Origin: Chlorobiota bacterium
GTDB lineage: Bacteria; Bacteroidota; Ignavibacteria; Kapaibacteriales; NICIL-2
Length of the DNA: 64,000 bases
Assembly (NCBI GenBank): GCA_039810585.1
Contig: JBDHXF010000006.1
Span: 12,486 to 76,485 of the forward strand
Reading direction: 5' to 3'
Of this stretch, positions 1 through 64,000 are shown piece by piece. The translations under genes and the position numbers were made by a program. A model generated the notes under the pieces. The model was not told the DNA's origin. It made no database searches and saw only the letters and a program-made list of their open reading frames with translations. Positions within the stretch are counted from its first letter, which is position 1. The number at the start of each line of letters is the position of its first letter.

Positions 1-231
1 GTCCTGCGCCGTTATCAATACGCCAGTATTTTCCATGATCATTGGTCCGTCCGTGGTTCCATTCATCTGCCGGTGCGTGCGTTGCATAGACGTTCGTGTG
101 GTGATTCGAAACTCATCATATACCGTACCAGATTTTCGGACGTTTGCAGGAAATATTGACAGTTCACAGAGCGGAAGTTCTCCACATCGATGTTCACTTT
201 CACTCTTGTTCGAAGCCGGCGTTCTATGCAA

Positions 232-261
232 CGAGAGGACGGCAGTACTGCCGTCCTCTCG
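232..261. terminator. Perfect palindrome CGAGAGGACGGCAG-TA-CTGCCGTCCTCTCG 47 nt downstream of the PFOR stop; probable intrinsic terminator
   Basis: 14-nt perfectly complementary GC-rich arms read directly from the sequence. Sits just 3' of the minus-strand PFOR gene. The flanking T-run is weak. Confidence 0.5.
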
Positions 262-308
262 CTTACACTGACCTAGTGACGAGAAGCTCGTCCTTTGCTG
301 CATGGAGC

Positions 309-3300
309 TTAGAGCTCACGGAGCATCTTCAAGCGTTCCCACTTGGATTTTAAATCCTCTCCGGCGTGTTCGAGGAAATGCTCTGCTGCATCGGGGTGTT
401 GCTTGCGAATGACATTGAAGCGGTTTTCCTGATACAAGAACTCTTCCAGTCCGATACTGGGATCCTTCGAATCCAAGCTGAAGCGCTTTCCTTTTTCCTT
501 GAGCGGATTATAATGGAAGAGCTGCCAATAGCCGGAATTCACAGCGGCATCTTGCTGCGTGATACCACAGGCCATGTCATATCCGTGGGCGATACAGTGA
601 CTATAGGCGATAACCAGCGAAGGTCCCGGGAAGGCTTCCGCTTCCATGATGGTTCGAACCGTATGCGTATCGTTGGCACCAAAAGCGATCTGGGCGACAT
701 ACACACCACCGTGTGCTATGGCTTGCCAAGCAAGATCCTTCTTCGATGTAGTCTTACCGTTGATCGAAAATTTGGCGCTGGCTCCCAGGGGCGAGGCTTT
801 GGACTTTTGTCCGCCGGTGTTCGAGTACACCTCGGTATCCAACACCAGGATGTTTACGTTTTCACCGGTCGACAACACGTGATCTAAACCGCTGAAGCCG
901 ATGTCGTAAGCCCAACCGTCTCCTCCGATAATCCACACCGATTTGCGTTCCAGGAACTCAGCCACTTGCAGTAATCGACGTGCATCAGGATGAGAGCTCT
1001 CGCGCAGAACTCGCTTCAGTTGATTGACGAGTTGTCGTTTCTTTTGGATGTCCGAGTCTGTTTGATCGGCAAGGTTCAGGATGCTGTCGGCTAATTCCAC
1101 ACCGACAGCTTCGCGAAGCGAACGAAGCAGCATTTCGGCCATGTCTCGCTTTTTGTCGGTAGCAAGCTTGATACCGAGACCAAATTCAGCGTTGTCCTCA
1201 AACAAGGAGTTTGCCCACGCTGGTCCACTCCCTTCTGCATTCGTTGTCCACGGAGTGGTTGGCAGATTGCCGCCAAAAATGGAACTGCATCCGGTTGCAT
1301 TGGCTACAATCATGCGGTCACCAAAGAGCTGCGTGAGCAACTTGATGTACGGCGTTTCGCCGCAGCCACTGCACGCACCGCTGAATTCAAATAACGGCTC
1401 TAAGAATTGCGATCCTTTTACCGAGCTGTGATTGACACGATCGCGATCCAGATCGGGAAGCGAAAGGAAGAAGTCCCAGTTGTCACGCTCGCTGTCCTTC
1501 AGCGGGAGTTGGTCTACCATGTTGATGGCTTTGTGTCCCTTATCGGTTTTGCTTTCGATCGGACAAACCTCCACGCAGAGACGACAGCCCGTGCAATCTT
1601 CCACCGATACTTGCAGGGTGTACACTTCCTCTTCGCGATGGAACTCCTTACCAACCGGCGTGTGATGCTTAAAGGTTGTCGGTGCAGTCTCGAGCAGTGA
1701 TTTGTCGTACACCTTGCATCGAATAGCAGCATGCGGACAGACCAAGAAGCACTTTCCACACTGTGAGCAGATATCCGCATCCCACACCGGAACTTCATCG
1801 GCAATGTTGCGCTTTTCCCACTTGGTAGTTCCTGACGGAAAGGTTCCATCGACCGGAAATGCGCTCACCGGCAGGTCGTCACCCTCGCCGGCAATAATCT
1901 TCCCGAGCACGTGCTGTACAAAATCAGGCGCAGTGCCGTGTATGGCTTCTTCGCCGCTCTTGTCGCCAATGGGCAAGTTGCTATAATCAATCTCGAACAG
2001 ATTTTCCAGGGTCTTGTCCACCGCTTCAAAGTTCTTTTGGACTACCTTCTCGCCCTTTCGACCATAGGTATCCTGTATCGCGTCCTTAATACGCTGGATT
2101 GCTTCCGCACGCGGCAGAATGCCGCTGATCGCAAAGAAACAGGTTTGCAGGATGGTATTGATGCGTGATCCCATCTCCGTATCACGAGCCACCTTCGAGG
2201 CGTTGATCACATAGAAGTGCAGCTTCTTGTGCTTGATCTCCTCCTGAATGGTGCGCGGAAGTTCTTCCCACACACGTTCGTGACTATAAGGCGTGTTTAA
2301 CAGAAACACTGCACCGTCCTCAGCATCCTTCAACACATCGTACTTTTCGAGATAATGGAAGTGATGACAAGCAATGAAGTTTGCAGAATTAATGAGGTAG
2401 GTGGAGTCGATGAGCTTTTTGCCAAAGCGTAAGTGCGAAACCGTCAGTGAACCCGACTTCTTGGAGTCGTACACAAAGTAGCCTTGCACAAAGTTGTCCG
2501 TCGTGTCGCCAATAATCTTAATCGAGTTCTTGTTGGCACTCACTGTGCCGTCGGCACCTAATCCAAAGAACAGGCCGCGGAATAAGTGTTGTTTTTCGAG
2601 TGAGAAGCTCTTGTCAACAGGCAGACTGCGATGCGTCACGTCGTCCTCAATCCCAACTGTAAAGTGATTCCTCGGTTGTGAAAGACTCAGCTCGTTGAAG
2701 ATGGCGAGCACCATGGCGGGATTGAATTCCTTCGACGCTAAACCGTAACGACCACCCACAACCCGCGGAATCGGACGAGCCGCTTGACCATTGCCTGCAC
2801 TACTTTCCGGACTGTACTCGTGCAATGCATTGAGCACATCCTGATAAAGAGGTTCGCCGATTGCCCCTGCATCCTTGCAGCGATCCATCACGGCGATGTT
2901 CTTCACCGTGTGTGGCAGTTTGTGTAAGAACGATTGGAGCGGGAAAGGACGATAGAGATGAATGTTAACCACACCCACTTTCTCTCCATTCGCGCATAAG
3001 TAGTCCACCGTTTCCTTCACGGCTCCTGTGGCTGAACCCATAATGACAATGACACGGTCGGCATCGTCCGCACCGTGGTAAGAAACTAATTCGTAGTGTC
3101 GTCCGCTTAACTCCCCGAAACGCTGCATGCTTTGCTCTACCAGTTCGGGTACCACTTCGTAGTACTTGTTGGCTGCTTCACGACTTTGAAAGAACACATC
3201 CGGATTTTGAGCCGTGCCTCTAATAAAGGGATGTTCCGGATTGAGCGCCCGACGTCGGTGCGCTGCCACATCATCCTCGTAAATCATCGCCCTGATCTGA

Positions 3301-3923
3301 TCATCCGGAATCATGCTGACCATGTTCAATTCATGCGATGTACGGAAACCATCGAAGATGTTGAGAAAGGGAACCCGTGCTCGTAGCGTAGTCGCGGTTG
3401 CAATCAAGGCCATGTCCATTGCTTCTTGCGGGTTGTTGCCAAAGAGCATGGCAAAACCTGTAGAGCGAACCGCCATCACGTCGCTGTGATCACCAAAAAT
3501 GGAGAGCGCGTGAGTAGCCACCGTACGAGCGGCAATGTGGAACACTGTTGGCGTAAGCTCGCCCGCGATCTTGTACATATTGGGAATCATCAACAGCAGA
3601 CCCTGCGATGAGGTAAAGGTAGACGACAACGCTCCACCTTGTAATGAACCATGAACCGCACCTGCTGCTCCCGCTTCACTTTGCATTTCAATGATACGAG
3701 GGACCTGTCCGTAGATGTTCTCCACGCCCTCGCCCGACCACTCGTCACAATGCTCACCCATGCCCGATGAGGGTGTAATGGGGTAAATCGCACAGACTTC
3801 CGAGGTTTTGTAGGCTATCCATGAGGCGGCTTCATTGCCGTCCATAATCGACAAGTGCTCCGTTTTGCCTTGCGCCTGTTCGATAGTCGACGCAGCCGGA
3901 ATGCTTTCCAGTTCCTTGTTCAT
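309..3923 (-). CDS. nifJ: Pyruvate:ferredoxin (flavodoxin) oxidoreductase, single-polypeptide PFOR (1,204 aa)
   Basis: Full-length ORF with ATG at 3923. Two ferredoxin-type motifs (CSQCGKCFLVCPHAAIR, CTGCRLCVEVCP). TPP-binding GGDGWAYDIGFSGLDHV. Size and domain order are typical of NifJ/PorA-type PFOR. Confidence 0.95.
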   Translation of the reverse strand: MNKELESIPAASTIEQAQGKTEHLSIMDGNEAASWIAYKTSEVCAIYPITPSSGMGEHCDEWSGEGVENIYGQVPRIIEMQSEAGAAGAVHGSLQGGALSSTFTSSQGLLLMIPNMYKIAGELTPTVFHIAARTVATHALSIFGDHSDVMAVRSTGFAMLFGNNPQEAMDMALIATATTLRARVPFLNIFDGFRTSHELNMVSMIPDDQIRAMIYEDDVAAHRRRALNPEHPFIRGTAQNPDVFFQSREAANKYYEVVPELVEQSMQRFGELSGRHYELVSYHGADDADRVIVIMGSATGAVKETVDYLCANGEKVGVVNIHLYRPFPLQSFLHKLPHTVKNIAVMDRCKDAGAIGEPLYQDVLNALHEYSPESSAGNGQAARPIPRVVGGRYGLASKEFNPAMVLAIFNELSLSQPRNHFTVGIEDDVTHRSLPVDKSFSLEKQHLFRGLFFGLGADGTVSANKNSIKIIGDTTDNFVQGYFVYDSKKSGSLTVSHLRFGKKLIDSTYLINSANFIACHHFHYLEKYDVLKDAEDGAVFLLNTPYSHERVWEELPRTIQEEIKHKKLHFYVINASKVARDTEMGSRINTILQTCFFAISGILPRAEAIQRIKDAIQDTYGRKGEKVVQKNFEAVDKTLENLFEIDYSNLPIGDKSGEEAIHGTAPDFVQHVLGKIIAGEGDDLPVSAFPVDGTFPSGTTKWEKRNIADEVPVWDADICSQCGKCFLVCPHAAIRCKVYDKSLLETAPTTFKHHTPVGKEFHREEEVYTLQVSVEDCTGCRLCVEVCPIESKTDKGHKAINMVDQLPLKDSERDNWDFFLSLPDLDRDRVNHSSVKGSQFLEPLFEFSGACSGCGETPYIKLLTQLFGDRMIVANATGCSSIFGGNLPTTPWTTNAEGSGPAWANSLFEDNAEFGLGIKLATDKKRDMAEMLLRSLREAVGVELADSILNLADQTDSDIQKKRQLVNQLKRVLRESSHPDARRLLQVAEFLERKSVWIIGGDGWAYDIGFSGLDHVLSTGENVNILVLDTEVYSNTGGQKSKASPLGASAKFSINGKTTSKKDLAWQAIAHGGVYVAQIAFGANDTHTVRTIMEAEAFPGPSLVIAYSHCIAHGYDMACGITQQDAAVNSGYWQLFHYNPLKEKGKRFSLDSKDPSIGLEEFLYQENRFNVIRKQHPDAAEHFLEHAGEDLKSKWERLKMLREL

Positions 3924-4345
3924 TTTCGCTCCTAAAGATTGATGCCGTCAATCGTTGTTTGTGGGGTCTGTAAATCAGACTACTTACTCTAAAATACAGC
4001 GCGAAAATGTTTTTCCACAGAAAAAAAGATAATTTTGTCCACTTTTCATGCGCGGATGGCAACCTCTGCCCCCTCTTATCTGCAAGTAGATGTTTTAATT
4101 TGACTTATCCGCTTCATTCTCTGTCAGCTACACGGCAATCCCGGCTGCCCCTTGTGCCGGTGTTGTCCTCGCCAACGCAGCGACAACGCGACGCTGAGTC
4201 GTGGATTAAACTCCCAAGTGCTTTTTGTCTTCAAAGAACTGTTGGGACGTCGGTGATCGAAACTAGTAACCCTTAAGACGAGCTACGAGATGGCAAATCA
4301 GTAAGTGCTGCTCGTAATTGTTCCAACCGCGCTTCATCCAGTATT

Positions 4346-4999
4346 GTGGACAGGCGTATCTCCGAAATCAACACCACTGCCATGGATACTGCACTCGAGA
4401 TTCTCAAACTGATAGTGGTGATTGGCTACGTTGCCTCCACGATTCCCGTTGACAATAGTGAAACGCACGTCGGTCAACCACCGGATGTGAGCGCACAACG
4501 ACTCGTGCTGGCCGGCGACGTCCATTGTTATGGTTGTGAGTCATCGCCGGATGGAATCCTGCACATCGAACACTCGAGCGATGTTGCCACGCTTACCATG
4601 CAAATACGAAACCTGAGCGACAGCATCGTGTATCTTGATGAAACAGAAACACGCCTGTCGATCGACACAACCGTGTACAACGCTACGGAATGGATGACCA
4701 GCCTGCACTCGTCAACCTACGCTCCTCAATCGAGTCGGCGTTTGCTTCCGCATTGCAGCTATGCTATCTCGGTATCACAGGTGCTCGAACCATTGGTCGA
4801 TTCCGCATATGTGATGTCTGCCGAACGTCTCGCTAGCGGAGATACAACTGACGCAGATACGGTGCTCAATGAGGAACTGTCATATGCGAGAAATACCGGA
4901 CTGCTCCTGTCCATTGCCTACCGATTACCATCCGACTCATCGAATCGTATGTTCAAGAGTCTCTATCTCTCCCCCACTCTCCATTCTGAAAATCGATAG
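4346..4999 (+). CDS. Hypothetical protein (217 aa from a GTG start; alternative ATG at 4382)
   Basis: Uninterrupted ORF in an otherwise empty 1.8-kb gap. No recognisable motif and no clear signal peptide. Confidence 0.35.
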   Translation: MDRRISEINTTAMDTALEILKLIVVIGYVASTIPVDNSETHVGQPPDVSAQRLVLAGDVHCYGCESSPDGILHIEHSSDVATLTMQIRNLSDSIVYLDETETRLSIDTTVYNATEWMTSLHSSTYAPQSSRRLLPHCSYAISVSQVLEPLVDSAYVMSAERLASGDTTDADTVLNEELSYARNTGLLLSIAYRLPSDSSNRMFKSLYLSPTLHSENR

Positions 5000-5008
5000 G
5001 GTACAGCC

Positions 5009-5614
5009 ATGCAACGAATTCGACGACACACAAACGCACTCATCATTGCCCTGTTGGGTGTTCTGTGCAGCACACTCATCGTGTCGCTTGAGTCATGCAG
5101 CGGAAATTTCTGGACCTACCGCAGCTCCGTTTCCTGCCGGGAGTGCGGTTGTACAAGCGACTCCATGCTATCGGTGCACGTGATGAAATCAAGCTCGCAC
5201 GACGTCCTTGTCCTCTCCAATCCCGGATCGCAACCGGTTGTGGTTGATTTTGATAGCAGCACGATGAGAGACGGTCCGTTTTCCCTTCACCAGAAATTCC
5301 TCGACGCACAGGATGAGCACGAGCATAGGGGTCAGTGCGTTCTCAAGACCCACGATAGTATTCAATTCTCGCTGCGTCAGCTCTTTGCTCCACCGCCACA
5401 TCTCAGGGATTCAGAGCGAGTGCGGATGCACTACGTACGGCCCGGACAAAATCATGAGGACGTTCGTCAAATGCAACTCTCCGCCGAAGAGACTCGCTTA
5501 CATACTGTGGATGTCATTTTCGTCTACCACGGTGTCGACAACCCCGACATGCACGAGCTGCAAATTCAACTCTACCCCGATAGCGTGTACATCGCCCGAG
5601 AAGCCGCGCGCTAA
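5009..5614 (+). CDS. Hypothetical secreted protein or lipoprotein (201 aa)
   Basis: ATG at 5009, 10 nt after the previous stop. N-terminus RRHTNALIIALLGVLCSTLIVSLESC looks like a signal peptide with a lipobox-like Cys. No family recognised. Confidence 0.4.
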   Translation: MQRIRRHTNALIIALLGVLCSTLIVSLESCSGNFWTYRSSVSCRECGCTSDSMLSVHVMKSSSHDVLVLSNPGSQPVVVDFDSSTMRDGPFSLHQKFLDAQDEHEHRGQCVLKTHDSIQFSLRQLFAPPPHLRDSERVRMHYVRPGQNHEDVRQMQLSAEETRLHTVDVIFVYHGVDNPDMHELQIQLYPDSVYIAREAAR

Positions 5615-5756
5615 ACGCTTTGCAGCGAGATGAACTTCTTTGTTGTAACACTGTTCACTAAAAATTGTTAGTGCTGCTGTATTATGCCTGCGCGCTATGC
5701 AACGTCGTAACAGCACAACGGCACGAAGGAAATTGAGATTAGAGGGCAGATTGCTT

Positions 5757-8099
5757 ATGACATCACCGGCACAGTGGAAGCGCGTGCTTCTGCTTGGATT
5801 TTTTATTCTTACAGGCTTCGCCTGTCCTCTGCTCCACGCACAGCCACACTTCAGCATTTCCGGAACGGTTCGCGACTCCGTCTCCGGCGAGGCAATCATT
5901 CGAGCAACCGTTGCGTTGTACACCAGCCCGGGCGCTACGAAACCTCAGCGCGGAGCGCTCACGAATAAATACGGCTTCTTTTCGATCCCCAAACTCAGCA
6001 AGCAGGTGTATTACCTTGGCGTTCGCTCCATTGGATACAAGACTGCCCTGGTGACCATTACGGAGGAGATGCTCACGGCCAACAAGAGTTTGACGATTGA
6101 GTTGGCGCCAAGCATTGCGACAACGAAAGGCGTTACCGTGGAAGCCGATCGCTACAACAGTTCAAGCACATCTTCCATCAGTTCGGTTAGTGTGAGTAGT
6201 GATTTTATCAAGCAAATGCCTGCCATGTTTGGTGAGACGGATGTGTTTCGTGTCTTGCAACTGCTTCCGGGTGTTAAGTCACCGTCAGAGCTGTCGAGCG
6301 GACTCTATGTGCGCGGTGGTTCACCGGACCAGAATTTGGTCTTACTCGACGGCGTGATTGTCTACAATCCTTCTCACCTTGGAGGCTTCCTCAGCACATT
6401 CAACAACGACGCCTTACGTGATGTTCACATGATCAAAGGAGGATTTCCGGCGGAGTACGGCGGACGTCTTTCATCGGTAATCGATATGACGATGAAGGAC
6501 GGCTCGCAAGAGAAGATTCAGGGTCTTGGTGGTTTAAGTATTATCTCCGCTCGCGCAACGGTGGAAGGGCCAATCTCCAAGGATCTGACGTTTATGGTGT
6601 CGGGTCGCAGAATGTATCTCGATCTCATCAGAGCCGTTGCTCTGTCAAGTGCACAAAAGGCGGAGACGCCCGATTATTACTTCTACGATCTGAATGCAAA
6701 ACTGAGTTGGAAAGCAGACGAGAACAACCACTTCTACTTTGGCGGATTTTTTGGGCGAGACCAGCTTACGAGTCCAAGTGGCAGTGATATTGGCTTGAAC
6801 ATTGGCTGGGGCAATTCTACACTGAGCGCTCGGTGGATGAGGATTTTTAGTCCTGAAGTTTTCTCAAACGTCTCTCTCATCTACACCGACTACAGTTTCA
6901 AAACCGATGTTCAAAGCAATTCGGCTACCACAAATTTCTTTTCCAACTCACTAGTACAGGACGTGGGTTTGAAAGCGGATGTGACCTGGTTTGCCGCTCC
7001 CAACCACACCCTGAAGTTTGGAACGGAAACAACATCACATCGCTTTGGCACCGACGTGTCAGATTCGCTCACTCTCAATGGATATGTGGTGACCAATCAA
7101 TCCATGGCATCGCTTGATGCAGCAGTCTATGCGCAAGACGAGTGGCGGATAAATGAAGACTGTAGCACCAACCTCGGATTGCGTGGATACTACTTCCAAG
7201 ATGGCAAGTACTTCGCGTTAGAGCCACGCTTGCAGGTAGCCTACAACATTATCGGCAACGTGAAGCTGACCTCATCGTTTTCCGTGGCGCACCAATTCTT
7301 GCACCTCATCGTCCGCAACGACATCAATCTTCCCACCGATCTCTGGTTTCCCTCAACAGCCACCACCGCTCCCGAGAAATCGACACAAGGCGAGTTAGGA
7401 TTTGAAACGACCTTTGGCGAGCACGACTCATACTTGTTACAGGTCGAGGGTTACTATAAGGACATGCGAAATCTGTACGAGTACAAGGACACGGCGAAGT
7501 TTTCTCTCATCGGTGCACCGCTGGAATCACAATTCACCAGCGGTCGTGGTGAGGCCTATGGCATGGAAGTCTTCGTCAATAAACGTGTCGGCGATTTTAC
7601 CGGATGGTTGGGCTACACGCTATCGTGGACCAAGCTCTACTTCGACGAATTGAACAACGGAAATCCCTTTTATGCTCGCTACGACAGACGTCATGATCTG
7701 TCGCTGACCTTCAGCTATAAGCTTTCCGAATCCATCGACTTTGGCGCCTCTTGGGTGTACGGAACCGGCTTTGCTTTCACCATGCCTACGAGTCAATACG
7801 CCTTTAGTATGGATGGTTCGACGGGTCGATCGTATGTGCAGCAGTATTTCACCGAGCGCAACGGCTACCGACTTCCGTCCTATCACCGCTTGGACTTAAA
7901 CTTTGGTTTTCACACCACCGTGTTTGGTTTGAAGTCTACCATTCAGTTGAGTATTTACAATGCCTATAATCATCTCAATCCCTTTGCCCAGTATTTCACC
8001 AACCAATTGGATCCCAATACTGGCCAAACGGTTTTAACGATGAAGCAGATTACGCTCTTTCCCTTTTTCCCAAGCGTTGCGTGGAACTTTAACTTTTAG
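5757..8099 (+). CDS. TonB-dependent outer-membrane receptor with N-terminal carboxypeptidase-regulatory-like domain
   Basis: Signal peptide MTSPAQWKRVLLLGFFILTGFACPLLHAQ (ATG 5757 inside the tracked ORF 5697..8099). CarboxypepD_reg-like segment FSISGTVRDSVSGEAIIRATVALY. Plug motifs ETDVFRVLQLLPGV and GLYVRGGSPDQNLVLLDGV. The barrel ends in ...WNFNF. Confidence 0.9.
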   Translation: MTSPAQWKRVLLLGFFILTGFACPLLHAQPHFSISGTVRDSVSGEAIIRATVALYTSPGATKPQRGALTNKYGFFSIPKLSKQVYYLGVRSIGYKTALVTITEEMLTANKSLTIELAPSIATTKGVTVEADRYNSSSTSSISSVSVSSDFIKQMPAMFGETDVFRVLQLLPGVKSPSELSSGLYVRGGSPDQNLVLLDGVIVYNPSHLGGFLSTFNNDALRDVHMIKGGFPAEYGGRLSSVIDMTMKDGSQEKIQGLGGLSIISARATVEGPISKDLTFMVSGRRMYLDLIRAVALSSAQKAETPDYYFYDLNAKLSWKADENNHFYFGGFFGRDQLTSPSGSDIGLNIGWGNSTLSARWMRIFSPEVFSNVSLIYTDYSFKTDVQSNSATTNFFSNSLVQDVGLKADVTWFAAPNHTLKFGTETTSHRFGTDVSDSLTLNGYVVTNQSMASLDAAVYAQDEWRINEDCSTNLGLRGYYFQDGKYFALEPRLQVAYNIIGNVKLTSSFSVAHQFLHLIVRNDINLPTDLWFPSTATTAPEKSTQGELGFETTFGEHDSYLLQVEGYYKDMRNLYEYKDTAKFSLIGAPLESQFTSGRGEAYGMEVFVNKRVGDFTGWLGYTLSWTKLYFDELNNGNPFYARYDRRHDLSLTFSYKLSESIDFGASWVYGTGFAFTMPTSQYAFSMDGSTGRSYVQQYFTERNGYRLPSYHRLDLNFGFHTTVFGLKSTIQLSIYNAYNHLNPFAQYFTNQLDPNTGQTVLTMKQITLFPFFPSVAWNFNF

Positions 8100-8102
8100 C
8101 AA

Positions 8103-9002
8103 ATGAGCATACCTCAACACTTCATGTTCAGGCTTGGAATGATAGCAGCCATTGCTACGCTGTCGTTAAGCCTGCATTCGTGCGTGCAAGATGTCACCAC
8201 ACCGGATTTACCTTTTGTCGAACAAATGGTGGTGAGTGGATTTGTCTATGCGGACAGCAGTGAAGTCTGTGTGAGCGTCAGCCGCTCGCTACCTCTCAAC
8301 GCCACGTACTCCTTTGAAGCAGCCAGCGTTGCGAATGCAGCGGTGACAGTAACAGGACCGCAGGGAAGCGTAACCTTGCAGTACGACTCCGCTCGTTATT
8401 GTTATCGCGCGCCGTTGCAAGCAACGGTAGGGTCACACTATTCCTTGCACGTGGTGTGGAATGGTCATGACGCCAATGCAACCACAGTGGTACCCGACAA
8501 ACCGGTAATTAGCGACCTCCTGGCGGTGCGTACCACCACATCAGACCGCGGAACGCGGACAAGAATTCAATACACAGTTGCATTTCAACCAAACGCGAAT
8601 TCGGCCTTTTGTGTATCGAACTCTGCCTACGTCATCAATCTCGCCGACTCGTCAGCAAGCGATACACTCGCCTCCTATCGAGGCCTACCGAACTTCCGAA
8701 ACGTCATCAGCGGCAAACCTGCAGACACTACTCTTACCATCGTGGGCAATGCACAACAACCTGGAGGTCAAGGCTTCGGCGGGTCTCCGAACGTGCTCGA
8801 TAGCGCTCAGTTTGCACTCTTGAAGTTTAATGCACTGGATCTTGCCTACTACGATTTTTGGAAGACATTTCGCAACACTCGAAACGTGTCAATTCTCGGC
8901 AGCTTCGGAACAAATCCTCTCTATAACATAAAGGGCGGAGCAATTGGAGTGTTTATCGGAGTGTCGCCCACTGTGGGTTGGCTGCAAACACCGATTAATT
9001 AG
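8103..9002 (+). CDS. DUF4249-like lipoprotein partner of the TonB receptor
   Basis: Starts 4 nt after the receptor stop. Signal peptide plus lipobox (LSLSLHSC). Size (~300 aa) and synteny with a CarboxypepD_reg TonB receptor fit DUF4249. Family assignment rests on synteny and size only. Confidence 0.6.
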   Translation: MSIPQHFMFRLGMIAAIATLSLSLHSCVQDVTTPDLPFVEQMVVSGFVYADSSEVCVSVSRSLPLNATYSFEAASVANAAVTVTGPQGSVTLQYDSARYCYRAPLQATVGSHYSLHVVWNGHDANATTVVPDKPVISDLLAVRTTTSDRGTRTRIQYTVAFQPNANSAFCVSNSAYVINLADSSASDTLASYRGLPNFRNVISGKPADTTLTIVGNAQQPGGQGFGGSPNVLDSAQFALLKFNALDLAYYDFWKTFRNTRNVSILGSFGTNPLYNIKGGAIGVFIGVSPTVGWLQTPIN

Positions 9003-9083
9003 GAATGCGAATAGCTACTGGGGCGCGAATTCAGAAAACTTTCCGTGTACTACCATTCGCATCTATTGAGCGCTCATTACTAT

Positions 9084-9109
9084 AATGCACTGGTTTAGTC
9101 CAGTGCATT
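9084..9109 (+). promoter_or_regulatory. Perfect 10-bp stem-loop (AATGCACTGG-TTTAGT-CCAGTGCATT) ending 3 nt before the MFS start codon
   Basis: Read directly from the sequence. No T-run follows, so it is not a canonical terminator. It occupies the position where a ribosome-binding region would lie. Confidence 0.4.
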
Positions 9110-9112
9110 GCG

Positions 9113-10411
9113 ATGCAGAAGCCTCGCAGCGCAAAGAAGGTGTTGCATACGAAACATGATACCATGCGGAACGACCCCACACTACCTTCAACTCGTCTTC
9201 TTCAATCGCCCTTCAACCTGGCGGTCATCGCTTCGGGTTTAGGTTTCTTTATCGACGCACTCGACTTGTTTCTCTTCAACGTGTATCGCATACCGAGCCT
9301 GAAGGAGTTTGGTCTCAGCGGCATAGATCTCACTCGAACGGGCGAATTCTTGTTGTCGATGCAGATGTTGGGAATGATGATTGGCGGTGTGCTGAGCGGA
9401 GTGATTGCTGACAAGGTCGGTAGAGTTTCCGTACTGTTCGCATCGATCAGTTTGTACTCCCTGGCAAACATCGCTAACGGGATGATTAGTTCGGTGGATC
9501 TCTATGCGGTAGTGCGTTTCTGTGCAGGACTAGGACTAGCCGGCGAACTCGGCGCTGGTATTAGTCTCGTGTCAGAAACCATGAGCATCGAAAAGCGCGG
9601 CTATGGAACAATCTTGGTAGCCACACTGGGAGCGGCAGGAGCGGTGGTAGCGGGATTGATCTCAGACGTCATTCCATGGCGTAGTGCCTTCATCTCAGCA
9701 GGGGTTCTTGGACTGGCCTTACTCTTTCTTCGCATGCGAAGCATGGAATCCGGGATGTTCAAACACTCGCGTTCAATGCACGATGTACAACGTGGCTCGC
9801 TGGTGCTCCTGTTTTCGTCCGCACCACGAGCGTGGCGCTATCTGGCGTGCATCGCTATGGGCGTTCCGATTTGGTACAGCGTGGGCTTGCTCATCACGCT
9901 GTCACCGGAAATTGCAAGCCTGCAACACATCAGTGGTGTGCAGCTCAGCACTTGCTTCGTGCTGTTTCAACTCGGCATAACTGCGGGAGACTTGTCGAGC
10001 GGAATTCTGAGTCAAGTTCTTCGCACTCGCAAACGGGTGCTCATTGCCTACATGATTTTCGCGCTATTGTCCACTATTCTGCACTTCGTGTTGATCGCTG
10101 CTTCGCAGCCCCTGTATTGGACATCATTGATGATGGGACTAGGTTGCGGCTATCTCTCGGTATTCGTTACCGCCACGGCCGAGCATTTCGGCACAAACCT
10201 TCGCGTTCTTGTTAGTGCAAGCGTCACCAACTTCATGCGCGGCGCAGTGACGCTATTAATTCCACTCCATATCTGGCTAGAACACGCACTAGGAATCAAC
10301 CTCGTGCAATCGCTGCTTCTCACCGGCATCCTCGTGTGGACCCTGGCCCTGCTTTCCGTTTTTCTGCTCCCGGAGACGTTTGGGAAGGACCTCGATTTTG
10401 TGGACGTATAG
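9113..10411 (+). CDS. MFS transporter (432 aa, about 12 TM)
   Basis: Alternating hydrophobic helices. MFS-like loop motif GVIADKVGRV after TM2. Two six-helix halves. Confidence 0.85.
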   Translation: MQKPRSAKKVLHTKHDTMRNDPTLPSTRLLQSPFNLAVIASGLGFFIDALDLFLFNVYRIPSLKEFGLSGIDLTRTGEFLLSMQMLGMMIGGVLSGVIADKVGRVSVLFASISLYSLANIANGMISSVDLYAVVRFCAGLGLAGELGAGISLVSETMSIEKRGYGTILVATLGAAGAVVAGLISDVIPWRSAFISAGVLGLALLFLRMRSMESGMFKHSRSMHDVQRGSLVLLFSSAPRAWRYLACIAMGVPIWYSVGLLITLSPEIASLQHISGVQLSTCFVLFQLGITAGDLSSGILSQVLRTRKRVLIAYMIFALLSTILHFVLIAASQPLYWTSLMMGLGCGYLSVFVTATAEHFGTNLRVLVSASVTNFMRGAVTLLIPLHIWLEHALGINLVQSLLLTGILVWTLALLSVFLLPETFGKDLDFVDV

Positions 10412-10429
10412 GAGACACCGCTATCCATG

Positions 10430-10448
10430 AGCGAGCCACTCGCTTTTT
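10430..10448 (+). terminator. Intrinsic terminator of the MFS gene (AGCGAG-CCA-CTCGCT followed by TTTTT)
   Basis: Hairpin plus T-run 19 nt after the stop codon. Confidence 0.6.
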
Positions 10449-10514
10449 GTCTCGTTTGCGATCCACGCGGCGACCGGTTAAGCGTTTAACTGAATGGGCG
10501 GCACACCCTTAAAC

Positions 10515-10571
10515 AATTCGAGCGTGTTGAAAACACGCTCGAATTATTCATAAGCGAGAGTCTCGCTTATG
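10515..10571. terminator. Two adjacent perfect palindromes between convergent genes
   Basis: 14-bp arms AATTCGAGCGTGTT/AACACGCTCGAATT at 10515..10545. 11-bp arms CATAAGCGAGA-G-TCTCGCTTATG at 10549..10571. The second ends 5 nt from the stop of the giant minus-strand gene. Confidence 0.6.
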
Positions 10572-10575
10572 CGTT

Positions 10576-13500
10576 CTAGTGCACGATAATCATCGTTCTT
10601 TTGGCACTAAATATTCCTGCGTAGAGGGTGTAGGTGTACACGCCGGGTGGAAGGTGCGACACATCCCAGTCAATGCTGTGTTGACCGCTCTGCAGCTTTT
10701 GCGTTCCGTCCATCAGTGTTGCGACCTGCTCGCCGGTAGCGTTGTAAACGCTCAGCACGGCTGGCACGGATTCCTGGATGTCAAAGCGGAAACTAACGCG
10801 GTTGGTTGCAGGGTTCGGGTAGCTTTGATAGAGCGTTGAGCTGCCTACTGCAGATCGAGCGGTGGTAGCAAAGCACTTCGATCCGGTTTGGATTTGAGTT
10901 TGAGACGCAATGGGACTCAGTTTAAGAAACAGAAGTGAGTCCGTCTTGAAAACGCTGTCTGGCACAATGTGCAGCAATTGCTCTGATGTATCGGGAACCA
11001 AAATCACGAATCGGAGTTCGGCAATTTTTCCTGCGTGGACACTGTCGACGTGGTTCCACGACAATGCCAGTGAATCATAGCGAGGGTGTTGAATGCTCAT
11101 CTTAGCTCCAAAGATGGAGTTGCCATCCACGTATTTGAGCATGTATTTATCCCAGCTAAGACCCAAACCAAAGCTCATATCCTGCAACCAGTACGTCGTG
11201 CCGTGATAGGTTGTCGCAAAGTTTGAATCGAGATAGATGGGCACAACAAGGGTATCTGACAAGTTGCCACCCAGCGCAGCAGGATTCACGAAGTTCGTGG
11301 GATCTGTGGCGAAGTGGATGGGAAGGATGGGGACATAGCCTTTTCCGAGCAGTTGCAACGAGTCGATCAAACGACACGGATGATCAGTGAGTGCGTAGCT
11401 GAGGGAGTCGAAGCTGGAGTCGCTGCGCGGACAATACTGCACGACCACGTCGGCACTTTCTCCCGGTTGCAGCAATGTTCCTCGTGGTGGTGTGGACGAC
11501 AGAAATTGCACGTCGCGTGGCAGCACCAGTACCGAATCAACACTCAACGCCACGTCGCCCGTGTTCTTCACTGCAAAGGAGTCCACCACACAGTCAAGCA
11601 CTCGTACGCTATCGAAGTTGATGAGTGGTTTTTGGATTTTCATGTCGGCCTTGTCCACAGCCACAATACCATTGTCGCCACCGGCGCTCAGGTAGTAATT
11701 CAGAATCTCTTGTGTGTCAAAGAAAATCGAGTCGATCAAGAACGGTGTGGTGAACGTTGCGTTCACCCGAGGAACGAAGTTCATCACCACAATAGGAAGC
11801 AGTGAGTCGACATTACGACAGTCCTTCGTCAACACCTGAATACCACCCTGCAACGAGGGCTGGGTGGTTGGCGGATTAAACATCGAGGTGGCGTTGATAA
11901 AGCGCAACATGGTGGTGTCGTACACTGCATCAAACTGTATATCCACCGTCGGTGCCGGAATTTCCCGCGACGAGTAGACCGGTATATGCAGCGTATCGCA
12001 ACTCACAATGCGGAAGGTATCGGTGCCGACGCGATTGTTGTCGAAGGTCATTTGCAGACCATAAGCCGGAGCCCGACCTTCGCCTGTAAGCAGGATGGTG
12101 GTGTCAATATCGATGCAGGGTTTAGAGTAATGCAGGACCGCGCGCGCTTGATATTTCTTGGCACCCTGACGGGGTGCTCTCGGCTTGAAGAAGAACTTGA
12201 AGGGATATGGCTTTGTGCCGGGGTCGATGACCACAGGAAAAGCAATGGGGTTATTCAAGGTATCGGTATGGAAGAACACACGTTCATCCGGTTGATAGGT
12301 AATGGAATCAATCTGCACGATTTCCTGTGTGGGATTAGGAATCACACCCGGGATAGCAATGGAATCCGCTCGTGGTGCAGACAGAGTATCAACTCGAGTG
12401 CCCGGGAAACCGATTTGGGTGACTGTTGGTTGAAAGATCATGCTGCGGACGCCGGACAAAAAGCAGACGTAGTTCTTAGGACCCCAGCCGGCGCCGTGAG
12501 CTTCAAGACTGAAGCGGGCGACGCAATTGGTATTCTTTACTTCGGCCGTGGTGTGTGGACAAAACACGATATGCACGGTGTCTGTTGATCGCGGTGGAAT
12601 GCTAAAGGGTAAGGTCTTTCCGTTCAGGTTATAGTAATAGGAACTAAACGTAAAGAGCTGCGGTGTACCACCGGGAATTCCCAGAGAGTCAACTCCCATG
12701 GAGTCGATAGTCATGGAATTCACGAAGGAATTATTCGTGAGCGGGATGTCGCGCACGACGCAGTCGCAGGGTCGTGTGTACGAGAAATTCTGAATCGTCA
12801 GACTTGCATCCAATTCCACTGTCAGCGTTTTTCCCTGCAAATCTCCTGCAGAACTAATGTTTGGACAGGGTTGCGAGCTGTAGGCTCCAACCTGCTTGTT
12901 GTACACTCCGGGTGAAGTAGGTGTGAAATCGATGACCGCCGTCACAGAATCGCGAGGCTGCAATACCCGAGGCAAGGTCTTACTCAGTGAAATGAGCGTG
13001 TATCCATTCGGAATGCTCAGCGAATCCACAAGGACGGGAATGGCGGAACTGTTCTCGATAGTAACTGAATCCCGTCTGGTATCACCCACTTCAATCACTC
13101 CATAAATGGTGAGCGGCGACACGTAGAGTCGAGGAATTTGTGACGATCCAAAGAGTTTCACTTTCCAGATGTCGGTAGTGAGCGAAGTGGTGTACTGTAA
13201 GTAGGCAATAATCGCAATGTCATTCGCCGTCGTGTTCGGCGTAAATCGGAAATAGAAACGATGGCGCTCTCCGGGATTTAGACTAAAGCTTAAGCCCGCT
13301 AGCGGGGCGGGATTTCCGTTTTGATCGACCGGACTGAATTCCACTCCGGGCTGAACCAGGCTAAAGTTCTTCAGCGTTTGATTGACCGACGATTCGTTGA
13401 TGATGTCGAGTGAGACAATGGAATCACGGCATCCAACAACATTCTCGACGTTCATCACAATGGGATCGAAGCGGAAACGTTCGATGATTCCATGACCTCG

Positions 13501-15672
13501 AAGGGGAATACACTGCGTGGTGTAACATCGCGTTTCAAAGAGACAGAGTGTGTCGTAGTACCAAAGTGAGTCGGTAGGACGGAAGGTAATGGAAATCGTA
13601 CGCTGTTGCCCAGGATTCAAGCTTGCGGTATTCGTTCCCGGAAAGACAAAAACATCACCCTTCTTCAGGTAGAAGGAGATATTCATCACGTCGGTTGCAC
13701 TCTTATTCAGGAAGGTAACAGCAATAGTGCTGTCCTTCCCTACCACCACATTGCCATAGTCGACAGACGCGGTGGAAAAGAGCACATCGTTATCTAAGCC
13801 GCGACCACTCCATTTGAGCGTGTCGACAAACTGACAATTAAAACCCTGCAGGTGGTAGTAGAAGATGATGGGGTCGTTATTAATCAAGCCCGGCACAGCC
13901 GGCTTGAATCGCAAATACTTTTGACCTTCACCTTTCTTCGCCGATGGCAGTAGGGTGTAAGCCGGAGGAATTTTCGGAAAGCCAACGCGTACAATCGTGC
14001 TCGGCACGTGCATACTGTCGATAATGATGTTACGGTCAGTCAGATTAAACCAGTTGATCGCCTGGGAAGGATTGGAAATATCCTTCGGACATGTGTTCTG
14101 AAAGGTCAGCGAATCGATACGCTTTTTTCCCGTAGAGTAATCGCGTATGGAAAACACTTCGACAATGGTTCCCTTCACAACTACCACACCCGAACCGGCA
14201 CAAGCGTCATCGCTGGAAATGTGCAGAGTATCTGTGTAATTAAAGGTAGTATCGATGGTTGGGTGAAAACGCAGCCACAAGGTGTCACACTGTCCGATAC
14301 CCAACACGAGCGGAAAGGTCTTTCCCTTAGGTGGCATGAGTTGAAACACACCGCCGTAGACGTTCATGGAGCCGCCGAAGACGGTGACATTACGATTGGT
14401 TGCCGTTCCGGTTGGTCCGGTTGTATTGCAGATAACAATAGCACTGTCATAGTACGGCGTCGACACACACTTTGCATACAGTGTATCGAAACTCAGCGTC
14501 CGAGCTCGTACCAAGAGCTCTGTTGAGCGCGTGATACTTATGGGAATTTTCTTTTGAGTGACACATCGATTGTTACCGGAAATCACAAATTGGGCCGAGA
14601 TACTACCGCTGAGCGCGCCATTGAAGGTTATGGTAATCGGCGTCGAAATGTTCGGAACAAGCGTAGCATTCTTGGGTGACACGCTGAAGGCCGACGCATC
14701 AGCACCACTCATGCTGAAAGAGTAGGAGTTGCCGCAGGATTGGTACGAGGTGTCGGTAACGTTGATCACCCACGATTTGGTCGAGCTGCACTTGATGTCG
14801 TCCGTTATTGATGTAATGTCGGTTATGATTTTTTGCGACACGGTACGACTGCTCTTCTGACACGTTTGCACTTGGACCATGTGACCAATATTCCCCTTGC
14901 CGGTAGCATCGCAGAGGATTCCGGCATTGGAGCCGCTGTTGTTGTCGTTACAGCGATAGTAAAACACCAATCCGTTCTCATTGCCCGCAAGCGAGCGCTC
15001 CATCATGCAGTAGATTTCGATTGGTGAAAGCACACGCTTCCACATGCGAATCTCGTCGAGCTGTCCGATAAAAGTGCGATAGGTGGAATATCGAGCGATA
15101 TCATTTGTCGATCCGATAAATATGCCCAATGCCGGATCGTTCGGAACCCGGAGTGTGGACAATGGGTAGGCAGCATTGGACGATCGTGCTACCTCTTGGG
15201 CATTGATGTAGAGAATGGCTTGATGGGTCGAACCGTCAAAAACAGCACACACATGATTCCACTTTCCGTAGAGTGTGTCCATCGTCGTTTGTACAACTGT
15301 GTTGTCGGTGGGTCCGAGGTTGTCACCCTGACCATTAAGTTCAAACACCAGATGATCGCTTGGGTCGATGTACAAAGCCCAAGAATCGTTGTTATCGTTG
15401 TTCGTGTACGGACCCCACTTCCCTGCCAGATACACGCGAGTGCCGGGCTGCTTGGTGGCGTTGATCCAGAATTCGAAGGACATGGCTGTGCTAATGCTAT
15501 CCTGTGCCTTCGTTTTTTCCACATCAATGTAGTTCGCTCCTTTTCCGGTACTTACAGTGCCGGTGTAGGCTAAGCCAACGCAGCTTTTGTCCACATCGCA
15601 GGCTGAGGGAAATTGGGCGAGAAGAGTGCCGAAACAACCAAGAAAGGCAAGAGTGAGGAGCAGTGTTCTCAT
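10576..15672 (-). CDS. Giant secreted surface protein (~1,698 aa): LamG-like N-terminal domain, many beta-sandwich (choice-of-anchor-D/ASH-like) repeats, cohesin-like modules, T9SS C-terminal sorting domain
   Basis: Signal peptide MRTLLLTLAFLGCFGTLLAQ at the internal ATG 15672. LamG-like SFEFWINA...LDEIRMWKRVLS. Recurrent pattern such as VDYGNVVVGKDSTIAVTFLNKSATDVMNISF and INFDSVRVLDCVVDSFAVKNTGDVALSVDSV. C-terminus YQSYPNPATNRVSFRF...LSVYNATGEQV...GVYTYTL is a typical Por/T9SS CTD. Confidence 0.85.
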   Translation of the reverse strand: MRTLLLTLAFLGCFGTLLAQFPSACDVDKSCVGLAYTGTVSTGKGANYIDVEKTKAQDSISTAMSFEFWINATKQPGTRVYLAGKWGPYTNNDNNDSWALYIDPSDHLVFELNGQGDNLGPTDNTVVQTTMDTLYGKWNHVCAVFDGSTHQAILYINAQEVARSSNAAYPLSTLRVPNDPALGIFIGSTNDIARYSTYRTFIGQLDEIRMWKRVLSPIEIYCMMERSLAGNENGLVFYYRCNDNNSGSNAGILCDATGKGNIGHMVQVQTCQKSSRTVSQKIITDITSITDDIKCSSTKSWVINVTDTSYQSCGNSYSFSMSGADASAFSVSPKNATLVPNISTPITITFNGALSGSISAQFVISGNNRCVTQKKIPISITRSTELLVRARTLSFDTLYAKCVSTPYYDSAIVICNTTGPTGTATNRNVTVFGGSMNVYGGVFQLMPPKGKTFPLVLGIGQCDTLWLRFHPTIDTTFNYTDTLHISSDDACAGSGVVVVKGTIVEVFSIRDYSTGKKRIDSLTFQNTCPKDISNPSQAINWFNLTDRNIIIDSMHVPSTIVRVGFPKIPPAYTLLPSAKKGEGQKYLRFKPAVPGLINNDPIIFYYHLQGFNCQFVDTLKWSGRGLDNDVLFSTASVDYGNVVVGKDSTIAVTFLNKSATDVMNISFYLKKGDVFVFPGTNTASLNPGQQRTISITFRPTDSLWYYDTLCLFETRCYTTQCIPLRGHGIIERFRFDPIVMNVENVVGCRDSIVSLDIINESSVNQTLKNFSLVQPGVEFSPVDQNGNPAPLAGLSFSLNPGERHRFYFRFTPNTTANDIAIIAYLQYTTSLTTDIWKVKLFGSSQIPRLYVSPLTIYGVIEVGDTRRDSVTIENSSAIPVLVDSLSIPNGYTLISLSKTLPRVLQPRDSVTAVIDFTPTSPGVYNKQVGAYSSQPCPNISSAGDLQGKTLTVELDASLTIQNFSYTRPCDCVVRDIPLTNNSFVNSMTIDSMGVDSLGIPGGTPQLFTFSSYYYNLNGKTLPFSIPPRSTDTVHIVFCPHTTAEVKNTNCVARFSLEAHGAGWGPKNYVCFLSGVRSMIFQPTVTQIGFPGTRVDTLSAPRADSIAIPGVIPNPTQEIVQIDSITYQPDERVFFHTDTLNNPIAFPVVIDPGTKPYPFKFFFKPRAPRQGAKKYQARAVLHYSKPCIDIDTTILLTGEGRAPAYGLQMTFDNNRVGTDTFRIVSCDTLHIPVYSSREIPAPTVDIQFDAVYDTTMLRFINATSMFNPPTTQPSLQGGIQVLTKDCRNVDSLLPIVVMNFVPRVNATFTTPFLIDSIFFDTQEILNYYLSAGGDNGIVAVDKADMKIQKPLINFDSVRVLDCVVDSFAVKNTGDVALSVDSVLVLPRDVQFLSSTPPRGTLLQPGESADVVVQYCPRSDSSFDSLSYALTDHPCRLIDSLQLLGKGYVPILPIHFATDPTNFVNPAALGGNLSDTLVVPIYLDSNFATTYHGTTYWLQDMSFGLGLSWDKYMLKYVDGNSIFGAKMSIQHPRYDSLALSWNHVDSVHAGKIAELRFVILVPDTSEQLLHIVPDSVFKTDSLLFLKLSPIASQTQIQTGSKCFATTARSAVGSSTLYQSYPNPATNRVSFRFDIQESVPAVLSVYNATGEQVATLMDGTQKLQSGQHSIDWDVSHLPPGVYTYTLYAGIFSAKRTMIIVH

Positions 15673-16063
15673 TGGGTATGGTGATTGCGTGAAACCCCTA
15701 TCCGAACAAAAGCAGCAGTCAGCAGGATAAGAAGTCAAAATCCCACTAAAAAAACGCCATTTTCTGCCGATACTTCCAGCGATAATCGAGCCAAACAGAG
15801 CCACTTCAAGAACACAAGAGCGCGGAATTTGGTACGCTGTACACGCTTTTGTGATCTTTGTTGTCGAATCTACGACGAACAGGTCTGATTCAGCTCGCAA
15901 TTCCGTAGGTATTGGGGTGGTCTTTTTGTGAAACGGAGCCGACCCAATGGTACGAATTGTGACGGGAGACAGGACATCACCACCACCGTGTCTCGTTTGT
16001 CGTAGCTAGCCATTCTTCTCAACTCAGAGTGCATATCTGCTCTTTGCGTACATCCTCATCACC

Positions 16064-17068
16064 ATGAAACGACTTTTCTCAGCCGCATTCGTCAGTCTCT
16101 TCCTCATTAGCTCGCTTCATGCTCGTGACGTGGATTCCGTACACTTTAGCCGCGTGATTATCGGAAAGCTAGAATGTGGCCGGAACATCAACTTCAAAGA
16201 ATCAAAGCTCGAAGCCGGATTGGCATTGGCCTTTCGATTGACTCCGTCCTATCGCCTCATCCCCAGCTCCTCTTCCGATTCCGTTGCTCGCCAGTTGCGC
16301 TTACGCTTGAATTCCAAGGACACGCTAAACCCGGCTGTGAACAAAGTGGCGCAAGCAATGCTGAGTAGCACCATCGTATTTGCTCGCATCGATCGTTTGC
16401 AAAACATCCTTCGGGCCGAAGTCCAAGTGTTGAGCGGGGATGCCTTTAAGACAAAAACGACGGGTCGTGGCTACGCTCTCATTCGCTTCCGTTCAGAAAA
16501 GAAGAATGATGTGGTAGAGGATCCGGCCGTTCTCTGTGCCTTGCAACGAGCTCTTTGTGTTGCGCTGGACGATTCCACGCTTTACAAAAACCAACAGGGT
16601 AGCTTTCGAGTCTTTCCGGCTGCCACCGTTGTCTGCGGTGGCATGAGCTTTGTGGACGACCCTTCCCTGCCGCACTGGGATCTCTTTGGCAATCACACCG
16701 TGAATGGATTTGACGTTGTTGTCAACGTCTTCGATGCTATGAAGAGCTCCGACCATTTTGTGTGTTATGATGTGGACACCCGCGACAGCATCTTTGCGTT
16801 GTTTAAACTCTACCTTATCGAGAACGACAACGAGCCCAGTCGCGAAGAGCTTGATGCCTTGTATCGACTTGAAGTTCAGTATTACATCCGAGGCGTGTGT
16901 ACGCGCACTGAGCAAGGAGCAGACATTAAGCTGTTCTTCTGCAGTATTAACTCGAACGGCACCTACAACATCTTGCGTACGGCGCACGAGTTTTTGGCTA
17001 ACGACGACTTGGATGACTTCCGTCGCAAAGTCAAAATGTTAACGTTAAGTGTCACCGGCACGAAATAG
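16064..17068 (+). CDS. Hypothetical secreted protein (334 aa)
   Basis: ATG start and signal peptide MKRLFSAAFVSLFLISSLHA. No family recognised. Confidence 0.55.
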   Translation: MKRLFSAAFVSLFLISSLHARDVDSVHFSRVIIGKLECGRNINFKESKLEAGLALAFRLTPSYRLIPSSSSDSVARQLRLRLNSKDTLNPAVNKVAQAMLSSTIVFARIDRLQNILRAEVQVLSGDAFKTKTTGRGYALIRFRSEKKNDVVEDPAVLCALQRALCVALDDSTLYKNQQGSFRVFPAATVVCGGMSFVDDPSLPHWDLFGNHTVNGFDVVVNVFDAMKSSDHFVCYDVDTRDSIFALFKLYLIENDNEPSREELDALYRLEVQYYIRGVCTRTEQGADIKLFFCSINSNGTYNILRTAHEFLANDDLDDFRRKVKMLTLSVTGTK

Positions 17069-17151
17069 AACCCAAAGCCGCTGTCTGCCCGTCCTGCTCC
17101 CCTTTGCTTTGCTATATTCGCAGGCTTTCGTGTATTATAGGGGACACCTCC

Positions 17152-18279
17152 ATGAGCTTCAGCATTCGCGCCATTTCCTCACCGGCCGACGTCACTCGGT
17201 TTATTAAGAGTCAGTGGAATTTCTATCAGGGCGACCGGAACTTCGTTCCACCTCTGTTGATGGATCGTCAGAAACTGCTCAACACCAAGAAGAATCCCTT
17301 CTACAAACACAGCACCATGCAACTCTTCCTCGCAGAAGACGGTGGCAAAGTGCTGGGTCGTATCGCCGCCATCATCAACGACAATCACAACATTGTGCAC
17401 GAGGATCGCGTGGGCTTCTTCGGCTTCTTTGAGTGCGTGAACGATCAAAAAGTTGCAACTGCTCTGCTCGACACCGCAGCCGCATGGCTGCGTGAAAGAA
17501 AAATGGCTCAAATGCGTGGCCCCGTCAACCCCTCGATGAACGACGAATGCGGCTTGCTCGTAGAAGGCTTCGACTCGCCGCCGCAAATCCTGATGACCTA
17601 CAACCCACAGTACTACGCCACCCTTCTGGAAGGCTACGGGCTGCACAAGGAAATGGATCTCTATGCCTACGAGCTTTACAACAAAACCTACCAGTCCGAC
17701 AAAATGAAGCGCATGGTTTCGCTTCTTCGCGAACGTACCGGCGTCACCATCCGTGCGATGAAGTTTAGTCCCAAAGCAGACTTCCTGCGCGATGTCCAAA
17801 TCCTCAAAGAAATCTACAACGCCGCGTGGGAAAAGAACTGGGGCTTCGTGAAAATCACCGATGAAGAGTTCGACTTCCTGGCCAACGACCTCAAGCAAAT
17901 TGCCGAGCCCAGTCTGGTGCTTATCGCTGAACTGGAGGGTCGTCCCGTCGGCTTCGCCCTCAGCTTGCCCAACATCAACGAGAGCCTGATTCACAACAAG
18001 AATGGCGGCATCGTGGGCGGCTTGTGGCACCTACTCACAAAGAAAAAGAAGATTAGCTCGGTACGCATTTTTGTGCTGGGCGTGCTTCCGGAATTCCGCA
18101 ATAAAGGACTCGACGTGTTGCTCTACGCGGAAACCGCCGACGCTGCCCACCGCATCGGCTGCGACATGGGTGAAGCATCCTGGATTTTGGAGAGCAACGA
18201 AGCGATGAACAAAGCCGCAACGCAGATCATGCAGGGACGTCGCTACAAGACCTATCGGATCTACGAAAAGAATCTCTAA
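17152..18279 (+). CDS. GNAT-fold N-acetyltransferase-like protein (~375 aa)
   Basis: ATG 17152 (MSFSIRA...) inside the tracked ORF. The C-terminal half has an acetyl-CoA-binding-type motif, VLGVLPEFRNKGLDVLLY (R-x-x-G-x-[GAD]). Confidence 0.55.
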   Translation: MSFSIRAISSPADVTRFIKSQWNFYQGDRNFVPPLLMDRQKLLNTKKNPFYKHSTMQLFLAEDGGKVLGRIAAIINDNHNIVHEDRVGFFGFFECVNDQKVATALLDTAAAWLRERKMAQMRGPVNPSMNDECGLLVEGFDSPPQILMTYNPQYYATLLEGYGLHKEMDLYAYELYNKTYQSDKMKRMVSLLRERTGVTIRAMKFSPKADFLRDVQILKEIYNAAWEKNWGFVKITDEEFDFLANDLKQIAEPSLVLIAELEGRPVGFALSLPNINESLIHNKNGGIVGGLWHLLTKKKKISSVRIFVLGVLPEFRNKGLDVLLYAETADAAHRIGCDMGEASWILESNEAMNKAATQIMQGRRYKTYRIYEKNL

Positions 18280-18324
18280 AGGACTTCTTATACGTTCGGC
18301 CTTCGGCCTACCAACGAATCATTG

Positions 18325-19182
18325 ATGAACACCGACTCTAACGAAGAACAACCGGTCTTCGCCCATACCTCCTTTGCCTGGTTGGGCGTTGGCCTCGTAC
18401 TCCTGAGCTACCTTATTGGCTCAGTAGCTCTCTCAGTGTTCGTGGATATCAAGCCGGATGATCCTCGAATGGCGGTGTTTCAAGGCGCGTCGCAACTCCT
18501 CTTCATGTTTGTGCCCACCTTGCTGGTCATGCGTCTCTCACCACTTGGGTACAACGGCTTGCTACGCCTTCGCGATACGAACATCCGGGCGCGTCATTGG
18601 ATGCTTGTTGTCGTCGGATTAATTCTCGTTCAAGCCTTCAGCACGGGCTGGGATGTGGTGCAAAGCGCGATACTGCCGGAATGGCTCTCAAAGATGCTGT
18701 CAGGTTTCAACGAATCGCGCGACAGCATGATGCGCTCCATCCTCGGTAGCGGAGATGTTTTCTCCATCGTCATCGCAACGATTGCCGTGGTGATCGTTCC
18801 CGCCTGCAGTGAAGAGCTGCTCTTTCGTGGATTGATGCAACGCTCGCTCGAACAATCGCTCGGTATCAGAGCCGCTATCATACACACGAGCATGTTCTTT
18901 GCGCTGGCTCACTTTGCACCACTGGACTTTATTCCCCTGCTCTTTATCAGCGCGCTGCTCTCGTTCCTGGCAAGCAGTAGCCGCTCATTGCTTCCGGGCA
19001 TTGTATTACACCTTGCAAACAATTCCGTCGCACTCACCGCTTCCTACGTACCCTCACTTCGTGATGTCGATACCTCAACCTTCGTGAATCTGTGGCAGGC
19101 TGTGGCGTTGGTTGTGGTGTCGATGGTTGTGATTGGGTTAGTAGTTCGTTTTGTTCGACGGGCAGACATGAGGTCTGTTTAA
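18325..19182 (+). CDS. CPBP-family intramembrane metalloprotease (CAAX protease/Abi)
   Basis: Motifs EELLFRGLMQR, FFALAHF and HLANNS in a polytopic membrane protein. ATG 18325 lies one codon after the tracked TTG. Confidence 0.85.
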   Translation: MNTDSNEEQPVFAHTSFAWLGVGLVLLSYLIGSVALSVFVDIKPDDPRMAVFQGASQLLFMFVPTLLVMRLSPLGYNGLLRLRDTNIRARHWMLVVVGLILVQAFSTGWDVVQSAILPEWLSKMLSGFNESRDSMMRSILGSGDVFSIVIATIAVVIVPACSEELLFRGLMQRSLEQSLGIRAAIIHTSMFFALAHFAPLDFIPLLFISALLSFLASSSRSLLPGIVLHLANNSVALTASYVPSLRDVDTSTFVNLWQAVALVVVSMVVIGLVVRFVRRADMRSV

Positions 19183-19295
19183 ACCGCGCAGTAACTCATG
19201 CGCATTTCCGACGAGTCTACCATCCTCTTATCACGTCGCAGCGATAGCAGTTATAATCCCTTCCAAATCGTCTGTAGGCTCGACGTAACGATGAC

Positions 19296-19931
19296 TTAAG
19301 AGCGACTTCTCTTCCTCATTCCAATTCCTAGCGCATAATACCCTTGCACGGCGATGATGAAGCTGATGCTGAGATAGGTGTTGATGAAACAACACAACGC
19401 ACCGACGGCATACAGACTTTGGGCGATGATGATGCGGGAGCGAATAGCCTTGTGCGCTGCAAAAAGTTGTTCTTTGGTGCCGTGCAGGAAATCGTGTTTG
19501 TGCGCATAGCTCCAGTGGAAGTACAGGCTCAGGCCGAGCAGAAGGATATTCAACCAGTACACAAAGATGGCCGTCCGATACGTAATGAACTCACTCAGGA
19601 AGGCTGTGGTAAAGGGCAAGGTGGACACGAAGAGCAAAAAGAACAAGTTCAACCAATGCAGGTGTCGATCGCTTTTGGTGATGTACTGGAACTGCACACT
19701 TTGACCGCCCCAAAAGATCCCGATGGTCATGAAGCTCAGGAAGTAGGCCAGGAGTTTGGGTGTGAGTGCGCACAGAGCGGTGATGAGATCAGACTCGCTG
19801 TGAATGAGACTGCTGACCGGGACTTTTATATCGAGGATAAGCAAGGTGAGTGCGATGGCAAAAACGCCATCGCTGAGTGCCTCCATGCGCTGCACTCTCT
19901 GACCTGCCAGTGAATTGTATGATTGCGCCAT
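19296..19931 (-). CDS. TMEM175/DUF1211-family putative K+ channel
   Basis: N-terminal signature RMEALSDGVFAIALTLLILDI. Six hydrophobic helices. ATG 19931 inside the tracked ORF. Confidence 0.8.
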   Translation of the reverse strand: MAQSYNSLAGQRVQRMEALSDGVFAIALTLLILDIKVPVSSLIHSESDLITALCALTPKLLAYFLSFMTIGIFWGGQSVQFQYITKSDRHLHWLNLFFLLFVSTLPFTTAFLSEFITYRTAIFVYWLNILLLGLSLYFHWSYAHKHDFLHGTKEQLFAAHKAIRSRIIIAQSLYAVGALCCFINTYLSISFIIAVQGYYALGIGMRKRSRS

Positions 19932-20266
19932 GAGCCGTACCTGAGTGAGGACGGAAAAATAGGACGTGTTGACAAAGGGCGGGGTATAAAAAAGATCTGC
20001 CACCCGCAGCGTACATCATCCTTAATGTGACACCGTGGTGGCAGAGCGTTCGAGCATTTTCCGGAGAAGTGTTGCGTAGGGGGCGTCACTTCTCGTTTGT
20101 ACCAACAAAATTCCTGGCTGTAGAGTGATTTTCAAAGGCATCCGGTGTGCATCACTCGGGATGTGCGCAGGGTCCTCCACTTCCCTGCGTTCACGACGAG
20201 CTGCCGGCCGTAGCCTGTGGTGTTATCGACTGCTCAGCGAATGATTATCGCGGAGCTATCGGTTTA

Positions 20267-21592
20267 TTATCGCTTGAGTGAGTTGATTTCTTGCAAGAAC
20301 TGATCGCTGATGGTGATGGTTCTTGAGGCGGCTTCGAAAGCACGTTGGGTAGAAATCAAATCGGTGAATTGCGTGGTTAAGTCGACGTTAGAATCTTCAA
20401 GAGCGCCACCTTCAATTTTTACGCTGGAGAAGATATCGCTGGCGGTACCAATGTTGGGCAGACCGCTATTGGGCGACACGCTGAAGAGAGAATCGCCTTG
20501 CTTCGTCAAACCGCTAGGGTTCGTGAATTTGGCAACGGCAATTTGTCCGAGTACTTCTGTTTGACTGTTGGTAAATCCACCAAAGATGCGACCGGTTGAA
20601 TCGACGCTCAGGCTCGAGAGATTTCCTGCAGCATAGCCGTCTTGGCTTACCAAGTTCACGGAGCTTTGACCGGCAAATTGAGTAATACCGTTCAGCAGGT
20701 TGCCGGATTGCGCGAGTTCGATGGTAACGTCCTTTGTCGGATCGAAGGGTGTTCCGGAACCCAGAGCAGTATTCAAATCGGTTGCTTTGATATCGAAGCT
20801 CAACGGTGTGCTTAAGGATCCGTCGGGATTAAAGGTGACTGTAGCAGCCGATGCAGGAAGTGTAACGTTTTGTCCGTCCACCGTGCCGGTGATGGCGTAT
20901 TCGTTAGCGGTGGCTGACTTGGTGAAGGTCAGATTCATCACGTGTGAGATACCAATGTTGTCGTACACCGACACAGAGGTTTGGGCGGTTTCACCGGTTT
21001 GCAACGATGCATTTAAGTTGCCGGCCATTTGGACGTTTTGAGTTTGGCGAGGACTGGACTTCACGTTCGGGCTGATCACCACGTTGGTGAGGTTACGATC
21101 CAGAACGTTGGTTCCTGAAGAGTCCTTCACAATCTTTCCGGTTGCGTCCACTTTATCGTTGTATCCTTGAACAAAGGCACCGCTCACGCTATCAACAAGA
21201 TTTCCGTTCTTATCGAGCGAGAAATTGCCGGCGCGGGAGTAGAGTTGTGTTCCGTTACTGGAGAGAGCAAAGAAGCCATCGCCTGCAATGGCAACGTCCA
21301 GCGCGCGGTTTGTGGTACGGATACTTCCCTGACTAAAATCCGTGCGTACAGCACCCATGCGTACACCCAAGCCAATTTGCAAGGGGTCCACACCACCGGT
21401 TCCACCCTGGGCAATGTTCGACGGTCCTACACCAAGGTTCATCACCTGGGAGAGCTGGTCGACGAATGTGGCTTCGCTGGCTTTGTAGCCAACGGTATTG
21501 ACATTCGCGATGTTATTGGAAATCACATCCAGACGTTGCTGGTGTGCCTGAAGGGAAGTGGTTCCCGTCGTGAGTGAACGGATCAAAGCCAT
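20267..21592 (-). CDS. flgE: Flagellar hook protein FlgE
   Basis: N-terminal rod/hook motif LDVISNNIANVNTVGYK. C-terminal LEDSNVDLTTQFTDLISTQRAFEAASRTITISDQ. ATG 21592 (MALIRSL...). Confidence 0.9.
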   Translation of the reverse strand: MALIRSLTTGTTSLQAHQQRLDVISNNIANVNTVGYKASEATFVDQLSQVMNLGVGPSNIAQGGTGGVDPLQIGLGVRMGAVRTDFSQGSIRTTNRALDVAIAGDGFFALSSNGTQLYSRAGNFSLDKNGNLVDSVSGAFVQGYNDKVDATGKIVKDSSGTNVLDRNLTNVVISPNVKSSPRQTQNVQMAGNLNASLQTGETAQTSVSVYDNIGISHVMNLTFTKSATANEYAITGTVDGQNVTLPASAATVTFNPDGSLSTPLSFDIKATDLNTALGSGTPFDPTKDVTIELAQSGNLLNGITQFAGQSSVNLVSQDGYAAGNLSSLSVDSTGRIFGGFTNSQTEVLGQIAVAKFTNPSGLTKQGDSLFSVSPNSGLPNIGTASDIFSSVKIEGGALEDSNVDLTTQFTDLISTQRAFEAASRTITISDQFLQEINSLKR

Positions 21593-21847
21593 AAAAGACC
21601 CTCGAGAAATAGTGGAGAATACATTGACCAACCGTTGTGACAGCCGTCGGTGCTGGATTTCAATTCGTATGCGCGCAGCGCATCCGTATTATTAATCTCC
21701 TGCATCATGTGTGCTGTCGGGTGGTTAAGGGAGAGCTTTCGTCAGTCGGTCGGAAAGCTACTCTAGAGGAGGGTCTCCTGCCGGCCGATTGTGTAATCGA
21801 CCGGACGAGGTCCAACCCAAGTTTTGCCACTGCTCTAACCACAAAGC

Positions 21848-22228
21848 TTAGGCAACAACTGCTGAATCGATGTTCGTGAACACATTGTTCTGTGTCTGTT
21901 CGCCTTTCATCGCGGTAATCACCGTGCGATTGCGAACACTAACGATGAATGCCATATCCCGGAGCATGACCAGGGAATCCTGAGCGCCTTTGTCGCCCGC
22001 TTTCGTCACCGCCGACTCCAAACGCTTCATATCATCTGAACTGAGCGTGATATCACGACTGTTCAAACGTGCCTGCGCATGATTGGAAAACTTGAGGCCT
22101 TCCAGCTCAGTGTGCAGAATGTCAGCAAAGGGAGTTGAGGGAGTGGACGAGATCTGGGCCGGCGTTGATCTGAGTTGATCAACCCCGCCTAGCGGTACGA
22201 AGGGAAGGTTTATGCCTTGGAGTTCCAT
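21848..22228 (-). CDS. Flagellar operon protein of the TIGR02530 type (normally found between flgD and flgE)
   Basis: LKFSNHAQARLNSRDITLSSDDMKRLESAVTKAGDKGAQDSLVMLRDMAFIVSVRNRTVITAM matches my recollection of that family's conserved core. ATG 22228 inside the tracked ORF. Confidence 0.65.
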   Translation of the reverse strand: MELQGINLPFVPLGGVDQLRSTPAQISSTPSTPFADILHTELEGLKFSNHAQARLNSRDITLSSDDMKRLESAVTKAGDKGAQDSLVMLRDMAFIVSVRNRTVITAMKGEQTQNNVFTNIDSAVVA

Positions 22229-22309
22229 ACGTCGTTCATTCCTTGAATTGCTCCTGTCATCCTTGACATGGATTGGCGCATCGTGACACGAAGCGCTCAA
22301 CAGAGAGAG

Positions 22310-22336
22310 TTATCGGACAGGCTTGTCCACACTTGA
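22310..22336 (-). promoter_or_regulatory. Candidate sigma-28 (FliA)-type promoter TCAA-N15-TCCGATAA upstream of the flagellar pair
   Basis: Minus-strand reading gives TCAA (22336..22333), a 15-nt spacer, then TCCGATAA (22317..22310). The canonical form is TAAA-N15-GCCGATAA. It lies 82-108 nt upstream of ATG 22228 and downstream of a strong terminator. Confidence 0.4.
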
Positions 22337-22433
22337 GAAAAATATTTCATAGTCCCTCAGATCAGATGTGCCCTACTTGCAGCTGCAGCCTCCTTGCCCT
22401 TCCGAATCGCTTTCGCAAGCCTGAGGCACCTGT

Positions 22434-22471
22434 AAAAAAAGCAACAGCCGGAACGTGGCGGTTCCGGCTGT
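22434..22471 (-). terminator. Intrinsic terminator of the upstream MCP gene
   Basis: 11-bp perfect stem ACAGCCGGAAC/GTTCCGGCTGT followed on the minus strand by a run of 7 T. Confidence 0.7.
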
Positions 22472-22520
22472 CTTTGGAGTGTGGAGCTCGTGCGCATGTG
22501 CGCTTTGTGTTTTTCGTCTG

Positions 22521-24812
22521 TTAGGCAGCGTACTGCGTGTGGCTGTGTTTGCTTTGCGCAGTGGCCATGCCCTTGTCGGGGGCAATAACGGGACGATGTC
22601 CTGCGTTTGTGCCTTCGTCGTGCAGTCGGAAGTGCGACACCAGATTATGCAAATTCTCGGTCAGCCTGTTCAAGTCGTCCGCTGCATGGGCAATCTGATC
22701 GGTGCCGCTAGCAGTTTGGGTCGTTACCTCACTGATAGCCTGAATACTGCGGCTAATGGTTTCACTGGCGCTGGACTGCTGTTCGCTGGCCACGGCGATC
22801 TGGGTGATCATCGTGGTTACATTCTGCACCGCATCCGAGATGCTGGCAAATGCTGTCCGCGCCTGATCCGTCAGGTGAATCCCCTTGTCCACTTCGCTCG
22901 TTCCGGCTTCCATCGACGAGATCGCGTTTTCCGTTTCTGTCTGAATTCTTGAAATCATGGTCGAGATTTCCTTGGTTGCTTTCGTAGTGCGTTCGGCTAG
23001 TTTTCGCACCTCATCAGCCACCACCGCGAATCCTCGGCCTTGCTCGCCTGCTCGTGCAGCTTCAATAGCCGCATTCAACGCCAGCAAGTTTGTTTGATCG
23101 GCGATGTCGTTGATCACGGTGATAATCTCACCGATTTGTGAGCTGCTCTCGCCCAAAACTTTCACTGTCTGGGCGGAGTCGTGAACCACGTTGGCAATTC
23201 GCTTCATTCCTTCCACCGCCTCGATGATCGACTGAACGCCATGATCAGCGGTTTCTCGTGCCATTTCTGCACTCTGCGCCGTGTCACGTGCGTTATTGGA
23301 ATTTTCGATGATGGTTTTGGTCATCTCTTCCACCGCACTGGCAACGTCGTTCGTTTGCATGGTCAACTCATGCTGACCCGCGGCCATTTCTTCAGTCGAC
23401 GAGCTGATTTGTGACGATGCGCTGGCTGTTGCTTCCACGGCATTTTGTACGCCTTCAATGACGTCACGGAGTTTTACCACCGAATCGTTAAAGCCGCGAC
23501 AGAGCTCGGCCACCACCGCATCGCCCTCTTCCGATACCTGAACATTCAGGTTACCTGCGGAGCGCTCTTCCATGGCTACCAAGACCATGGAAACGGATTG
23601 ACGAAGGTATTCGGTGTACTTTTCAGATTCAATCTTGAGGGCTTGTGCTTCTTCGGCAAAGGCCTGGGCTTTTTGCCGCTCCTGCTCATTCGCCACCTGC
23701 GATTCCTGAATCTTATCAACCATGGCGTTGAAACCCACACCGAGTTTTCCAAGATCATCGTTCGATACCACCGTAACGCGTGTATCAAGGTATCCTTCTT
23801 GAACCTGGTTCAAGGCATCGCCCAATTCGCGTACCCGTTGAACGATGTAGGAAGCAATGCGACGACTCAATACTACCGGGAGGATAAGTAGGAAGAGCGC
23901 TAACAGGACGCTTCGAATACGATCGTGCGAGAATCCGGTAGCACGACTATCCAGCAACGCATGGAGTTGATCGAGCGAGGCCTGAGCAAGACTAGCGTTT
24001 CGAGTATAGGCTGCGTCCAACTCGGATTGCAATCCACGAACGATAGCCCGAGCGGAATCACCCTTGCTATTACCGATGTGCTCTAAGTCTGCCAGAGAAC
24101 GAAATGAACTGAGCGCCGGAGCAATCGATGCTTCCAGATTTTTCTTTACATCGCCGCTCGCATTCTTAGTCATCGAAGTTTGCAGATCGGATTCCATCAC
24201 ACCGCAGACGTCTTCGATGCGAGCGCAAGTGACGGTTAAGCGAGTGAATGCTTCGGGTCCTCCATTCGTGCAACAGTACTGCAGATCCTGCAGCAATTTT
24301 GCTTGGAGTATAGCCATGTCCTGACTCCTAACACAACAGGCATCCATCAAGTAGTATGAATCCAGATCGGGGTCAAGGGTTAGGTTAGAGTTGTCTGCCA
24401 CGGTAGAGATCACATCACGCGTGGCACGTTGCAGATCAGCAGCTTTAACGGCGTCACTTCCCGATCCGCATGCTTGCACAGAGGATTCAAGAGACGAGAT
24501 TTTACTGTCGATTTCGAGTGTCTGACAATTGTCCTTTTGCGCCTTCAAATCACTCAGAGCTTTTGCCACCACCGCCTGATCCATGCAAGCGAACTCCGAT
24601 CCAGCTTTCGACGACTCAATCATGAGCGCCGTAAGAGGCTTCAGGACTTCTGTACCCGCTTGCTCTTTGGAAGCAAACTGAATGCCCTCGTTACGAACGG
24701 TAACGAAGAAGTACATCAGGACAAGAATAACCACACTGAATCCAATGGTGGTCACCAATAGTTTCTGCTCGATGCTTCCCTTACGGAGATACATCTCAAT
24801 CTTCTCTTTCAT
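22521..24812 (-). CDS. Methyl-accepting chemotaxis protein (one N-terminal TM helix, ~290-aa Cys-containing sensor region, HAMP repeats)
   Basis: Signalling hairpin [45 protein letters not shown]-like segments. ATG 24812 (MKEKIEMYL...). Confidence 0.9.
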
Positions 24813-24907
24813 TGATCTAAATCGGAATATCGTTGTTGAAAAATGTTCATGTACCACAGGGTAGCGCAAGGCGCTTATCGCTGCCTTAGGTCACAACTCG
24901 AGACAGA

Positions 24908-26011
24908 CTAGAAGGAAACGCCGAGGCTGAATATTCCTTCAAGGCGGCTGTGCGAGTTTGTGCCATTGCTGTTTTCAAACATGGCATCGACCATAGAGTC
25001 GTGCATGCTGCGCGCTTCACAGCGTACGTACGCGTTTTCGACGGGACGGTATTCCAATCCCAGCGTGGCTGCTTGAGCTATCATCTTCGTCGATCCGCTC
25101 AACACACCATCGGCATCATGGAAGAACTCAGCACGACCACTCACGAATAGTCCTGAATTGATTTCGTAACGCAGCGATGCAAACGCGCCATACACCATCG
25201 ACATAGAAGCTGCGTCTTCGCTAATTTTTTGCATTCCTTGGTCGGCCGTAATCTTCAGTTTCAACGCATCGCTGAGGCTGGTATTGAAGACCAGGTTGTT
25301 GCACACACGCATGAGCGACGGAGAGCCGGCGGGTTGCTCGTTGCCTGCTATTCCGTTTAAAGCCAGAGTCGAAGAAGGGCTCAGCTTGTAGCTGATGCCC
25401 CAGCCAATTGATTTCTGTTCGTTATTATCCGTAAATCGATTGTATCCGTTCAGGGCGTGTAGGCTCACGCTCACGTCGCTCGTGGCATCCCAGCTCAAAC
25501 GCACTCCACTCTGAAAAATGGGTTCGAACTGTGTAATGAGAGCCACACTTGCCAACCAGTTATCGCGAGGCGTAATGGCCTCACCACCAATGTGTGTGAG
25601 GAAGTAGCCGGCATCGATCCACAGACCCTCATGCAAACGCAATCCGGCATAGGCTTCCTGAATGCGATTGCTTGGTGTGAGAATATCCTCACCCGTTGCC
25701 ACCCAATCATATTGTGCAATGTCGCCGTACTGCAATGTGATTTTTGCATGGTATCGTTCAGCATCCGCAACGGCACTCATTTGCACTATGTTGAGTGCAA
25801 ATTTGTCCTTCGCAATGTTCAACGGGTTGGTAGCAAATCTGTTCTGCGCCGCCCGCGCATCGTTATCCATGGCGTAGTAGCTATCGATATAGCCATTGAA
25901 CTTTAACGACACAGCCGCCGCACTATCGGCACCTGCGCTTGTTGCCGTGTTTTGAGCATACACTGCCGAGCTTAAGATGAGAGTCGATACCAAAACGACA
26001 ATCGCTTTCAT
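24908..26011 (-). CDS. Outer-membrane beta-barrel porin-like protein
   Basis: Signal peptide MKAIVVLVSTLILSSAVYAQ. Alternating amphipathic strands rich in Y/G/A. C-terminal ...FSLGVSF. Specific family not determined. Confidence 0.55.
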   Translation of the reverse strand: MKAIVVLVSTLILSSAVYAQNTATSAGADSAAAVSLKFNGYIDSYYAMDNDARAAQNRFATNPLNIAKDKFALNIVQMSAVADAERYHAKITLQYGDIAQYDWVATGEDILTPSNRIQEAYAGLRLHEGLWIDAGYFLTHIGGEAITPRDNWLASVALITQFEPIFQSGVRLSWDATSDVSVSLHALNGYNRFTDNNEQKSIGWGISYKLSPSSTLALNGIAGNEQPAGSPSLMRVCNNLVFNTSLSDALKLKITADQGMQKISEDAASMSMVYGAFASLRYEINSGLFVSGRAEFFHDADGVLSGSTKMIAQAATLGLEYRPVENAYVRCEARSMHDSMVDAMFENSNGTNSHSRLEGIFSLGVSF

Positions 26012-26211
26012 AATCTTCCTTCGATTGGTGAAAAGTCAAACAACCAAGACAGAGAGTTCAGTCTTAAGTGTTGCGATGTTTGCGTAGTGATTATCGAATC
26101 AAAGAGCTCGAGCTGAAGGGTTTTTTAGAAGATAATTTCTACCGAAATTCTTTAATAAGCGAGGTCATGGTCTCGAAGAAGCGAAAGCTCACATGCCCTT
26201 GACGCACACAC

Positions 26212-26297
26212 GTGAGCCACCCACTCGGCGATGCCGAGTGGGTGGCTCACTCTTTTTAGGCTTATCCACAAAACAGTGATTCGACTCAAATTTCGAG
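26212..26297 (+). repeat. Intergenic element A1: 18-bp-arm perfect hairpin, T-run and TTATCCACA module
   Basis: GTGAGCCACCCACTCGGC-GAT-GCCGAGTGGGTGGCTCAC (26212..26250), then TCTTTTT, then TTATCCACA (26262..26270). 77/86 identical to A2. Confidence 0.85.
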
Positions 26298-26448
26298 GGG
26301 TGTATTGGGGATAAAATTCTGGCTTGTGGAAAGTATTGAACGGATACGGATGTCCACACCTGGCACTCCGCTGACCATTTTGGAAGAAACGGGTTTTTCT
26401 TCGAGAATGACACGTATTCCAAAGGGACATCGCCTGGAGCCAGACGTG

Positions 26449-26534
26449 GTGAGCCACCCACTTGGCGAAGCCGAGTGGGTGGCTCACGCTTTTTAGGCTT
26501 ATGCACAAAACAGCGATTTCGCTCAAATTTCGAC
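26449..26534 (+). repeat. Intergenic element A2, a copy of A1 237 bp downstream
   Basis: Same hairpin with one arm change (C to T) that keeps a G-U pair only in a plus-strand RNA. Followed by GCTTTTT and TTATGCACA. Confidence 0.85.
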
Positions 26535-26604
26535 GTAGTAGATGGGGATATTAATTAGCCATGTGCAAACATTCACGATGATTTTGATGTCCAGATACCC
26601 ACAA

Positions 26605-26639
26605 ATGAAAAACCGCTGCCTTGAAATCAAGACAGCGGT
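26605..26639 (-). terminator. Intrinsic terminator of the che operon / haem MCP gene
   Basis: Stem ACCGCTG/CAGCGGT followed by TTTTT on the minus strand, about 45 nt after the stop at 26684. Confidence 0.6.
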
Positions 26640-26683
26640 AAAGATGATCAGCAGCGCGAAGCGCGTTGGTAATGAGTCGTCGC

Positions 26684-28861
26684 TTAGTAGTTCGAGTGAG
26701 CGGAGCTGTGCGAGTGACTCATGGTGTTTGAGCGACCAGCGGTTTTGTCGGCCATGTACTGCGGACGTGCGCCGGAGCTGCGCGGTGAGTTTTCGTTGAG
26801 TGTGAAATGACTCACGAGCTGGTGCAGGTTTTCGGTCAGACGGTTAAGGTCGTCCGCCGCGTGGGCGATTTGCTCGGTGCCAGTCGCGGTTTGGCTGGTG
26901 ACTTCGCTAATGCCTTGCACGCTACGACTAATCGTTTCCGACGCGTTGGATTGCTCTTCGCTGGCGACGGCAATCTGGTTGATCATGCCTGCCACCTTGC
27001 GAACGGCCTCGGAGATTTCGTTGAAGGCGCTGCCTGCTTGATCGGTCATAGCGATACCGGCGCTGACCTGACGAGTACCCTCGTTGATGGACGACACCGC
27101 AGAGCTCGTATCACGCTGGATACTTTGGATCATCGACGAGATTTCCTTGGTGGCCTTGGTGGTGCGTTCGGCAAGCTTGCGCACTTCGTCGGCTACGACG
27201 GCAAATCCACGACCTTGCTCGCCTGCTCGTGCGGCTTCGATGGCTGCGTTGAGGGCAAGCAGGTTGGTCTGATCGGCGATGTCGTTGATCACCGAGACGA
27301 TTTCACCGATTTGCGTTGAGGAACGTCCTAACGCTTCGACTGTTTGAGCGGAGCTATGAACCACGTCGGCGATGCGACGCATTCCTTCCACAGTCTCTTG
27401 CAGCACTTTCACACCGGAGTCGGCCGTCGTGCGAGCCTGATCGGCCATGTCGGCTGTGGAACGGGCGTTGGAGGAGTTTTCGATAATCGTCTTTGTCATC
27501 TCTTCCACGGCACTGGCAACGTCGGCGGTTTGCATGGTTTGTTCGTGCGAGCCGGCAGCCATTTCTTCCGTTGAGGATGATATTTCTGCCGATGCACTAG
27601 CAGTGGCTTCTACGGCACCGAGGACGTTTTCGACGATAGCGCGGAGGTTGGCAACGGCATCGTTGAAGCCTGCCATGAGCTGACCAATTTCGTCGCTCGA
27701 CGTCACGTCCAGCTTTGTCGTCAAATCGCCGGCGGCAAAGCGTTTCATGGCTTCGAGCACGGTGCTGACGGATTCGGCGAGGTAGCGACGTTGCTGTTCG
27801 TCTTTCTCCGTGGACTCGCGAATACTGCTAATCATAGAATTGAAGCCGGACTTCAGGCGACCGATATCGTCCTGCGAATCTCCGTCGATCTGCACTGACA
27901 TATCGCCCTGACTAAAGCGGTCCATTGCCTGCAGAATAGCCGAGACAGATTCGTTGAGATAGCGACGGTTTTCTTCAGATACTTGTTGAGCTTGTTGGAT
28001 GTTCGACACCATGGTGTTGAACGATGCACTAAGTACACCGAGTTCGTCTTTCGTGGTAATCTTCACTCGAGCATCCATGTTGCCGGCTCCGACTTCGTCG
28101 TTTGCCTTCATGAGGTTGTTCACCGGTTTCATGATCATAGCCGAGATGCCTAATCCCATGAGAATGAAAACACCAACCACAACGGCAAGAATGCGGAAAA
28201 TCATGGCTGCACCTTGCTGAGCGGCTTCACGCACCGGCGCCATTGGCATAATCACCTCAAACGCACCGTGCACTTCGCCTTCTTTCCAGTTTTCCATCTT
28301 CGCACCGGTTGCGTCTAAACCTTCGTTGTTTCCCCAGAGAGCCATGGAATTTGCCGGATTGCCGTGACAATTCAGGCACTCAGAGGTGAGCTTTACGGGA
28401 CGGAAGAAGCGCAGGTTGTCGGACTTGTCATCAATTTGATAGTACTCCGACACCGTCCCACCTTCCAGCTTGTGCAATACATCTGCCTCAAAGGCATCCG
28501 GCTCGTTGTCTGGGTTGCGCGGTTGAAACTTGGGTACCTTAATGGTTAAACCAAGATCCTTTGCCTTAGCTTTTGCTACTTGAATTGCAGCAAAGACCGG
28601 TACGGTGTACAGGAGGTCGTCCTTTTTCTTAATGTCTGCTTTGAACAGGTTCTTCTTGTACTGCGTAGCCGCATACTCACGAGCCGATTCGGCAGAGAGA
28701 ACCAAGGCGCGGGCTTTTTCCACGTAGGCTTCTTCTTTCTGATCGATGTACATGTTCACGATGGCCTTGTACACGCCAAATGCTCCCAACACACATCCGA
28801 GAAGCAGTGGAAGCAAAATCTTCATCCGAATACCGGAAAAGAACTGTATGAATTTTTTCAT
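26684..28861 (-). CDS. Methyl-accepting chemotaxis protein with a periplasmic DUF3365/Tll0287-like c-type-haem (CXXCH) sensor domain and three HAMP-like units
   Basis: Single CXXCH ([11 protein letters not shown], aa 162-166) in the periplasmic domain between two TM segments. Three HAMP-like repeats. Canonical MCP hairpin [41 protein letters not shown]. Confidence 0.9.
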
Positions 28862-29082
28862 AAGAAACTCACTCTAATGGATTGGTTTGCGTTGTGTTGA
28901 AAAGCTCGAGATGCTGATAGTGAACGCAGTTGAGCTATCCTTGGCTATTATCGGACTATTAGATACAATTATTGAGAATGATTTTTTAAGCGTGTTTGGA
29001 ATCCGAATCGTATCCGAATTGAAGGTGACTGAACTGACATGTTGAGGGCGCGAAGGCGCAGCGCGCCGCGTGAATTGAAAGG

Positions 29083-30177
29083 TCAGGAGATCAGCTTTGC
29101 CAGTGCCATAGGAATGTCTTCGACGTTTAGCACCACGTCGCTCACCTTCGATTCGATGGCTGCGCGAGGCATGCCGTAGACCACACAACTGTCTTCGCTT
29201 TGCGCTACTACGTAGCCACCTTTGCTCTTGATGGTCTTCAGACCTTCCAAGCCATCGCGTCCCATCCCTGTCATAATTACTCCCAAGAGAGGCTTGCGTA
29301 GTTGTTCACTGGCAGAATTCATGAGCACGTCCACACTCGGTTTATAAATCGAGCCGTTGCTTTCGTCATTCACGCGAAAGATGGTTTTCATACCAACGCG
29401 TTGCAATATGAGTTGGCGTCCTCCCGGAGCCAGATACACAGTACCGTTTTCCATCGTCTCGCCATCTTCCACTTCACGAACCGGGAGTGGGCATACCGCA
29501 TTGAGTCGCTCCGCCAGTGAGGTGGTAAACTTTGGCGGCATGTGTTGTACGATGATAATCGGAATGGCAGAGCTCGACGGAAACTTGGGTGCAATACGCA
29601 TCAGCGCTTGTGGACCGCCGGTAGAAACTCCAATCACCGCGGCAGCAAATCCACCGGCTACCGGTCTGGTTGGAACCGCAGACAGAGGCTGTGCAGCACC
29701 GGACGCGGTTCCCGGTGCCGGAGATGTGAGTGTTGTGTTGCGACGGAGTTCGACATCGGCCGCGCGGCGGGGCCGGCGACTGGATGCGATGCCAATAATT
29801 TTTTCGTGCAGCAGGTTCTTGATCTTCAGGATATCCAGCGACACGTAGGAGAGTTGCTTCGGGATGAAATCTACAGCTCCGCGTTCCAACGCATCAAGTG
29901 TGGCGGTGGCGCCTTCGGTGGTGAGAGAGCTGACCATCATGACGGGAGTGGGACACTCTTTCATGATGGTGGAGAGAGCGCTGAGACCGTCCATCACGGG
30001 CATTTCGATGTCCATGGTCACCACGTCCGGACGGAACTTCTTCACCAGCTCCACGCCTTCTTTTCCGTCACGTCCGGTTGCCACCACTTTCAAGTCCGGA
30101 TGTGACTCGATCATCGTGGCAAGCGACTTGCGCATGAAGGCGGAATCGTCGACGACGATGACGTTGATGGGTTTCAT
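29083..30177 (-). CDS. cheB: Chemotaxis response regulator protein-glutamate methylesterase CheB
   Basis: Receiver domain (VVDDSAFMR, DIEMPVMDG) plus methylesterase motifs (GVSTGGPQAL, VQHMP, GMGRDG). ATG 30177 overlaps the cheA stop (ATGA). Confidence 0.95.
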   Translation of the reverse strand: MKPINVIVVDDSAFMRKSLATMIESHPDLKVVATGRDGKEGVELVKKFRPDVVTMDIEMPVMDGLSALSTIMKECPTPVMMVSSLTTEGATATLDALERGAVDFIPKQLSYVSLDILKIKNLLHEKIIGIASSRRPRRAADVELRRNTTLTSPAPGTASGAAQPLSAVPTRPVAGGFAAAVIGVSTGGPQALMRIAPKFPSSSAIPIIIVQHMPPKFTTSLAERLNAVCPLPVREVEDGETMENGTVYLAPGGRQLILQRVGMKTIFRVNDESNGSIYKPSVDVLMNSASEQLRKPLLGVIMTGMGRDGLEGLKTIKSKGGYVVAQSEDSCVVYGMPRAAIESKVSDVVLNVEDIPMALAKLIS

Positions 30178-32270
30178 GCAAGCTCCTTCACAGAGCTTGT
30201 ACACATCTTCATGATTTCCGGAACATCCAGAATCATGATCACGCGACCGTCGCCCAGGATAGTAGAACCGGATACTCCGCGGATGCCTTCGAAGGCCGCG
30301 CCGAGCGACTTAATCACAATCTCTCGTTGTCCGAGAAGATTATCAACGATCAGACCGATCCGCTGTTCGCCAAACTGCATGACCACGGTGTAGAATGAAT
30401 CTTCTGTGCGCGGAGCTGCAGAGTCGCGTCCCATCACTTCGTTCAATCGAATCAACGGTAACACATTGCCACGCAGAAGTGTGGCTTCGCGCGATTGGAT
30501 GGTCTGTACATCGCTGCGTTCGAGGCGGATCACTTCTATCACCGACTCCAGCGGCATCGAAAAGATCTCATCCTTCACCTCCACTAACAAAGCCTGAATA
30601 ATAGCCAGCGTTAGCGGCAGCTTAATCGTAAACACACTACCGCGTCCGAGCTGCGAGTCGATACTGATCGAGCCTTTCAGCTTTAGGATGTTTGTCTTCA
30701 CCACGTCCATCCCAACGCCGCGTCCGGACACATTGGTGATCTTCTTTGCGGTACTAAATCCGGGCATGAAGATGAGCTTGAAAGCCTCTTGATCACTCAT
30801 GTGTTCGGCTTCCTGCTCGGTAATGACTCCACGCGAAATCGCGACATTCTTCAGCACGGCCGGATCCATTCCTTTGCCATCATCGATGATAGAGATGGCA
30901 ATGTGGTTGCCGGCATGTTCAGCTTTGACGCTGATCGTTCCCTTACGCGGCTTGCCCAGCTTCTCGCGTTCTTCGGGAGTTTCCACTCCGTGGTCGGCAG
31001 CGTTGCGCAGCAAGTGGATGAAGGGATCGTTGAGTTCTTCAATCAACGTTTTATCGAGTTCCGTATCCTCACCGCTGAGTTGCAGATCGATGTCTTTGCT
31101 CATTTCCTTGCACAAGTCTCGCACCAAGCGCGGGAGCTTGTTGTAGATCTTGGCCATCGACACCATGCGCGTACTCATCACGGCGGCTTGCAGCTCGGTA
31201 GAAATGAAGTCGATATGGGTACTGGTTTCCAGCAACTCTTTGACGATCGGATGCGTGTCCATCTCGTCGTTCAACTTGTGAATCAACTGCGAGAAACGAT
31301 TGCGACCGAGCACCAACTCACCGACAAGGTTCATGAGGCTATCGAGGCGCTGCACGTCGACACGAATGGTCGATTCCGCGTTCTTCACCAAGTTATCCTT
31401 CGCGGTGACAGGCTTAGTCTCTACTTTCTGCTCGATTTTTTGTTCGGGTTTTGAATCTGATTTCGGTTCCGATTTCAGTTCTGTTTTCGGTTCCGGTTTC
31501 AGTTCTTCATGAGATGACGGCGGAGCCGGCGAGAATTGAATCAATGGTGCATCGTCCATTTTCTGCGCTTGCAACGTCACCGTGTTTTCGGACGAGACAT
31601 CGCTTGAAGCTGTGAGTGCCGGAAGCTCGATGCTTAGAGGTTCAAGATGCTTTTCTGCGATGACGCTTTGCAGCGAGGCCAGAGCTTCAGCCATGGCACG
31701 TGCGCGTTCATCGTCGGGGGAACTAGTTGCTGCTGTGGCTGATTGAGACGGTGCAGAGGGAATTTCTGTTTGAGCGATTTCTGCAGGAGACATTTCTTCA
31801 GACGTTGCAGCTAAAGCTGCCGTCTCCACAGGAGTGTCATTGGTTGGTACAGCAGTGTCGCTTAGTTCTTTGAGTCGCACGAAATACTCATTGAGCTCGT
31901 AGTGCGGGATACTCTTGTTTTCGATATCATCGAGCATCTCCCGCAGTTGATCGTACACAATCAGGCTGTAGTCGATGTGTGCCGGCGTGATGATTACCGT
32001 GCCACGGCGAGCAGCGTTGAGCAGATCTTCAAAGTGGTGAGAGAGTTCGGTGAATTGCATGAAGCCGAGGAAGGACGAGGTGCCTTTCAGGGTATGGACA
32101 GCGCGAAAGATGGTGTTGAGCAAGTCGGAATCTGTAGGCCGTTGCTCGAGGTCCATGAGGTCGCTGCCAAGCTTTTCCATGAGTTCCTTGGACTCGATGA
32201 GAAAGCTATCTAAGATTTCTGCCATATCCGGCTCGAAAGCCATCATTGATTGTTCGTTTGCTGCATCCAT
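30174..32270 (-). CDS. cheA: Chemotaxis histidine kinase CheA (no recognisable P2 domain; long low-complexity linker)
   Basis: HPt RAVHTLKGTSSFLGF. N-box HLLRNAADHG. G1 DDGKGMD. G2 GRGVGMD. C-terminal CheW-like domain. ATG 32270 inside the tracked ORF. Confidence 0.95.
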   Translation of the reverse strand: MDAANEQSMMAFEPDMAEILDSFLIESKELMEKLGSDLMDLEQRPTDSDLLNTIFRAVHTLKGTSSFLGFMQFTELSHHFEDLLNAARRGTVIITPAHIDYSLIVYDQLREMLDDIENKSIPHYELNEYFVRLKELSDTAVPTNDTPVETAALAATSEEMSPAEIAQTEIPSAPSQSATAATSSPDDERARAMAEALASLQSVIAEKHLEPLSIELPALTASSDVSSENTVTLQAQKMDDAPLIQFSPAPPSSHEELKPEPKTELKSEPKSDSKPEQKIEQKVETKPVTAKDNLVKNAESTIRVDVQRLDSLMNLVGELVLGRNRFSQLIHKLNDEMDTHPIVKELLETSTHIDFISTELQAAVMSTRMVSMAKIYNKLPRLVRDLCKEMSKDIDLQLSGEDTELDKTLIEELNDPFIHLLRNAADHGVETPEEREKLGKPRKGTISVKAEHAGNHIAISIIDDGKGMDPAVLKNVAISRGVITEQEAEHMSDQEAFKLIFMPGFSTAKKITNVSGRGVGMDVVKTNILKLKGSISIDSQLGRGSVFTIKLPLTLAIIQALLVEVKDEIFSMPLESVIEVIRLERSDVQTIQSREATLLRGNVLPLIRLNEVMGRDSAAPRTEDSFYTVVMQFGEQRIGLIVDNLLGQREIVIKSLGAAFEGIRGVSGSTILGDGRVIMILDVPEIMKMCTSSVKELA

Positions 32271-32277
32271 GTCAGTG

Positions 32278-33000
32278 CTATCCTTGCAAGTTCTGGTTGA
32301 TTTGATTGAAGAGGTCATCCACCGCGCTTTGACGAGAGACCGACGAATCGAATTTCGCGTCAGGGTTAAACGAGCCGTCTCTCTGCGTCTCAGGATGCAC
32401 ATTCTCCGCTTTGTTTGTGGAGAACATGTGTTTGAGATTTGTCTGCACATTGTTCACCATCTGTCCCGCTCCCGCCAATTGTTGCGAGGTAATATCCTGC
32501 ACCTGCAATATCATGGCGATGGACGAAGCGCTACGGCGCACGTGTTCAATGGTTTCTGCGATGGCGCTCAAGGACTGAACGATAGACAATTCATACGCAC
32601 ACAGTGCGTTGTGCATCACTTCCACATAGTTGCGGATATGCTCATCGCTATTGGTTCGCTCTGTGCTGCGCGCATCTTCGAGCAACTTGTGTATATCTGT
32701 AATGGCAACCTTTGAGCTCTGCACATGACGTTGAATACTATTGGCGAATTCTCCAATCGTCTCTGTTTCATTCATGATGCTGAGAGCTGCTTCCTCGTTG
32801 GCGTTGGAAATGTTATGAAGCTTTTCCTGAACCTGAGGAAGGGCTTCCTTCCCGTGATCGACAACAGTCTGAGCCTTGCCCATAAGCGTAGACGCTTTGC
32901 CGAGCAGAGTGATCAGATTCTGTAGATCTGCCGTGTGATCAATCGTAGCGTCGTGTTCAGCAGGCAGATGTTGTTCCATGTCCGGTGTAAATTCTTCCAT
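32278..33000 (-). CDS. cheZ: CheZ-like CheY-P phosphatase candidate (240 aa)
   Basis: Helical protein with LQVQDITSQQL, which has the same D-x3-Q spacing as the E. coli CheZ catalytic FQDLTGQ. The acidic C-terminal SAVDDLFNQINQ resembles the CheY-binding tail (QVDDLLDSLGF). Sits between cheY and cheA. Confidence 0.55.
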   Translation of the reverse strand: MEEFTPDMEQHLPAEHDATIDHTADLQNLITLLGKASTLMGKAQTVVDHGKEALPQVQEKLHNISNANEEAALSIMNETETIGEFANSIQRHVQSSKVAITDIHKLLEDARSTERTNSDEHIRNYVEVMHNALCAYELSIVQSLSAIAETIEHVRRSASSIAMILQVQDITSQQLAGAGQMVNNVQTNLKHMFSTNKAENVHPETQRDGSFNPDAKFDSSVSRQSAVDDLFNQINQNLQG

Positions 33001-33060
33001 TCTCGATTCCTTCTTGAAGATGATACTGAGCAAAGCGTATACAAAAAGCGCGAGCGCCTT

Positions 33061-33450
33061 TTAGTTCAGGCTTTGCAGTATGGACTCGATTTTTTCACGA
33101 AGCCCGGCCGGAGTAAAGGGTTTGACGATGTAGTTGTTAACGCGTGCTTTCACGGCTTCGACCACGTCTTCCTTGTTGTCGCGCGTTGTCACCATGAGCA
33201 CGGGCATGTTTTGAGTGACCGTATTTGCTCGCATCCACTTTACCAGATCGAGACCGGTCATATTTGGCATGTTCCAATCCGTAATCACGAAATCCGGATT
33301 GAATGTCAGAATCTTCTCGGCGCCGTCGCGACCATCAACGGCTTCCACTACATTATCCACTCCAAAACCGTTGAGGGCATTGAGCACAATGCGACGCATG
33401 GTTGGCGAGTCGTCAACGATCAGATAGCGAAGTTTGGTCATGTCTTGCAT
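33061..33450 (-). CDS. cheY: Chemotaxis response regulator CheY
   Basis: Stand-alone receiver: LIVDDSPTMRR, DWNMPNMTG, KPFT. Confidence 0.9.
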   Translation of the reverse strand: MQDMTKLRYLIVDDSPTMRRIVLNALNGFGVDNVVEAVDGRDGAEKILTFNPDFVITDWNMPNMTGLDLVKWMRANTVTQNMPVLMVTTRDNKEDVVEAVKARVNNYIVKPFTPAGLREKIESILQSLN

Positions 33451-33463
33451 GCAGTCTCCTGTT

Positions 33464-33829
33464 TCAGCTTAGGTATTTGGATACTTGATATAAAATTTTG
33501 TTCTTGTCAAAGGGCTTTTGGATGTAGGCTTTGATGCCTTGCTTGCTCAGCTCATCGCGGTTTTCGTCGTCGGCGAGCGACGACAGCACAATTACGGGAA
33601 GGTCGCGATAATCTTGCGAGTCGCGCAGAGAACGAATGAGTTCGATGCCATCCACGTTGGGCATGTTGAGGTCGGTGAGAAGCAAATCGCACGGTTGAGC
33701 GGGAAGTTTTTCCAAAGCCTCCATGCCGTCGCTTGCAAACACAACGTTGAAACCGCTCAGCTCGAGGGTCTTTCCCACGAGCTTTCGCACCGTGGCGGAG
33801 TCATCGACAACGAGAACAGTTTTTTTCAT
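33464..33829 (-). CDS. Second stand-alone CheY-like receiver protein (121 aa)
   Basis: MKKTVLVVDDSATVRK..., DLNMPNVDG, KPF. ATG 33829. The tracked ORF's upstream extension overlaps cheR and was discarded. Confidence 0.85.
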   Translation of the reverse strand: MKKTVLVVDDSATVRKLVGKTLELSGFNVVFASDGMEALEKLPAQPCDLLLTDLNMPNVDGIELIRSLRDSQDYRDLPVIVLSSLADDENRDELSKQGIKAYIQKPFDKNKILYQVSKYLS

Positions 33830-33831
33830 GG

Positions 33832-34722
33832 TTATTCCTTCGAGTACACAACAGTGTGTGGATGACTTTGCAACGTGAATGCGCTCGAAATCCCGTGAAG
33901 CGATTCCGAGTGCCCGATGAACATGTAGCCTCCGGGATTCAACGCGTCGTACAGATCCGACACGATTTGAATCTTGGATTCTTTGTTGAAATAGATCAAC
34001 ACATTGCAGCAATAGATCACGTCGAACTGGCGCATCGTGCGCATCTTGGCGTGATCGTAGAGGTTGCAATGTTCGAAGCGCACGTAGGGTCGGAGTTGGT
34101 CTGAGACCACGTAGTTCTGTCCCTCAACCTTCAAGTACTTCTTCATGTAGTATTCCGGCATACTGCGAACGGAGAACTGACGGTACACGCCTCGTCGGGC
34201 TGTAGCCAGCACTTCCGCATTGATGTCGGTTCCCACTATTTCCAGATCGACCGTCGGATACTTGGGCTTTATTTTTTCCAGGAAAATCATCGCCAGAGTA
34301 TAGGCTTCTTCACCGCTGGAACTGGCCGAACTCCAGATGCGGAGCTTCTTTCGAGGTGAGGCTGCCTTGGCTGCAAGAATCTTGGGAATCAACGCCTTCT
34401 CCAGCACTTCGAACTGGGCGTCGTTGCGGAAAAAGTAGGTTTCGTTAATCGTGACGTGATTGAACAACTCTTGCAGTTCTGCTGCAGCTCCGGCAGAGCT
34501 GCGCAGGTGGCGCAGATATTCCTCGAAGCTGTGCATGTTGAGCAGACGCAGACGTTTTCCCAAACGACCTTCCAGCAAATACTTCTTCATATCCTGGAAG
34601 TAGATGCCGGTTTTCTGGTAGATGAACTCGCGCAGATGGGCAAAGGTCTCGTCCGACATCACCACAGCCGGTGTGGGCGCTGCCAGATTAAGCGAGGTGG
34701 GAAGTTTAAACGTGCTTTCCAT
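33832..34722 (-). CDS. cheR: Chemotaxis protein methyltransferase CheR
   Basis: ETYFFRN motif and SAM-binding region LRIWSSASSSGEEAYTLAM. Confidence 0.95.
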   Translation of the reverse strand: MESTFKLPTSLNLAAPTPAVVMSDETFAHLREFIYQKTGIYFQDMKKYLLEGRLGKRLRLLNMHSFEEYLRHLRSSAGAAAELQELFNHVTINETYFFRNDAQFEVLEKALIPKILAAKAASPRKKLRIWSSASSSGEEAYTLAMIFLEKIKPKYPTVDLEIVGTDINAEVLATARRGVYRQFSVRSMPEYYMKKYLKVEGQNYVVSDQLRPYVRFEHCNLYDHAKMRTMRQFDVIYCCNVLIYFNKESKIQIVSDLYDALNPGGYMFIGHSESLHGISSAFTLQSHPHTVVYSKE

Positions 34723-34889
34723 TAGAATGCGCTCTCGCCCTCGCTGGATTCGTCCAACATCATGGCTTGATCGTAGTCGAGCATCATGAGAATATCGTCC
34801 ACCATGGTTCTCGTTTCATCATGCATGTGCGCACGCAAGTGCGCAAGAATTGAGAACACCTGAGCGACCGTTTCTCCGCCGGCTTCCAT
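34722..34889 (-). CDS. Untracked 55-aa acidic micro-ORF (MEAGGETVAQVFSILAHLRAHMHDETRTMVDDILMMLDYDQAMMLDESSEGESAF)
   Basis: Hand-translated. It exactly fills the gap between the HEAT gene and cheR. Its TAA stop overlaps the cheR ATG (TAATG). It is below the 60-aa cutoff of the ORF track. No homology known to me. Confidence 0.35.
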   Translation of the reverse strand: MEAGGETVAQVFSILAHLRAHMHDETRTMVDDILMMLDYDQAMMLDESSEGESAF

Positions 34890-34904
34890 CACCACCGAAC
34901 AGTG

Positions 34905-35957
34905 TTAGCGGAATACCGTGAGCAATACCAACTGCTGAGCGGATTCAAGGCTCACGTCCGTACTCATGAGTATCTGTAAGATTTCTTCCAATGCGCGCGG
35001 ACGCTGTCCGATAGCTTTAACCAACACAGCATCTAATGCCGCACTATGTCCGGCCACGCTCACCAGTGTCATCAAGGCATCGCTCTCCGGGAAGGACGCC
35101 AGTGCACTGGCGGCCGCCATCGCATAGGCCTCGTTTGAAGAATGCAGCATGGCGGAGAGCGACATGGCAAAACCGCGGAGTTCCTCCGTGCTGCCATATC
35201 GCTGCTGATGAATGCGAATGAGTGCATACATCGCTGCGTGTTGGACTTCTGCTATGGGTGAAATAATCAATTCATGCAGGAAGGGCATTGCCAGCTCCGT
35301 TCCACACAGCGCGAGGGAGTCGAGGATGGTGGCCAGTAACAATTCATCAGGTTCAGCAGCGTCGAGTTGACGCTGCGCTTCTTCGAGCAGAAAGTGTTCG
35401 GCTTCATCACCGCCGATTTTCCCCATGGCTTCGCAAATCGTTACGCGCATACTTTCATCGTTCTCGTGAAGACTCCGAAGTGCAGCGAGTGATTTGCGTG
35501 ACTTCATATTACCCAACGCTTCCACCACAGAAATGCGAACGTTATCATCCGGATCTCTGAGCAGCGCGCTCAACGCGTGATCGGCGCCATTGTCAGGGAT
35601 GAGACCAAGGATATCTACCACAAACTTTCGCACGTCATGATCGGGGTTTGCAAGTGCAGGAACCAAGGCAGGAACTGCGCGAAGCTGCATGTTGATGAGG
35701 AGCAGTGAAGCGGCGTTGCGGACCACCAGATTTTTCTGATCCAGGCAACGCACGAGCTCTGTGTAGACTGCAGGACAACGCAAGGCTTCGAGCGAACTGA
35801 AGGCTGCTGCGCGTACGCCCCGGGCGGAATCGCCAAGACCTTCGATCAAGCGTTGGACAGAGGCAGCGTTATCGGCGCTTGCCAATGATTCCATTTCCTG
35901 ACGTCGCTCGTCCACTGTGCTGTTGCTGTGTTCCATGTTTGTCATTCCTTGATTCAT
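34905..35957 (-). CDS. HEAT/PBS-lyase-repeat protein embedded in the che operon
   Basis: Repeated units such as GLGDSARGVRAAAFSSLEAL, ALANPDHDVRKFVVDILG and LLRDPDDNVRISVVEALGNM. Confidence 0.8.
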   Translation of the reverse strand: MNQGMTNMEHSNSTVDERRQEMESLASADNAASVQRLIEGLGDSARGVRAAAFSSLEALRCPAVYTELVRCLDQKNLVVRNAASLLLINMQLRAVPALVPALANPDHDVRKFVVDILGLIPDNGADHALSALLRDPDDNVRISVVEALGNMKSRKSLAALRSLHENDESMRVTICEAMGKIGGDEAEHFLLEEAQRQLDAAEPDELLLATILDSLALCGTELAMPFLHELIISPIAEVQHAAMYALIRIHQQRYGSTEELRGFAMSLSAMLHSSNEAYAMAAASALASFPESDALMTLVSVAGHSAALDAVLVKAIGQRPRALEEILQILMSTDVSLESAQQLVLLTVFR

Positions 35958-35999
35958 CCACCGACATTGTTGCGAGTTCGACGAGTGTGCGTAGACTGA

Positions 36000-36491
36000 C
36001 TAGATCACGGCATCAGCTGCGACGCTGAATTCTTCGTGCAACAGTTTTTCCGGATCGAGGAGGATAATGAGTCGCTCCTCAAACTTTGCCACGTTGCGGA
36101 TGTACTCTGTTTGTGTGTTCCCGAGCATCGGCGGAGTGTCTTCAATCACAGACTGCGGAATACTGAGAACCTTTAGTACTTGGTCGACCACGAAGCCTAC
36201 CACTTTGTCGCTCAATTCCACCACGATAATGCGCGTGTTATGGTCGTGCTCAATGCGCTGAAAGCCAAACAGGGTGCGCAGATCGATCACCGGTATGACC
36301 TTACCGCGCAGGTTAATCACGCCGTCGATATGATCTTTAGAGTTCGGTACGCGAGTCACATCCATCGTGCGGTTGATTTCCTGCACTTTCAGAATGTCCA
36401 CACCATACTCCTCGCCATTGATCTTGAAGCTGACCACCTGGACAATAGAATCAATCGTCGTCGCCGTTTTCGAATGAGCAAAGGTTTCCAT
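36000..36491 (-). CDS. cheW: Chemotaxis coupling protein CheW
   Basis: VVSFKINGEEYGVDILKVQEI...VINLRGKVIPVIDLR is the CheW fold signature. Confidence 0.9.
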   Translation of the reverse strand: METFAHSKTATTIDSIVQVVSFKINGEEYGVDILKVQEINRTMDVTRVPNSKDHIDGVINLRGKVIPVIDLRTLFGFQRIEHDHNTRIIVVELSDKVVGFVVDQVLKVLSIPQSVIEDTPPMLGNTQTEYIRNVAKFEERLIILLDPEKLLHEEFSVAADAVI

Positions 36492-36946
36492 AACACCTCA
36501 AATAGGAATAGTTGTTGATTTGCTGAAGTAAATCGTCAGGAGAATGACAATACGTGCCTGCGCAAGCGCAGAACACGTCGTGTGCTGTCGATGCCAACTC
36601 TCTGTGCACCGTTCATTGTCATGAGGTATGTGCAGACATACTATGTTCATCTGCTTACTCCACCACAATACCGACTTGTTATTGGCATTTATGACCCAAA
36701 ACACCAATACACAAACACGGGCTTTCGCTGAATTATCGACCAAAAGGGCGAAGAATGAAATGTCAACGTGGCGGAAAAAGTCCACGAGTCAGCTTCAATG
36801 AGTACGTGAGTAAGTTCCCGTGGTGACTGAGCGACATCGCACTCCCTTAAAAAGCCGTCTTCAGTCGTCGTCACGATACTCACTTTGAAGTATGTTTAGT
36901 GCAGAGTCCCCTTTCGAGAGCGACAATTCTTGTATTTTGAGCTTCT

Positions 36947-37678
36947 ATGGAAGAAAAAGTCTACCACTCAAATTTCCAGGTCGAGAGCTCCTATTGGTGG
37001 TTTACGGCCCGGGCACACATCATCCACTCGCTCATCAATCATTATTGTTCGCTGGAAAAAGGCGCAACGGTGGTGGATGTGGGTTGTGGAACGGGAGGCT
37101 TTTTATCGGAATTGGCAAGAGACTACACAGCGGTGGGAACCGACACTTCGCCACTAGCGATAGAGTACTGTCGTAAGCGTGGTCTCGAACACCTACACCT
37201 CGGTCTACTTGACACCTTCCCGCGAGACAAATACACCGTCGACGCGGTGACGATGTTAGATGTGATCGAACATATTGAGGACGACAAAGCAGTGGTCTCT
37301 GAGGTGTACAACCTCATTCGTCCCGGCGGATACTTCATTGCCACCGTCCCCGCCAACGCCTGGATGTGGAGTGCGCACGATATCATTCACATGCATTACC
37401 GTCGTTACTCCAAAGCCCAATTCGCCAAACTCCTTGGCGACGCCGGCTTTGACATCGTGAAGCTCAGTTACTTCAATACTTTTCTTTTCCCCTTGGCGGC
37501 ACTCAAGCGCATGACACAGCGCTCGCTCAAACCGGAAGACATCCACGCGGTAGTCGATCCCGTTCCCGGCATCGTCAACTCCCTATTCGACGGCATATTC
37601 AAAGCGGAAACTCCCTTCCTCAAATCCATGTCATTCCCCTTCGGCGTCAGTCTTGTAGCCATTTGTCGGCGGAAATAA
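36947..37678 (+). CDS. Class I SAM-dependent methyltransferase
   Basis: Motif I VVDVGCGTGGF and post-I/II acidic residues. 243 aa. Confidence 0.85.
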   Translation: MEEKVYHSNFQVESSYWWFTARAHIIHSLINHYCSLEKGATVVDVGCGTGGFLSELARDYTAVGTDTSPLAIEYCRKRGLEHLHLGLLDTFPRDKYTVDAVTMLDVIEHIEDDKAVVSEVYNLIRPGGYFIATVPANAWMWSAHDIIHMHYRRYSKAQFAKLLGDAGFDIVKLSYFNTFLFPLAALKRMTQRSLKPEDIHAVVDPVPGIVNSLFDGIFKAETPFLKSMSFPFGVSLVAICRRK

Positions 37679-37737
37679 CGCTCTATTGTTCGTCAACTGT
37701 GATGGATGCCCGCAACCTAATGAGCGTAGAGTTGAAG

Positions 37738-37963
37738 ATGCTCTAAAAGCACGTCTTTGCGAGCGAAGCGAAGCAATCCCGTCAGCGCAGATCATCGCAT
37801 TGACGAGAATGCTTCGTCGCTTCGCTCCTCGCAGTGATGCGGAATTGTACATGCTCTGAAAGCAAGTCTTTGCGAGCGAATTGAAGCAATCCCGTCAGCG
37901 CAGATCATCGCATTGACGAGATTGCTTCGTCGCTCCGCTCGTCGCAGCGACGCGGAATTGCAA
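37738..37963. repeat. Two tandem copies of a 113-bp unit, each able to fold into a long imperfect hairpin
   Basis: Unit 1 is 37738..37850 and unit 2 is 37851..37963. Arms GAGCGAAGCGAAGCA / TGCTTCG(TCG)CTTCGCTC enclose an inner CGTCA/TGACG stem. Lies between convergent genes. Confidence 0.85.
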
Positions 37964-38018
37964 CGAGTACACTCATTGACGACTCAATATCGAACATTAA
38001 CTTCTTGCATATCCGCCG

Positions 38019-38735
38019 TCACACGCCCAGCAACTCCGCAACCTGTTCGTGCACTTGTTCCATCAGGGCAATTTCTTCATGGCGTGTGTACTCACGTGCT
38101 TCAATGGTCATCGGCTTGCCGATGCGCACAATCACTTTTCCCTTACGGAAGCGTAAGGTTGATTTCGGAAGGACGTGAAAGGTGCCGCTAATTGCGACGG
38201 GCACGATGGGACGTCCCGCCTTTATCGCCAGTATAAACGCACCACGTTTGAACTTTTGCAGAGAGCCGTCGGACGTACGTGTGCCTTCGGCAAAGACCAT
38301 AAGGTCGGAGGGATCGTTAGTGATGGCATCGACGGTGTGTTGAACGGTACTCATGGCATCGCGAGCTTTTTCCCGCACGATGGGAACGAAAGTGGAGTAT
38401 TTGAGCGACCAGCCCATGAATGGTACTTTTTCCAGTTCCTTCTTGTACATGATGCGCACGTCACGCCTGAGCGCGACCTGCATCACCGGAATATCGAAGA
38501 GCGAGGAGTGATTGACGATGAAGATGTACGACTGCTCTGGAGAGAGCAAGTCGAGTCCCTCAACCTTTACATCAACCCCAGAAAACCACAACACGCTGCG
38601 GCACCATGAGCGCACGTAGCCATAACAAATCTGTGCCCGACCGCCAAGAAGACTATGCGACAAGAAGGCAATACCGTGCAGAACCGTGGTACACACGATC
38701 CCAAACGTGCGCAGGATATATTCAGGAATGTTCAC
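38019..38735 (-). CDS. plsC: 1-acyl-sn-glycerol-3-phosphate acyltransferase
   Basis: H-x4-D motif (NHSSLFD), FAEGTRT and IVPVAI blocks. GTG start at 38735. Confidence 0.85.
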   Translation of the reverse strand: MNIPEYILRTFGIVCTTVLHGIAFLSHSLLGGRAQICYGYVRSWCRSVLWFSGVDVKVEGLDLLSPEQSYIFIVNHSSLFDIPVMQVALRRDVRIMYKKELEKVPFMGWSLKYSTFVPIVREKARDAMSTVQHTVDAITNDPSDLMVFAEGTRTSDGSLQKFKRGAFILAIKAGRPIVPVAISGTFHVLPKSTLRFRKGKVIVRIGKPMTIEAREYTRHEEIALMEQVHEQVAELLGV

Positions 38736-38810
38736 GAGGTGACCGAGAATTGAAGGATGTCATGCAAATTTCGCGTAAATTTGTCTTTCGATCACTGCAG
38801 ATCACACTCT

Positions 38811-38888
38811 GCTCGCTTAGCTCAGTCGGTTTAGAGCGTTCGCTTCACACGCGAGAGGTCACAAGTTCAAGTCTTGTAGCGAGCACCA
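38811..38888 (+). tRNA. tRNA-Val: tRNA-Val, anticodon CAC, with encoded CCA
   Basis: Hand-folded cloverleaf. Acceptor GCTCGCT/AGCGAGC. D stem GCTC/GAGC. Anticodon stem TTCGC/GCGAG with loop TT-CAC-AC. T arm ACAAG-TTCAAGT-CTTGT. Discriminator A then CCA (38886..38888). Confidence 0.9.
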
Positions 38889-38898
38889 ACTCACCTTC

Positions 38899-38931
38899 AA
38901 GCCCCTTTCTTCGAGAGAGCGGGCTTTTTTG
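38899..38931 (+). terminator. Probable terminator after tRNA-Val
   Basis: AAGCCC...GGGCTT stem followed by TTTTTT. Confidence 0.5.
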
Positions 38932-39157
38932 TTGTGTGGAAGGCTAGGACACTCACGGACCTTTATCGACACATGGCGATTGCTATCCCTTGGCGCCTGG
39001 TCCGTATACTCCACTCACCCCCACTTTGTCATAAAAACGAACCCTATAACGATGCGCAGCACACTTCAGACGTGTACTGAGTAAGCAAGAGCTCGCACGT
39101 CTCAAAATCCATCCTGTAAAGAATTTTGGGTCAGCGATTCAAGCAGAGTAACTCGAC

Positions 39158-39324
39158 AGCGAGCCACTCGCTCCCCCTCACAATCAGCTCCCCACAAACA
39201 GAAAAACCCCCAATCGCTGCAAAAACGAAAGGGAGTAGTTGCTTTTTCCACCACTTTATCCACATTTTGGACTGAAAGCGGTTCCCGAGTGGGTGGCTCA
39301 CCACCGCAATGCTTGTGTGGAAAT
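39158..39324. repeat. 167-bp direct repeat, copy 1 (left boundary of the nos cluster)
   Basis: 159/167 identical to 50053..50219 with no indels. The core 39196..39305 (110 bp) is identical. Contains AGCGAG-CCA-CTCGCT, TTATCCACA (39256..39264), the 17-mer CCGAGTGGGTGGCTCAC (39285..39301) and TGTGGAAA (39316..39323). Ends 5 nt from the fasciclin stop. Confidence 0.9.
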
Positions 39325-39329
39325 ATGGA

Positions 39330-39875
39330 TTACTTCTTTGCTAAGATGACGCCATCTATCACATGAATAATCCCATTCGATGCGCGGACGCTGGCGAGTA
39401 CTTTGGCGTCATCGATGTAGAGGGCGCCGTCTTTGCGGTGGATGGTGGCATTATTGCCATCGACCATACCCAGGACTTGGCCATCTTTGAGTGCGTCTGC
39501 TTCATACACGGCTACTGCAACGTGGTGTTGTAGTATGTCAGCTAGTTTTTCTTTATTCTCGGGTTTAAGTAAATCTTCAACCGTGCCTTTGGGCAGCTTA
39601 TCAAATGCAGCATTTGTTGGAGCGAATACAGTAAATGGTCCAGCATTAGCCAGTGAATTTACAAGATCGGCTGCTGTTACGGCAGTGACGAGTGTAGTGT
39701 GATCTGGTGATGCTACTGCAACTTTCACAATGTCTTTTGCAGATGTTGTGTCAACAACGGCCGATTGTCCTGTTCCGCCGGAGAGCGATTGCTCATTAGT
39801 TTTTGATGTATCGGTTTTGCAAGCGCTCAGTACGATGCTCAGGCAAGCGATAACGAGCCATGTTCGAATATTCAT
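39330..39875 (-). CDS. Fasciclin (FAS1) domain lipoprotein
   Basis: Lipobox LSAC. FAS1 motifs TVFAPTNAAFDKLP and NGIIHVIDGVIL. Confidence 0.85.
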   Translation of the reverse strand: MNIRTWLVIACLSIVLSACKTDTSKTNEQSLSGGTGQSAVVDTTSAKDIVKVAVASPDHTTLVTAVTAADLVNSLANAGPFTVFAPTNAAFDKLPKGTVEDLLKPENKEKLADILQHHVAVAVYEADALKDGQVLGMVDGNNATIHRKDGALYIDDAKVLASVRASNGIIHVIDGVILAKK

Positions 39876-39981
39876 ACAAGACCTCTATGGATGTGAGAAG
39901 GAAATTGGTTGGGTATGACGTAGTGTTTTATCTGGCGCGCAGATTTCCGGCGCTCCCCTAAGATTTCGTTTATTATTGCCG

Positions 39982-41277
39982 TTAAAACATCTTCCACTTT
40001 CTTTTTTCAGCGACGACGCTGTAGCGCAGAACATTCCAAAACCACATTGCGAGCATGGTTATCCAAAGCATCGATGCATAAACGTAGTGAGATGTCTGTG
40101 TCTGTGGCCACCAGGAAACTGAGATCCGAGTAAGCGCAGCAACGATAATGCATGCTCCCATCCACGGAAGGTAACTGCGCTTTTCTTCTTCCTGTGCCTG
40201 CGCAACACCGCTATGTGATACACTGACTCGGATTGAAACCATGATCGTCATCAATCCAAAACCGCCAATGAAAGCCAAATGCCAGAGATGAACTGACTGC
40301 TCGGGAAATGCCAGAACAAGTGCCGGCGTTAGCATCAGAGCCAGAATTGAAAACCAGATCATGAGCGAAAATCGATCCTTGCGCTCCGGCATTCGGTGAA
40401 TGTGGAAGACACGAAAGCCCGACCACCACAAGGCAGCGCCAATGAGTACCGAACCGATGCGCGTGAGCATTTCACTCTCGCATACAAATCCAGCCACGAC
40501 ACTGAGGAGAATCATCACATGTTCCGTCGTGACCAATAATGTTTGTGCTTTAAAATGCTGCTGACCATTAACCTCGGTCACGAGTTGAATTTTGTGGGCT
40601 TGACGCATGCCCAGAAAAGCCGGCAGTAATCGAAATCCAACTCCCAAGACCAACAGCAGGATCAAGCCTTTCAAAAAGAAGATTCGTGCAAATACATACA
40701 TCACAAATGGCAGTTCGATCCATTGTGCCAGCACCAGAGTCAGAAGTGAAGCTGTACCCAAAGCAAGTGCTGCCGCCACAAAGAGAAAAGAGTCGGGAGG
40801 ATTTTGTCCGCGCGCGCGAAATCGCTGTACTGCAAACACGTCCGTCCACACCATCATAAGTAGAAAACACATCAATGCCCATCGTTCGCTCATCAACACT
40901 TCAGCTACCAATGCACCCATACTGCAAGCTAATAGTGGTAAAAGATCTCGAACTCTCGCTAATGCACTTTGAGTAAAGCGCGGAAAGGCAGTCCATAGAA
41001 AACCAGTCGCAAAATTTAGCAGAAAGCCACCGCTCATCATGAGCGGATGAACACGGATGGGATTGCTTATCCACTGCACACTGTACAACACCCACACCAT
41101 AGCTCCCACAAAGGCATGCACAGCGCCTAGTGCAAACAAACTGCGATAGGGTTCGATTGGTGAGTCGAGCATACGACGAAGTGTAAAATCCTTTGCGGCT
41201 GCCGGCGTTCCTTCGTCCAATGCTGTTATGCCGGGCTTCCTTTTTTGGACGACTTCTTGCTCAGCACTGCTGTTCAT
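39982..41277 (-). CDS. NnrS-like polytopic membrane protein (431 aa, about 12 TM)
   Basis: VHPLMMSGGFLLNFATGFLWTAFPRFT resembles the NnrS signature H-x-H-E-x-x-x-G-F...GFLLTA-x-P-x-W-T. Size and nos/NO context fit. Assigned from memory of the family. Confidence 0.55.
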   Translation of the reverse strand: MNSSAEQEVVQKRKPGITALDEGTPAAAKDFTLRRMLDSPIEPYRSLFALGAVHAFVGAMVWVLYSVQWISNPIRVHPLMMSGGFLLNFATGFLWTAFPRFTQSALARVRDLLPLLACSMGALVAEVLMSERWALMCFLLMMVWTDVFAVQRFRARGQNPPDSFLFVAAALALGTASLLTLVLAQWIELPFVMYVFARIFFLKGLILLLVLGVGFRLLPAFLGMRQAHKIQLVTEVNGQQHFKAQTLLVTTEHVMILLSVVAGFVCESEMLTRIGSVLIGAALWWSGFRVFHIHRMPERKDRFSLMIWFSILALMLTPALVLAFPEQSVHLWHLAFIGGFGLMTIMVSIRVSVSHSGVAQAQEEEKRSYLPWMGACIIVAALTRISVSWWPQTQTSHYVYASMLWITMLAMWFWNVLRYSVVAEKRKWKMF

Positions 41278-41295
41278 AGCTCAGTGGTAGTAGTC

Positions 41296-42093
41296 TTAGA
41301 ATTGCACAGGAAAGTGTACCACACCTAGCTCTGTACCTCCCTGGCTCAAACGTAGTTGAATATCCCAGCCACCATGCATGTTCAGATTTGCCGCGGCTGC
41401 GAATTCGCCGTCACCGGTTGCTACCGGCTGCACATTACCATCCGACGACATATCCATCGTGGTCATGTGTGTGCTCATGCTTAAGTTCATCGTGCTCATT
41501 GCTTCGATTTGGGTTTGGGTGGAGTGACGATATATCCAAAATCGCAACGGGTTCATACCCATGCATGGGCTGGCCGACAAAGCACAAACGCAGAAATATT
41601 CTTGCCCGTCGCCACCCTGCAGTTTCTGCACGGCACTACTCGTCGGAACCGTGAGCTTCACCGTAAAGTCGTGCTCCGTGTCTGTCAAGTGATTGTGCAC
41701 ATGAACGTTCAGGCTCCAATCCTGTCCACTTATACTGGGCATCGTACAAACCATGGCACCCTCAAAAAGACCCAATGCATTCGGGGCAGTGCTCAACGGC
41801 TGCTCCATCGGCGCGTCATGAGTGCCGCCACTCATCGCCATACTAGCTTGCATTTCCACGTGTGCATCTTGTAACACTTGTCCATTGCAGGCGCACACGC
41901 ATCGAACGTACAGCTTGTTGTACCCTGCGTGTAACGTGTTGTCCGAGTAAATCTCTATTTGTGTATCGCCGTCGCTAAGCTCCGTAATCTTGGCCTTGTT
42001 AATACTTGGTAATGAGACCTCGGGCGCAGTCTGCTGCGAGCACGAACTCAACATCAGAGCAGTGAGTATCAGGGTGAGTAACGCTGTTTTCAT
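41296..42093 (-). CDS. Met/His-rich lipoprotein with two YtkA/FixH-like halves (265 aa)
   Basis: ATG 42093 gives MKTALLTLILTALMLSSC (lipobox). Met/His clusters HVEMQASMAMSGGTHDAPME and MSTMNLSMSTHMTTMDMS. Each half ends in a HGGW/QDW-type strand. Confidence 0.5.
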   Translation of the reverse strand: MKTALLTLILTALMLSSCSQQTAPEVSLPSINKAKITELSDGDTQIEIYSDNTLHAGYNKLYVRCVCACNGQVLQDAHVEMQASMAMSGGTHDAPMEQPLSTAPNALGLFEGAMVCTMPSISGQDWSLNVHVHNHLTDTEHDFTVKLTVPTSSAVQKLQGGDGQEYFCVCALSASPCMGMNPLRFWIYRHSTQTQIEAMSTMNLSMSTHMTTMDMSSDGNVQPVATGDGEFAAAANLNMHGGWDIQLRLSQGGTELGVVHFPVQF

Positions 42094-42179
42094 AGAGGTG
42101 ATAAACCGTGTTTGTGGAAATACTCTTCGCAAGATTTTTTTGCGAATGCGCTTCGCGCCATTCATTGAGAGCGCTGCCG

Positions 42180-43052
42180 TTAAAAGTCCTTTCGTAAGAA
42201 AGTGCGTCGTGCCACAATGACAGGAATGATGGCCCACATTGTGAGCACGCTCAAAGCCAGGCTCATTCCTTGCCAAGAACCAAAGAATTGCTTATAAATC
42301 GCTCCCGTATAACCCATTAAGGCTGATTGATCCAAAACAAGTGATAACATGATTCGAGAAAGATCGATTGGATTGAGAAAACTCAGCACTAAAGCGAAGC
42401 GCTCGGTCGGGTAATCACTAAGAGCGTAAAGCAGAAACAGAAAGAGTCCGTCGTACACAACAGCGCAGAAAAACCACACCATCAACGATGCACCAAATCC
42501 TTTCGCACGCTCATCCATTTTTGTGGCGATTGCGAAGGCAAGAGCGCTGAACGAACAGGTGAGAAGAGCCCCGTTGACCAGTAATAGAAGTGTTCGCCCT
42601 ATAAGGTCTCGATCTCCAAACGAGTGCGCGAGCAGGGGTATACCTGCTCCAACGCAGAAACTCAGGACGAGTGGCAATGATGTGGCCAAAAAAGACGACA
42701 CAAATACCGTCGATCGGCGCACCGGTTGCGACAAAAGCAATTCTGTGAATTCTCTGGTATTGTACACTTGCATCACACTAAACATGATGCTAATGAGCGG
42801 AACGACGATGGTCATGATACTCATAAGTGTCACAAAGACTTTGTCGGCCATACCGGTAAAGCGGAACAACCCCTCACTTAGAGCAACAAAGAACGCGAAG
42901 TAGATCAAGAGCCATTTGTTTCGAGCTGCGTTCCGCAGCTCTACCTTCAAAAGTGAATCGAGAGACGTTCTATGATGTGCGGCAATCAGAGATCTCTCTT
43001 GTGTACTCAGATCTTCAACACTATACGCCGATATGTAGGTACTAGTATTCAT
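42180..43052 (-). CDS. nosY: ABC-2-type permease NosY
   Basis: Six-TM ABC-2 permease translationally coupled (ATGA) to nosF within the nosDFY order. Confidence 0.8.
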   Translation of the reverse strand: MNTSTYISAYSVEDLSTQERSLIAAHHRTSLDSLLKVELRNAARNKWLLIYFAFFVALSEGLFRFTGMADKVFVTLMSIMTIVVPLISIMFSVMQVYNTREFTELLLSQPVRRSTVFVSSFLATSLPLVLSFCVGAGIPLLAHSFGDRDLIGRTLLLLVNGALLTCSFSALAFAIATKMDERAKGFGASLMVWFFCAVVYDGLFLFLLYALSDYPTERFALVLSFLNPIDLSRIMLSLVLDQSALMGYTGAIYKQFFGSWQGMSLALSVLTMWAIIPVIVARRTFLRKDF

Positions 43053-43771
43053 GCGGCTCTCCGAAACGTGACATTTTTCTGCAGTGACGAGACGGCTTGT
43101 TCAAATGATTGTTGACCCGTAGCATGTTGTAATTCAGACTTTGATCCATGAAAGAGCAGAGATCCTTCCAGAATAAACGCGATGTCGTCTGCTAACTCTT
43201 CAATCTCTGCAACAATGTGCGTGGTGAGAAGAATCGTCTTCTCCCTAGCTTTCTCCGTTATAATCAAGTCTTTCAGACGACGAGCCATGAGCGGATCCAA
43301 ACCTGCGGTAGGCTCATCTAGAATGAGAATGGGTGCATCAAACATCATTGCGGCAACAGCGCTCACTTTTTGTCGTGTTCCACCACTGAGAGACTTCATG
43401 TTCTTCTCTGCATGAGGCAGAAGCTCAAATACTTTAAATAGTTCATGGAGTCTTTTGGGCTCTTCTTCTCGTAGCTCCGAAATCATGCCGAGAACTTCGC
43501 GGATTGTCAAGTTGTCCGGATAGCGAGCCACTTGAGGCATGTACCCAATCTGCCGCCTATAACTACCATCATTGCTGACTGCAGTCCCACTAACGTGAAT
43601 AGTGCCACTATCGGGTTTTACTAATCCAAGAATACTCTTGATAAGAGTTGTTTTTCCGGATCCATTGGGACCCAACAATGCCGTTGTCCGGCCATAACCG
43701 AAATGCAACGAAAGGTTATCAAGCACCGGTATGTGAGAGTAGCACTTCCGCAATTGATTGAGATTTATCAT
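43049..43771 (-). CDS. nosF: ABC ATPase NosF
   Basis: Walker A GPNGSGKTT, signature LSGGTRQKV, Walker B LILDEPTAGLD. ATGA overlap with nosD. Confidence 0.9.
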   Translation of the reverse strand: MINLNQLRKCYSHIPVLDNLSLHFGYGRTTALLGPNGSGKTTLIKSILGLVKPDSGTIHVSGTAVSNDGSYRRQIGYMPQVARYPDNLTIREVLGMISELREEEPKRLHELFKVFELLPHAEKNMKSLSGGTRQKVSAVAAMMFDAPILILDEPTAGLDPLMARRLKDLIITEKAREKTILLTTHIVAEIEELADDIAFILEGSLLFHGSKSELQHATGQQSFEQAVSSLQKNVTFRRAA

Positions 43772-45012
43772 GAGAACGTCCTCAATGGCTTCATAGATGG
43801 CGCATCATCCTGCATGGTAGCAGGAGTAACGGTAGGAAAGATTGATTCTGCCAAGTCCAAGAGGGACACAAAGAAACTGTGGAGCAACAGCATTGCCGGC
43901 GAATTTTGCTCAACGATTGTAGAAAAAAGTCGAACGGGGCGGAAAGGCACGTCACCGACGCCATTTTTGTCTAAATCATACCCCGTATATCGATCCCAAT
44001 AATTCCCGTGAAATGTACTGTAAGCGGTATAATCGTTTGTTGCAACATCAAAACTGTTGGAGCTAAAGTTGTTTGAGTCAATCAGATTGTCGACGGAGCT
44101 TGCCATCAATCTCATCGCCCATCCATTTGAGATAAAGTTATTGCGGTAGATATGCATGGATCCACCACTTTCCGCGTAAATACCCGATGAATTGCCCTTG
44201 AAAACATTGTTACAAATCGTTGCGTGGGATATTTCTTTGAGTAAAAGCGCATAGGAAGCGTCGCCAAGATTATCCTCAAATACATTGTCTTTCATCAGAA
44301 TGTCGTGTGTATACATCACAGCTACACCAGAACCATTATGATGGAAACGATTCTGTTGATACTCGTTGTGGTGCGAAAACATGAAGTGCAAACCATAACG
44401 AATATTGCCCTTGCTTTCGTTGTTCATGACTCGAGTGTTGGTCGTAAACTCCAAGTAGATCCCGTCTCTATGTTGATCGACAACATTATTGCGGATCAAA
44501 TAGTCATCACAATACCAGCAGTGAATTCCATTCCCGGAAGCACTTTCACTGTTGGCATTACTTTGAATGAAATTGTTACTAATGGTATTGTGCTTACTCT
44601 TTGCTGAGTATATGCCATAGCTGCAGCACAGAATTGTATTCGCATCGATCACACAACCCTCCACAAATTTCAACCTGATCCCCGAGCGCTCGTAGATATA
44701 GGAGTCGCCTGTATGGCAAATGGTAAATCCGCGAATGGTGACATTATTTGAGGTCACTACGATTACCTCACAAGAATCAGCGCCATCAACCGTAACATCG
44801 CCATCTGCTATTAGTTGAATCGCCTTATCGACAACAATGGTACCTTCACAGTACCACCCTTTATGGACGCGAACAATATCACCCGCCTTTGTATTCTCAA
44901 GCGCACGATGTAGTGGCATTGGAAATACAGGATAGACGTCCACTGTCCTGCTGAAGGAATATTGCGTTGCGCTCAGGAAGAGTAGAATCAGCACGGGAAG
45001 TCGGCACTTCAT
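43768..45012 (-). CDS. nosD: Periplasmic right-handed beta-helix protein NosD
   Basis: Signal peptide. Repeated parallel-beta-helix units (NNxI...N pattern). Position immediately upstream of nosF and nosY. Confidence 0.85.
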   Translation of the reverse strand: MKCRLPVLILLFLSATQYSFSRTVDVYPVFPMPLHRALENTKAGDIVRVHKGWYCEGTIVVDKAIQLIADGDVTVDGADSCEVIVVTSNNVTIRGFTICHTGDSYIYERSGIRLKFVEGCVIDANTILCCSYGIYSAKSKHNTISNNFIQSNANSESASGNGIHCWYCDDYLIRNNVVDQHRDGIYLEFTTNTRVMNNESKGNIRYGLHFMFSHHNEYQQNRFHHNGSGVAVMYTHDILMKDNVFEDNLGDASYALLLKEISHATICNNVFKGNSSGIYAESGGSMHIYRNNFISNGWAMRLMASSVDNLIDSNNFSSNSFDVATNDYTAYSTFHGNYWDRYTGYDLDKNGVGDVPFRPVRLFSTIVEQNSPAMLLLHSFFVSLLDLAESIFPTVTPATMQDDAPSMKPLRTFS

Positions 45013-45064
45013 GTCAATGCGTCATAAATGGATACTTTTAACGTCAGAAATCGACTGAGAATTA

Positions 45065-46138
45065 CTACCAGGTTTTAGCGACAAGCAGTCGTGCGCTATC
45101 GAAATAGTACAACTCACCTCCATTGGTGGCGTGAGAAGCCTCGTATGCCTCTTTCGTGCCATACGCACTCAGGTTTAGGCCCATGGGACTCGGAAGTTTT
45201 TCGGATTTGAGATACCATGCCTTTCGTGCGGCGATAAGATTGCCAGGGTTAGCATAGTCCACTACCCATTCTGTTGCGATATCGTCCGGATCAACTGATT
45301 TGTCTTGCTCGAAGCCAAGCATACATTCAATGCTATCAAACTTGTAGACTTTTGTCTTCTTTGTAATGAGCTCGGCACCAAAGCGTTGGTCTGTAATGGT
45401 CATTTTACAGTGAGCACATTCCTCGCTACCAAAGTGGATTGCCTCAGCCTTATCTGAGCACGCATTCAGGGCGAAGCACATCCCGAGAAGAGCGACTCCC
45501 ACGAGCCCCTCATTTATTCGAGCGGCGGAACCGCCGCTCGAATTCAACGACACTTGAGCGTTCTTCTTTTGAATCGGTTTCGACTTCCACCAGGTAAAAG
45601 CTCCAAGCGCAAGTGAAACAAACATGAGGTAACCACCAACGCCCGGAAGGGAAAGCGCGTGGAAGTTCAGAAGCTGTTTGCCACCAATCAGTGGTGGTTG
45701 ATAGGTCATGTCCGGGATGCAAATTGCGGCGTGAGGATTGAGATTGTGGCCGTAATCATATTCCCAGTTATAGAAATCTATCATTCCAGCTACTCCCAAA
45801 GCAATAAACACTACCACCCAAGAGAGCAACATCCATCGTTTTCCAAACGCGACAACGGCCAATGCGAGCACAATAAGGGAGGCTACGATTGTTGGCATGT
45901 AGCGCAATTCGGCAATACTGTCAGGTTCAATTCGCTTCATTCCGATGTAGTGGTTGAGGTTATTAATACTAGCCAAATCCTGTTCTTTTTCTCCGACTAT
46001 TGTGTTGATGTGGATTCGAAGACCCAAGCCCTCCGGATATTGAGGCGCCTCCAAGTTTATTTGCCATAGTGGGAAGGCGTATAGACCGCAAAGGAGTACA
46101 GCGCTAATTGCAATAAGTATGCGGTGTGTAGTGTTCAT
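45065..46138 (-). CDS. nosL: Single ORF joining a NosB-like 4-TM membrane domain to a NosL-like copper-chaperone lipoprotein domain
   Basis: The N-terminal half has four TM helices directly downstream of a Sec-type nosZ, which is the NosB position. The C-terminal half has its own lipoprotein-type signal (GLVGVALLGMCFALNAC) and a NosL-like core (CAHCKMTI...KFDSIECM...PSPMG). ATG 46138. Confidence 0.7.
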   Translation of the reverse strand: MNTTHRILIAISAVLLCGLYAFPLWQINLEAPQYPEGLGLRIHINTIVGEKEQDLASINNLNHYIGMKRIEPDSIAELRYMPTIVASLIVLALAVVAFGKRWMLLSWVVVFIALGVAGMIDFYNWEYDYGHNLNPHAAICIPDMTYQPPLIGGKQLLNFHALSLPGVGGYLMFVSLALGAFTWWKSKPIQKKNAQVSLNSSGGSAARINEGLVGVALLGMCFALNACSDKAEAIHFGSEECAHCKMTITDQRFGAELITKKTKVYKFDSIECMLGFEQDKSVDPDDIATEWVVDYANPGNLIAARKAWYLKSEKLPSPMGLNLSAYGTKEAYEASHATNGGELYYFDSARLLVAKTW

Positions 46139-46261
46139 GTGATAACCCGACAATTGGTGAGAAGAATGGTGAATGCACGTGTGTGGCAGCGGCACAATTC
46201 TGAATTCTGCTGCGTGAAGGGAATGCGCCATTCACTGCACATCCCCTTCACTGTGCGCTCG

Positions 46262-48235
46262 TTACTCTTCAAGCTTTGGAGTCGATCCAGTCGACAATGG
46301 AACGCTTGATCCGGCGGGAGAAACCCGGATGTAGCCTTGCATTTCTTGATGGAGCGCAGAGCAGAAATCTGTGCAGTAAAATGGTTGAATGCCGGCTGTC
46401 TTTGGAGTCCACTTAAGCGTTTGTGTTTCTCCGGGCATTATGAGGAGTTCGGAATTATCTGCGCCGCGGATAGCAAAGCCGTGAGGCACGTCCCAGTCTT
46501 GCTCAAGGTTCGTCACGTGGAAGTACACGACATCACCAACATGCACTCCTTCGATATTGTCCGGTTTGAAGTGCGATCGAATCGAAGTCATATATACATG
46601 TACTTCATTTCCTTTGCGTTCCACTCTCGCGTCTTTTTCGCCCATCGCCACGAATGGGTGCTTACTCTCTGTCAGCTTGAAACTCTTGACGGAGTTCTTT
46701 TCAAGCAGCGTTGCAGGACACATTTGCGCATAATGTGGCTCTCCTACTGTTGGGAAGTCAAGTAGCAATTTCATTTTGTCTCCACTGATATCGAATAGCT
46801 GTGCGGACTGGCATAGTTCCGGTCCCGTGGGGAGATACCGGTCCTTTGTAATTTTGTTCAGAGCAACCAGATATTTTCCGGTCGGATTTCTGTTATCGCC
46901 GCCAGCCACACATAAGTGACCAATGGAGTAGTACGTAGGCTGTCTGTCCACTACGGAAAAGTCTTTGAGGGACCATTTCACGACTTCCGAACTGACGAAC
47001 ATGGATGTGTAGGCAAATCCTTTTCCATCGAATTCCGTATGCAGCGGTCCTAATCCTGGCTTCTTGACTTCGCCGGCCAGGGCGGCTTCGTACTTAATAA
47101 TTGGAATGCCATTCACATCGCCTGCGAATTCCTTGTTTTCTATTGCCTTCAAGAGCTTCGTGTACGAGAAGACCGGAATGATAGCTGCCAGCTTACCGCT
47201 TGCTGCTATGTACTCGCCTGTGGGATCTACGTCGCAACCGTGTGGAGATTTTGGCGCAGGAATGAGATACACTAATCCGGGACACTCTTTTGGATCAAGC
47301 TGTATGCATGAGTTTTCCATGGTGGAGTTTGCGCTGTGCGTAGACTCATCATAGTGGTTGTGTGCGTATTGACAAGGAACGGTCTTCCCTTTACCTTGTG
47401 CCACATACTCCTCGGCTTTTTTCCAATTTATTGCCGCGACAAAGTCCTTGTCGTTTTGGCTTGCATTCACCTCTAGCAAGGTATTTGCCTCCTCGGAGTT
47501 ATAACAACTGAAGAACATCCAACCATGTGACTTATCTTTTCCTGCACATGCTAAGTCGTAGTCAAACGGTGGCATGTTGATTTGAAAGGCGAGCGACATT
47601 GTCCCACTCTTTGGGTCAACTTTCACGAACGATGCACGACCATGGAAATTTTGCTTGTACGAGTCAATCGGCACGTCAGAATTCGATTCGTCTGGTAGTG
47701 AGAAGCGTGATGCGGATACCACATACTCAGTTCCTTGAGTCGTGTACGGCGACCCGTGATTTCCACCTGTGTTTGGAATTTCAATGATTTCGGCAGTGCG
47801 GAATGTCGACAGATCGATTCGAGCAATACGCGGGGTATTGTTGCAGTTCGCGAAGAGCCATCGACCATCGTCGTTCCCATCTGTTCGACTCAGCTGCAAG
47901 TGGTGCTGGTCATCCCAAGGGATGAACCCTCGCGAGGTCATTAGCATGGGTTTTGTTTCCTCACTGTATCCCCACCCACTCTCTGGATTTTGCGAGAACA
48001 CAGGTATAGTGCGAAACAACCGACCGCTTGGAACCCCGTAGACACCAATCTGACCACTAAAACCACCGGACGTAAACAAGTACATTTCGTCATGCTTACC
48101 AGGCGGCACGAAAACTCTCGATGCAGCATCACCATCCGTCATTGCTGTTTTCGAGGATGCCGGACATCCGTTGAAGTTCAGTGCTATCAGAATGATAGCA
48201 ACGACTCCGACCGTTAGACTAACAAGGTATTTCAT
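46262..48235 (-). CDS. nosZ: Nitrous-oxide reductase NosZ, Sec-dependent (clade II/atypical) type
   Basis: 657 aa. N-terminus MKYLVSLTVGVVAIILIALNFNGC has no twin-arginine motif. Propeller His ligands are present. C-terminal CuA site FYCTDFCSALHQEM. Confidence 0.95.
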   Translation of the reverse strand: MKYLVSLTVGVVAIILIALNFNGCPASSKTAMTDGDAASRVFVPPGKHDEMYLFTSGGFSGQIGVYGVPSGRLFRTIPVFSQNPESGWGYSEETKPMLMTSRGFIPWDDQHHLQLSRTDGNDDGRWLFANCNNTPRIARIDLSTFRTAEIIEIPNTGGNHGSPYTTQGTEYVVSASRFSLPDESNSDVPIDSYKQNFHGRASFVKVDPKSGTMSLAFQINMPPFDYDLACAGKDKSHGWMFFSCYNSEEANTLLEVNASQNDKDFVAAINWKKAEEYVAQGKGKTVPCQYAHNHYDESTHSANSTMENSCIQLDPKECPGLVYLIPAPKSPHGCDVDPTGEYIAASGKLAAIIPVFSYTKLLKAIENKEFAGDVNGIPIIKYEAALAGEVKKPGLGPLHTEFDGKGFAYTSMFVSSEVVKWSLKDFSVVDRQPTYYSIGHLCVAGGDNRNPTGKYLVALNKITKDRYLPTGPELCQSAQLFDISGDKMKLLLDFPTVGEPHYAQMCPATLLEKNSVKSFKLTESKHPFVAMGEKDARVERKGNEVHVYMTSIRSHFKPDNIEGVHVGDVVYFHVTNLEQDWDVPHGFAIRGADNSELLIMPGETQTLKWTPKTAGIQPFYCTDFCSALHQEMQGYIRVSPAGSSVPLSTGSTPKLEE

Positions 48236-48337
48236 AAATACTCCATGAATTGGAAGATGTGACTTTCGACTACTGCCGTAGTGTGAATGCAGAGTGGTAT
48301 TCCCCTGACCGCCTGCATAGTGATTATTTTAGTAATT

Positions 48338-48844
48338 CTAATTTCGTTTTGAGTTATTGGCGTCATATTTCACACCGACTCGGCGTAGGTGTTCAAGTAC
48401 GCTACGGGCGTCGTTGGGATCGACTATCATATTGGGCATTTTTAACATGTAGGTTTGCAAAAGGCAGCGTACAGTGTCGTCGTTTTCAACCATCACATCC
48501 GTATCAAGTATCATATTCATGATGTACTCGGGTGCTCTGCGGTGGGTCACGCCACCTAATCCAGGTCCCACGTAGCGCTGGTCATAACGGTGACAAGCCG
48601 TGCACGTTGTTTGGAAAATTTTTTGTCCCTTATCCGCTAAGGCTCCATCTATAGCGGAATCGAGTTTAACTTCTTTGATTTTATAGTAATTCGGTTTCTC
48701 CTGAACCTGCAGACCCGGTGCCGGTGCGGATGTATCTGCAGTTTTCGTATCTGATGTGTTTTTCTGTGTACACGATTGCATGACAAACAACAGCGTAACA
48801 ATCAAGGCAACCCTACATGAGGTGTGCGTCTCTATGCTTTTCAT
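48338..48844 (-). CDS. Mono-haem c-type cytochrome upstream of nosZ (NosC-like position)
   Basis: Signal/lipobox-like N-terminus. A single CTACH haem motif with a distal Met (LKMPN). Confidence 0.85.
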   Translation of the reverse strand: MKSIETHTSCRVALIVTLLFVMQSCTQKNTSDTKTADTSAPAPGLQVQEKPNYYKIKEVKLDSAIDGALADKGQKIFQTTCTACHRYDQRYVGPGLGGVTHRRAPEYIMNMILDTDVMVENDDTVRCLLQTYMLKMPNMIVDPNDARSVLEHLRRVGVKYDANNSKRN

Positions 48845-48867
48845 AAGTCGTATTTTGGTTAATGTGT

Positions 48868-48884
48868 ATATGATACTATCATAT
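48868..48884. promoter_or_regulatory. Perfect 8-1-8 palindrome ATATGATA-C-TATCATAT, a candidate operator
   Basis: Lies 24-40 nt upstream of the cytochrome c/nosZ start, in the 133-bp spacer downstream of the Rrf2 regulator gene. Confidence 0.4.
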
Positions 48885-48977
48885 CTAAATATCTTAAAAT
48901 CTATTACTCGACATGTCTTGGTGTGAGCCTTTAATGATATATAGTACTACAATATCCCATATTGTTACGATGCCCTA

Positions 48978-49439
48978 TCAAGATACCGCAGTCTCTGCTT
49001 GGTGGTGTTTTTTGGCCAGAGCAATCATGTTACCTACAGTTTCTGTTCCGTCGTTAAGAGAATGACTTTTTAACATTGATTGAAACTGACGCTTTTGAAT
49101 CGCCCAAGACGAGTGCATGACACAAGGATGATTAGCATCGCATTCGGGAAGCTTCAGTAAGCATTCTGTTTCAAAGCGACTTACATCACCTAATGCAGTC
49201 ATGATATCCCAAATAGAAATATCATCGGCACTCTTGGCAAGTGTGATCCCACCCTTTGTACTTCGAACTGACCTCGTAATTCCATGCTCACTTAAGCGCT
49301 GTAATATCTTTTTCAGAAAGTGATACGGTACACCTAACTCGGAAGCAATTCTGTGAGTTGGCACGAAAGTGCTTGTCTTAACTTCACGAGCTAAGTAGAG
49401 GCTGGCCTGTATACCATATGCGCATGTTAGTGAAAGCAT
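48978..49439 (-). CDS. Rrf2-family transcriptional regulator with three clustered Cys (NsrR/IscR-like)
   Basis: N-terminal wHTH (YGIQASLYLA...VPYHFLKKILQRLSEHGI). Cys cluster ECLLKLPECDANHPC. Confidence 0.85.
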   Translation of the reverse strand: MLSLTCAYGIQASLYLAREVKTSTFVPTHRIASELGVPYHFLKKILQRLSEHGITRSVRSTKGGITLAKSADDISIWDIMTALGDVSRFETECLLKLPECDANHPCVMHSSWAIQKRQFQSMLKSHSLNDGTETVGNMIALAKKHHQAETAVS

Positions 49440-50052
49440 CTACCGAATATATTATATGGGACTAAAATATCTCATTACAAATCTAATGAGCGTTGGGTCT
49501 ATTTGCAAATATTTTTTGAAGATCTTTTTTTCTTAAGCAAGATTGAGGCTCAACATGAAAGAGTATCGACGTCAGACAGCCTTGACGTGCACTAAGCACT
49601 TGGGCTCTCCAAATCGACACTCTTGTGCCTGAGATTATTGGGAATTTCTGTCATAAACCCCTAGACGATCTCAAGTGCGCCATGCTGGCAAGGCGAACTC
49701 TGCAGCCTGGAAACAGCTTTTTCGTGTATCTAGCGAAAACTGCAGAAGCAAGCGGAAGTACTTAATAGTTTCAAAGTTGGATAAACTCGCTGTCGGTTAT
49801 TCAGACAATGTGAGTTGCACTGAGACACAGCATCGACGCATCTAAGCAGAATCCTTCGTGGCCGTGTCGGTCAGCTTCCTAAGCACATTGCCGGTACTCG
49901 CTCGACATGGTGTTCCGCAGAGGTAAAGTTAGCCGGATTAGCCATGGCAAACTCACCAAAGCCGACCTCGTGCGCGAAGTAAACCGCTAAACCCATTATC
50001 GACAAGAAACAACCCATCAAATTTTCGCGATGAACTCAGAATTTTACAGTGT

Positions 50053-50219
50053 AGCGAGTCACTCGCTCCCCCTCACGATCAATTCCCCAAAAACAGAAAA
50101 ACCCCCAATCGCTGCAAAAACGAAAGGGAGTAGTTGCTTTTTCCACCACTTTATCCACATTTTGGACTGAAAGCGGTTCCCGAGTGGGTGGCTCACCACC
50201 TCGATGCTTATGTGGAAAT
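50053..50219. repeat. 167-bp direct repeat, copy 2 (right boundary of the nos cluster)
   Basis: See copy 1. Same orientation, offset 10,895 bp. Confidence 0.9.
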
Positions 50220-50340
50220 CGACGCGTCGCTAATGAACCAAAACACTGCCTTCGTTGCTCCTCCTTATACCATCCGCTGATAACCTGCCAGGACGCTCGA
50301 AAAACGCCTCATCCCGGAACTGTTGTTCCTCAAAGCGTCG

Positions 50341-50435
50341 ATCCGATCTGAAAGACCGATGTACGTTATCCACAGGTTGTCCACAATTGCCGTTTTTGGT
50401 GAGAGGCTCAGTGTGACCGAACAGTGACTGGTTCA
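50341..50435. repeat. Intergenic repeat B1 (about 69% ungapped identity to 54178..54272) with adjacent TTATCCACA and TTGTCCACA boxes
   Basis: Hand alignment gives 66/95 identical positions. The shared block is ACGTTATCCACA. Confidence 0.5.
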
Positions 50436-50838
50436 TTCGATCTAAGCTGAGCGTTTACATTAACATAAAGGTATAGGCGGCTGAGTTTCAAAAGGTGTAG
50501 CGAGTGACTCGCTTATGCCTGAACGGCTTCCGTTCGTTGGGCTTTTCCGTGGCTTTCTTTAACATAAACGGACGGAAATGTCTCGCGCAATTGCTTCGAA
50601 TTGTCTGATCCTTGATTATTGTGTAACGGTATGTTCACGCTAAGCCCATACTCGCCGCATTCGTTTGCGCGAAGCGCGAACGAATTAAATGGGCTTTTAA
50701 TATGCTGTTTCATGTGACAGCCTACCGAGTTCATCTGCCTCACACAGACAAATGCCCCACTCGAATGAGTGAGGCATTGGAAGTTGGGTCTTGTGAGATA
50801 TGGTTTCGCTCTCGCAGGCGAAAGTATCTGAGCTGTGC

Positions 50839-52866
50839 TTATCGAACGATGACCGTTTTTTCAAGGAGTGAGCCGAGGTGTTCACCTTTCACGACCAGGT
50901 AGTAGGCATCACCGTCGACGGGTGTTCCGTTATCGTCGCGTTTGTCCCAGCGAATAGTGCTTGTGCCCATGTTCAGATCGCTTTTGAATTGGCGAACGCG
51001 TTGACCAATGGAGTTGTAGATGTTGACCACGGCAGTCTCAGGGACGGTTGCATCCACTTGAAGCTGTATGTCGCTTGCGTCGGTGCTAGGATTTGGGAAG
51101 ATGCGATGATTCGTTGGAAGCTCAGAGCCTTTGTCGGGCACGTCCGTAGCCATCGAGACACTAAGGAATTCTGCCATGATCGGTGTCAAGTCAGTATTAT
51201 CCAGTAAGCCTCTTCCGGTGATCTTGGAGGCATAGGTGCCGTTCACATTGTCGTCGGCGAGGACGAGAATGTCTTGCGGAGTGTGATTACCGGGTGTTCC
51301 GCCGACGGTCGAGCCATTGCCGTTGGTAACAGGATTTGAGCCATAGGCGATAACAATACGACGACCGTTTGCCGGAGCTTGTGGGTACAACTTACCTTGG
51401 AAGTCAACCATCGAGTATTCCGGGAACCAACCATTGGTGGCAACGTCTCCGCGCGTGATGTTAACGGGAGTTGGTGTGAAGATTGGCTTGGTCGGAGTGT
51501 TGGCATAGGTACGAATTTTTGTACCGTTCTTTTGCAGGTCTGCTTCGTCGTGCAATCCAACAACCGCAAAACCTCCGCATTCGTGATCGCTCGTTGCCAG
51601 AATAAGAGTTTGCGAGGAGTTGTCGCTCAAGAGTTCACGTCCGGCCTCCACTGCGTAATCATAGGCAAGTACTTCTTTGATCATATAGTCCGAACCATAG
51701 AAACCTTGGGCAACGGTCGTGTCACCGTTATAGATGCGATCGTCAGGGACTGCCTGCAAGTCTGCGTTGACAACGTAATTCTTTTTGTCGGCACTGAAGC
51801 CGATACCACCGCAGTTAGCGTGCTCAAGGTGATCGATACGGCCACCTTCCACCATCAGGATAAAACCCTTGTCGCTCTTGCGCTTCAGAACTTCAATGGC
51901 GGCGGTGCACATATCGCTGAGCGATGGTTCGTGTTGGAAGCTGAGCTGACGGTCTTGCTCATAGGAACAGTGTGAATCGCGAAAGAGTCCAAGGAGTTTC
52001 TTGTTGTTCGTTGAACTAAACTGTGAGTAATCCAGTCCCAACAATGCATCACGACTGTTGACATAACTGTAGCCGCGCTGTTTGGCTATTTCGATGACGT
52101 CGACTTTGTCGGCGCGTTTGCCCTTGCCAAGACTGATGTTTACACCGTTCTTTTGCATTGCGTTTCCACTACGATCGCGTACGATGTTATTGCCGGCCGC
52201 ATCGCCGCTGGGTGTGAAATGTCTGGCGCCACCACCAAGTAGTACGTCAACTTCAACACCGACTTTTGGAGTGGGGAGAACCCAATCGCGAGACGGTAGG
52301 TATCGCATGGAGTCGACCGGACTGGCGTTAAAGATGGCTTCGTAGTCTGCTTCTGACGCCGATAAAAACTGTGCAGCGATATAGTCTTCTAAGTCACGTT
52401 CCCAAATGTGACTGGCCCACACTGCCGGAGTAGCGTGTGTTATGCGAGTAGTAGTAACGAGTCCAACAGCATAGCCAGCCTTTTTCGCTTCCTCCATGAT
52501 TGTTTTTATAGCCTCGTAGTTCGAGGGGTTCATGGTGACACACTCATTATCAATCTTTCCATTTGTTCCGCAGGCATAGCAAGCAGCACCAGGCGCTGAG
52601 TCCGTGATCCACGAGTTAAGCGAGTGCGTTGTAATCGTTGCCGAATAACGGAGCTTGTCCAAGGCAAGCTTTCTGAAGTTAGGATCCGTGCTGAATCGTG
52701 CGTCCGATTTGCCTTGTCCTAACGCCATACGCGTAGCGGTCTTGGGCGCGATCCCGAAGCCATCACCAATAAAGACAATTACATTTTTCTTTTGCGCAAA
52801 TGCGCTCGTAGCAACTACCAACAACATCCCCAGGCAGAGTGCCTTTCGGGTTAAAGACAGTACCAT
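50839..52866 (-). CDS. phoA: Alkaline phosphatase (PhoA family) with T9SS C-terminal sorting domain
   Basis: Signal peptide. GDGFG. Active-site ITDSAPGA. Metal-site SDHECGG. C-terminus IFPNPSTDASDIQL...VNIYNSIGQRV...YYLVV is a T9SS CTD. Confidence 0.9.
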   Translation of the reverse strand: MVLSLTRKALCLGMLLVVATSAFAQKKNVIVFIGDGFGIAPKTATRMALGQGKSDARFSTDPNFRKLALDKLRYSATITTHSLNSWITDSAPGAACYACGTNGKIDNECVTMNPSNYEAIKTIMEEAKKAGYAVGLVTTTRITHATPAVWASHIWERDLEDYIAAQFLSASEADYEAIFNASPVDSMRYLPSRDWVLPTPKVGVEVDVLLGGGARHFTPSGDAAGNNIVRDRSGNAMQKNGVNISLGKGKRADKVDVIEIAKQRGYSYVNSRDALLGLDYSQFSSTNNKKLLGLFRDSHCSYEQDRQLSFQHEPSLSDMCTAAIEVLKRKSDKGFILMVEGGRIDHLEHANCGGIGFSADKKNYVVNADLQAVPDDRIYNGDTTVAQGFYGSDYMIKEVLAYDYAVEAGRELLSDNSSQTLILATSDHECGGFAVVGLHDEADLQKNGTKIRTYANTPTKPIFTPTPVNITRGDVATNGWFPEYSMVDFQGKLYPQAPANGRRIVIAYGSNPVTNGNGSTVGGTPGNHTPQDILVLADDNVNGTYASKITGRGLLDNTDLTPIMAEFLSVSMATDVPDKGSELPTNHRIFPNPSTDASDIQLQVDATVPETAVVNIYNSIGQRVRQFKSDLNMGTSTIRWDKRDDNGTPVDGDAYYLVVKGEHLGSLLEKTVIVR

Positions 52867-53094
52867 AACGTTCCCTCGATAAATAAATAATGGAGTTTCT
52901 GTGGAAAGTGTTTTTCTTCAGCTCTCAAAGCGCTCTTTCCCAATGCAGTCGCGAAACTATGGTCGAGGTATTGGCCTGTCTTTACGCCAACAATACGAGA
53001 GATCAAGCCATGGTTACCTTTTGGTAAGATTCTTCCTTGCCGCTCGATCTCAAAGTAATTTTGATCTTCTGCTTTATTGCAATCTCTTTATACA

Positions 53095-54177
53095 ATGATG
53101 CGAAAACGCTCTGTCGTCCGTATTTCTGTTCTGACTTCCTTTGCACTGTGCATCCTTTTCAATGCGTGTATTTCCACGCGACAACAAAGCGAGATACTGT
53201 CGCTCAAGACGCTGACCGGTGATTCTTTGGCTCTACAGAATTGCCGCAGCATGTGTTTTTTGTCGGACGGACGTTCGTGCATTTGCACTGATGACACGGT
53301 GTACATCTGTCGATTTAATACGGTTGAATTGAGCCTACCTATTCCTGGAGTCACTTCCACCATCGAGTCGAGAGACAGAGTGTATTTCGGATCTCGTAGC
53401 GGACTCTGGGAGTGGAACATGCATCAAAGCGTCGCGCAGCAGCTGTCCCTTCCGGCACTTCGTGAATATTGTCCAGTCAGTGCGCTCATCCTTGACCAGC
53501 AGCAACAACTCTGGATTGGTACGAATGGGATGGGACTCTTTCGCATGCGCGATTCGCGCATCGAACCCATGGCCGGTGCATCCTTCGTGAGCAGTCTATG
53601 CACCACACCAGATAGTTCTGTGTGGGTTGGAACCAATATTGGATTGCTCCGCATAAAGGGGAATGATCGCGTGATGTACGACGAGGAAATATCGCATCGC
53701 GGACTTGCAATTCCGGACAACATGGTCGAACACGTTGAGTACGAGTCAAGTGGCAATGTGTGGGTTTTTATGAGTCATGCGGTCAGTGTGATCAAACCAC
53801 AGGAGTACACCGCCGAAGCCGATCACATCGACATACAATCTTTCACGTATATCGGCAGAGACGGCAACTCCATCCATCGTTTGGTTGAGGAACAAATTGA
53901 CAAAGTCCACGCCCGCTGGTTGGCTTCGGATATGGGGTTATTGCTCCTCTCAAAAGTGCCGGAAGAAAGCCATAGTGATGGCACAGAATTGTCATACCGG
54001 GAAGATCCGAACGCAGAATTGCAGTCCTTCCGATTTGATAACAACCAATCAGAAATCAGAGATATCGTTCTACACCAAGGCACACTCTACGTTGTCGGTC
54101 CCTCAGGCATTTGGATAGTTCCTCAAGGGAAGCGAGAGGAGTGGATGAAGCACAATTCTTTGCCTACTGCGCAATAA
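53095..54177 (+). CDS. Lipoprotein made only of two-component-regulator-propeller-like repeats
   Basis: MMRKRSVVRISVLTSFALCILFNAC (lipobox). Repeats LWIGTNGMGLFRM, VWVGTNIGLLRI and GNVWVF. No kinase or HTH domain. Confidence 0.65.
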   Translation: MMRKRSVVRISVLTSFALCILFNACISTRQQSEILSLKTLTGDSLALQNCRSMCFLSDGRSCICTDDTVYICRFNTVELSLPIPGVTSTIESRDRVYFGSRSGLWEWNMHQSVAQQLSLPALREYCPVSALILDQQQQLWIGTNGMGLFRMRDSRIEPMAGASFVSSLCTTPDSSVWVGTNIGLLRIKGNDRVMYDEEISHRGLAIPDNMVEHVEYESSGNVWVFMSHAVSVIKPQEYTAEADHIDIQSFTYIGRDGNSIHRLVEEQIDKVHARWLASDMGLLLLSKVPEESHSDGTELSYREDPNAELQSFRFDNNQSEIRDIVLHQGTLYVVGPSGIWIVPQGKREEWMKHNSLPTAQ

Positions 54178-54272
54178 AACCGATCTAAATCGCCGGTCTA
54201 CGTTATCCACATATTCACTACAAATACCGTTGTAGGCGAGAGTCTCGCTCTGACCAAGAAGCGCATGGCTTA
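54178..54272. repeat. Intergenic repeat B2 (paralogue of 50341..50435) with TTATCCACA at 54203..54211
   Basis: Starts immediately after the stop codon of the propeller gene. Confidence 0.5.
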
Positions 54273-54328
54273 ACCCAACCATCCCGTGCATTCACAGGCA
54301 GATAGCAAAAACAGCAACGCGATGATCG

Positions 54329-54357
54329 GGGCCTAAGCGAGTGACTCGCTTAGGCCC
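54329..54357. terminator. 13-bp-arm perfect palindrome GGGCCTAAGCGAG-TGA-CTCGCTTAGGCCC between convergent genes
   Basis: Read directly from the sequence. Ends 7 nt from the icd stop. Confidence 0.6.
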
Positions 54358-54363
54358 ACGACA

Positions 54364-55815
54364 TTACTCTCCCTGCCCTGCCGAGTAGGCTTTTTTGCCA
54401 TCGAAGGCGTAGAGATTTTCCGTCTTCACAACGTCAATGTTGTGCGTCTGTGCCAGACTGAGCAATTCGATAATGTGGGTTTTCGTGATGGTACTGTCGT
54501 CGGGCGCGAGGTAGCGGCAGCGCCAGTGGTCTGTGCAGAAGGTCTCTTTGAAGCCTTCGGGCCACACGGTGATTCCGCGGTTGGTGATCATGCGCATTTC
54601 GCAGCCTGGGATGTTCAGTGGTTGCATCATGGCTGCGAGTTCTGCCGCTTCGCTGCCACGGTAGTGGATGAAGAGATCGACGCCGAGCAGTTCTTTCTTG
54701 GCGGCAGGACGACGGGTGTACTTCGGTAAGTCCGGAATGGCTCCGGATGCGTGCTCTGCAGCGTGCAGGACCATGGGCTCTTGTCCGAGATTGCTGATGA
54801 CGGCATCGGCAAATTCCTTTGTGCCAACTAGGAGTTTGCTTTGGTTGGCGTCGTAGATGTCTGCGGTGTGAATTCCCTGCTCGATCGTTGTCAACCAGGC
54901 GTTCTCGATGCGTTCCGCAACGTCGCTCTGACCTATGTGATGCAGCATCATGAGGGCGCCGTGCATCAGACCCGACGGGTTGGCAATATTCTTTCCTGCT
55001 ATTGTCGGTGCCGAGCCGTGAATGGCTTCGAACATCGCACATTCTTCACCGATGTTGGACGAGCCGGCAAGGCCGACGGAGCCCGCGATTTGTGCGACGA
55101 CGTCGGAGACGATATCTCCGTACAAATTCGGAAGCACCACCACATCGAAACTCTCCGGCGTGTCAGCCAATCGCGCCGCTCCAATGTCGATGATCAAATG
55201 GTCGTTTTGCAGCTCCGGATACTCCGCTGCAATCTCGTTGAAGATCTGGTGGAACATCCCGTCCGTCTGCTTCATGATGTTGTCCTTCGACATGCAGGTC
55301 ACTTTCGTGCGACCATGGTGCCGTGCATACTCAAAGGCATAACGGATGATTTTCTCGCTGCCGGGACGACTGATCAACTTCAAACACTGCACCACCTCGT
55401 CCGTTTGCTGGTGCTCGATGCCCGCGTATAAATCCTCCTCGTTCTCGCGGATAATCACCACGTCCAGATTCGGAAACTTGGTTCGCACATAGGGATAGTA
55501 GCTAATACAAGGGCGCACGTTGGCGTAGAGTCCAAGGAACTTGCGGGTGCTTACATTGAGACTCTTATACCCGCCGCCTTGCGGCGTCGTGATCGGCGCC
55601 TTGAGAAATACCTTGTTACGTCGAATGGTATCCCACGACTCCTTAGCAATCCCCTGCGAGTTGCCGGCTAGATACACTTGCTCGCCGACAGCAATTTCTT
55701 CGGTGATCAGTCGCGCTCCTCCGGCTTCCAGAATGCGCAATGTGGCGTCCATTATCTCCGGTCCAATACCGTCGCCGCGTGCTATCGTAATCGTTGTCTT
55801 CGTTGATTCTGCCAT
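54364..55815 (-). CDS. icd: Isocitrate dehydrogenase, ~480-aa type with C-terminal extension
   Basis: IARGDGIGPEIMDA, PNLYGDIVSDVVAQIAGSVGLAGSSN and the overall isocitrate/isopropylmalate dehydrogenase layout. Cofactor specificity not determinable by eye. Confidence 0.88.
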   Translation of the reverse strand: MAESTKTTITIARGDGIGPEIMDATLRILEAGGARLITEEIAVGEQVYLAGNSQGIAKESWDTIRRNKVFLKAPITTPQGGGYKSLNVSTRKFLGLYANVRPCISYYPYVRTKFPNLDVVIIRENEEDLYAGIEHQQTDEVVQCLKLISRPGSEKIIRYAFEYARHHGRTKVTCMSKDNIMKQTDGMFHQIFNEIAAEYPELQNDHLIIDIGAARLADTPESFDVVVLPNLYGDIVSDVVAQIAGSVGLAGSSNIGEECAMFEAIHGSAPTIAGKNIANPSGLMHGALMMLHHIGQSDVAERIENAWLTTIEQGIHTADIYDANQSKLLVGTKEFADAVISNLGQEPMVLHAAEHASGAIPDLPKYTRRPAAKKELLGVDLFIHYRGSEAAELAAMMQPLNIPGCEMRMITNRGITVWPEGFKETFCTDHWRCRYLAPDDSTITKTHIIELLSLAQTHNIDVVKTENLYAFDGKKAYSAGQGE

Positions 55816-55929
55816 GGTTGGATCCTCCGTTTGCGGTTGGTGTTGTACAAAATTCGGAAGTGCAGGTCATAGGTGTTAATTTATTCTTTCTATTAACATC
55901 ATAAGTAATACTTATAGAACGATTTCCTC

Positions 55930-56853
55930 ATGAATTACACCCTCCACCAGCTTCGTGTTTTTCAAAAGGTCTGTCAAACCCGCAGCGTCACCAAAGCGGC
56001 TGAAGAATTACACCTGACGCAACCTGCTGTGTCCATACAGTTGGCGCAGTTCCAACAGAATTTTGCGGTGGCGCTGACAGAGGTGGTGGGACGTCGCCTC
56101 TATGTGACCGATTTCGGAGCCGATATCTCGCGCCTGGTTGAGCGCGTGTTAGATGAGGTGGATCAGCTCGACTATCGAACCTTGAGTTTGCAAGGACAAC
56201 TCAGCGGTCGCTTGCGCTTTTCCATTGTTGGTACAGCACAGTACGTCCTTCCCTACTTCTTGCGTGACTTCACCCGTATGCATCCGGCGGTAGATGTGCA
56301 GGTGGATGTAACCAACAAAGCGCAAGTGGTGCAGAGTCTGCAACGCAATGAGGTGGACTTCGCTATGGTATCTCAACTCCCCCAGCATTTGTCGCTGCAC
56401 ACAGTGACGCTCATGGACAACGCCCTGCACCTCATGGCGGCGGCGACGCTGTTGCCGGAGGGACGCCTTCGCACGAAAGATTTGGCGGACATCCCCTTTG
56501 TCTTTCGTGAGCAGGGATCCGGTACACGCGCCATGATGGAGTCGCTCGTACAGTCGGGCAGACTTCCGGTGGGACGTCGCCTTGAGCTCCGTTCCAACGA
56601 GGCCGTGAAGCAAGCCATCATAGCCGGCCTCGGATGCTCAGTGATGCCTATTATCTCCATGAAGCACGAACTGCGCAACCAAAGCGTCCGCGTTCTGGAT
56701 ATGAAGGGATTTCCCGTACGATCATCCTGGCGCTTAGTGTGGATGCAGCAAAAGCAACTTGGTCCGGTGGCGCAAAGCTTTCTGGATTTCTTGAAAACCG
56801 AAAAACAGCGCATTATTCAAGAGCAATTCAAATGGTTGGAGGACTATCGCTGA
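55930..56853 (+). CDS. LysR-family transcriptional regulator, divergent from icd
   Basis: N-terminal HTH LHQLRVFQKVCQTRSVTKAAEELHLTQPAVSIQL plus a LysR substrate-binding domain. Confidence 0.9.
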   Translation: MNYTLHQLRVFQKVCQTRSVTKAAEELHLTQPAVSIQLAQFQQNFAVALTEVVGRRLYVTDFGADISRLVERVLDEVDQLDYRTLSLQGQLSGRLRFSIVGTAQYVLPYFLRDFTRMHPAVDVQVDVTNKAQVVQSLQRNEVDFAMVSQLPQHLSLHTVTLMDNALHLMAAATLLPEGRLRTKDLADIPFVFREQGSGTRAMMESLVQSGRLPVGRRLELRSNEAVKQAIIAGLGCSVMPIISMKHELRNQSVRVLDMKGFPVRSSWRLVWMQQKQLGPVAQSFLDFLKTEKQRIIQEQFKWLEDYR

Positions 56854-56981
56854 GCGAGCGGTAGAGGTGCGTGCAAAGCCCTCGATACCTGCCGTATATT
56901 GAGTGTACTCTGTGCCTTTCTGCGCTTTTCACGTAATTCCGTACAATTGTTCCCTGTCGCCTTCGTTGATGCTCTCACGCT

Positions 56982-57902
56982 ATGGCCTCCACCTCTGAAC
57001 CCATTATCGACATACAGCATTTACGCAAGTCTTTCGGCAGCTTTCAGGCTGTGAACGACTTGAGCTTTTCCGTGTATGAGGGGGATGTGTTTGGCTTCCT
57101 CGGACCCAATGGCGCGGGCAAGAGTACCACCATTCGCTGCATGACTTCGCTGATCCGGCCGGATAGCGGGAGTATAAAGCTCTTCGGACAAGACCTTCAT
57201 CGTCATCGCGCCTCCGTGCTGGCTCGCGTTGGCTGCATCATCGAAAAACCCGACTTCTACAAGTATCTGAGTGCAGAAGCTAACCTGTGGCAAGCAGCCC
57301 GCATGAGCGGTCATGCAGTGTCGCGCGCTCGCATTCAGGAGATTTTAGACTTCGTCGGCCTTCGTGGACGCGAGCACGACAAAGTCAAGGGCTACTCCCA
57401 AGGCATGAAACAACGTCTGGGCCTTGCCCAAGCGCTACTCCACGATCCCGACGTGCTCATCCTGGACGAGCCAACGAATGGTCTGGACCCGCAAGGCATC
57501 GTCGAGCTGCGAGAGCTCATTCTGCGCTTGCGCGACGAGCACAGCAAAACCATCGTCATCTCCTCGCACCAGTTGTCGGAAATTGAACTCATCGCCAATC
57601 GGATGATTATCATCAATAAAGGACAAAGCGTCGCCGAAGGCGCCGTGAATTCACTACTCCAAAGCGATGACCTGCATATCGTCGTTGAAGTCGATCGACC
57701 TGACAATGCCCTGCGCATCGTACAGCAACATCTGCCCGAGGCTGCACCAAAGCTTCACGGCGAGCGCTCGCTCGAGCTCGACTTGCACAAGGATCGCATT
57801 CCGCACATGATTCGTGTGCTCAGCGATGCCGGAATTCAGATGTACGGCGTGGAGTCGCGACGCAAACTCGAAGATTTCTTCATCTCCATGGTCAACTCCT
57901 GA
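56982..57902 (+). CDS. ABC transporter ATP-binding protein (ABC-2 subfamily)
   Basis: Walker A GPNGAGKST, signature YSQGMKQRL, Walker B LILDEPTNGLD. Confidence 0.9.
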   Translation: MASTSEPIIDIQHLRKSFGSFQAVNDLSFSVYEGDVFGFLGPNGAGKSTTIRCMTSLIRPDSGSIKLFGQDLHRHRASVLARVGCIIEKPDFYKYLSAEANLWQAARMSGHAVSRARIQEILDFVGLRGREHDKVKGYSQGMKQRLGLAQALLHDPDVLILDEPTNGLDPQGIVELRELILRLRDEHSKTIVISSHQLSEIELIANRMIIINKGQSVAEGAVNSLLQSDDLHIVVEVDRPDNALRIVQQHLPEAAPKLHGERSLELDLHKDRIPHMIRVLSDAGIQMYGVESRRKLEDFFISMVNS

Positions 57903-58744
57903 TGTTCTTTCGCGCCATCATCAACGAACTGATCAAGATTGCCTCCAAACCCAGGTCCTACCTTGGTTTGGGCGCCATCACGCTGCTGGTGAGCGTGGTG
58001 CTCTTTGCCATGAAAGCAGACGGCACTCACTTTGTTGGATTCGCCACCGCAAGCTTTGAACAAAGTTTGAGCTTCAGCGGAACCATTCTCAATGGAAATC
58101 TGGTTGCCTTTATTATCCTGCAGACCCTGATCATCCACGTGCCCCTACTCGTGGCCTTGGTGACGGGAGATTTAGTCAGCGGCGAAGGTGCAGCCGGAAC
58201 TATCCGCATGTTGCTCACCAGACCGCTGTCGCGCACACAGGTGCTGTTCTCCAAGTTCATCGCCGGTGCATCGTACACCGCACTTGTGGTAGCTTGGCTG
58301 GCTTTCTTGGGCATCGTGGTAGCACGAGGAATGTTCGGCGTCGGCGATTTGGTGGTACTCAACAGCGATGGCTTGACCGTGTTGCTGCAACAGGATATCC
58401 TCTGGCGCTTCGGTTATGGACTCGTGGTGGCGTGGTTGGCGTTGCTTACTGTGTCGTCGTTATCGATTACCCTGTCCTGCTTCAGCGACAACTCCATTGG
58501 CCCCATCGTAGCTACCATGGCCATCATCATTTTGTTTACCATCATCGGCACACTCGACGTGCCGGTGTTCGATTCGGTGCGACCGCTACTCTTTACCACC
58601 CACATGGCAAGCTGGCGCTCCTTCTTTGAGGATCCCCTGCCGATGGCCGACATCCGTCAGTCGCTCATCATCCTGCTGAGTCACAACATCGGCCTGATGA
58701 CCATCGCCTGGTGGAAATTTCGAACGAAAGATATTACAGCCTGA
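57902..58744 (+). CDS. ABC-2-type permease
   Basis: TGATG coupling to the ATPase gene. Six hydrophobic helices. Confidence 0.75.
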   Translation: MFFRAIINELIKIASKPRSYLGLGAITLLVSVVLFAMKADGTHFVGFATASFEQSLSFSGTILNGNLVAFIILQTLIIHVPLLVALVTGDLVSGEGAAGTIRMLLTRPLSRTQVLFSKFIAGASYTALVVAWLAFLGIVVARGMFGVGDLVVLNSDGLTVLLQQDILWRFGYGLVVAWLALLTVSSLSITLSCFSDNSIGPIVATMAIIILFTIIGTLDVPVFDSVRPLLFTTHMASWRSFFEDPLPMADIRQSLIILLSHNIGLMTIAWWKFRTKDITA

Positions 58745-58745
58745 T

Positions 58746-59450
58746 ATGACACGCTCCCTTCGCACGATTGCTATCGTCTTGAGTCTTTTTCTTACGCACA
58801 CAGCTTCGCTGTCCGCGGCCGACAATGCCGATCAACTGGTAACTCGCGTAGCCGGCGTACTGCAAAAGGTACGCGATTACACGGCCGAGGTCGTCGTCAC
58901 TCCCGATGTTCCGATGCTCAAGATGCAGCCGGTAACAGGAACGGTCTACTACAAGGCTCCGAACTCCTTTTCTATTGTCTCACCCAACCTTGCTATTCTG
59001 CCCAAACAAGGATTGATGGAACATCAACGCATTCTGCAGCAGCGGGATCAGTTTAGTGCGGTGCAGACGGGAACGGAGACAATCGGTGGCGTGAGTTGCA
59101 GTATCATCAGTCTGCTTCCGCATAGCGATACCATGGATATCATCCTTGCCAAACTCTGGATCGATCCCAGTTCTGCACTGGTCTATAAAGCACTCGTCAC
59201 CACACGCAATAACGGAACGATTACCGTCGACTATCATTACGGATCGCAGAAGGCCTATGCATTGCCCGATCAGATCGTGTTTTATGTTGATGTGAAGAAG
59301 TTCAAATTCTCCAAAGGCGTGAGTACGGATATCAATCATTCGAAGAGTACGCCGGACGGGAACGGACCCAAATCCGGATCCATTCGAATCGATCTGAGTC
59401 ATTATAAGGTGAACTCAGGTCTCGGCGATGATGTGTTTCGTAAACATTAA
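58746..59450 (+). CDS. LolA-like outer-membrane lipoprotein-sorting protein
   Basis: Signal peptide. The N-terminal pattern ADQLVTRVAGVLQKVRDYTAEVVV...GTVYYKAPNSF is typical of LolA/LppX-fold proteins. Starts 2 nt after the permease stop. Confidence 0.6.
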   Translation: MTRSLRTIAIVLSLFLTHTASLSAADNADQLVTRVAGVLQKVRDYTAEVVVTPDVPMLKMQPVTGTVYYKAPNSFSIVSPNLAILPKQGLMEHQRILQQRDQFSAVQTGTETIGGVSCSIISLLPHSDTMDIILAKLWIDPSSALVYKALVTTRNNGTITVDYHYGSQKAYALPDQIVFYVDVKKFKFSKGVSTDINHSKSTPDGNGPKSGSIRIDLSHYKVNSGLGDDVFRKH

Positions 59451-59628
59451 GTCAGTGAGCTATGTCAGTGCAGTAATTACCCTCGTCTCCCCTCCCACCC
59501 GTATTCACACAAGACCGTAGATTTACGGATGCTTAAGGTCGCACGTGACCCCTACATTGAGCGTTCAAGGCAAATGCCGTTGATTCTTTATATTGATCGA
59601 CGAACGACACTCTACGCTCAATTTTTCC

Positions 59629-61572
59629 ATGAAAAACAAAAAGCGAACGTCCTCCGGTCAGCGCGAATCGAAGAGTACTTCTGCTTCCGCTGCATCACCG
59701 AAGAACAAGCGTTCACGGGGCATTGATGGTGCCACTCGGAATCTACTCATGATACTCGTTGGCGTGTGTGTGGCACTCACCTTTGTTGCCTACTTGCCGA
59801 CATTGCATGCAGACTTCATCAATCTGGATGACAACGATTACGTGTATGCCAACGAAACCATACGGTCGTTTTCGAATCTCAAGTCCATGCTCACGGAGCC
59901 ATTGCAAGGCAATTATCATCCGCTGACTGTGATGAGCCTTGCGATGAACTATGCCATCTCGGGCAACAACGCTTCATCCTACCACTGGCTCAATTTGCTC
60001 TTGCACCTGGCCAACACCGTTCTCGTGTTTTGGTTTGTGTGGCAGCTCAGCGGTCGTAAAACCATTATTGCATTTTGCGCAGCGTTGTTCTTTGGCGTCC
60101 ATCCCATGCATGTGGAATCAGTTGCCTGGATTGCGGAACGGAAGGACGTACTCTACACCTTCTTCGGCATGATGGGATTGATCGCTTATCTGCGCTACAT
60201 CGATAACAAGGATAAGTCTGCCTTGTGGCTCAGTTTCTTACTCTTTGTCCTGTCCATTGCATCGAAGCCTGCTGCCATCGTTTTTCCCTTAAGCTTAGTT
60301 GTCATCGATATATACCGTCAACGTGAGTGGCGGAGCGCCTTGCTGGTCGAGAAAATTCCATTCTTCGCCATCTCGCTCATCATGGCCTTGCTTACACTTA
60401 AAGCACAAACCGTGGGTGGTGCTACAGACACGTCCAACGCGTTTGGAATTGACCAGAGAGCGTTCTTTGGCTTCTACTCCTTCATGATGTACATCGCCAA
60501 AATGTTTGTGCCTATCAATCTGGCCATCTTCTACCCTCTGCCCACGATGCACCAAGCACTACCTGCCGCCTATTACCTTGCGCCTTTGGTGTTCTTTGGT
60601 TTGGCCGGAGCTGCGTATTGGGCCTATCGCAAGGAACGTGTTTTTGCCTTTGGACTCCTCTTCTTCTTTGTGAACATCGTCTTGGTATTGCAGTGGAAAG
60701 TCATCGGATCCACCATTATGGCGGAGCGCTATACCTATGTGCCCTATATCGGACTCTTCGTCATTGTTGGTTGGGTAATCGACCATTATCTCGGATCAAA
60801 ACGAAATGTTGCACTGGCGACGATTAGTGCGGTTGGCTTCGTTTTCTGCGGACTAAGCTATGCACAGGCATCGGTGTTCGTGAATAATACGGCACTTTGG
60901 GACAACGCCATGGAACATCAACCTTCCGAGCGTGCCTACACCAATCGAGCCAGCTTGCTACGCAGCGAAGGAAAGTTAGACTCAGCCTTAGTGTTTTACG
61001 ATAAGGGATTAGCAATCTTCCCTAACGACCAATGGGCTCTATGTAACCGAGCGAACATCTACTTCGATCAGCACAAGGATTCGCTAGCGGAAGCAGACTA
61101 CACACACGCGCTTTCGATCATTCCGGATTTTGTTCCTGCACTCATGAACCGCGGTGCATTGTACGTGCGAGCGGGAAAGAACGATGTCGCGTTGAAAGAT
61201 CTTAATCGAGCAATCGAGTTGAAGCCTCAGGAGCACAGTGCCTATTTGTACCGAGCCGTGTGCTTGTTTAATGGCGGTCGTCACAGCGACGCCATCGAAG
61301 ACTATGTGAAAGTGTGTCAGTCGTTTCCAAACGATATGGACAGTCGTTACTCTCTTGGCATGTGTTATAAAATCACAGGCCAAACTCAGAAGGCACTTTC
61401 AAGTTTTAATGAGTGCATTGCCAAACGCCCCACCCCGCAAGCTTTTCAAATGCGATCGGAGTGTGAGCTGGCTCTTGGTATGCGCGATCAGGCAAAAACA
61501 GATGCGACCATTGCCATGAAGAATGGTGCCCGACTAAGCGCTGAGTTTCTTCATCAGCTCGGACTAAACTAG
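59629..61572 (+). CDS. Polytopic membrane protein with DUF1736/TMTC-like glycosyltransferase-C region plus C-terminal TPR repeats (paralogue 1)
   Basis: GNYHPLTVMSLAMNY and FGVHPMHVESVAWIAERKDVLYTFF (DUF1736-like). About 11 TM helices. Five or more TPR units at the C-terminus. ATG 59629 inside the tracked TTG-started ORF. Confidence 0.8.
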   Translation: MKNKKRTSSGQRESKSTSASAASPKNKRSRGIDGATRNLLMILVGVCVALTFVAYLPTLHADFINLDDNDYVYANETIRSFSNLKSMLTEPLQGNYHPLTVMSLAMNYAISGNNASSYHWLNLLLHLANTVLVFWFVWQLSGRKTIIAFCAALFFGVHPMHVESVAWIAERKDVLYTFFGMMGLIAYLRYIDNKDKSALWLSFLLFVLSIASKPAAIVFPLSLVVIDIYRQREWRSALLVEKIPFFAISLIMALLTLKAQTVGGATDTSNAFGIDQRAFFGFYSFMMYIAKMFVPINLAIFYPLPTMHQALPAAYYLAPLVFFGLAGAAYWAYRKERVFAFGLLFFFVNIVLVLQWKVIGSTIMAERYTYVPYIGLFVIVGWVIDHYLGSKRNVALATISAVGFVFCGLSYAQASVFVNNTALWDNAMEHQPSERAYTNRASLLRSEGKLDSALVFYDKGLAIFPNDQWALCNRANIYFDQHKDSLAEADYTHALSIIPDFVPALMNRGALYVRAGKNDVALKDLNRAIELKPQEHSAYLYRAVCLFNGGRHSDAIEDYVKVCQSFPNDMDSRYSLGMCYKITGQTQKALSSFNECIAKRPTPQAFQMRSECELALGMRDQAKTDATIAMKNGARLSAEFLHQLGLN

Positions 61573-61668
61573 TCTGTAAAGGGATGCACCAATGAGCGCC
61601 ACGTGGCGGACTTTCGTTCATCACAACACGAGTGTTAGCAATTCACTAAACCACCAATACGCTTTTCT

Positions 61669-63648
61669 ATGAAGCAGAAAAAGTCAACGAAGGTCGAAAG
61701 CAGCGAAGCTGCTCAAGAACAAAAATCTCCCAAAGCAGGCAAGGGACCGAAGACTAAGAGCGATCGACCCAAGTCGACGAAGAAGACGGCTGTCAACAAG
61801 AACCTCCTGCTGGCACTATTGGGACTGTGTTTAGGGCTGACTCTGGTGGCCTACATCCCGGCGTTCGGAGGCGGTTTTGTCAATTGGGACGATGATGACT
61901 ATGTGGTCAGTAATATGTCGCTCCGCGACGGTGGCCATACCAAGGACATCCTCACCAAACCCGTGCAAGGGAACTACCATCCGCTGACGATGCTGAGTCT
62001 CGAAATGAACTACAGCACCGATCCCAAGACCGGCGAGGTAAATGCTTTTGCCTTCCACTTATGGAACGTGATTCTGCATTTGTTGAACACGGCATTAGTG
62101 TTTTACTTCATCTGGAAGCTCACCAAAGAGAATACCGTCATCGCCTTCACGGCAGCACTGCTCTTTGGCGTCCACCCCATGCACGTGGAATCCGTGGCTT
62201 GGGTTTCCGAACGCAAGGACGTGCTCTACACCTTCTTTTACTTAATTGCATGCCTTGCCTACCTACGCTATGTGGACAGCTCCAAAACTGTGCACTATGC
62301 GCTGAGTATCGTCTGGTTCGCCTTGTCCTTAGCATCTAAACCTGCCGCCATCATCTTTGCCGGTACTGCGCTCACAATCGATTTCTACAGAGGTCGGGCG
62401 TTTTCGGCGAAGCTTCTGTTGGAGAAAATTCCTTATCTGCTTTTGGCGGGTTTCTTAACCTATCTCACGCTCAATGCCCAGCAGACGGTCGGTGCGACGG
62501 ATAAAGCTGAACACTTCATTTTGACCAATCGCTTCTTCTTCATGTTCTACGGATACATGATGTACATCGTGAAGCTGTTCTGGCCTTTTGGTTTGGCGGC
62601 CTTCTATCCCCTGCCACCGGTCAACGAAACCTTACCGATTGAATATTTTCTGTCGCCCATAGTCTTCATCGCCACCGCCTATCTGGCTTGGCGTACTCGT
62701 AAAGACTACCCCATCATAGCCTGGGCCTTCGCTTTTTACTTAGTGAACCTCGTACTGGTATTGCAGTTCAAAGTGATTGGAAGTGCAATCATAGCCGATC
62801 GCTACACCTACATGCCCTATATCGGACTCTTCGTGTTGCTTGGTTGGTTCATCGATAAGTACTTCAAGTCACGTCAGTCCACAGCTCTAGCTATCGTAGC
62901 CGTTCTTGGTGTAGCTCTCACGGTGTTGAGTTACCAGCAAGCGCAGACATGGAAAACCAGTGCCTCGCTGTGGGATAACGCCATTGAAAAAGTACCCTCG
63001 GAACGTGCCTACGTCAACCGCGCCACGATGCTGCGTAAAGAAGGAAACTGGGACAAGGCCTTGGCCTACTATAATGAGGCTATGCATTTAAACAAGGTCG
63101 ACCACGAAGCCTACTGCAATCGCGCCAATATCTACTTTGATAAGCACATGGATTCGCTTGCGTTGTTGGACTACAAAGCAGCTCTCGACCTCAAGCCGGA
63201 CTTTGTACCTGCACTTGACAACCGAGGCGCGCTGCTTGCAAGAGCCGGACGCTCTGAAGAAGCACTGAAAGATCTCGATAAGGCTCTCGAAATCAATCCT
63301 GATTATAAGTCTGCGTACGCCAATCGTGCAGTAACCTTGTTCGATTTGAAACGCTTTCCGGAAGCTATTCGCGATTTCCGTAAGTACATCAGCTACTTCC
63401 CTAACGACGTGGACAATCGAAACTCCATTGGTGTGTGTTACCAGATGATGAACCGCCACGACTCTGCTGTCATCGAGTTCAATCAATGCATCGCCATGGC
63501 TCCAAAACCAATGTTCTTCCTCAATCGTTCGTACAGTTACAATGCTCTGGGCAACCTTGTACAGGCACGTGTGGATGCGCTTGAAGCCAAACGACGTGGT
63601 ATGCAAGTTCCACCCGCTTACCTACAAAAAATTGGAGCGAATCAGTAA
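61669..63648 (+). CDS. Polytopic membrane protein with DUF1736/TMTC-like region plus TPR repeats (paralogue 2)
   Basis: Same architecture, collinear and clearly homologous over the full length to the upstream gene (GNYHPLTMLSLEMNY, FGVHPMHVESVAWVSERKDVLYTFF). Confidence 0.8.
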   Translation: MKQKKSTKVESSEAAQEQKSPKAGKGPKTKSDRPKSTKKTAVNKNLLLALLGLCLGLTLVAYIPAFGGGFVNWDDDDYVVSNMSLRDGGHTKDILTKPVQGNYHPLTMLSLEMNYSTDPKTGEVNAFAFHLWNVILHLLNTALVFYFIWKLTKENTVIAFTAALLFGVHPMHVESVAWVSERKDVLYTFFYLIACLAYLRYVDSSKTVHYALSIVWFALSLASKPAAIIFAGTALTIDFYRGRAFSAKLLLEKIPYLLLAGFLTYLTLNAQQTVGATDKAEHFILTNRFFFMFYGYMMYIVKLFWPFGLAAFYPLPPVNETLPIEYFLSPIVFIATAYLAWRTRKDYPIIAWAFAFYLVNLVLVLQFKVIGSAIIADRYTYMPYIGLFVLLGWFIDKYFKSRQSTALAIVAVLGVALTVLSYQQAQTWKTSASLWDNAIEKVPSERAYVNRATMLRKEGNWDKALAYYNEAMHLNKVDHEAYCNRANIYFDKHMDSLALLDYKAALDLKPDFVPALDNRGALLARAGRSEEALKDLDKALEINPDYKSAYANRAVTLFDLKRFPEAIRDFRKYISYFPNDVDNRNSIGVCYQMMNRHDSAVIEFNQCIAMAPKPMFFLNRSYSYNALGNLVQARVDALEAKRRGMQVPPAYLQKIGANQ

Positions 63649-63737
63649 GCTGAACGCCCCGGGAGTTTTTTATTCGTGCGGCCTTCGGCCTACATCTCTG
63701 TTCCGAAAATTAAAGCGACAGTGTTCGTAAGAAAATA

Positions 63738-63773
63738 ACAAAGGCTCGAGGGCAACAGCTCTCGAGCCTTTGT
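63738..63773. terminator. 13-bp perfect stem ACAAAGGCTCGAG/CTCGAGCCTTTGT between convergent genes
   Basis: Read directly. A-rich before and T-rich after, so it is plausible as a bidirectional terminator. Confidence 0.6.
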
Positions 63774-63801
63774 GTTATTGAGCAATACAATCAGTGACTG
63801 T

Positions 63802-64000
63802 CTAGTCCTGCGCCGGTGATTCAATGCGTAGGCGTACCGTTCGGTTATAGAAGCGACCTTCCGGCAGCGTATTATCGAAGGTGGATTGCTCGCCAACACC
63901 ACGTACGTGCGATGATGAGACGTCCAACACTTTTGCCACTGCTTTGGCGCGTTGTTCCGATAAGTTCTGATTGTACGCAGCATCACCCATGGTATCGGTT
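63802..64000 (-). CDS. C-terminal OmpA-like (peptidoglycan-binding) domain of a protein truncated by the window edge
   Basis: ...TDTMGDAAYNQNLSEQRAKAVAKVL...GRFYNRTVRLRI matches the OmpA_C motif (TD..G....N..LS..RA..V). The reading frame stays open to position 64000. Confidence 0.7.
   Translation of the reverse strand, partial: TDTMGDAAYNQNLSEQRAKAVAKVLDVSSSHVRGVGEQSTFDNTLPEGRFYNRTVRLRIESPAQD

Follow-up and report, generated by a model that had tools for sequence, protein, structure and literature searches.

A duplicated hairpin unit with terminator-like polarity between a porin gene and the che operon of an FCB-group bacterium, tentatively read as a REP/REPIN-type palindromic repeat

Introduction

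What are two nearly identical hairpins, each with the geometry of an intrinsic terminator, doing in a spacer where they close no gene? The question is posed by a 672-bp interval between a BBP2 porin gene and an MCP gene, both on the minus strand according to the ORF list and Pfam domains, in the 64-kb stretch of DNA analysed here (the window). An earlier, sequence-only reading of this DNA had described two repeated units in the interval, A1 and A2, and had named as candidates either two small RNAs with Rho-independent 3' ends or MITE/PATE-like hairpin elements.

Another class to be weighed is that of extragenic palindromic repeats. Such repeats are nearly confined to the DNA between genes, reach high copy numbers in a genome and are accompanied by a cognate RAYT gene, encoding a Y1/HUH transposase, with REPs on its flanks. 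A REP is defined as a palindrome with a GT(A/G)G head (PMC3686654), a REPIN as an inverted REP doublet that forms a hairpin, and a BIME as an arrangement of tandem doublets (PMC3337134; PMC3686654); REP, REPIN and BIME elements were treated by Bertels & Rainey 2011 (PMC3116915, PMC3337134) and Nunvar et al. 2013 (PMC3686654). The arms of published REPINs are spaced by tens of nucleotides, and for doublets with A/T runs on their flanks a role in attenuation, gained by co-option, has been proposed (PMC3337134).

Results and discussion

The spacer and its twin hairpins

The features of the locus are collected in Table 1. The orientation of both neighbours and the presence of a separate terminator for the che operon, as stated in the sequence-only reading, were borne out by the domain assignments and by our terminator scan. 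The conserved block ahead of the porin gene is probably its promoter or a regulatory site, as its alignment in three genomes suggests. A1 and A2 sit between this block and the MCP terminator; they are outside the likely 5' UTR of the porin, and MCP termination does not need them. Both hairpins stand at the 3' end of no recognisable gene, in agreement with the earlier view that they terminate nothing annotated.

Table 1. Coordinates of the flanking genes, the two A units and the dispersed D3 repeats in the window
Feature	Position	Strand	Description or evidence
BBP2 porin gene	24908-26011	minus	Pfam domain
Porin-upstream conserved block	26090..26120	minus	CTTCnnCTCRAGCTC ... CGATAAT; alignment, 3 genomes
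A1, possible 5' extension	26191..26211	+	marginal homology to 26427-26447
A1 palindrome	26212..26250	+	two inverted 18-nt arms (GTGAGCCACCCACTCGGC), loop GAT, perfect 18-bp stem
A1 T-run	26251..26257	+	TCTTTTT; terminator scan; plus-strand intrinsic terminator geometry
A1 tail	26258..26330	+	TTATCCACA at 26262-26270; TCCACA (26265-26270) can pair with TGTGGA (26325-26330)
A2, possible 5' extension	26427..26448	+	ends in GTG, so that GTGG abuts the palindrome
A2 palindrome	26449..26487	+	18-bp stem, one C>T at 26463, loop GAA
A2 T-run	26488..26494	+	GCTTTTT; terminator scan
A2 tail	26495..26567	+	TTATGCACA at 26499-26507; TGCACA (26502-26507) can pair with TGTGCA (26562-26567)
Intrinsic terminator of the MCP/che operon	26605..26639	minus	12-bp stem (26612-26639), then TTTTCATTTG; -20.5 kcal/mol
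MCP gene	26684-28861	minus	Tll0287-like / HAMP / MCPsignal domains
D3a, dispersed repeat of 167 nt	39158..39324	+	arm CCGAGTGGGTGGCTCAC at 39285-39301; TTATCCACA; left-end GCGAGCCACTCGC palindrome
D3b, second copy of 167 nt	50053..50219	+	95% identical to D3a; arm at 50180-50196

The two units form a direct repeat in which 77 of 85 positions are identical (26212-26296 against 26449-26533; 91% over 85 nt), and position 86 of the alignment is a mismatch, so that our recount reproduced the figure of 77/86 given before. At the core of each unit stands a 39-nt palindrome, in which a 17-18-nt motif is present twice, in inverted orientation, on either side of a 3-nt loop; the distance between the two doublets is 237 nt. 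The inverted-repeat search and the terminator scan confirmed the description of 18-bp-arm hairpins with a T-run on the plus strand only: in that direction the hairpins are followed by TCTTTTTAGG in A1 and GCTTTTTAGG in A2, while on the minus-strand side the A1 hairpin is followed by GTGTGTGCGT, without a T-run. As plus-strand RNA, the hairpins were predicted to fold with -40.3 kcal/mol (A1, z -8.5) and -40.0 kcal/mol (A2, z -7.3). For A1 the value is -40.3 kcal/mol on either strand; for A2, the minus-strand hairpin has -34.0 kcal/mol, a loss of ~6 kcal/mol that is due to a C-A mismatch created by the C>T substitution in the left arm (the equivalent position of A1 is 26226), where the plus strand keeps a G-U pair. 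Folded as single-stranded DNA, A1 and A2 have -24.3 and -21.0 kcal/mol, respectively.

Relatives and public collections

The porin has named homologues in Kapabacteria, Ignavibacteria and Bacteroidota, which, together with T9SS sorting domains encoded in the window, assign the source bacterium to the FCB group. The nearest of its homologues, 68% and 63% identical, lie on NCBI MAG contigs in which the che-MCP-porin-MCP-flagellar synteny is kept. The MCP-porin spacers of these two genomes measure about 140-230 bp and 557 bp and contain a normal MCP terminator, and no A-like hairpin, no copy of the arm and no GCGAG palindrome (described below) was found in them. Since the syntenic spacers are without the elements, a cross-species analysis of covariation is impossible.

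Searches of wider collections returned only chance similarities. The 17-mer arm gave 40 single matches in 185,579 species genomes, scattered over unrelated taxa and none with a partner arm; a degenerate pattern of the inner stem gave seven matches in JGI metagenomes, all of them unrelated palindromes; two chance matches came from viral contigs, and neither the A unit nor D3 was matched in a plasmid collection. The genome and metagenome results are uninformative rather than negative, because the collections evidently do not contain the source genome. The sole Rfam match in the window is a tRNA-Val. Otherwise, Rfam 15 gave nothing for the spacer, for D3 or for the window in its entirety, whether an E-value or the gathering threshold was applied, and the sub-threshold matches were to miRNA and snoRNA models only.

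The arm motif and other palindromes recur in the window

The 17-18-nt arm has six matches in the 64-kb window, against 0.04 expected, and its recurrence is not due to chance. They are arranged as two inverted doublets, which are A1 and A2, and two singlets, one in each copy of a dispersed repeat that we call D3 (D3a and D3b, Table 1). The copies of D3 have sharp boundaries and are 11 kb apart; such ends, together with the 95% identity of distant copies, indicate a recent dispersal. The relation of D3 to the A units goes beyond the bare arm: the left flank and arm of A2, GTGGTGAGCCACCCACT (26446-26462), are the exact reverse complement of D3 positions 39288-39304, and D3 holds the motifs CTTTTT, TTATCCACA and TGTGGA in the order in which they occur in the A tail, as well as the arrangement TCCACA...TGTGGA. 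Over its whole length, the A tail is only marginally similar to D3: the A1 tail reaches z = 2.4, and that of A2 shows no similarity. The left end of D3 is the palindrome GCGAGCCACTCGC, which is able to pair, imperfectly, with the arm.

Palindromes of this small type, GCGAG-N3-CTCGC, occur seven times in the window (0.11 expected), mostly just 3' of genes, and three of the seven copies carry a 5' GTAG head, in agreement with the published REP definition (PMC3686654). In addition, a tandem repeat of 2 x 113 nt at 37729-37954 can form long hairpins, imperfectly paired, whose stems contain GCGAG...CTCGC. The arms, six in number, and the seven GCGAG palindromes are without exception intergenic in the window. 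With several palindromic families in a single window, the source genome would therefore be rich in extragenic palindromic repeats. Further copies of the A unit, sought with a profile HMM (nhmmer) and a covariance model in the window and the related loci, were not found beyond A1 and A2.

Extent of the unit and possible structure of its tail

The homology between A1 and A2 runs past 26297 and 26534 to ~26330 and ~26567, and the segment beyond the former positions outscored all 200 shuffles in the alignment. Counted in blocks of 20 nt, 19, 18, 19, 16, 14, 12 and 11 positions are identical before the background is reached, and along the two tails the homology declines from some 95% to some 60%. 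On the upstream side, the hairpins are preceded by a marginal match of 13/21 at a 1-nt offset, with an uncorrected p = 5.6e-4 that becomes roughly 0.03 once the offsets and lengths tried are corrected for. The downstream homology, taken together with the marginal ~21 nt upstream, therefore gives a unit of ~120-140 nt, spanning about 26191-26330 in A1 and about 26427-26567 in A2; the repeat delimited in the sequence-only reading stands, and its length of 86 nt does not. The ~100 nt between the units cannot be aligned to the sequence after A2. A clean tandem duplication of the whole 237-bp period was rejected, as its second halves are not alignable.

Could the tail be a structured RNA domain? 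Its consensus fold has two compensatory pairs, one in a closing stem that is TCCACA/TGTGGA in A1 and TGCACA/TGTGCA in A2 and one in a small inner stem, and the energy of this fold is mildly unusual, being better than that of column-shuffled alignments with p about 0.02. At least two compensatory pairs are, however, found in 42% of the column-shuffled alignments, and the covariation of the tail is therefore not significant. The tail structure is not taken as established.

These observations bear on the possibility that a structured cis-regulatory or non-coding RNA module was duplicated locally and kept by selection, either as a minus-strand promoter whose transcripts would begin just ahead of the hairpin and bear it as a 5' stabiliser into the porin-MCP operon, or as a minus-strand RNA that ends in the hairpin. 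The conservation is graded as such a module might have it, about 85-95% over the hairpin and the adjacent 46 nt and then down to the background, the tail folds as described, and the closing stem TCCACA...TGTGGA appears in D3 too. The compensatory pairs count for little against the shuffles, however, and the promoter that the module would need on the minus strand, TTGAGT-17-GATAAG, matches at 8/12 positions only and fails the criteria of the scan, and the conserved block at 26090-26120 puts the likely promoter of the porin nearer to its gene. A minus-strand hairpin would have no U-tract and, in A2, a C-A mismatch in the stem, and the two nearest genomes manage without the module. Taken together, this makes a selected module an improbable explanation of the pair.

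A broader version of the RNA reading would take A1, A2 and D3 as undescribed structured non-coding RNA genes or as RNAs encoded by elements, in which a very stable hairpin and a U-run are joined by a domain that TTATCCACA and TGTGGA close and that would be kept by compensatory change, all copies having one orientation, antisense to the local genes. If it were true, the family might represent element-borne guide or regulatory RNAs, or regulatory modules bearing DnaA boxes; we regard it as a long shot. The use of the TTATCCACA boxes as a marker of oriC was also considered, and it is unsupported by the gene content and the GC skew.

The spacer also contains open reading frames, on the plus strand at 26305-26496 and 26542-26799 and on the minus strand at 26152-26526, and the units could in principle encode small proteins. 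All three frames are present in the ORF list, and the two plus-strand frames start at homologous (T/A)TGGGGATA positions. None of the spacer ORFs has a Pfam match, however, their course takes them across the palindrome or, in antisense, into the MCP gene, and the differences between A1 and A2 amount to 4-6 non-synonymous against 0-3 synonymous codon changes in all six frames. Such a preponderance of non-synonymous differences effectively refutes the small-protein reading, which we find scarcely credible.

Possible terminators of small RNAs on the plus strand

Another interpretation of the hairpins is that they are dedicated intrinsic terminators of unannotated plus-strand transcripts, such as two micF-like small RNAs or antisense or divergent RNAs, and that termination itself has been selected. 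Tandem paralogous small RNA genes are known near outer-membrane protein genes, as with OmrA/OmrB, micF is divergent from ompC, and paralogous small RNAs share their transcribed body as well as their terminator. The likeness is apparent: two adjacent, non-coding, terminator-like units lie in a spacer divergent from a porin gene, upstream of the porin promoter in a position that recalls micF-ompC. As in intrinsic terminators, a GC-rich hairpin is directly followed by a U-run with one-sided polarity, and the geometry of a GC-rich stem and CTTTTT on the plus strand only is kept in both copies.

Other features of the units fit this interpretation poorly. The would-be bodies of the two small RNAs are unrelated save for ~21 marginal nucleotides, and conservation is seen after the T-run instead, which is the opposite of what paralogous small RNAs, OmrA/OmrB among them, would show; the hairpin belongs to a duplicated unit that reaches past the point of termination. 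The stem is about twice as long and as stable as is usual for intrinsic terminators, its 18 bp and -40 kcal/mol being far beyond the source genome's own terminators (stems of 10-13 bp), and the U-run, set off by a 2-nt spacer, is only five residues long. The scan of 26012-26448 revealed no sigma-70-like promoter on the plus strand, the spacer has no strict match to the Bacteroidetes-type -7 motif TAnnTTTG, and nothing comparable is conserved at the syntenic position in the two nearest relatives.

The substitution in the A2 arm was taken as a hint of selection on a plus-strand transcript in the sequence-only reading. RNA folding agrees with the pairing assigned to it, G-U on the plus strand and C-A on the minus strand; the hint itself comes down to a single transition, which has a prior of 50% for favouring either strand and so gives 50/50 evidence. 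The pairing of the left end of D3 with its arm also uses plus-strand G-U pairs, a point that is confounded by the left end being a palindrome in itself. The candidacy of two small RNAs, as proposed before, is weakened by the unrelated bodies, the homology after the T-run, the lack of a plus-strand promoter match and the lack of a counterpart in the relatives, and dedicated plus-strand terminators appear rather unlikely to us.

Comparison with mobile elements and invertible segments

The other candidate of the sequence-only reading was a MITE- or PATE-like hairpin element. The bacterial MITEs with structured-RNA or terminator effects include Correia/NEMIS, ERIC, BOX and RUP (review PMC3184786). 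The repeats in the window resemble them in being intergenic, non-coding and dispersed, with a length of ~100-170 nt and a fold into long hairpins, and the sharp ends and 95% identical copies of D3 are also MITE-like; elements of these families can affect transcription or mRNA stability. In contrast to MITEs, the A unit is without terminal inverted repeats, since its palindrome lies near one end and the other end (GCTTGTGGAAA) is unrelated, and the pairing of the left end of D3 with its arm is internal to the element and is not a terminal inverted repeat. No direct repeat that could be a target-site duplication flanks A1, A2, D3a or D3b, and no parent IS is present in the 64-kb window. The PATE hairpins of IS200/IS605 elements are imperfect and stand at both ends, whereas the A-unit hairpin is single and perfect; paired subterminal hairpins of the PATE type were not found, each A unit having one strong hairpin and no second match. 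The general idea of a MITE/PATE-like hairpin element is broadly favoured by the recurrence of the arm in D3, the other palindromic families and the absence of the units from relatives; the specific MITE and PATE features were not found in the window.

A search for IS200/IS605-type TnpA genes had been suggested as a check. Among the ~45 window ORFs scanned with Pfam there is no Y1_Tnp or TnpB domain, nor any other transposase, RAYT, IS200-like, recombinase or invertase domain.

The Pfam result bears equally on the idea that the palindromes are recombination sites of an invertible or excisable segment of 198 bp, a phase switch placed before an outer-membrane protein gene. In Bacteroidota, genes for surface proteins are commonly preceded by invertible promoters, and two 40-nt arms, 26211-26250 and 26449-26488, are 90% complementary and 198 nt apart. 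Each site is a palindrome in itself, so that A1 and A2 are inverted repeats of each other as well as direct ones; the sole asymmetry in these fully palindromic sites is the 3-nt centre, which differs between them (GAT and GAA). Moreover, only one of the sites has the direct-repeat tail beyond it, the segment does not include the conserved promoter-like block, and the scanned ORFs of the window provide no recombinase or invertase. An inverton at this locus is highly improbable.

REP/REPIN-type repeats as the leading reading

The reading that we place first, and hold tentatively, is that A1 and A2 are a lineage-specific pair of non-coding palindromes of the REP/REPIN type in a BIME-like arrangement, in which the plus-strand terminator is a by-product or has been co-opted. 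It is favoured because the motif is found as extragenic doublets and singlets, because the doublets are clustered in tandem, because some of the palindromes in the window are headed by GTAG, and because the units are absent from the relatives. As in REP, REPIN and BIME systems, an extragenic GC-rich motif occurs both as near-perfect-hairpin doublets and as singlets, with the doublets in tandem; several classes of palindrome coexist in one genome, some of them with a GTAG or GTGG head; and the neighbouring T-run is compatible with co-option for attenuation. The head GT(A/G)G, in the form GTGG, abuts the palindrome at the left side of A2 and at both D3 arms, and A1 has CACG in its place.

Our confidence is tempered by the 3-nt spacing, the perfect 18-bp stem, the headless A1, the asymmetric tail, the view of 64 kb and the lack of a RAYT, IS200-like or other transposase among the ~45 window ORFs scanned. 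Unlike REPINs, in which the arms are far apart, the units have arms separated by 3 nt that pair perfectly over 18 bp in A1, and the asymmetric tail of ~80 nt in each A unit is not predicted by the REPIN model. Moreover, A1 and A2 are adjacent and only two doublets and two singlets are visible, so that a single local duplication could explain the pair. In broader terms, A1 and A2 most likely belong to a family of extragenic palindromic repeats that is uncharacterised but otherwise ordinary, and whose polarity is terminator-like, and not to a new kind of system.

Under the REP/REPIN-type reading, the repeats would spread or persist by way of a hairpin-forming single strand, acted upon by an HUH/Y1-type (RAYT or IS200-like) enzyme that may be encoded elsewhere, or else they may have arisen by local duplication and gene conversion. 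As CTTTTT follows each palindrome, a plus-strand transcript would stop or gain a stable 3' end there; such a transcript, divergent or antisense, might leave the region of the porin promoter and head for the che operon, whose end is convergent with it. The terminator geometry is observed, and the terminator or insulator activity that it suggests would be a by-product or a co-option and not the reason why the repeats exist.

If this is correct, the units extend the list of lineage-specific extragenic palindromic repeat families by one. Their interest is modest and comes from the host: REP and REPIN elements have mostly been described in Proteobacteria, and the bacterium here belongs to the FCB group (Ignavibacteria/Kapabacteria-like). 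The locus would also show such repeats placing strong one-directional terminators before the ends of convergent operons, and it would caution annotators that "orphan terminators" may be repeat elements and not small RNAs.

Palindromes, DnaA-box sequences and the D3 repeat

The palindrome GCGAG-N3-CTCGC occurred seven times in the window, against 0.11 expected, and none was found in the 42 kb searched from two related genomes. The sites lay mostly immediately 3' of genes or in convergent gene gaps, and three of the seven were preceded on the 5' side by GTAG, the classical head of repetitive extragenic palindromes (at 50051, 50497 and 54233). We also noticed a second dispersed repeat, D3, whose two copies were 95% identical to each other and had sharp edges. 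D3 contained the hairpin arm once, a TTATCCACA and, at its left end, the palindrome GCGAG(C/T)CACTCGC; a fasciclin-domain gene had its stop codon 5 nt from the end of D3a, and Rfam gave no match for D3.

The sequence TTATCCACA is a perfect DnaA box, which was found five times in the window versus 0.43 expected, in each case on the plus strand. When up to one mismatch was allowed, 29 matches were obtained versus 11.6 expected, the plus strand accounting for 23. A cluster of these boxes was situated in a non-coding gap of 1.4 kb (49440-50838); an Rrf2 regulator and the nos cluster lie downstream of this gap. Neither GC skew nor gene content suggested an oriC.

Coordinates of the features (window positions unless a contig is named)
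Feature	Position	Strand	Description
GCGAG-N3-CTCGC palindromes	10431, 10554, 39159, 50054, 50500, 54236, 54337		
D3	39158-39324 (D3a), 50053-50219 (D3b)		167 nt, dispersed, two copies
Perfect DnaA boxes	26262, 39256, 50151, 50366, 54203	plus	
DnaA-box cluster	49996-50385		4 or 5 boxes
Tandem repeat	37729-37954		2 x 113 nt, ~90% identical; spacer between methyltransferase and acyltransferase genes
Porin-upstream block	26090-26120	minus	
Same, related genomes	L042 ~9880-9925; L041 ~9940-9985		
Comamonadaceae/Burkholderiales block	L006 ~4310-4420; L013 ~4690-4800; L023 ~560-670; L026 ~1620-1730		
Nitrous-oxide reductase cluster	41296-48844		NosZ propeller, NosL, NosD, ABC components, cytochrome c; NnrS nearby

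Tandem repeat and arm-containing block in other contigs

Each unit of the tandem repeat folded into a long imperfect hairpin (-30 kcal/mol as ssDNA, z about -4.5) with the stems GCGAGCGAAGC...GCTTCGCTC. The 17-mer arm was also present in a block of roughly 100 nt, GATGAAGGGGGCTTTTAAAAAGCC...CCGAGTGGGTGGCTCACTCAG..., which looks non-coding and is conserved in several Comamonadaceae/Burkholderiales MAG contigs. The arm occurs there by chance, and the block has no relation to the window; Rfam at the gathering threshold returned no match in L006 and L013, two of these contigs.

Porin locus and nitrous-oxide reductase cluster

Upstream of the porin gene, a block consisting of CTTCnnCTCRAGCTC followed by CGATAAT was kept in three genomes, despite porins that were only 63-68% identical. 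This block probably serves the porin-MCP operon as its promoter or regulatory site, and its CGATAA resembles the -10 core of sigma-28 promoters. The repeats at 22912-23495 and 27087-27670, spaced by 4175 nt and 71-77% identical, simply reflect the two MCP genes on either side of the porin gene, whose signalling domains are paralogous. The GC content of the nitrous-oxide reductase cluster was 0.44-0.49, below that of the rest of the window (~0.51).

Follow-up and report, generated by a model that had tools for sequence, protein, structure and literature searches.

Gene content of the locus

The window analysed here, a 64-kb stretch of DNA, contains a ten-gene clade II nos operon, delimited by Pfam, NCBIfam, codon usage and comparison with the modules of relatives. 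The operon and its leader are laid out as follows.

39330..49439, minus strand: ten-gene clade II nos operon
39330-39875, minus strand: fasciclin (Pfam/NCBIfam)
39982-41277, minus strand: NnrS (Pfam/NCBIfam)
within 41296-42276, minus strand: YtkA-like His/Met-rich lipoprotein (Pfam/NCBIfam)
42180-43052, minus strand: ABC-2 permease, NosY (Pfam/NCBIfam)
43049-43771, minus strand: ABC ATPase, NosF (Pfam/NCBIfam)
43768-45012, minus strand: NosD (TIGR04247, 386 bits, cutoff 300)
45065-46231, minus strand: NosL-domain protein, a TM and NosL fusion with three TM-like segments in its N-terminal part
46262-48235, minus strand: NosZ (Sec-dependent, TIGR04246)
48338-48844, minus strand: cytochrome c (Pfam/NCBIfam)
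48978-49439, minus strand: Rrf2 (Pfam/NCBIfam)
49440..50052, minus strand: leader upstream of rrf2 (613 nt, AT-rich, non-coding, GC 0.445)

A sequence-only reading of this DNA had listed ten co-oriented genes between two repeats; all ten lie on the minus strand, and Pfam and NCBIfam agree on them. NosZ scores 917.6 bits against the Sec-dependent model (cutoff 625), compared with 343 bits against the TAT-type model, and its N-terminus (MKYLVSLTVGVVAIILIALNFNGC) is without a twin arginine. By its NosZ type and the presence of NosD, NosL, ABC and ABC-2 components and cytochrome c, the cluster is assigned to clade II (Sec-dependent). An Rrf2 regulator and a cytochrome c are typical of clade II nos scaffolds in the FCB group (PMC6264515). 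The non-coding DNA previously put at about 600 bp measures 613 nt between the rrf2 start and the second repeat, and carries a promoter-like site (49480-49451) and an inverted repeat, CTCATTA-N6-TAATGAG (49471-49490). Three relatives likewise have a leader in front of rrf2, 443-626 nt long and without sequence similarity.

The operon lies between two copies of a repeat, R1 and R2, beyond which are a second repeat-bounded module (50839..54177) and backbone genes.

38019..38735, minus strand: acyltransferase, first left backbone gene (74% identical to its L011 ortholog)
38811..38888, plus strand: tRNA-Val(CAC) (ARAGORN; Rfam RF00005, 67.6 bits)
39158..39324, plus strand: R1, repeat copy of 167 nt, with TTATCCACA at 39256-39264 and a REP-like 17-mer at 39285-39301 (minus strand)
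50053..50219, plus strand: R2, repeat copy of 167 nt, with a palindrome at 50053-50067, TTATCCACA at 50151-50159 and a REP-like 17-mer at 50180-50196
50343..50516, plus strand: E3, left-hand copy of a further direct-repeat pair, the older of the two (self-BLAST, alignment)
50839-52866, minus strand: T9SS-type alkaline phosphatase, PhoA (Pfam)
53077-54177, plus strand: Reg_prop protein (Pfam)
54180..54353, plus strand: E4, right copy of the E pair, starting 2 nt past the Reg_prop stop codon
54364..55815, minus strand: isocitrate dehydrogenase (ICDH), first right backbone gene (synteny with L010 and L011)

Anatomy of the repeats

R1 and R2 are identical at 159 of 167 positions (95%), in the same orientation and without gaps, by both repeat search and MAFFT, with starts 10,895 nt apart. 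The mismatches fall at repeat positions 7, 25, 30, 31, 38, 149, 151 and 158, only toward the edges, and so leave an identical run of 110 nt (positions 39-148; 39196-39305 and 50091-50200), for which random placement of eight mismatches gives P = 0.0011. The repeat pair first described, including its 110-nt core, is therefore real. Its ends are sharp, with identity dropping to 13-25%, the chance level, in the 20-60 nt beyond either end, and no target-site duplication was seen at either copy on inspection of the sequence. A 47-mer of the core has two sites in the 64-kb window, R1 and R2, against an expectation of 0. Overall, R is a non-coding, non-palindromic composite of 167 nt; R1 opens with the palindrome AGCGAGCCACTCGCT. 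The end of R1 lies 5 nt from the fasciclin stop codon, the distance originally given, while R2 directly adjoins the leader.

The neighbouring pair is more diverged. E3 and E4 match at 105 of 174 positions in an ungapped alignment, the next-best window match being 70 of 174. Within E3, ACGTTATCCACA lies close to the left end and the palindrome AGCGAGTGACTCGCT at 50499-50513. The terminal hairpin of E4 (54329-54357) ends 6 nt short of the ICDH stop codon (54364).

tRNA-Val has its 3' end toward the island and its own terminator-like hairpin and T-run (approximately 38898-38930). The gap to R1 is 269 nt, one less than the 270 bp first claimed. The tRNA is no more than a neighbour of the island; R shows no similarity to it. 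Local alignments of tRNA-Val with R1, R2, E3 and E4 stayed within the range of shuffled controls, and R was rejected as a tRNA-Val fragment.

Foreign composition and absence from a relative

The AT-richness first noticed by eye is borne out by measurement. GC content is 0.43-0.49 over 39-50 kb, against ~0.51 elsewhere in the window, and mean GC3 is 0.479 in the nos genes against 0.602 in the other genes (Mann-Whitney p = 7e-6). Codon log-odds are negative in all ten nos genes and positive in 29 of the 31 backbone genes. A lack of compositional deviation, named in the sequence-only reading as an outcome against it, was not what GC3 and codon usage gave. The nos genes of relatives have the same composition as their own flanks. 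The nos operon looks recently imported by horizontal acquisition, judging by these signatures. The atypical region is wider than nos, running past R2 (39.3-54.2 kb), and codon log-odds are negative in all 12 island genes once PhoA and Reg_prop are counted. The codon usage of the PhoA-RegProp module is mildly non-host and less atypical than that of nos; the older repeat pair (E3/E4) thus goes with the more ameliorated genes, in a comparison of two repeat pairs only. PhoA and RegProp are kept as a pair elsewhere in distant relatives (L006-L008).

Composition shifts at or near both repeats, and typical final k-mers are longer than the 110-nt identical core, as would suit an assembly artefact in which a nos segment was threaded through a shared repeat into the source contig, which is evidently metagenome-assembled. 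Such a chimera would nevertheless require R at both nos ends in the true genome too, so that the bracketing persists, and the eight edge mismatches make the context of each copy unique. The motifs of R are specific to the host and absent from nos-carrying relatives, and a donor sharing R would therefore have to be nearly conspecific. PhoA-RegProp, beyond R2, is atypical as well, hence the compositional boundary does not lie simply at the repeats. We regard an artefact as very improbable.

The backbone on either side of the island is conserved. A methyltransferase and che genes to the left of the acyltransferase are syntenic with L011, and the LysR, ABC, ABC-2, TPR and TPR genes to the right of ICDH are syntenic in both L010 and L011. 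L011 is a distant relative (methyltransferase 85%, acyltransferase 74%, ICDH 74% and ABC-2 81% identical), and no conspecific genome was found, the closest relatives reaching 64% identity in PhoA and 83% in ICDH. Its acyltransferase-ICDH interval is without nos, PhoA and the tRNA and holds six unrelated genes instead; in L010 (ICDH 83%) the genes that follow ICDH are different again. On this comparison, the interval from tRNA-Val/acyltransferase to ICDH is a gene-flux hotspot. The same rrf2-to-fasciclin module turns up in L002, L003 and L004/L005, where its surroundings are unrelated, and no repeats flank the nos modules of these relatives. Relatives with nos at the same locus and no repeats, which would have spoken against the original proposal, were not encountered, nos being absent from the syntenic L011. 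That absence from the homologous site, between conserved flanks in a distant relative (ICDH 74%), fits a genomic island in the broad sense.

What kind of element is R?

R is a mosaic of hairpin motifs that are found again elsewhere in the host's intergenic DNA within the window. The palindrome AGCGAG-N3-CTCGCT (6-3-6) occurs seven times (0.14 expected) and the 17-mer GTGAGCCACCCACTCGG six times (0.1 expected), four of the six forming two inverted doublets with 3-5 nt spacers (26212-26250 and 26449-26487); R holds one copy of each motif. None of the R motifs lies inside the nos module, and none was found in ~200 kb of loci from other genomes, relatives included. Being built of host-typical intergenic motifs, R appears to be host DNA rather than an att site borne by an element.

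Other intergenic duplicates in the window (26212-26296/26449-26533, and tandem 119-mers at 37729-37960) bracket nothing special, and L011 has a 95-nt palindromic intergenic element in three copies in 21 kb, two of them on either side of one gene in the same hotspot and the third in the backbone. The presence in this lineage of dispersed, locally duplicated intergenic hairpin elements with nothing special between them speaks against a link between repeat and insertion.

The L011 element keeps a generic REP or terminator family alive as an explanation. R could be a dispersed or locally proliferating REP/MITE/terminator-like element, two copies of which flank the operon by chance, with the nos acquisition still real but achieved by another route, e.g. 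a double crossover in flanking backbone genes. The recurrence of R motifs elsewhere in the window, the duplicates that bracket nothing, the L011 element with two copies around a single gene and the lack of any recombinase found in the window are all consistent with this. Hairpin elements a few nucleotides past stop codons are also common here (10430, 10553, 54336), and since post-stop elements seem the norm, the 5-nt distance of R1 from a stop codon is unspecific. R2, however, is not behind any stop codon; one has to go 620 nt upstream to reach a confirmed gene end. R has just two copies in 64 kb, both at the exact borders of a codon-atypical operon, and the E pair likewise sits at the borders of a second module. 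Furthermore, searches of 185,579 species-representative genomes (20-mer query), JGI metagenomes (28-mer), IMG/VR, PLSDB and INPHARED gave nothing resembling R, a result that bears on these public collections and not on the source genome itself. Chance flanking is the strongest competing explanation and, in our judgement, somewhat unlikely.

R might instead be a functional cis element or small RNA gene (a terminator, an insulator, an mRNA-stabilising 3' structure or a DnaA-binding site) that is needed twice and whose core is kept by selection. A perfect DnaA-box 9-mer lies mid-core, and the same 9-mer is common to three independent repeat families (R, E3/E4 and an 85-nt repeat at 26.2 kb). The core is conserved, the minus strand folds with z = -2.1, and R1 occupies the expected position of an operon terminator. 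Against this, the plus-strand fold is not unusual (z = -1.1), Rfam gave no match to R even at E <= 1, and neither a sigma-70-like promoter nor a canonical intrinsic terminator was found within R. Two near-identical copies do not allow covariation to be assessed, and R2 has no gene end to serve. Taken together, a selected function appears highly improbable.

Known classes of mobile element were checked as well. The statement that no integrase, transposase or relaxase is visible inside holds more widely: Pfam found no such domain in the 45 main ORFs of the window, nor did ten stop-free translations of 54-107 aa, taken from 49440-50838, show one. A tyrosine-integrase tRNA island was rejected because an integrase was not found and the repeats are not a copy of the tRNA 3' end, although the adjacent tRNA 3' end and the atypical composition are traits of that class. 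An integron cassette or CALIN was rejected on the lack of intI and of any RYYYAAC/GTTRRRY pair at the ends of R1, R2, E3 and E4 (regex, both strands). A composite transposon was rejected likewise, R being 167 nt of non-coding DNA with no target-site duplication and no transposase found. The window also has no RAYT gene. The nos locus is an ordinary kind of genomic island, anchored, and without mobility genes found in the 64-kb window.

A recombinase acting in trans is a further possibility, with R and E as att sites of a site-specific enzyme encoded elsewhere or since lost, nos as a non-autonomous passenger, and attL and attR sharing 167 nt. The sharp repeat ends and perfectly identical 110-nt core would fit, as would the location beside a tRNA 3' end, the 6-3-6 palindrome that starts or ends each repeat (a candidate recombinase binding site), the two successive modules with their own repeat pairs, and the differing contexts of the nos module among relatives. 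On the other hand, neither the 64 kb nor the six-frame spacer translation yielded an integrase or recombinase domain, R is not tRNA-derived, attC-type core sites are absent, no repeats flank the nos modules of relatives, and the R motifs are typical of the host and not of an element. We consider this distinctly unlikely.

Proposed origin and behaviour

The proposal that the repeats mark how the operon arrived stands in part. It is favoured by the foreign composition, the absence from L011, the modularity of the operon and the confinement of R to these two sites in 64 kb, with no match in the public collections scanned. It is qualified by the host-type nature of R, the tRNA being only a neighbour, the wider atypical region with a second module and its own older repeat pair, and the dispersed element of L011. 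We tentatively favour, with nearly an even chance of being right, a reading in which a resident intergenic element was duplicated by the integration, or took part in it by recombination, leaving repeats usable by RecA. That all ten bracketed genes are codon-atypical and are bracketed exactly by the sole two copies in 64 kb was counted in favour of acquisition with duplication. So were the host-type motifs of R and the E pair around the less atypical module, which likewise starts its right copy just past a stop codon (2 nt).

The analysis shows the repeat anatomy, the foreign composition, the modularity of the operon and its absence from the syntenic site of a relative; we infer that the duplication of R arose together with the insertion. 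The 10.9 kb between the outer ends of R1 and R2 would be a horizontally acquired operon in which a regulator and a long leader are joined by nine structural or accessory genes. The likeliest route would be one homologous crossover of Campbell type, with a resident R as one partner and a circular module carrying one R as the other, the 110-nt identical centre representing a heteroduplex or gene-conversion tract; mismatches confined to the repeat edges are as expected of such a tract. An earlier event of the same kind may have put PhoA-RegProp between E3 and E4. A Campbell model needs an incoming circle with a host-type R, which only moves the question of how the first R-module junction arose one step back.

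Direct repeats support RecA-dependent duplication, amplification and deletion, as well as Campbell-type integration of circles. At 110 nt, the perfectly identical stretch is longer than the minimum that efficient homologous pairing requires, which predicts precise deletion, circle formation and tandem amplification. Recombination of R1 with R2 could precisely delete the operon, leaving tRNA-Val, one R, E3 and phoA, and could release a 10,895-bp circle that could re-enter any genome with an R, while unequal sister-chromatid exchange at R could amplify the operon. Given the 11-kb spacing and just 167 nt of homology, such events are predicted to be rare. The R pair is a credible but unproven route for loss, amplification or movement of the operon.

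A bolder version, which we hold to be quite improbable, would make the ~170-nt hairpin-bounded elements (R and E) capture or exchange sites for whole operons, giving an integron-like array of repeat-bounded cassettes. With every insertion the resident element would be copied over its full hairpin-to-hairpin length, via widely staggered nicks at the hairpins or a trans-acting enzyme such as a nuclease of RAYT/HUH type, and the cassettes (nos, then PhoA-RegProp) beside tRNA-Val could circulate in the population as RecA-resolvable circles.

To our knowledge, NosZ is the only biological N2O sink, and soils, sediments and wastewater are rich in FCB-group carriers of clade II. If whole nos operons of such organisms do sit between recombination-competent repeats in gene-flux hotspots, N2O reduction would be a trait gained and lost at strain level and not a stable property of a taxon, which would affect the reading of nosZ marker-gene surveys and of MAG-based inferences. 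Recombination between R copies would then be a simple, testable route for operon loss, amplification or transfer.

Comparison with known systems

To the original observation are added the larger atypical region, the E3/E4 pair and the construction of R from host-specific hairpin motifs. Acquisition and the repeat architecture are shown here, and mobility of the operon is putative.

Nos islands beside tRNA genes have been described. In Bradyrhizobium japonicum USDA110, nosRZDFYLX lies beside trnS-GGA and is absent from USDA6 (PMC3927601), and Methylacidiphilum caldifontis IT6 has a nos island (PMC11102522). As in tRNA-adjacent nos islands, the cluster here is complete, present or absent between related genomes, next to a tRNA 3' end, atypical in composition and inferred to be horizontal. 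It differs in that the cluster is of clade II and its host an FCB-group bacterium near Ignavibacteriota, and in having 167-nt non-tRNA intergenic repeats, 269 nt from the tRNA, with no integrase found.

Pseudomonas stutzeri has a nitrogen-fixation island, anchored between cobS and gshP, that lacks mobility genes but is flanked by repeats (PMC4174501). Both are operon-scale metabolic modules in a fixed intergenic hotspot, with no integrase or transposase and with repeats in both flanks. The repeats here are 167 nt in length compared with 6-14 nt, near-identical and direct, and a second pair surrounds the neighbouring module.

The inverted doublets of the 17-mer and the short GC-rich palindromes just past gene ends resemble REP, REPIN and BIME elements. 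R itself differs from these as a non-palindromic composite, 167 nt long and seen twice in 64 kb, and the window has no RAYT gene. Integron cassettes and CALINs likewise have structured, module-bounding repeats a few nucleotides past the last stop codon and modules in series in one locus. Unlike these, the present locus has no intI found and no R''/R' core sites, the same repeat occurs twice per module in place of successive different attC sites, and the cargo is a ten-gene operon with its own regulator and promoter.

Repeats bracketing the nos operon

The nos operon, a clade II (Sec-dependent) N2O-reductase gene cluster, lies between two direct repeats (R1 and R2, copies of a unit R) with a start-to-start spacing of 10,895 nt. 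The sequence-only reading had described repeats of 167 bp, alike at 159/167 positions without indels and sharing a 110-bp core, and a repeat search and MAFFT alignment confirm this.

Features of the nos locus (window coordinates)
38811-38888, + strand: tRNA-Val(CAC), ending 269 nt before R1
39158-39324: R1, 167 nt, same orientation as R2 (repeat search and MAFFT)
50053-50219: R2, 167 nt, same orientation as R1 (repeat search and MAFFT)
49480-49451, - strand: best promoter-like site upstream of rrf2, TTGTAA-18-TATAAT

The two copies differ at eight sites, repeat positions 7, 25, 30, 31, 38, 149, 151 and 158, leaving an identical run of 110 nt (39196-39305 and 50091-50200; P = 0.0011 under random placement of eight mismatches), and beyond both ends of R identity falls immediately to 13-25%, which is chance level. 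Within the window a 47-mer of the core occurs at two places only, R1 and R2 (0 expected). A gap of 5 nt separates the end of R1 from the fasciclin stop codon, and the tRNA gene lies further out, both as originally placed.

Pfam and NCBIfam searches likewise recover the ten co-oriented genes, rrf2 to fasciclin, that had been read between the repeats; the roughly 600 bp of non-coding DNA read there measure 613 nt. All ten genes are on the - strand, in the order Rrf2, cytochrome c, NosZ, a membrane-domain + NosL fusion, NosD (TIGR04247), ABC ATPase, ABC-2 permease, a YtkA-like His/Met-rich lipoprotein, NnrS and a fasciclin-domain protein. NosZ scores 918 bits against the Sec-dependent model TIGR04246 (cutoff 625), and its signal peptide is without twin arginines. 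The domain search also agrees that no integrase, transposase or relaxase lies inside the repeats, such domains being absent from the 45 main ORFs of the window (ten nos genes and 35 others) and from ten stop-free translated stretches from 49440-50838.

The 613 nt of non-coding DNA form a leader between the rrf2 start and R2, and comparable leaders are found in relatives.

Leaders of rrf2 (443-626 nt, AT-rich, ORF-free)
Window, 49440-50052
Relative L002, 8019-8644
Relative L003, 8373-8889
Relative L005, 3764-4206

The window leader shows no similarity to those of the three relatives beyond shuffled controls, only length and AT-richness being in common; the L002 and L003 leaders share one 20-nt match. 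Because a long AT-rich leader precedes rrf2 in all of the relatives' modules, the window leader is part of the nos module even though its sequence is not conserved. It holds a perfect inverted repeat, CTCATTA-N6-TAATGAG (49471-49490), which overlaps the -35 region of the promoter-like site and is a candidate operator for the Rrf2 regulator. The whole rrf2-phoA gap, at 1.4 kb, is unusually long for an otherwise compact window. Two - strand ORFs in this gap, 50230-50436 (68 aa) and 50513-50743 (76 aa), have odd composition, overlap the element E3 (50343-50516), have no Pfam match and are probably not genes.

Probable foreign origin of the nos operon

Within what composition and synteny can reveal, the nos operon is foreign. 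Mean GC3 is 0.479 in the ten nos genes against 0.602 in the other 35 (Mann-Whitney p = 7e-6). A per-codon log-odds score for each gene, setting the codon usage of the window backbone (leave-one-out) against that of the relatives, is negative in 10/10 nos genes (-0.011 to -0.091) and positive in 29/31 backbone genes. In relatives with this module, the nos genes and their flanks have equal GC3, so the low value in the window is not intrinsic to nos genes. The AT-richness suspected by eye is confirmed.

The closest NosZ proteins (84, 83 and 82% identical) occur in L002, L003 and L004/L005 within the same module, ordered rrf2, cyt c, nosZ, nosL, nosD, nosF, nosY, an optional YtkA-like gene, NnrS and fasciclin; these modules sit in three unrelated contexts, where neither a tRNA nor flanking repeats are present. 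The isocitrate dehydrogenase (ICDH) of the window has relatives in L010 (83% identical) and L011 (GCA_044228285.1; 74%). L011 retains the window backbone to the left and right of the interval, with TPR, TPR, a 234-aa protein, ABC-2, ABC, LysR and ICDH on one side, and acyltransferase (74%), methyltransferase (85%), CheW, a HEAT protein, CheR (85%) and a response regulator on the other. The stretch between ICDH and acyltransferase holds six unrelated genes in L011 (4.8 kb, no tRNA) and Reg_prop, PhoA (alkaline phosphatase), R2, nos, R1 and tRNA-Val in the window (15.6 kb), and in L010 yet another gene set follows ICDH. Since the contents differ in all three, this interval is a gene-flux hotspot. 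In the synteny comparison proposed with the sequence-only reading, the L011 site is without nos, and nos in other relatives sits in unrelated contexts. Horizontal acquisition of the operon into the hotspot is well supported, and we regard it as very probable. An assembly chimera, in which the arrangement would be an artefact of joining, is very improbable.

The window spacers hold no remnant of the relatives' flanking genes (e.g. the TPR gene after fasciclin in L002 and L003) and no integrase remnant. The collections searched contain no conspecific genome, the best PhoA relative being 64% and the best ICDH relative 83% identical, and exact-protein look-ups with fasciclin, NosZ and CheY had no match. 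An empty site was also sought through PhoA relatives (best 61-64% identical) and this route was rejected, as the RegProp-PhoA pair is kept there, the neighbours differ and there is no tRNA; the more distant ICDH relatives L012 and L013 gave no useful synteny. Elsewhere in the window, two MCP genes (22521-24869 and 26684-28861) are paralogous (69% identical over 850 nt), as well as two tandem 659-aa TPR proteins (59593-61572 and 61669-63648) that are ~66% identical, are kept as a pair in L010 and L011, and of which the second also matches a PMT_2 glycosyltransferase domain.

Composition of the repeat and dispersed hairpin elements

Three short motifs, each recurring in other intergenic regions of the window, make up the mosaic of R. 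The palindrome AGCGAG-N3-CTCGCT forms its exact start (7 in the window vs 0.14 expected), TTATCCACA lies at its centre (5 exact occurrences, all on the + strand, vs 0.43 expected) and the 17-mer GTGAGCCACCCACTCGG lies near its right end (6 vs 0.1 expected), the last also forming REPIN-like inverted doublets at 26212-26250 and 26449-26487.

Recurrent intergenic elements
Window 10430, 10553, 39158, 50053, 50499, 54235 and 54336: palindrome AGCGAG-N3-CTCGCT, all copies intergenic, mostly no more than 20 nt from a stop codon
Window 26212-26296 and 26449-26533: 85-nt element, copies 237 nt apart and 91% identical, lying between porin and MCP genes
Window 37729-37960: 119-nt unit in head-to-tail tandem, 90% identity, convergent methyltransferase/acyltransferase intergenic region
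L011 1754-1851, 15464-15557 and 16112-16205: palindromic element of ~95 nt, 3 copies in 21 kb, 89-97% identical

Outside R, the palindromes at 10430, 10553 and 54336 lie a few nt past gene ends, and those at 50499 and 54235 further downstream. The palindrome and the 17-mer have no copy in the 13 loci fetched from other genomes (~200 kb, with L012 and L013 outside the scan), where TTATCCACA has only a chance match in L001, and none of the three motifs occurs within the nos module. Because the motifs are absent from the module and from the other-genome loci, R is host-type DNA that was not brought by the module.

The lineage has proliferating intergenic hairpin elements, and since the motifs of R recur in host intergenic DNA, a mundane explanation stays alive, namely that R belongs to a dispersed REP/terminator-like family and brackets the operon by chance. 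This is the main rival, and we consider it rather unlikely, R itself having just two copies in 64 kb. Searches of public collections gave no true matches. A 20-mer of R had one chance match across 185,579 species-representative genomes, in a 67% GC Vulcanimicrobiota MAG, with similarity not extending; a 28-mer had 0 matches in JGI metagenomes, a 21-mer 0 in IMG/VR, and blastn of R found none in PLSDB or INPHARED. A metagenome scan for the REPIN-doublet pattern returned one unrelated 5-kb contig.

The L011 element is built of CTGAG-N3-CTCAG hairpins; two copies flank a DUF1801 gene in the ICDH-acyltransferase hotspot and the third lies between two backbone TPR genes. L011 and the window have a hairpin theme in common (GAG-N3-CTC core), but the sequences are lineage-specific. 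Each 85-nt copy in the window opens with a REPIN-like inverted doublet of GTGAGCCACCCACTCGG and a T-run (+ strand), followed by TTATCCACA in the first copy and TTATGCACA in the second; the porin and MCP genes to either side lie on the - strand, for which the T-run has the 'wrong' direction. Each 119-nt unit can fold a long GC-rich hairpin (GCGAGCGAAGCGAAGCA...TGCTTCGTCGCTTCGCTC). The arms of the palindrome have the same sequence as the acceptor-stem strands in tRNA-Val next to R1 (GCTCGCT / AGCGAGC), with a CCA loop in two copies, which may be coincidence. TTATCCACA is the DnaA-box consensus, and its five exact sites are all inside repeated intergenic elements (R1, R2, E3, E4 and the 85-nt copy at 26212-26296). 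Allowing one mismatch raises this to 29 sites in the window vs 11.6 expected (22/29 on the + strand), four of them within 390 nt (49996-50385) in the long non-coding region around R2; an oriC at this mini-cluster near 50 kb was rejected, as cumulative GC skew has no extremum there.

Two further readings give R a function, and the rival readings are not all mutually exclusive. R1 and R2 could be att sites whose recombinase acts in trans or has been lost; we consider this improbable. Two particular site types were rejected, a tRNA-derived att site (R has no similarity to tRNA-Val) and attC (attC-type core sites are absent). R could also function as a cis element or sRNA that is kept in two copies, and its - strand fold departs moderately from expectation (z = -2.1). 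The + strand fold is not unusual (z = -1.1), Rfam matches nothing but the tRNA, either at gathering thresholds over the whole window or at E <= 1 on 38700-39500 and 49400-50900, and R contains no sigma-70-like promoter or canonical terminator; this reading is more doubtful still.

A second repeat-bracketed module

The atypical region extends past R2 to PhoA and Reg_prop, which show milder non-host codon usage (log-odds -0.013 and -0.032) and are missing from the L011 interval. This pair is itself bracketed by direct repeats, E3 and E4.

Features of the PhoA-Reg_prop module (window coordinates)
50343-50516: E3
50839-52866: PhoA
53077-54177: Reg_prop
54180-54353: E4

E3 and E4 have 105/174 ungapped identities vs 70/174 for the next-best match in the window, and in both ACGTTATCCACA lies close to the left end while the right end has the palindrome AGCGAGTGACTCGCT in register. 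E4 starts 2 nt past the stop codon of Reg_prop, with 6 nt between the end of its terminal hairpin and the stop codon of ICDH. The E pair, the older of the two, is 60% identical and surrounds the less atypical genes; the younger R pair is 95% identical around the strongly atypical nos genes. Because the more diverged pair goes with the less atypical genes, the locus is suggestive of two successive insertions, each duplicating a resident element, although two pairs are not proof. Removing both modules via their own repeats would leave tRNA-Val, 269 nt, R, 123 nt, E, ~10 nt and the ICDH stop, plausibly the ancestral convergent intergenic region.

Possible recombination between the repeats

Whether the R pair is mechanistically tied to the nos insertion is nearly evenly balanced, and we put the link forward tentatively. 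It is favoured because the bracketing is exact with sharp ends, because 64 kb hold only two R copies, because the E pair parallels the R pair, because repeat divergence tracks codon amelioration, and because the mismatches are edge-confined, resembling a heteroduplex or conversion tract. Of the established mechanisms that need no element-encoded enzyme, the simplest is that a circle bearing R and the module recombined with a resident R by a single homologous crossover, which would yield repeat, insert, repeat. The weak point of this crossover model is that host-type R has to be present on the incoming circle beforehand. Splitting by insertion of a tandem R-R that existed earlier is unlikely, as it needs insertion exactly at the copy junction, twice (R and E), and is also disfavoured by the differing sequences right of R1 and R2.

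Whatever their origin, R1 and R2, perfectly identical over 110 nt, are substrates for homologous recombination. The reverse crossover between them would delete the operon precisely and form a circle of 10,895 bp, and amplification would follow from unequal exchange between R copies. The junctions predicted are ...GCAGAGTAACTCGAC-[R]-CGACGCGTCGCTAATG... for the deletion and ...GAATTTTACAGTGT-[R]-ATGGATTACTTCTTTGC... for a circle or tandem arrangement.

Comparison with known systems

Nos clusters as islands have already been described. In B. japonicum USDA110 nosRZDFYLX adjoins trnS-GGA and is absent from USDA6 (PMC3927601), and in Methylacidiphilum caldifontis IT6 nos genes lie within a predicted genomic island (PMC11102522). 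The Rrf2 regulator, c-type cytochrome, nosZ, nosD, nosF, nosY, nosL and NnrS are typical clade II scaffold content in FCB bacteria (PMC6264515), and the window locus shares this content; going by the names of more distant hits, its host would fall in the FCB group, near Ignavibacteriota. Unlike a classical integrase/tRNA island, it has no integrase and its repeat is not tRNA-derived; unlike an integron cassette, it lacks intI and attC cores; nor does it qualify as a composite transposon. Its features place it in the broad class of 'anchored' islands, which are without mobility genes and have repeats in both flanking intergenic regions, e.g. P. stutzeri's nitrogen-fixation island (PMC4174501). 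Beyond the known examples, it adds the length and near-identity of its repeats, their origin from host hairpin elements and a second nested example next door.

Follow-up and report, generated by a model that had tools for sequence, protein, structure and literature searches.

A NosB-NosL fusion with a predicted internal lipoprotein signal and a strong palindrome in its linker

The gene that follows nosZ in the 64,000-nt stretch of Chlorobiota DNA analyzed here (the window) encodes NosB and NosL in a single open reading frame (ORF), with a 28-nt perfect palindrome at the junction. The reading that we favor, at a probability of roughly 0.6, is that of a normal NosB-NosL fusion whose internal lipoprotein signal is processed and whose palindrome is lineage specific and neutral. 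Comparison with relatives makes it nearly certain that the fusion is an ordinary member of a known, old, and common family, which occurs in clade II nos clusters of the Bacteroidota/Ignavibacteria group and phyla close to it. By the same comparison, the palindrome is neither a relic of a recent gene fusion nor a family-wide regulatory device, and we hold, with moderate confidence, that it is most likely neutral or of small effect on translation speed or RNA decay. The elements listed in the first-pass annotation, namely, the single ORF, the 28-nt palindrome, an in-frame TTG, an internal lipoprotein signal, and the CAHCKM stretch, are all present and lie on the minus strand.

The nosBL gene and its operon

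46262..48235, minus strand: nosZ, directly upstream of nosBL on the same strand
46213..46256, minus strand: post-nosZ hairpin, directly after the nosZ stop codon
45065..46138, minus strand: nosBL, the NosB-NosL fusion, a single ORF of 357 aa that starts MNTTHR
43768..45012, minus strand: nosD, downstream of nosBL
43049..43771, minus strand: nosF, after nosD
42180..43052, minus strand: nosY, after nosF
41296..42276, minus strand: YtkA-like gene, after nosY
39982..41277, minus strand: NnrS gene, after the YtkA-like gene

On the minus strand, the genes run in the order Rrf2 regulator, cytochrome c, nosZ, nosBL, nosD, nosF, nosY, YtkA-like gene, and NnrS, and the nos gene order is kept in the three nearest relatives (loci L001 to L003), of which L001 is the closest at 71% identity; no relative closer than that was present in the databases searched. 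The pair formed by the YtkA-like gene and NnrS also occurs in L003, the YtkA-like gene is absent from L001 and L002, and a fasciclin-domain gene comes after NnrS in the relatives. By its context, with a NosB gene directly downstream and a cluster that lacks nosR, the nosZ gene is assigned to clade II. Transcript evidence consisted of only a 164-nt RNA contig (45993 to 46156) from an activated-sludge metatranscriptome, and a search for reads turned up no DNA run.

A longer ORF call for nosBL is available, starting from an ATG at 46231 and giving 388 aa. Because that ATG sits within the post-nosZ hairpin and because the N termini of nosBL homologues align with MNTTHR, we placed the start at the ATG at 46138, which is likely the true one. 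A database copy of the protein (P0001, 388 aa) begins at the upstream ATG, taking in window positions 46139 to 46231, and is probably an over-extended gene call; a second database protein (P0003) carries a similar N-terminal extension.

The post-nosZ hairpin is itself kept in the three nearest relatives (L001, 5893 to 5936; L002, 5985 to 6028; L003, 5893 to 5936) with compensatory changes and a loop that keeps GTGAAT, and it is the strongest operon structure in the window and in L001 to L003. It matched no Rfam family; an Rfam search of the whole window returned only a tRNA. This element is probably a conserved terminator, attenuator, or stabilizer that sets nosZ apart from the accessory genes. 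Many other loci have a perfect hairpin just upstream of nosBL.

Within the fusion protein, five parts can be told apart:

45584..46138, minus strand: NosB-like part (residues 1 to 185), with four membrane helices and motif-bearing periplasmic loops
45509..45583, minus strand: hypervariable, basic cytoplasmic linker (residues 186 to 210), KSKPIQKKNAQVSLNSSGGSAARINE
45461..45508, minus strand: fifth hydrophobic helix (residues 211 to 226; about 208 to 226 by hydropathy and AlphaFold), the h-region of the internal lipoprotein signal
45458..45469, minus strand: lipobox L-N-A-C, ending in Cys227
45068..45457, minus strand: NosL copper-chaperone domain (residues 228 to 357)

The N-terminal half gave zero matches to Pfam or NCBIfam models, so its similarity to NosB rests on motifs and context. 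It is polytopic, with membrane helices at about residues 7 to 25, 81 to 99, 102 to 120, and 167 to 185 (hydropathy and AlphaFold model), and its periplasmic loops bear APQYPEG, LNHYIGMK, EYDYGHN, and YQPP; the LNHYIGM (residues 61 to 67) and YGHN (residues 129 to 132) stretches are listed as hallmarks of NosB (PMC9697520). The gene adjoins a clade II nosZ, in the same order as in L001 to L003. In the predicted model, both of the long loops that carry the conserved motifs form beta strands. The predicted NosB fold (model m8d350cb0f2d1) combines a bundle of four helices with a beta sheet on the periplasmic side to which both long loops contribute; its best structural matches were weak ones to claudins and TARP subunits (TM-score of about 0.47 to 0.49; E of about 1e-3); no solved structure or curated profile was found for NosB. 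The NosB of Wolinella succinogenes is likewise a membrane protein whose gene neighbors a clade II nosZ, but that gene is separate, whereas here NosB is fused to NosL. That protein is reported to be essential for N2O respiration (Hein et al. 2017, as cited in passages of PMC9697520 and PMC11409646), and a NosB-NosC2 fusion is described for some cases in a passage of PMC11409646 that also cites Hein et al. 2017.

The C-terminal half is readily recognized as NosL, with a match to the Pfam NosL model (PF05573) over residues 238 to 347 (45.3 bits against a cutoff of 24), PDB profile matches to NosL chains at an E value of 1e-8, and a predicted fold that matches 7og7 (TM-score, 0.75) and also 7osf. 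It has the CxxCxM motif, the Asp/Cys pair, the distal Met, and a lipobox signal, and its metal ligands (C241, C244, M246, D268, C272, and M319) show little or no variation among 31 sequences, in agreement with the ligand roles described for Shewanella denitrificans NosL, including the Cys/Asp swap of clade II (PMC8457098). Canonical NosL proteins (Pseudomonas stutzeri, 7osf and 7znq; S. denitrificans, 7og7) have the same fold, the same CxxCxM and Met ligands, and a lipobox Cys before the domain; unlike in those proteins, the signal here is internal, behind a four-helix membrane protein, and would not form a free N-terminal signal peptide.

Fusions of this kind have been described before. A passage of PMC9697520 that cites van Spanning 2011 and Hein et al. 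2017 gives the fusion for Dyadobacter fermentans, and the same paper describes a "NosB-L" fusion in some flavobacteria, with two genes in others. As in the window, the NosB-L proteins of D. fermentans, Flavobacterium azooxidireducens, F. denitrificans, and F. crocinum are encoded by one gene between a clade II nosZ and nosD and consist of an N-terminal polytopic part with LNHYIGM and YGHN followed by a C-terminal NosL domain; the window copy has 42 to 54% identity to the named Bacteroidota and Ignavibacteria members. What sets it apart is the strong palindrome in its linker, which is unmentioned in the NosB-L papers and absent from most relatives. A search of 5.8 billion proteins gave 7,245 matches, and the best 120, which were examined, were nearly all full length (331 to 427 aa, mostly with 90 to 100% query coverage). 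Together with a genome scan that found 587 relatives, these 120 span at least seven named lineages (Bacteroidota, Ignavibacteria, Rhodothermia/Rhodothermales, Gemmatimonadota, Zixiibacteriota, Calditrichia, and Latescibacteria), and the source labels among the best protein matches include Catalinimonas. From the genome scan, a set of 84 loci was assembled (the best 80, the window, and three close relatives), and both halves lie in one ORF at 76 of these, the window's uninterrupted ORF being of the same kind. The first-pass annotation had regarded orthologues with a continuous ORF but no palindrome as evidence against its proposal; the orthologous ORFs are indeed commonly continuous and mostly lack the palindrome, which goes halfway toward that outcome.

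The internal lipoprotein signal and the split relatives

The linker is the least conserved portion of the NosB-NosL alignment, and the structure model is unconfident there (pLDDT below 50 at residues 196 to 212). Its charge is more telling: among 68 fused relatives, the linker has on average 5.2 Lys and Arg residues versus 1.2 Asp and Glu residues, and the other basic segments of the membrane part are the N terminus (MNTTHR) and the short loop at residues 99 to 101 (GKR). Basic segments of membrane proteins stay in the cytoplasm (the positive-inside rule). Given this basic tail, the chain should therefore be cytoplasmic after helix 4, and since NosL works in the periplasm, a fifth helix in the N-in/C-out orientation is required. 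The earlier statement that an internal signal makes no sense in the middle of a fusion was thus mistaken, as the fifth helix is needed for the export of NosL after a four-helix NosB. This helix belongs to the signal sequence RINEGLVGVALLGMCFALNAC present in the window's protein; 3' of the palindrome, the order is LVGVALLGMCFALNAC and then the NosL domain with CAHCKM. In the family profile, the fifth-helix segment lines up with the signal peptide of NosL from P. stutzeri, a lipoprotein of solved structure.

The lipobox is under strict constraint. Its Cys is invariant (31 of 31 aligned sequences and 68 of 68 fused relatives) and is not among the metal ligands of NosL. Across the 68 fused relatives, position -1 is Ser (34 sequences), Gly (21), or Ala (13) and nothing else, position -3 is mostly Leu, Phe, Met, or Ile, and the uncharged run ahead of the Cys has a median length of 16 aa. 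Recognition by Lgt and signal peptidase II is what specifically constrains positions -1 and -3. On these grounds, we infer that Cys227 is lipidated and, with moderate confidence, that the chain is probably cleaved before it; our literature search turned up no report of an internal signal being cut by signal peptidase II.

More can be learned from the eight loci at which the two halves are separate genes (L006, L007, L009, L023, L045, L055, L064, and L078). There, nosB ends 6 to 15 residues past helix 4, and in seven of them nosL, with an ordinary lipoprotein signal, begins 0 to 84 nt later (the gap in L078 is longer). In all eight, nosL is in the frame of nosB, for which the chance expectation would be (1/3)^8, and in six a single stop codon separates the two genes, with the sequence TAAATG in L006 and L045. 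As the reading frame is shared and a single stop lies between the genes, the split and fused states can interconvert by single substitutions. The nearest neighbor of each split locus is fused, and the split loci are most simply explained by repeated fission of fused genes through nonsense mutation. What these relatives also tell us, by sequence comparison, is that the internal segment functions as a lipoprotein signal.

The following course of events would account for these observations. NosB-NosL would be translated as one chain; NosB would enter the membrane with its N terminus inside, its four helices inserted, and its basic tail left in the cytoplasm; and the next hydrophobic segment would act as an internal N-in/C-out lipoprotein signal that carries NosL into the periplasm. 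Cys227 would then be lipid modified by Lgt, and signal peptidase II would probably cut before it, leaving the signal as a fifth helix of NosB and NosL tethered to the membrane beside NosB and NosDFY. Among the possibilities raised in the first-pass annotation, a true fusion cleaved at the lipobox fits best: the fusion itself (76 of 84 loci) and the lipobox (68 of 68) stand, while cleavage is what we infer from them.

The palindrome in the linker

45516..45543, unstranded: perfect palindrome of 28 nt, ATTCGAGCGGCGG-AA-CCGCCGCTCGAAT, with 13-nt arms and a 2-nt spacer
45545..45547, minus strand: in-frame TTG (Leu198), 1 nt upstream of the stem
45500..45511, minus strand: GAGG-N5-GTG, with GAGG at 45511 to 45508 and an in-frame GTG (Val213) at 45502 to 45500, just after the hairpin

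The palindrome encodes NSSGGSAARI (codons 199 to 208) and is far beyond chance: in first-order Markov shuffles, a perfect inverted repeat whose arms reach 13 nt or more and whose loop does not exceed 10 nt turns up 0.03 times per 64 kb. A check of its folding energy bore out its strength, the isolated RNA folding at -22.6 kcal/mol into a stem of 12 bp closed by a GUUC loop, and the 101-nt stretch around it has a z score of -4.5 against shuffles. When the nos operon was scanned with a 44-nt sliding fold (mean, -7.0; standard deviation, 3.4), two outliers emerged, the post-nosZ hairpin (-26.9) and the palindrome (-25.9). It is the only intragenic one among the 10 strong hairpins in the window, and among the perfect repeats with arms of 12 nt or longer in 624 kb of sequence (the window together with related loci), only five were scored as intragenic.

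Intercistronic stem-loops shape the segmental stability of mRNAs. With a perfect, GC-rich stem that matches the post-nosZ hairpin in strength, the palindrome resembles such stem-loops and intrinsic terminators; unlike them, it lies inside an ORF, lacks a U-tract, and is not conserved in the family. We rejected an intrinsic terminator, given that the stem is followed by AAUAAAUGAGGGG, without a U-tract, and was not called by the terminator scan. A programmed -1 frameshift was likewise rejected, as the upstream sequence GUGUCGUUGA holds no slippery heptamer 5 to 9 nt before the stem; the nearest A-rich run upstream, CAAAAGAAG, is roughly 20 nt away. Both other frames meet stops soon after the hairpin (45512 to 45522, minus strand; UAA in the +1 frame and UGA in the -1 frame). 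A frameshift anywhere in the stem would thus yield NosB alone, and the placement of these stops may be due to chance.

Comparison with the relatives indicates that the palindrome is lineage specific and not a conserved feature of the family. When the strongest 44-nt fold was located in each of 68 fused genes, it fell within the linker in only 6 (the window, L001, L054, L066, L075, and L077), about what chance would give for the linker's share of the gene, and a family-wide linker hairpin was rejected on this count. No counterpart of the palindrome was found in L002, L003, L084, or L085 (62 to 68% identity). The distance from LLNF to the lipobox Cys is 71 residues in the window and 65 to 72 residues in relatives, and because the linker has the same length as in relatives, we rejected an origin of the palindrome by insertion. 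Nor is it a repeat of the REP or MITE type, a candidate rejected with one partial look-alike in the window and none in 85 loci.

The exact palindrome had no match in the metagenome collection. Its shared arms, AATTCGAGCG..CGCTCGAATT, had 43 metagenome matches, which were unrelated single hairpins in about the number expected of a very large database, and the 8-mer TTCGAGCG occurs 8 times in the window, compared with 3.4 expected, and is not clearly enriched. An intergenic hairpin between convergent genes (10515 to 10545) has its outer 10 nt, AATTCGAGCG...CGCTCGAATT, in common with the nosBL palindrome; by a rough estimate, such an in-register match among about 10 hairpins is at the 1e-3 level, but neither the 85 loci nor the metagenomes revealed a larger family. 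Elsewhere in the window, two 85-nt direct repeats (26212 to 26296 and 26449 to 26533), 91% identical and 237 nt apart, lie in a 670-nt intergenic gap, and each opens with a hairpin with 18-bp arms that is followed by a T-run; they may represent small RNA genes in tandem or terminators that were duplicated.

Only the closest relative, L001, shares the palindrome, in the form of a 6-bp core: at the same codons, it has GCGGCG-GCUU-CGCCGC (-12.3 kcal/mol), encoding GGFAAR where the window has GGSAAR. Over the core, 21 of 27 nt match, against a flanking linker of 11 to 28% identity, and the proteins agree at 6 of 9 residues there, compared with 2 of 19 across the remainder of the linker (Fisher P = 0.005). 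This similarity hints at some constraint and sits badly with a purely neutral view. At the same time, the core pairs shared with L001 are identical, with no compensatory changes, and the core keeps 4 of its 6 synonymous sites, which is not significantly above the 38% baseline (P = 0.16); for these two reasons, selection on the palindrome at the RNA level is unproven. The outer seven pairs are formed in the window only and may have been either gained here or lost in L001. As to its position, the palindrome sits exactly where the split relatives have their stop and start codons. It also occupies the only part of the gene without constraint on the protein. If the favored reading is right, ordinary mutation, such as template switching, most likely created it from a short GC palindrome or extended it from one, and slowed ribosomes or a barrier to RNA decay would be the largest effect to expect of it.

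Alternative explanations and implications

A reading that grants the hairpin more than this is that NosB-NosL is a polyprotein, processed by Lgt and then by signal peptidase II at the internal lipobox, in which the hairpin additionally serves, in this lineage, as a pause site or a nascent cistron boundary; we put its chances somewhat short of even. A hairpin that is a functional mRNA element in its own right, either as a ribosome pause that times the insertion of helices 3 and 4 before the signal emerges or as a barrier to 3'-to-5' decay that marks a segment boundary of the nos transcript, seems unlikely to us. Its strength, second in the operon and on a par with that of the conserved post-nosZ hairpin, speaks for such a role, as do the core common to L001 within an otherwise unalignable linker and the hairpins that the relatives have at cistron ends (after nosZ in all four loci and after nosBL in L001 and L002). 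These points have to be set against its absence from four of the closer relatives, the lack of any excess of linker hairpins among the 68 fused genes, and the missing covariation and nonsignificant synonymous-site conservation; furthermore, a decay stop at this place would leave an mRNA without a stop codon.

It had been proposed that NosL is initiated internally under the control of the hairpin, and in its fuller form this proposal would have NosL also or mainly made from the TTG at 45547 or from the GTG at 45502 behind GAGG, at a rate set by the hairpin. With its 5-nt spacing, the GAGG-N5-GTG arrangement does resemble the ribosome-binding sites of some window genes, and the segment that follows works as a stand-alone signal in the split relatives. 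Such motifs precede only 12 of 41 gene starts in the window, however, compared with a background of 12.5%; the GAGG motif is missing in L001; and the product predicted from the GTG, MGVALLGMCFALNAC, has no basic residue and thus no basic n-region. The TTG is unlikely to be a start codon, as its position 1 nt from a stem of -22.6 kcal/mol should hinder initiation. An in-frame Met between -30 and -15 from the Cys occurs in 22 of 68 relatives, compared with 41% expected, and a conserved internal start codon was rejected for want of Met enrichment. Comparative support is accordingly lacking, and we regard internal initiation as quite improbable. We also consider it improbable that this lineage descends from an ancestor in which a hairpin lay between separate nosB and nosL genes and that the stop was lost, leaving the hairpin in coding sequence. 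The ease with which single stop codons interconvert the two states, the location of the hairpin at the junction of the split relatives, and the longer linkers of the window's clade (65 to 72 residues, compared with 51 to 63 in most Bacteroidota) would suit such a history. Yet the five nearest relatives are all fused, as are nearly all others, so that the recent loss of a stop suggested earlier finds no support in the window's lineage; the fused nearest neighbor of each split locus points to fission from fused ancestors; no comparable junction hairpin is found in the split relatives; and the window's linker holds no remnant of a start codon. Least credible of all is an assembly artifact, with a stop or frameshift hidden in the palindrome. 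Palindromes are hard to sequence, and no read was found across this one, but the halves share one frame, as in hundreds of relatives, the independently assembled L001 has homologous codons (GG-F-AAR) with the same GC core, and the flanks of the palindrome are not inverted copies of each other.

For annotation, this means that the gene should be named as a NosB-NosL fusion with its start at 46138, and neither be taken for a misassembly nor be called only "NosL." The palindrome alone is for now a curiosity. If the polyprotein reading were true, a single translation product would give rise to NosB with five helices and NosL with a lipid anchor, side by side and at a fixed ratio of 1:1, and internal lipoprotein processing in a polytopic membrane protein would be a family-wide trait. 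The internal lipobox is conserved as strictly as that of free-standing NosL, and fused and split forms differ by one stop codon; from these two facts, it can be argued that the fusion is probably processed by the lipoprotein machinery and that NosB works directly with the copper chaperone. Processing of the fusion would thereby bear on the role of NosB in the maturation of clade II N2O reductase.
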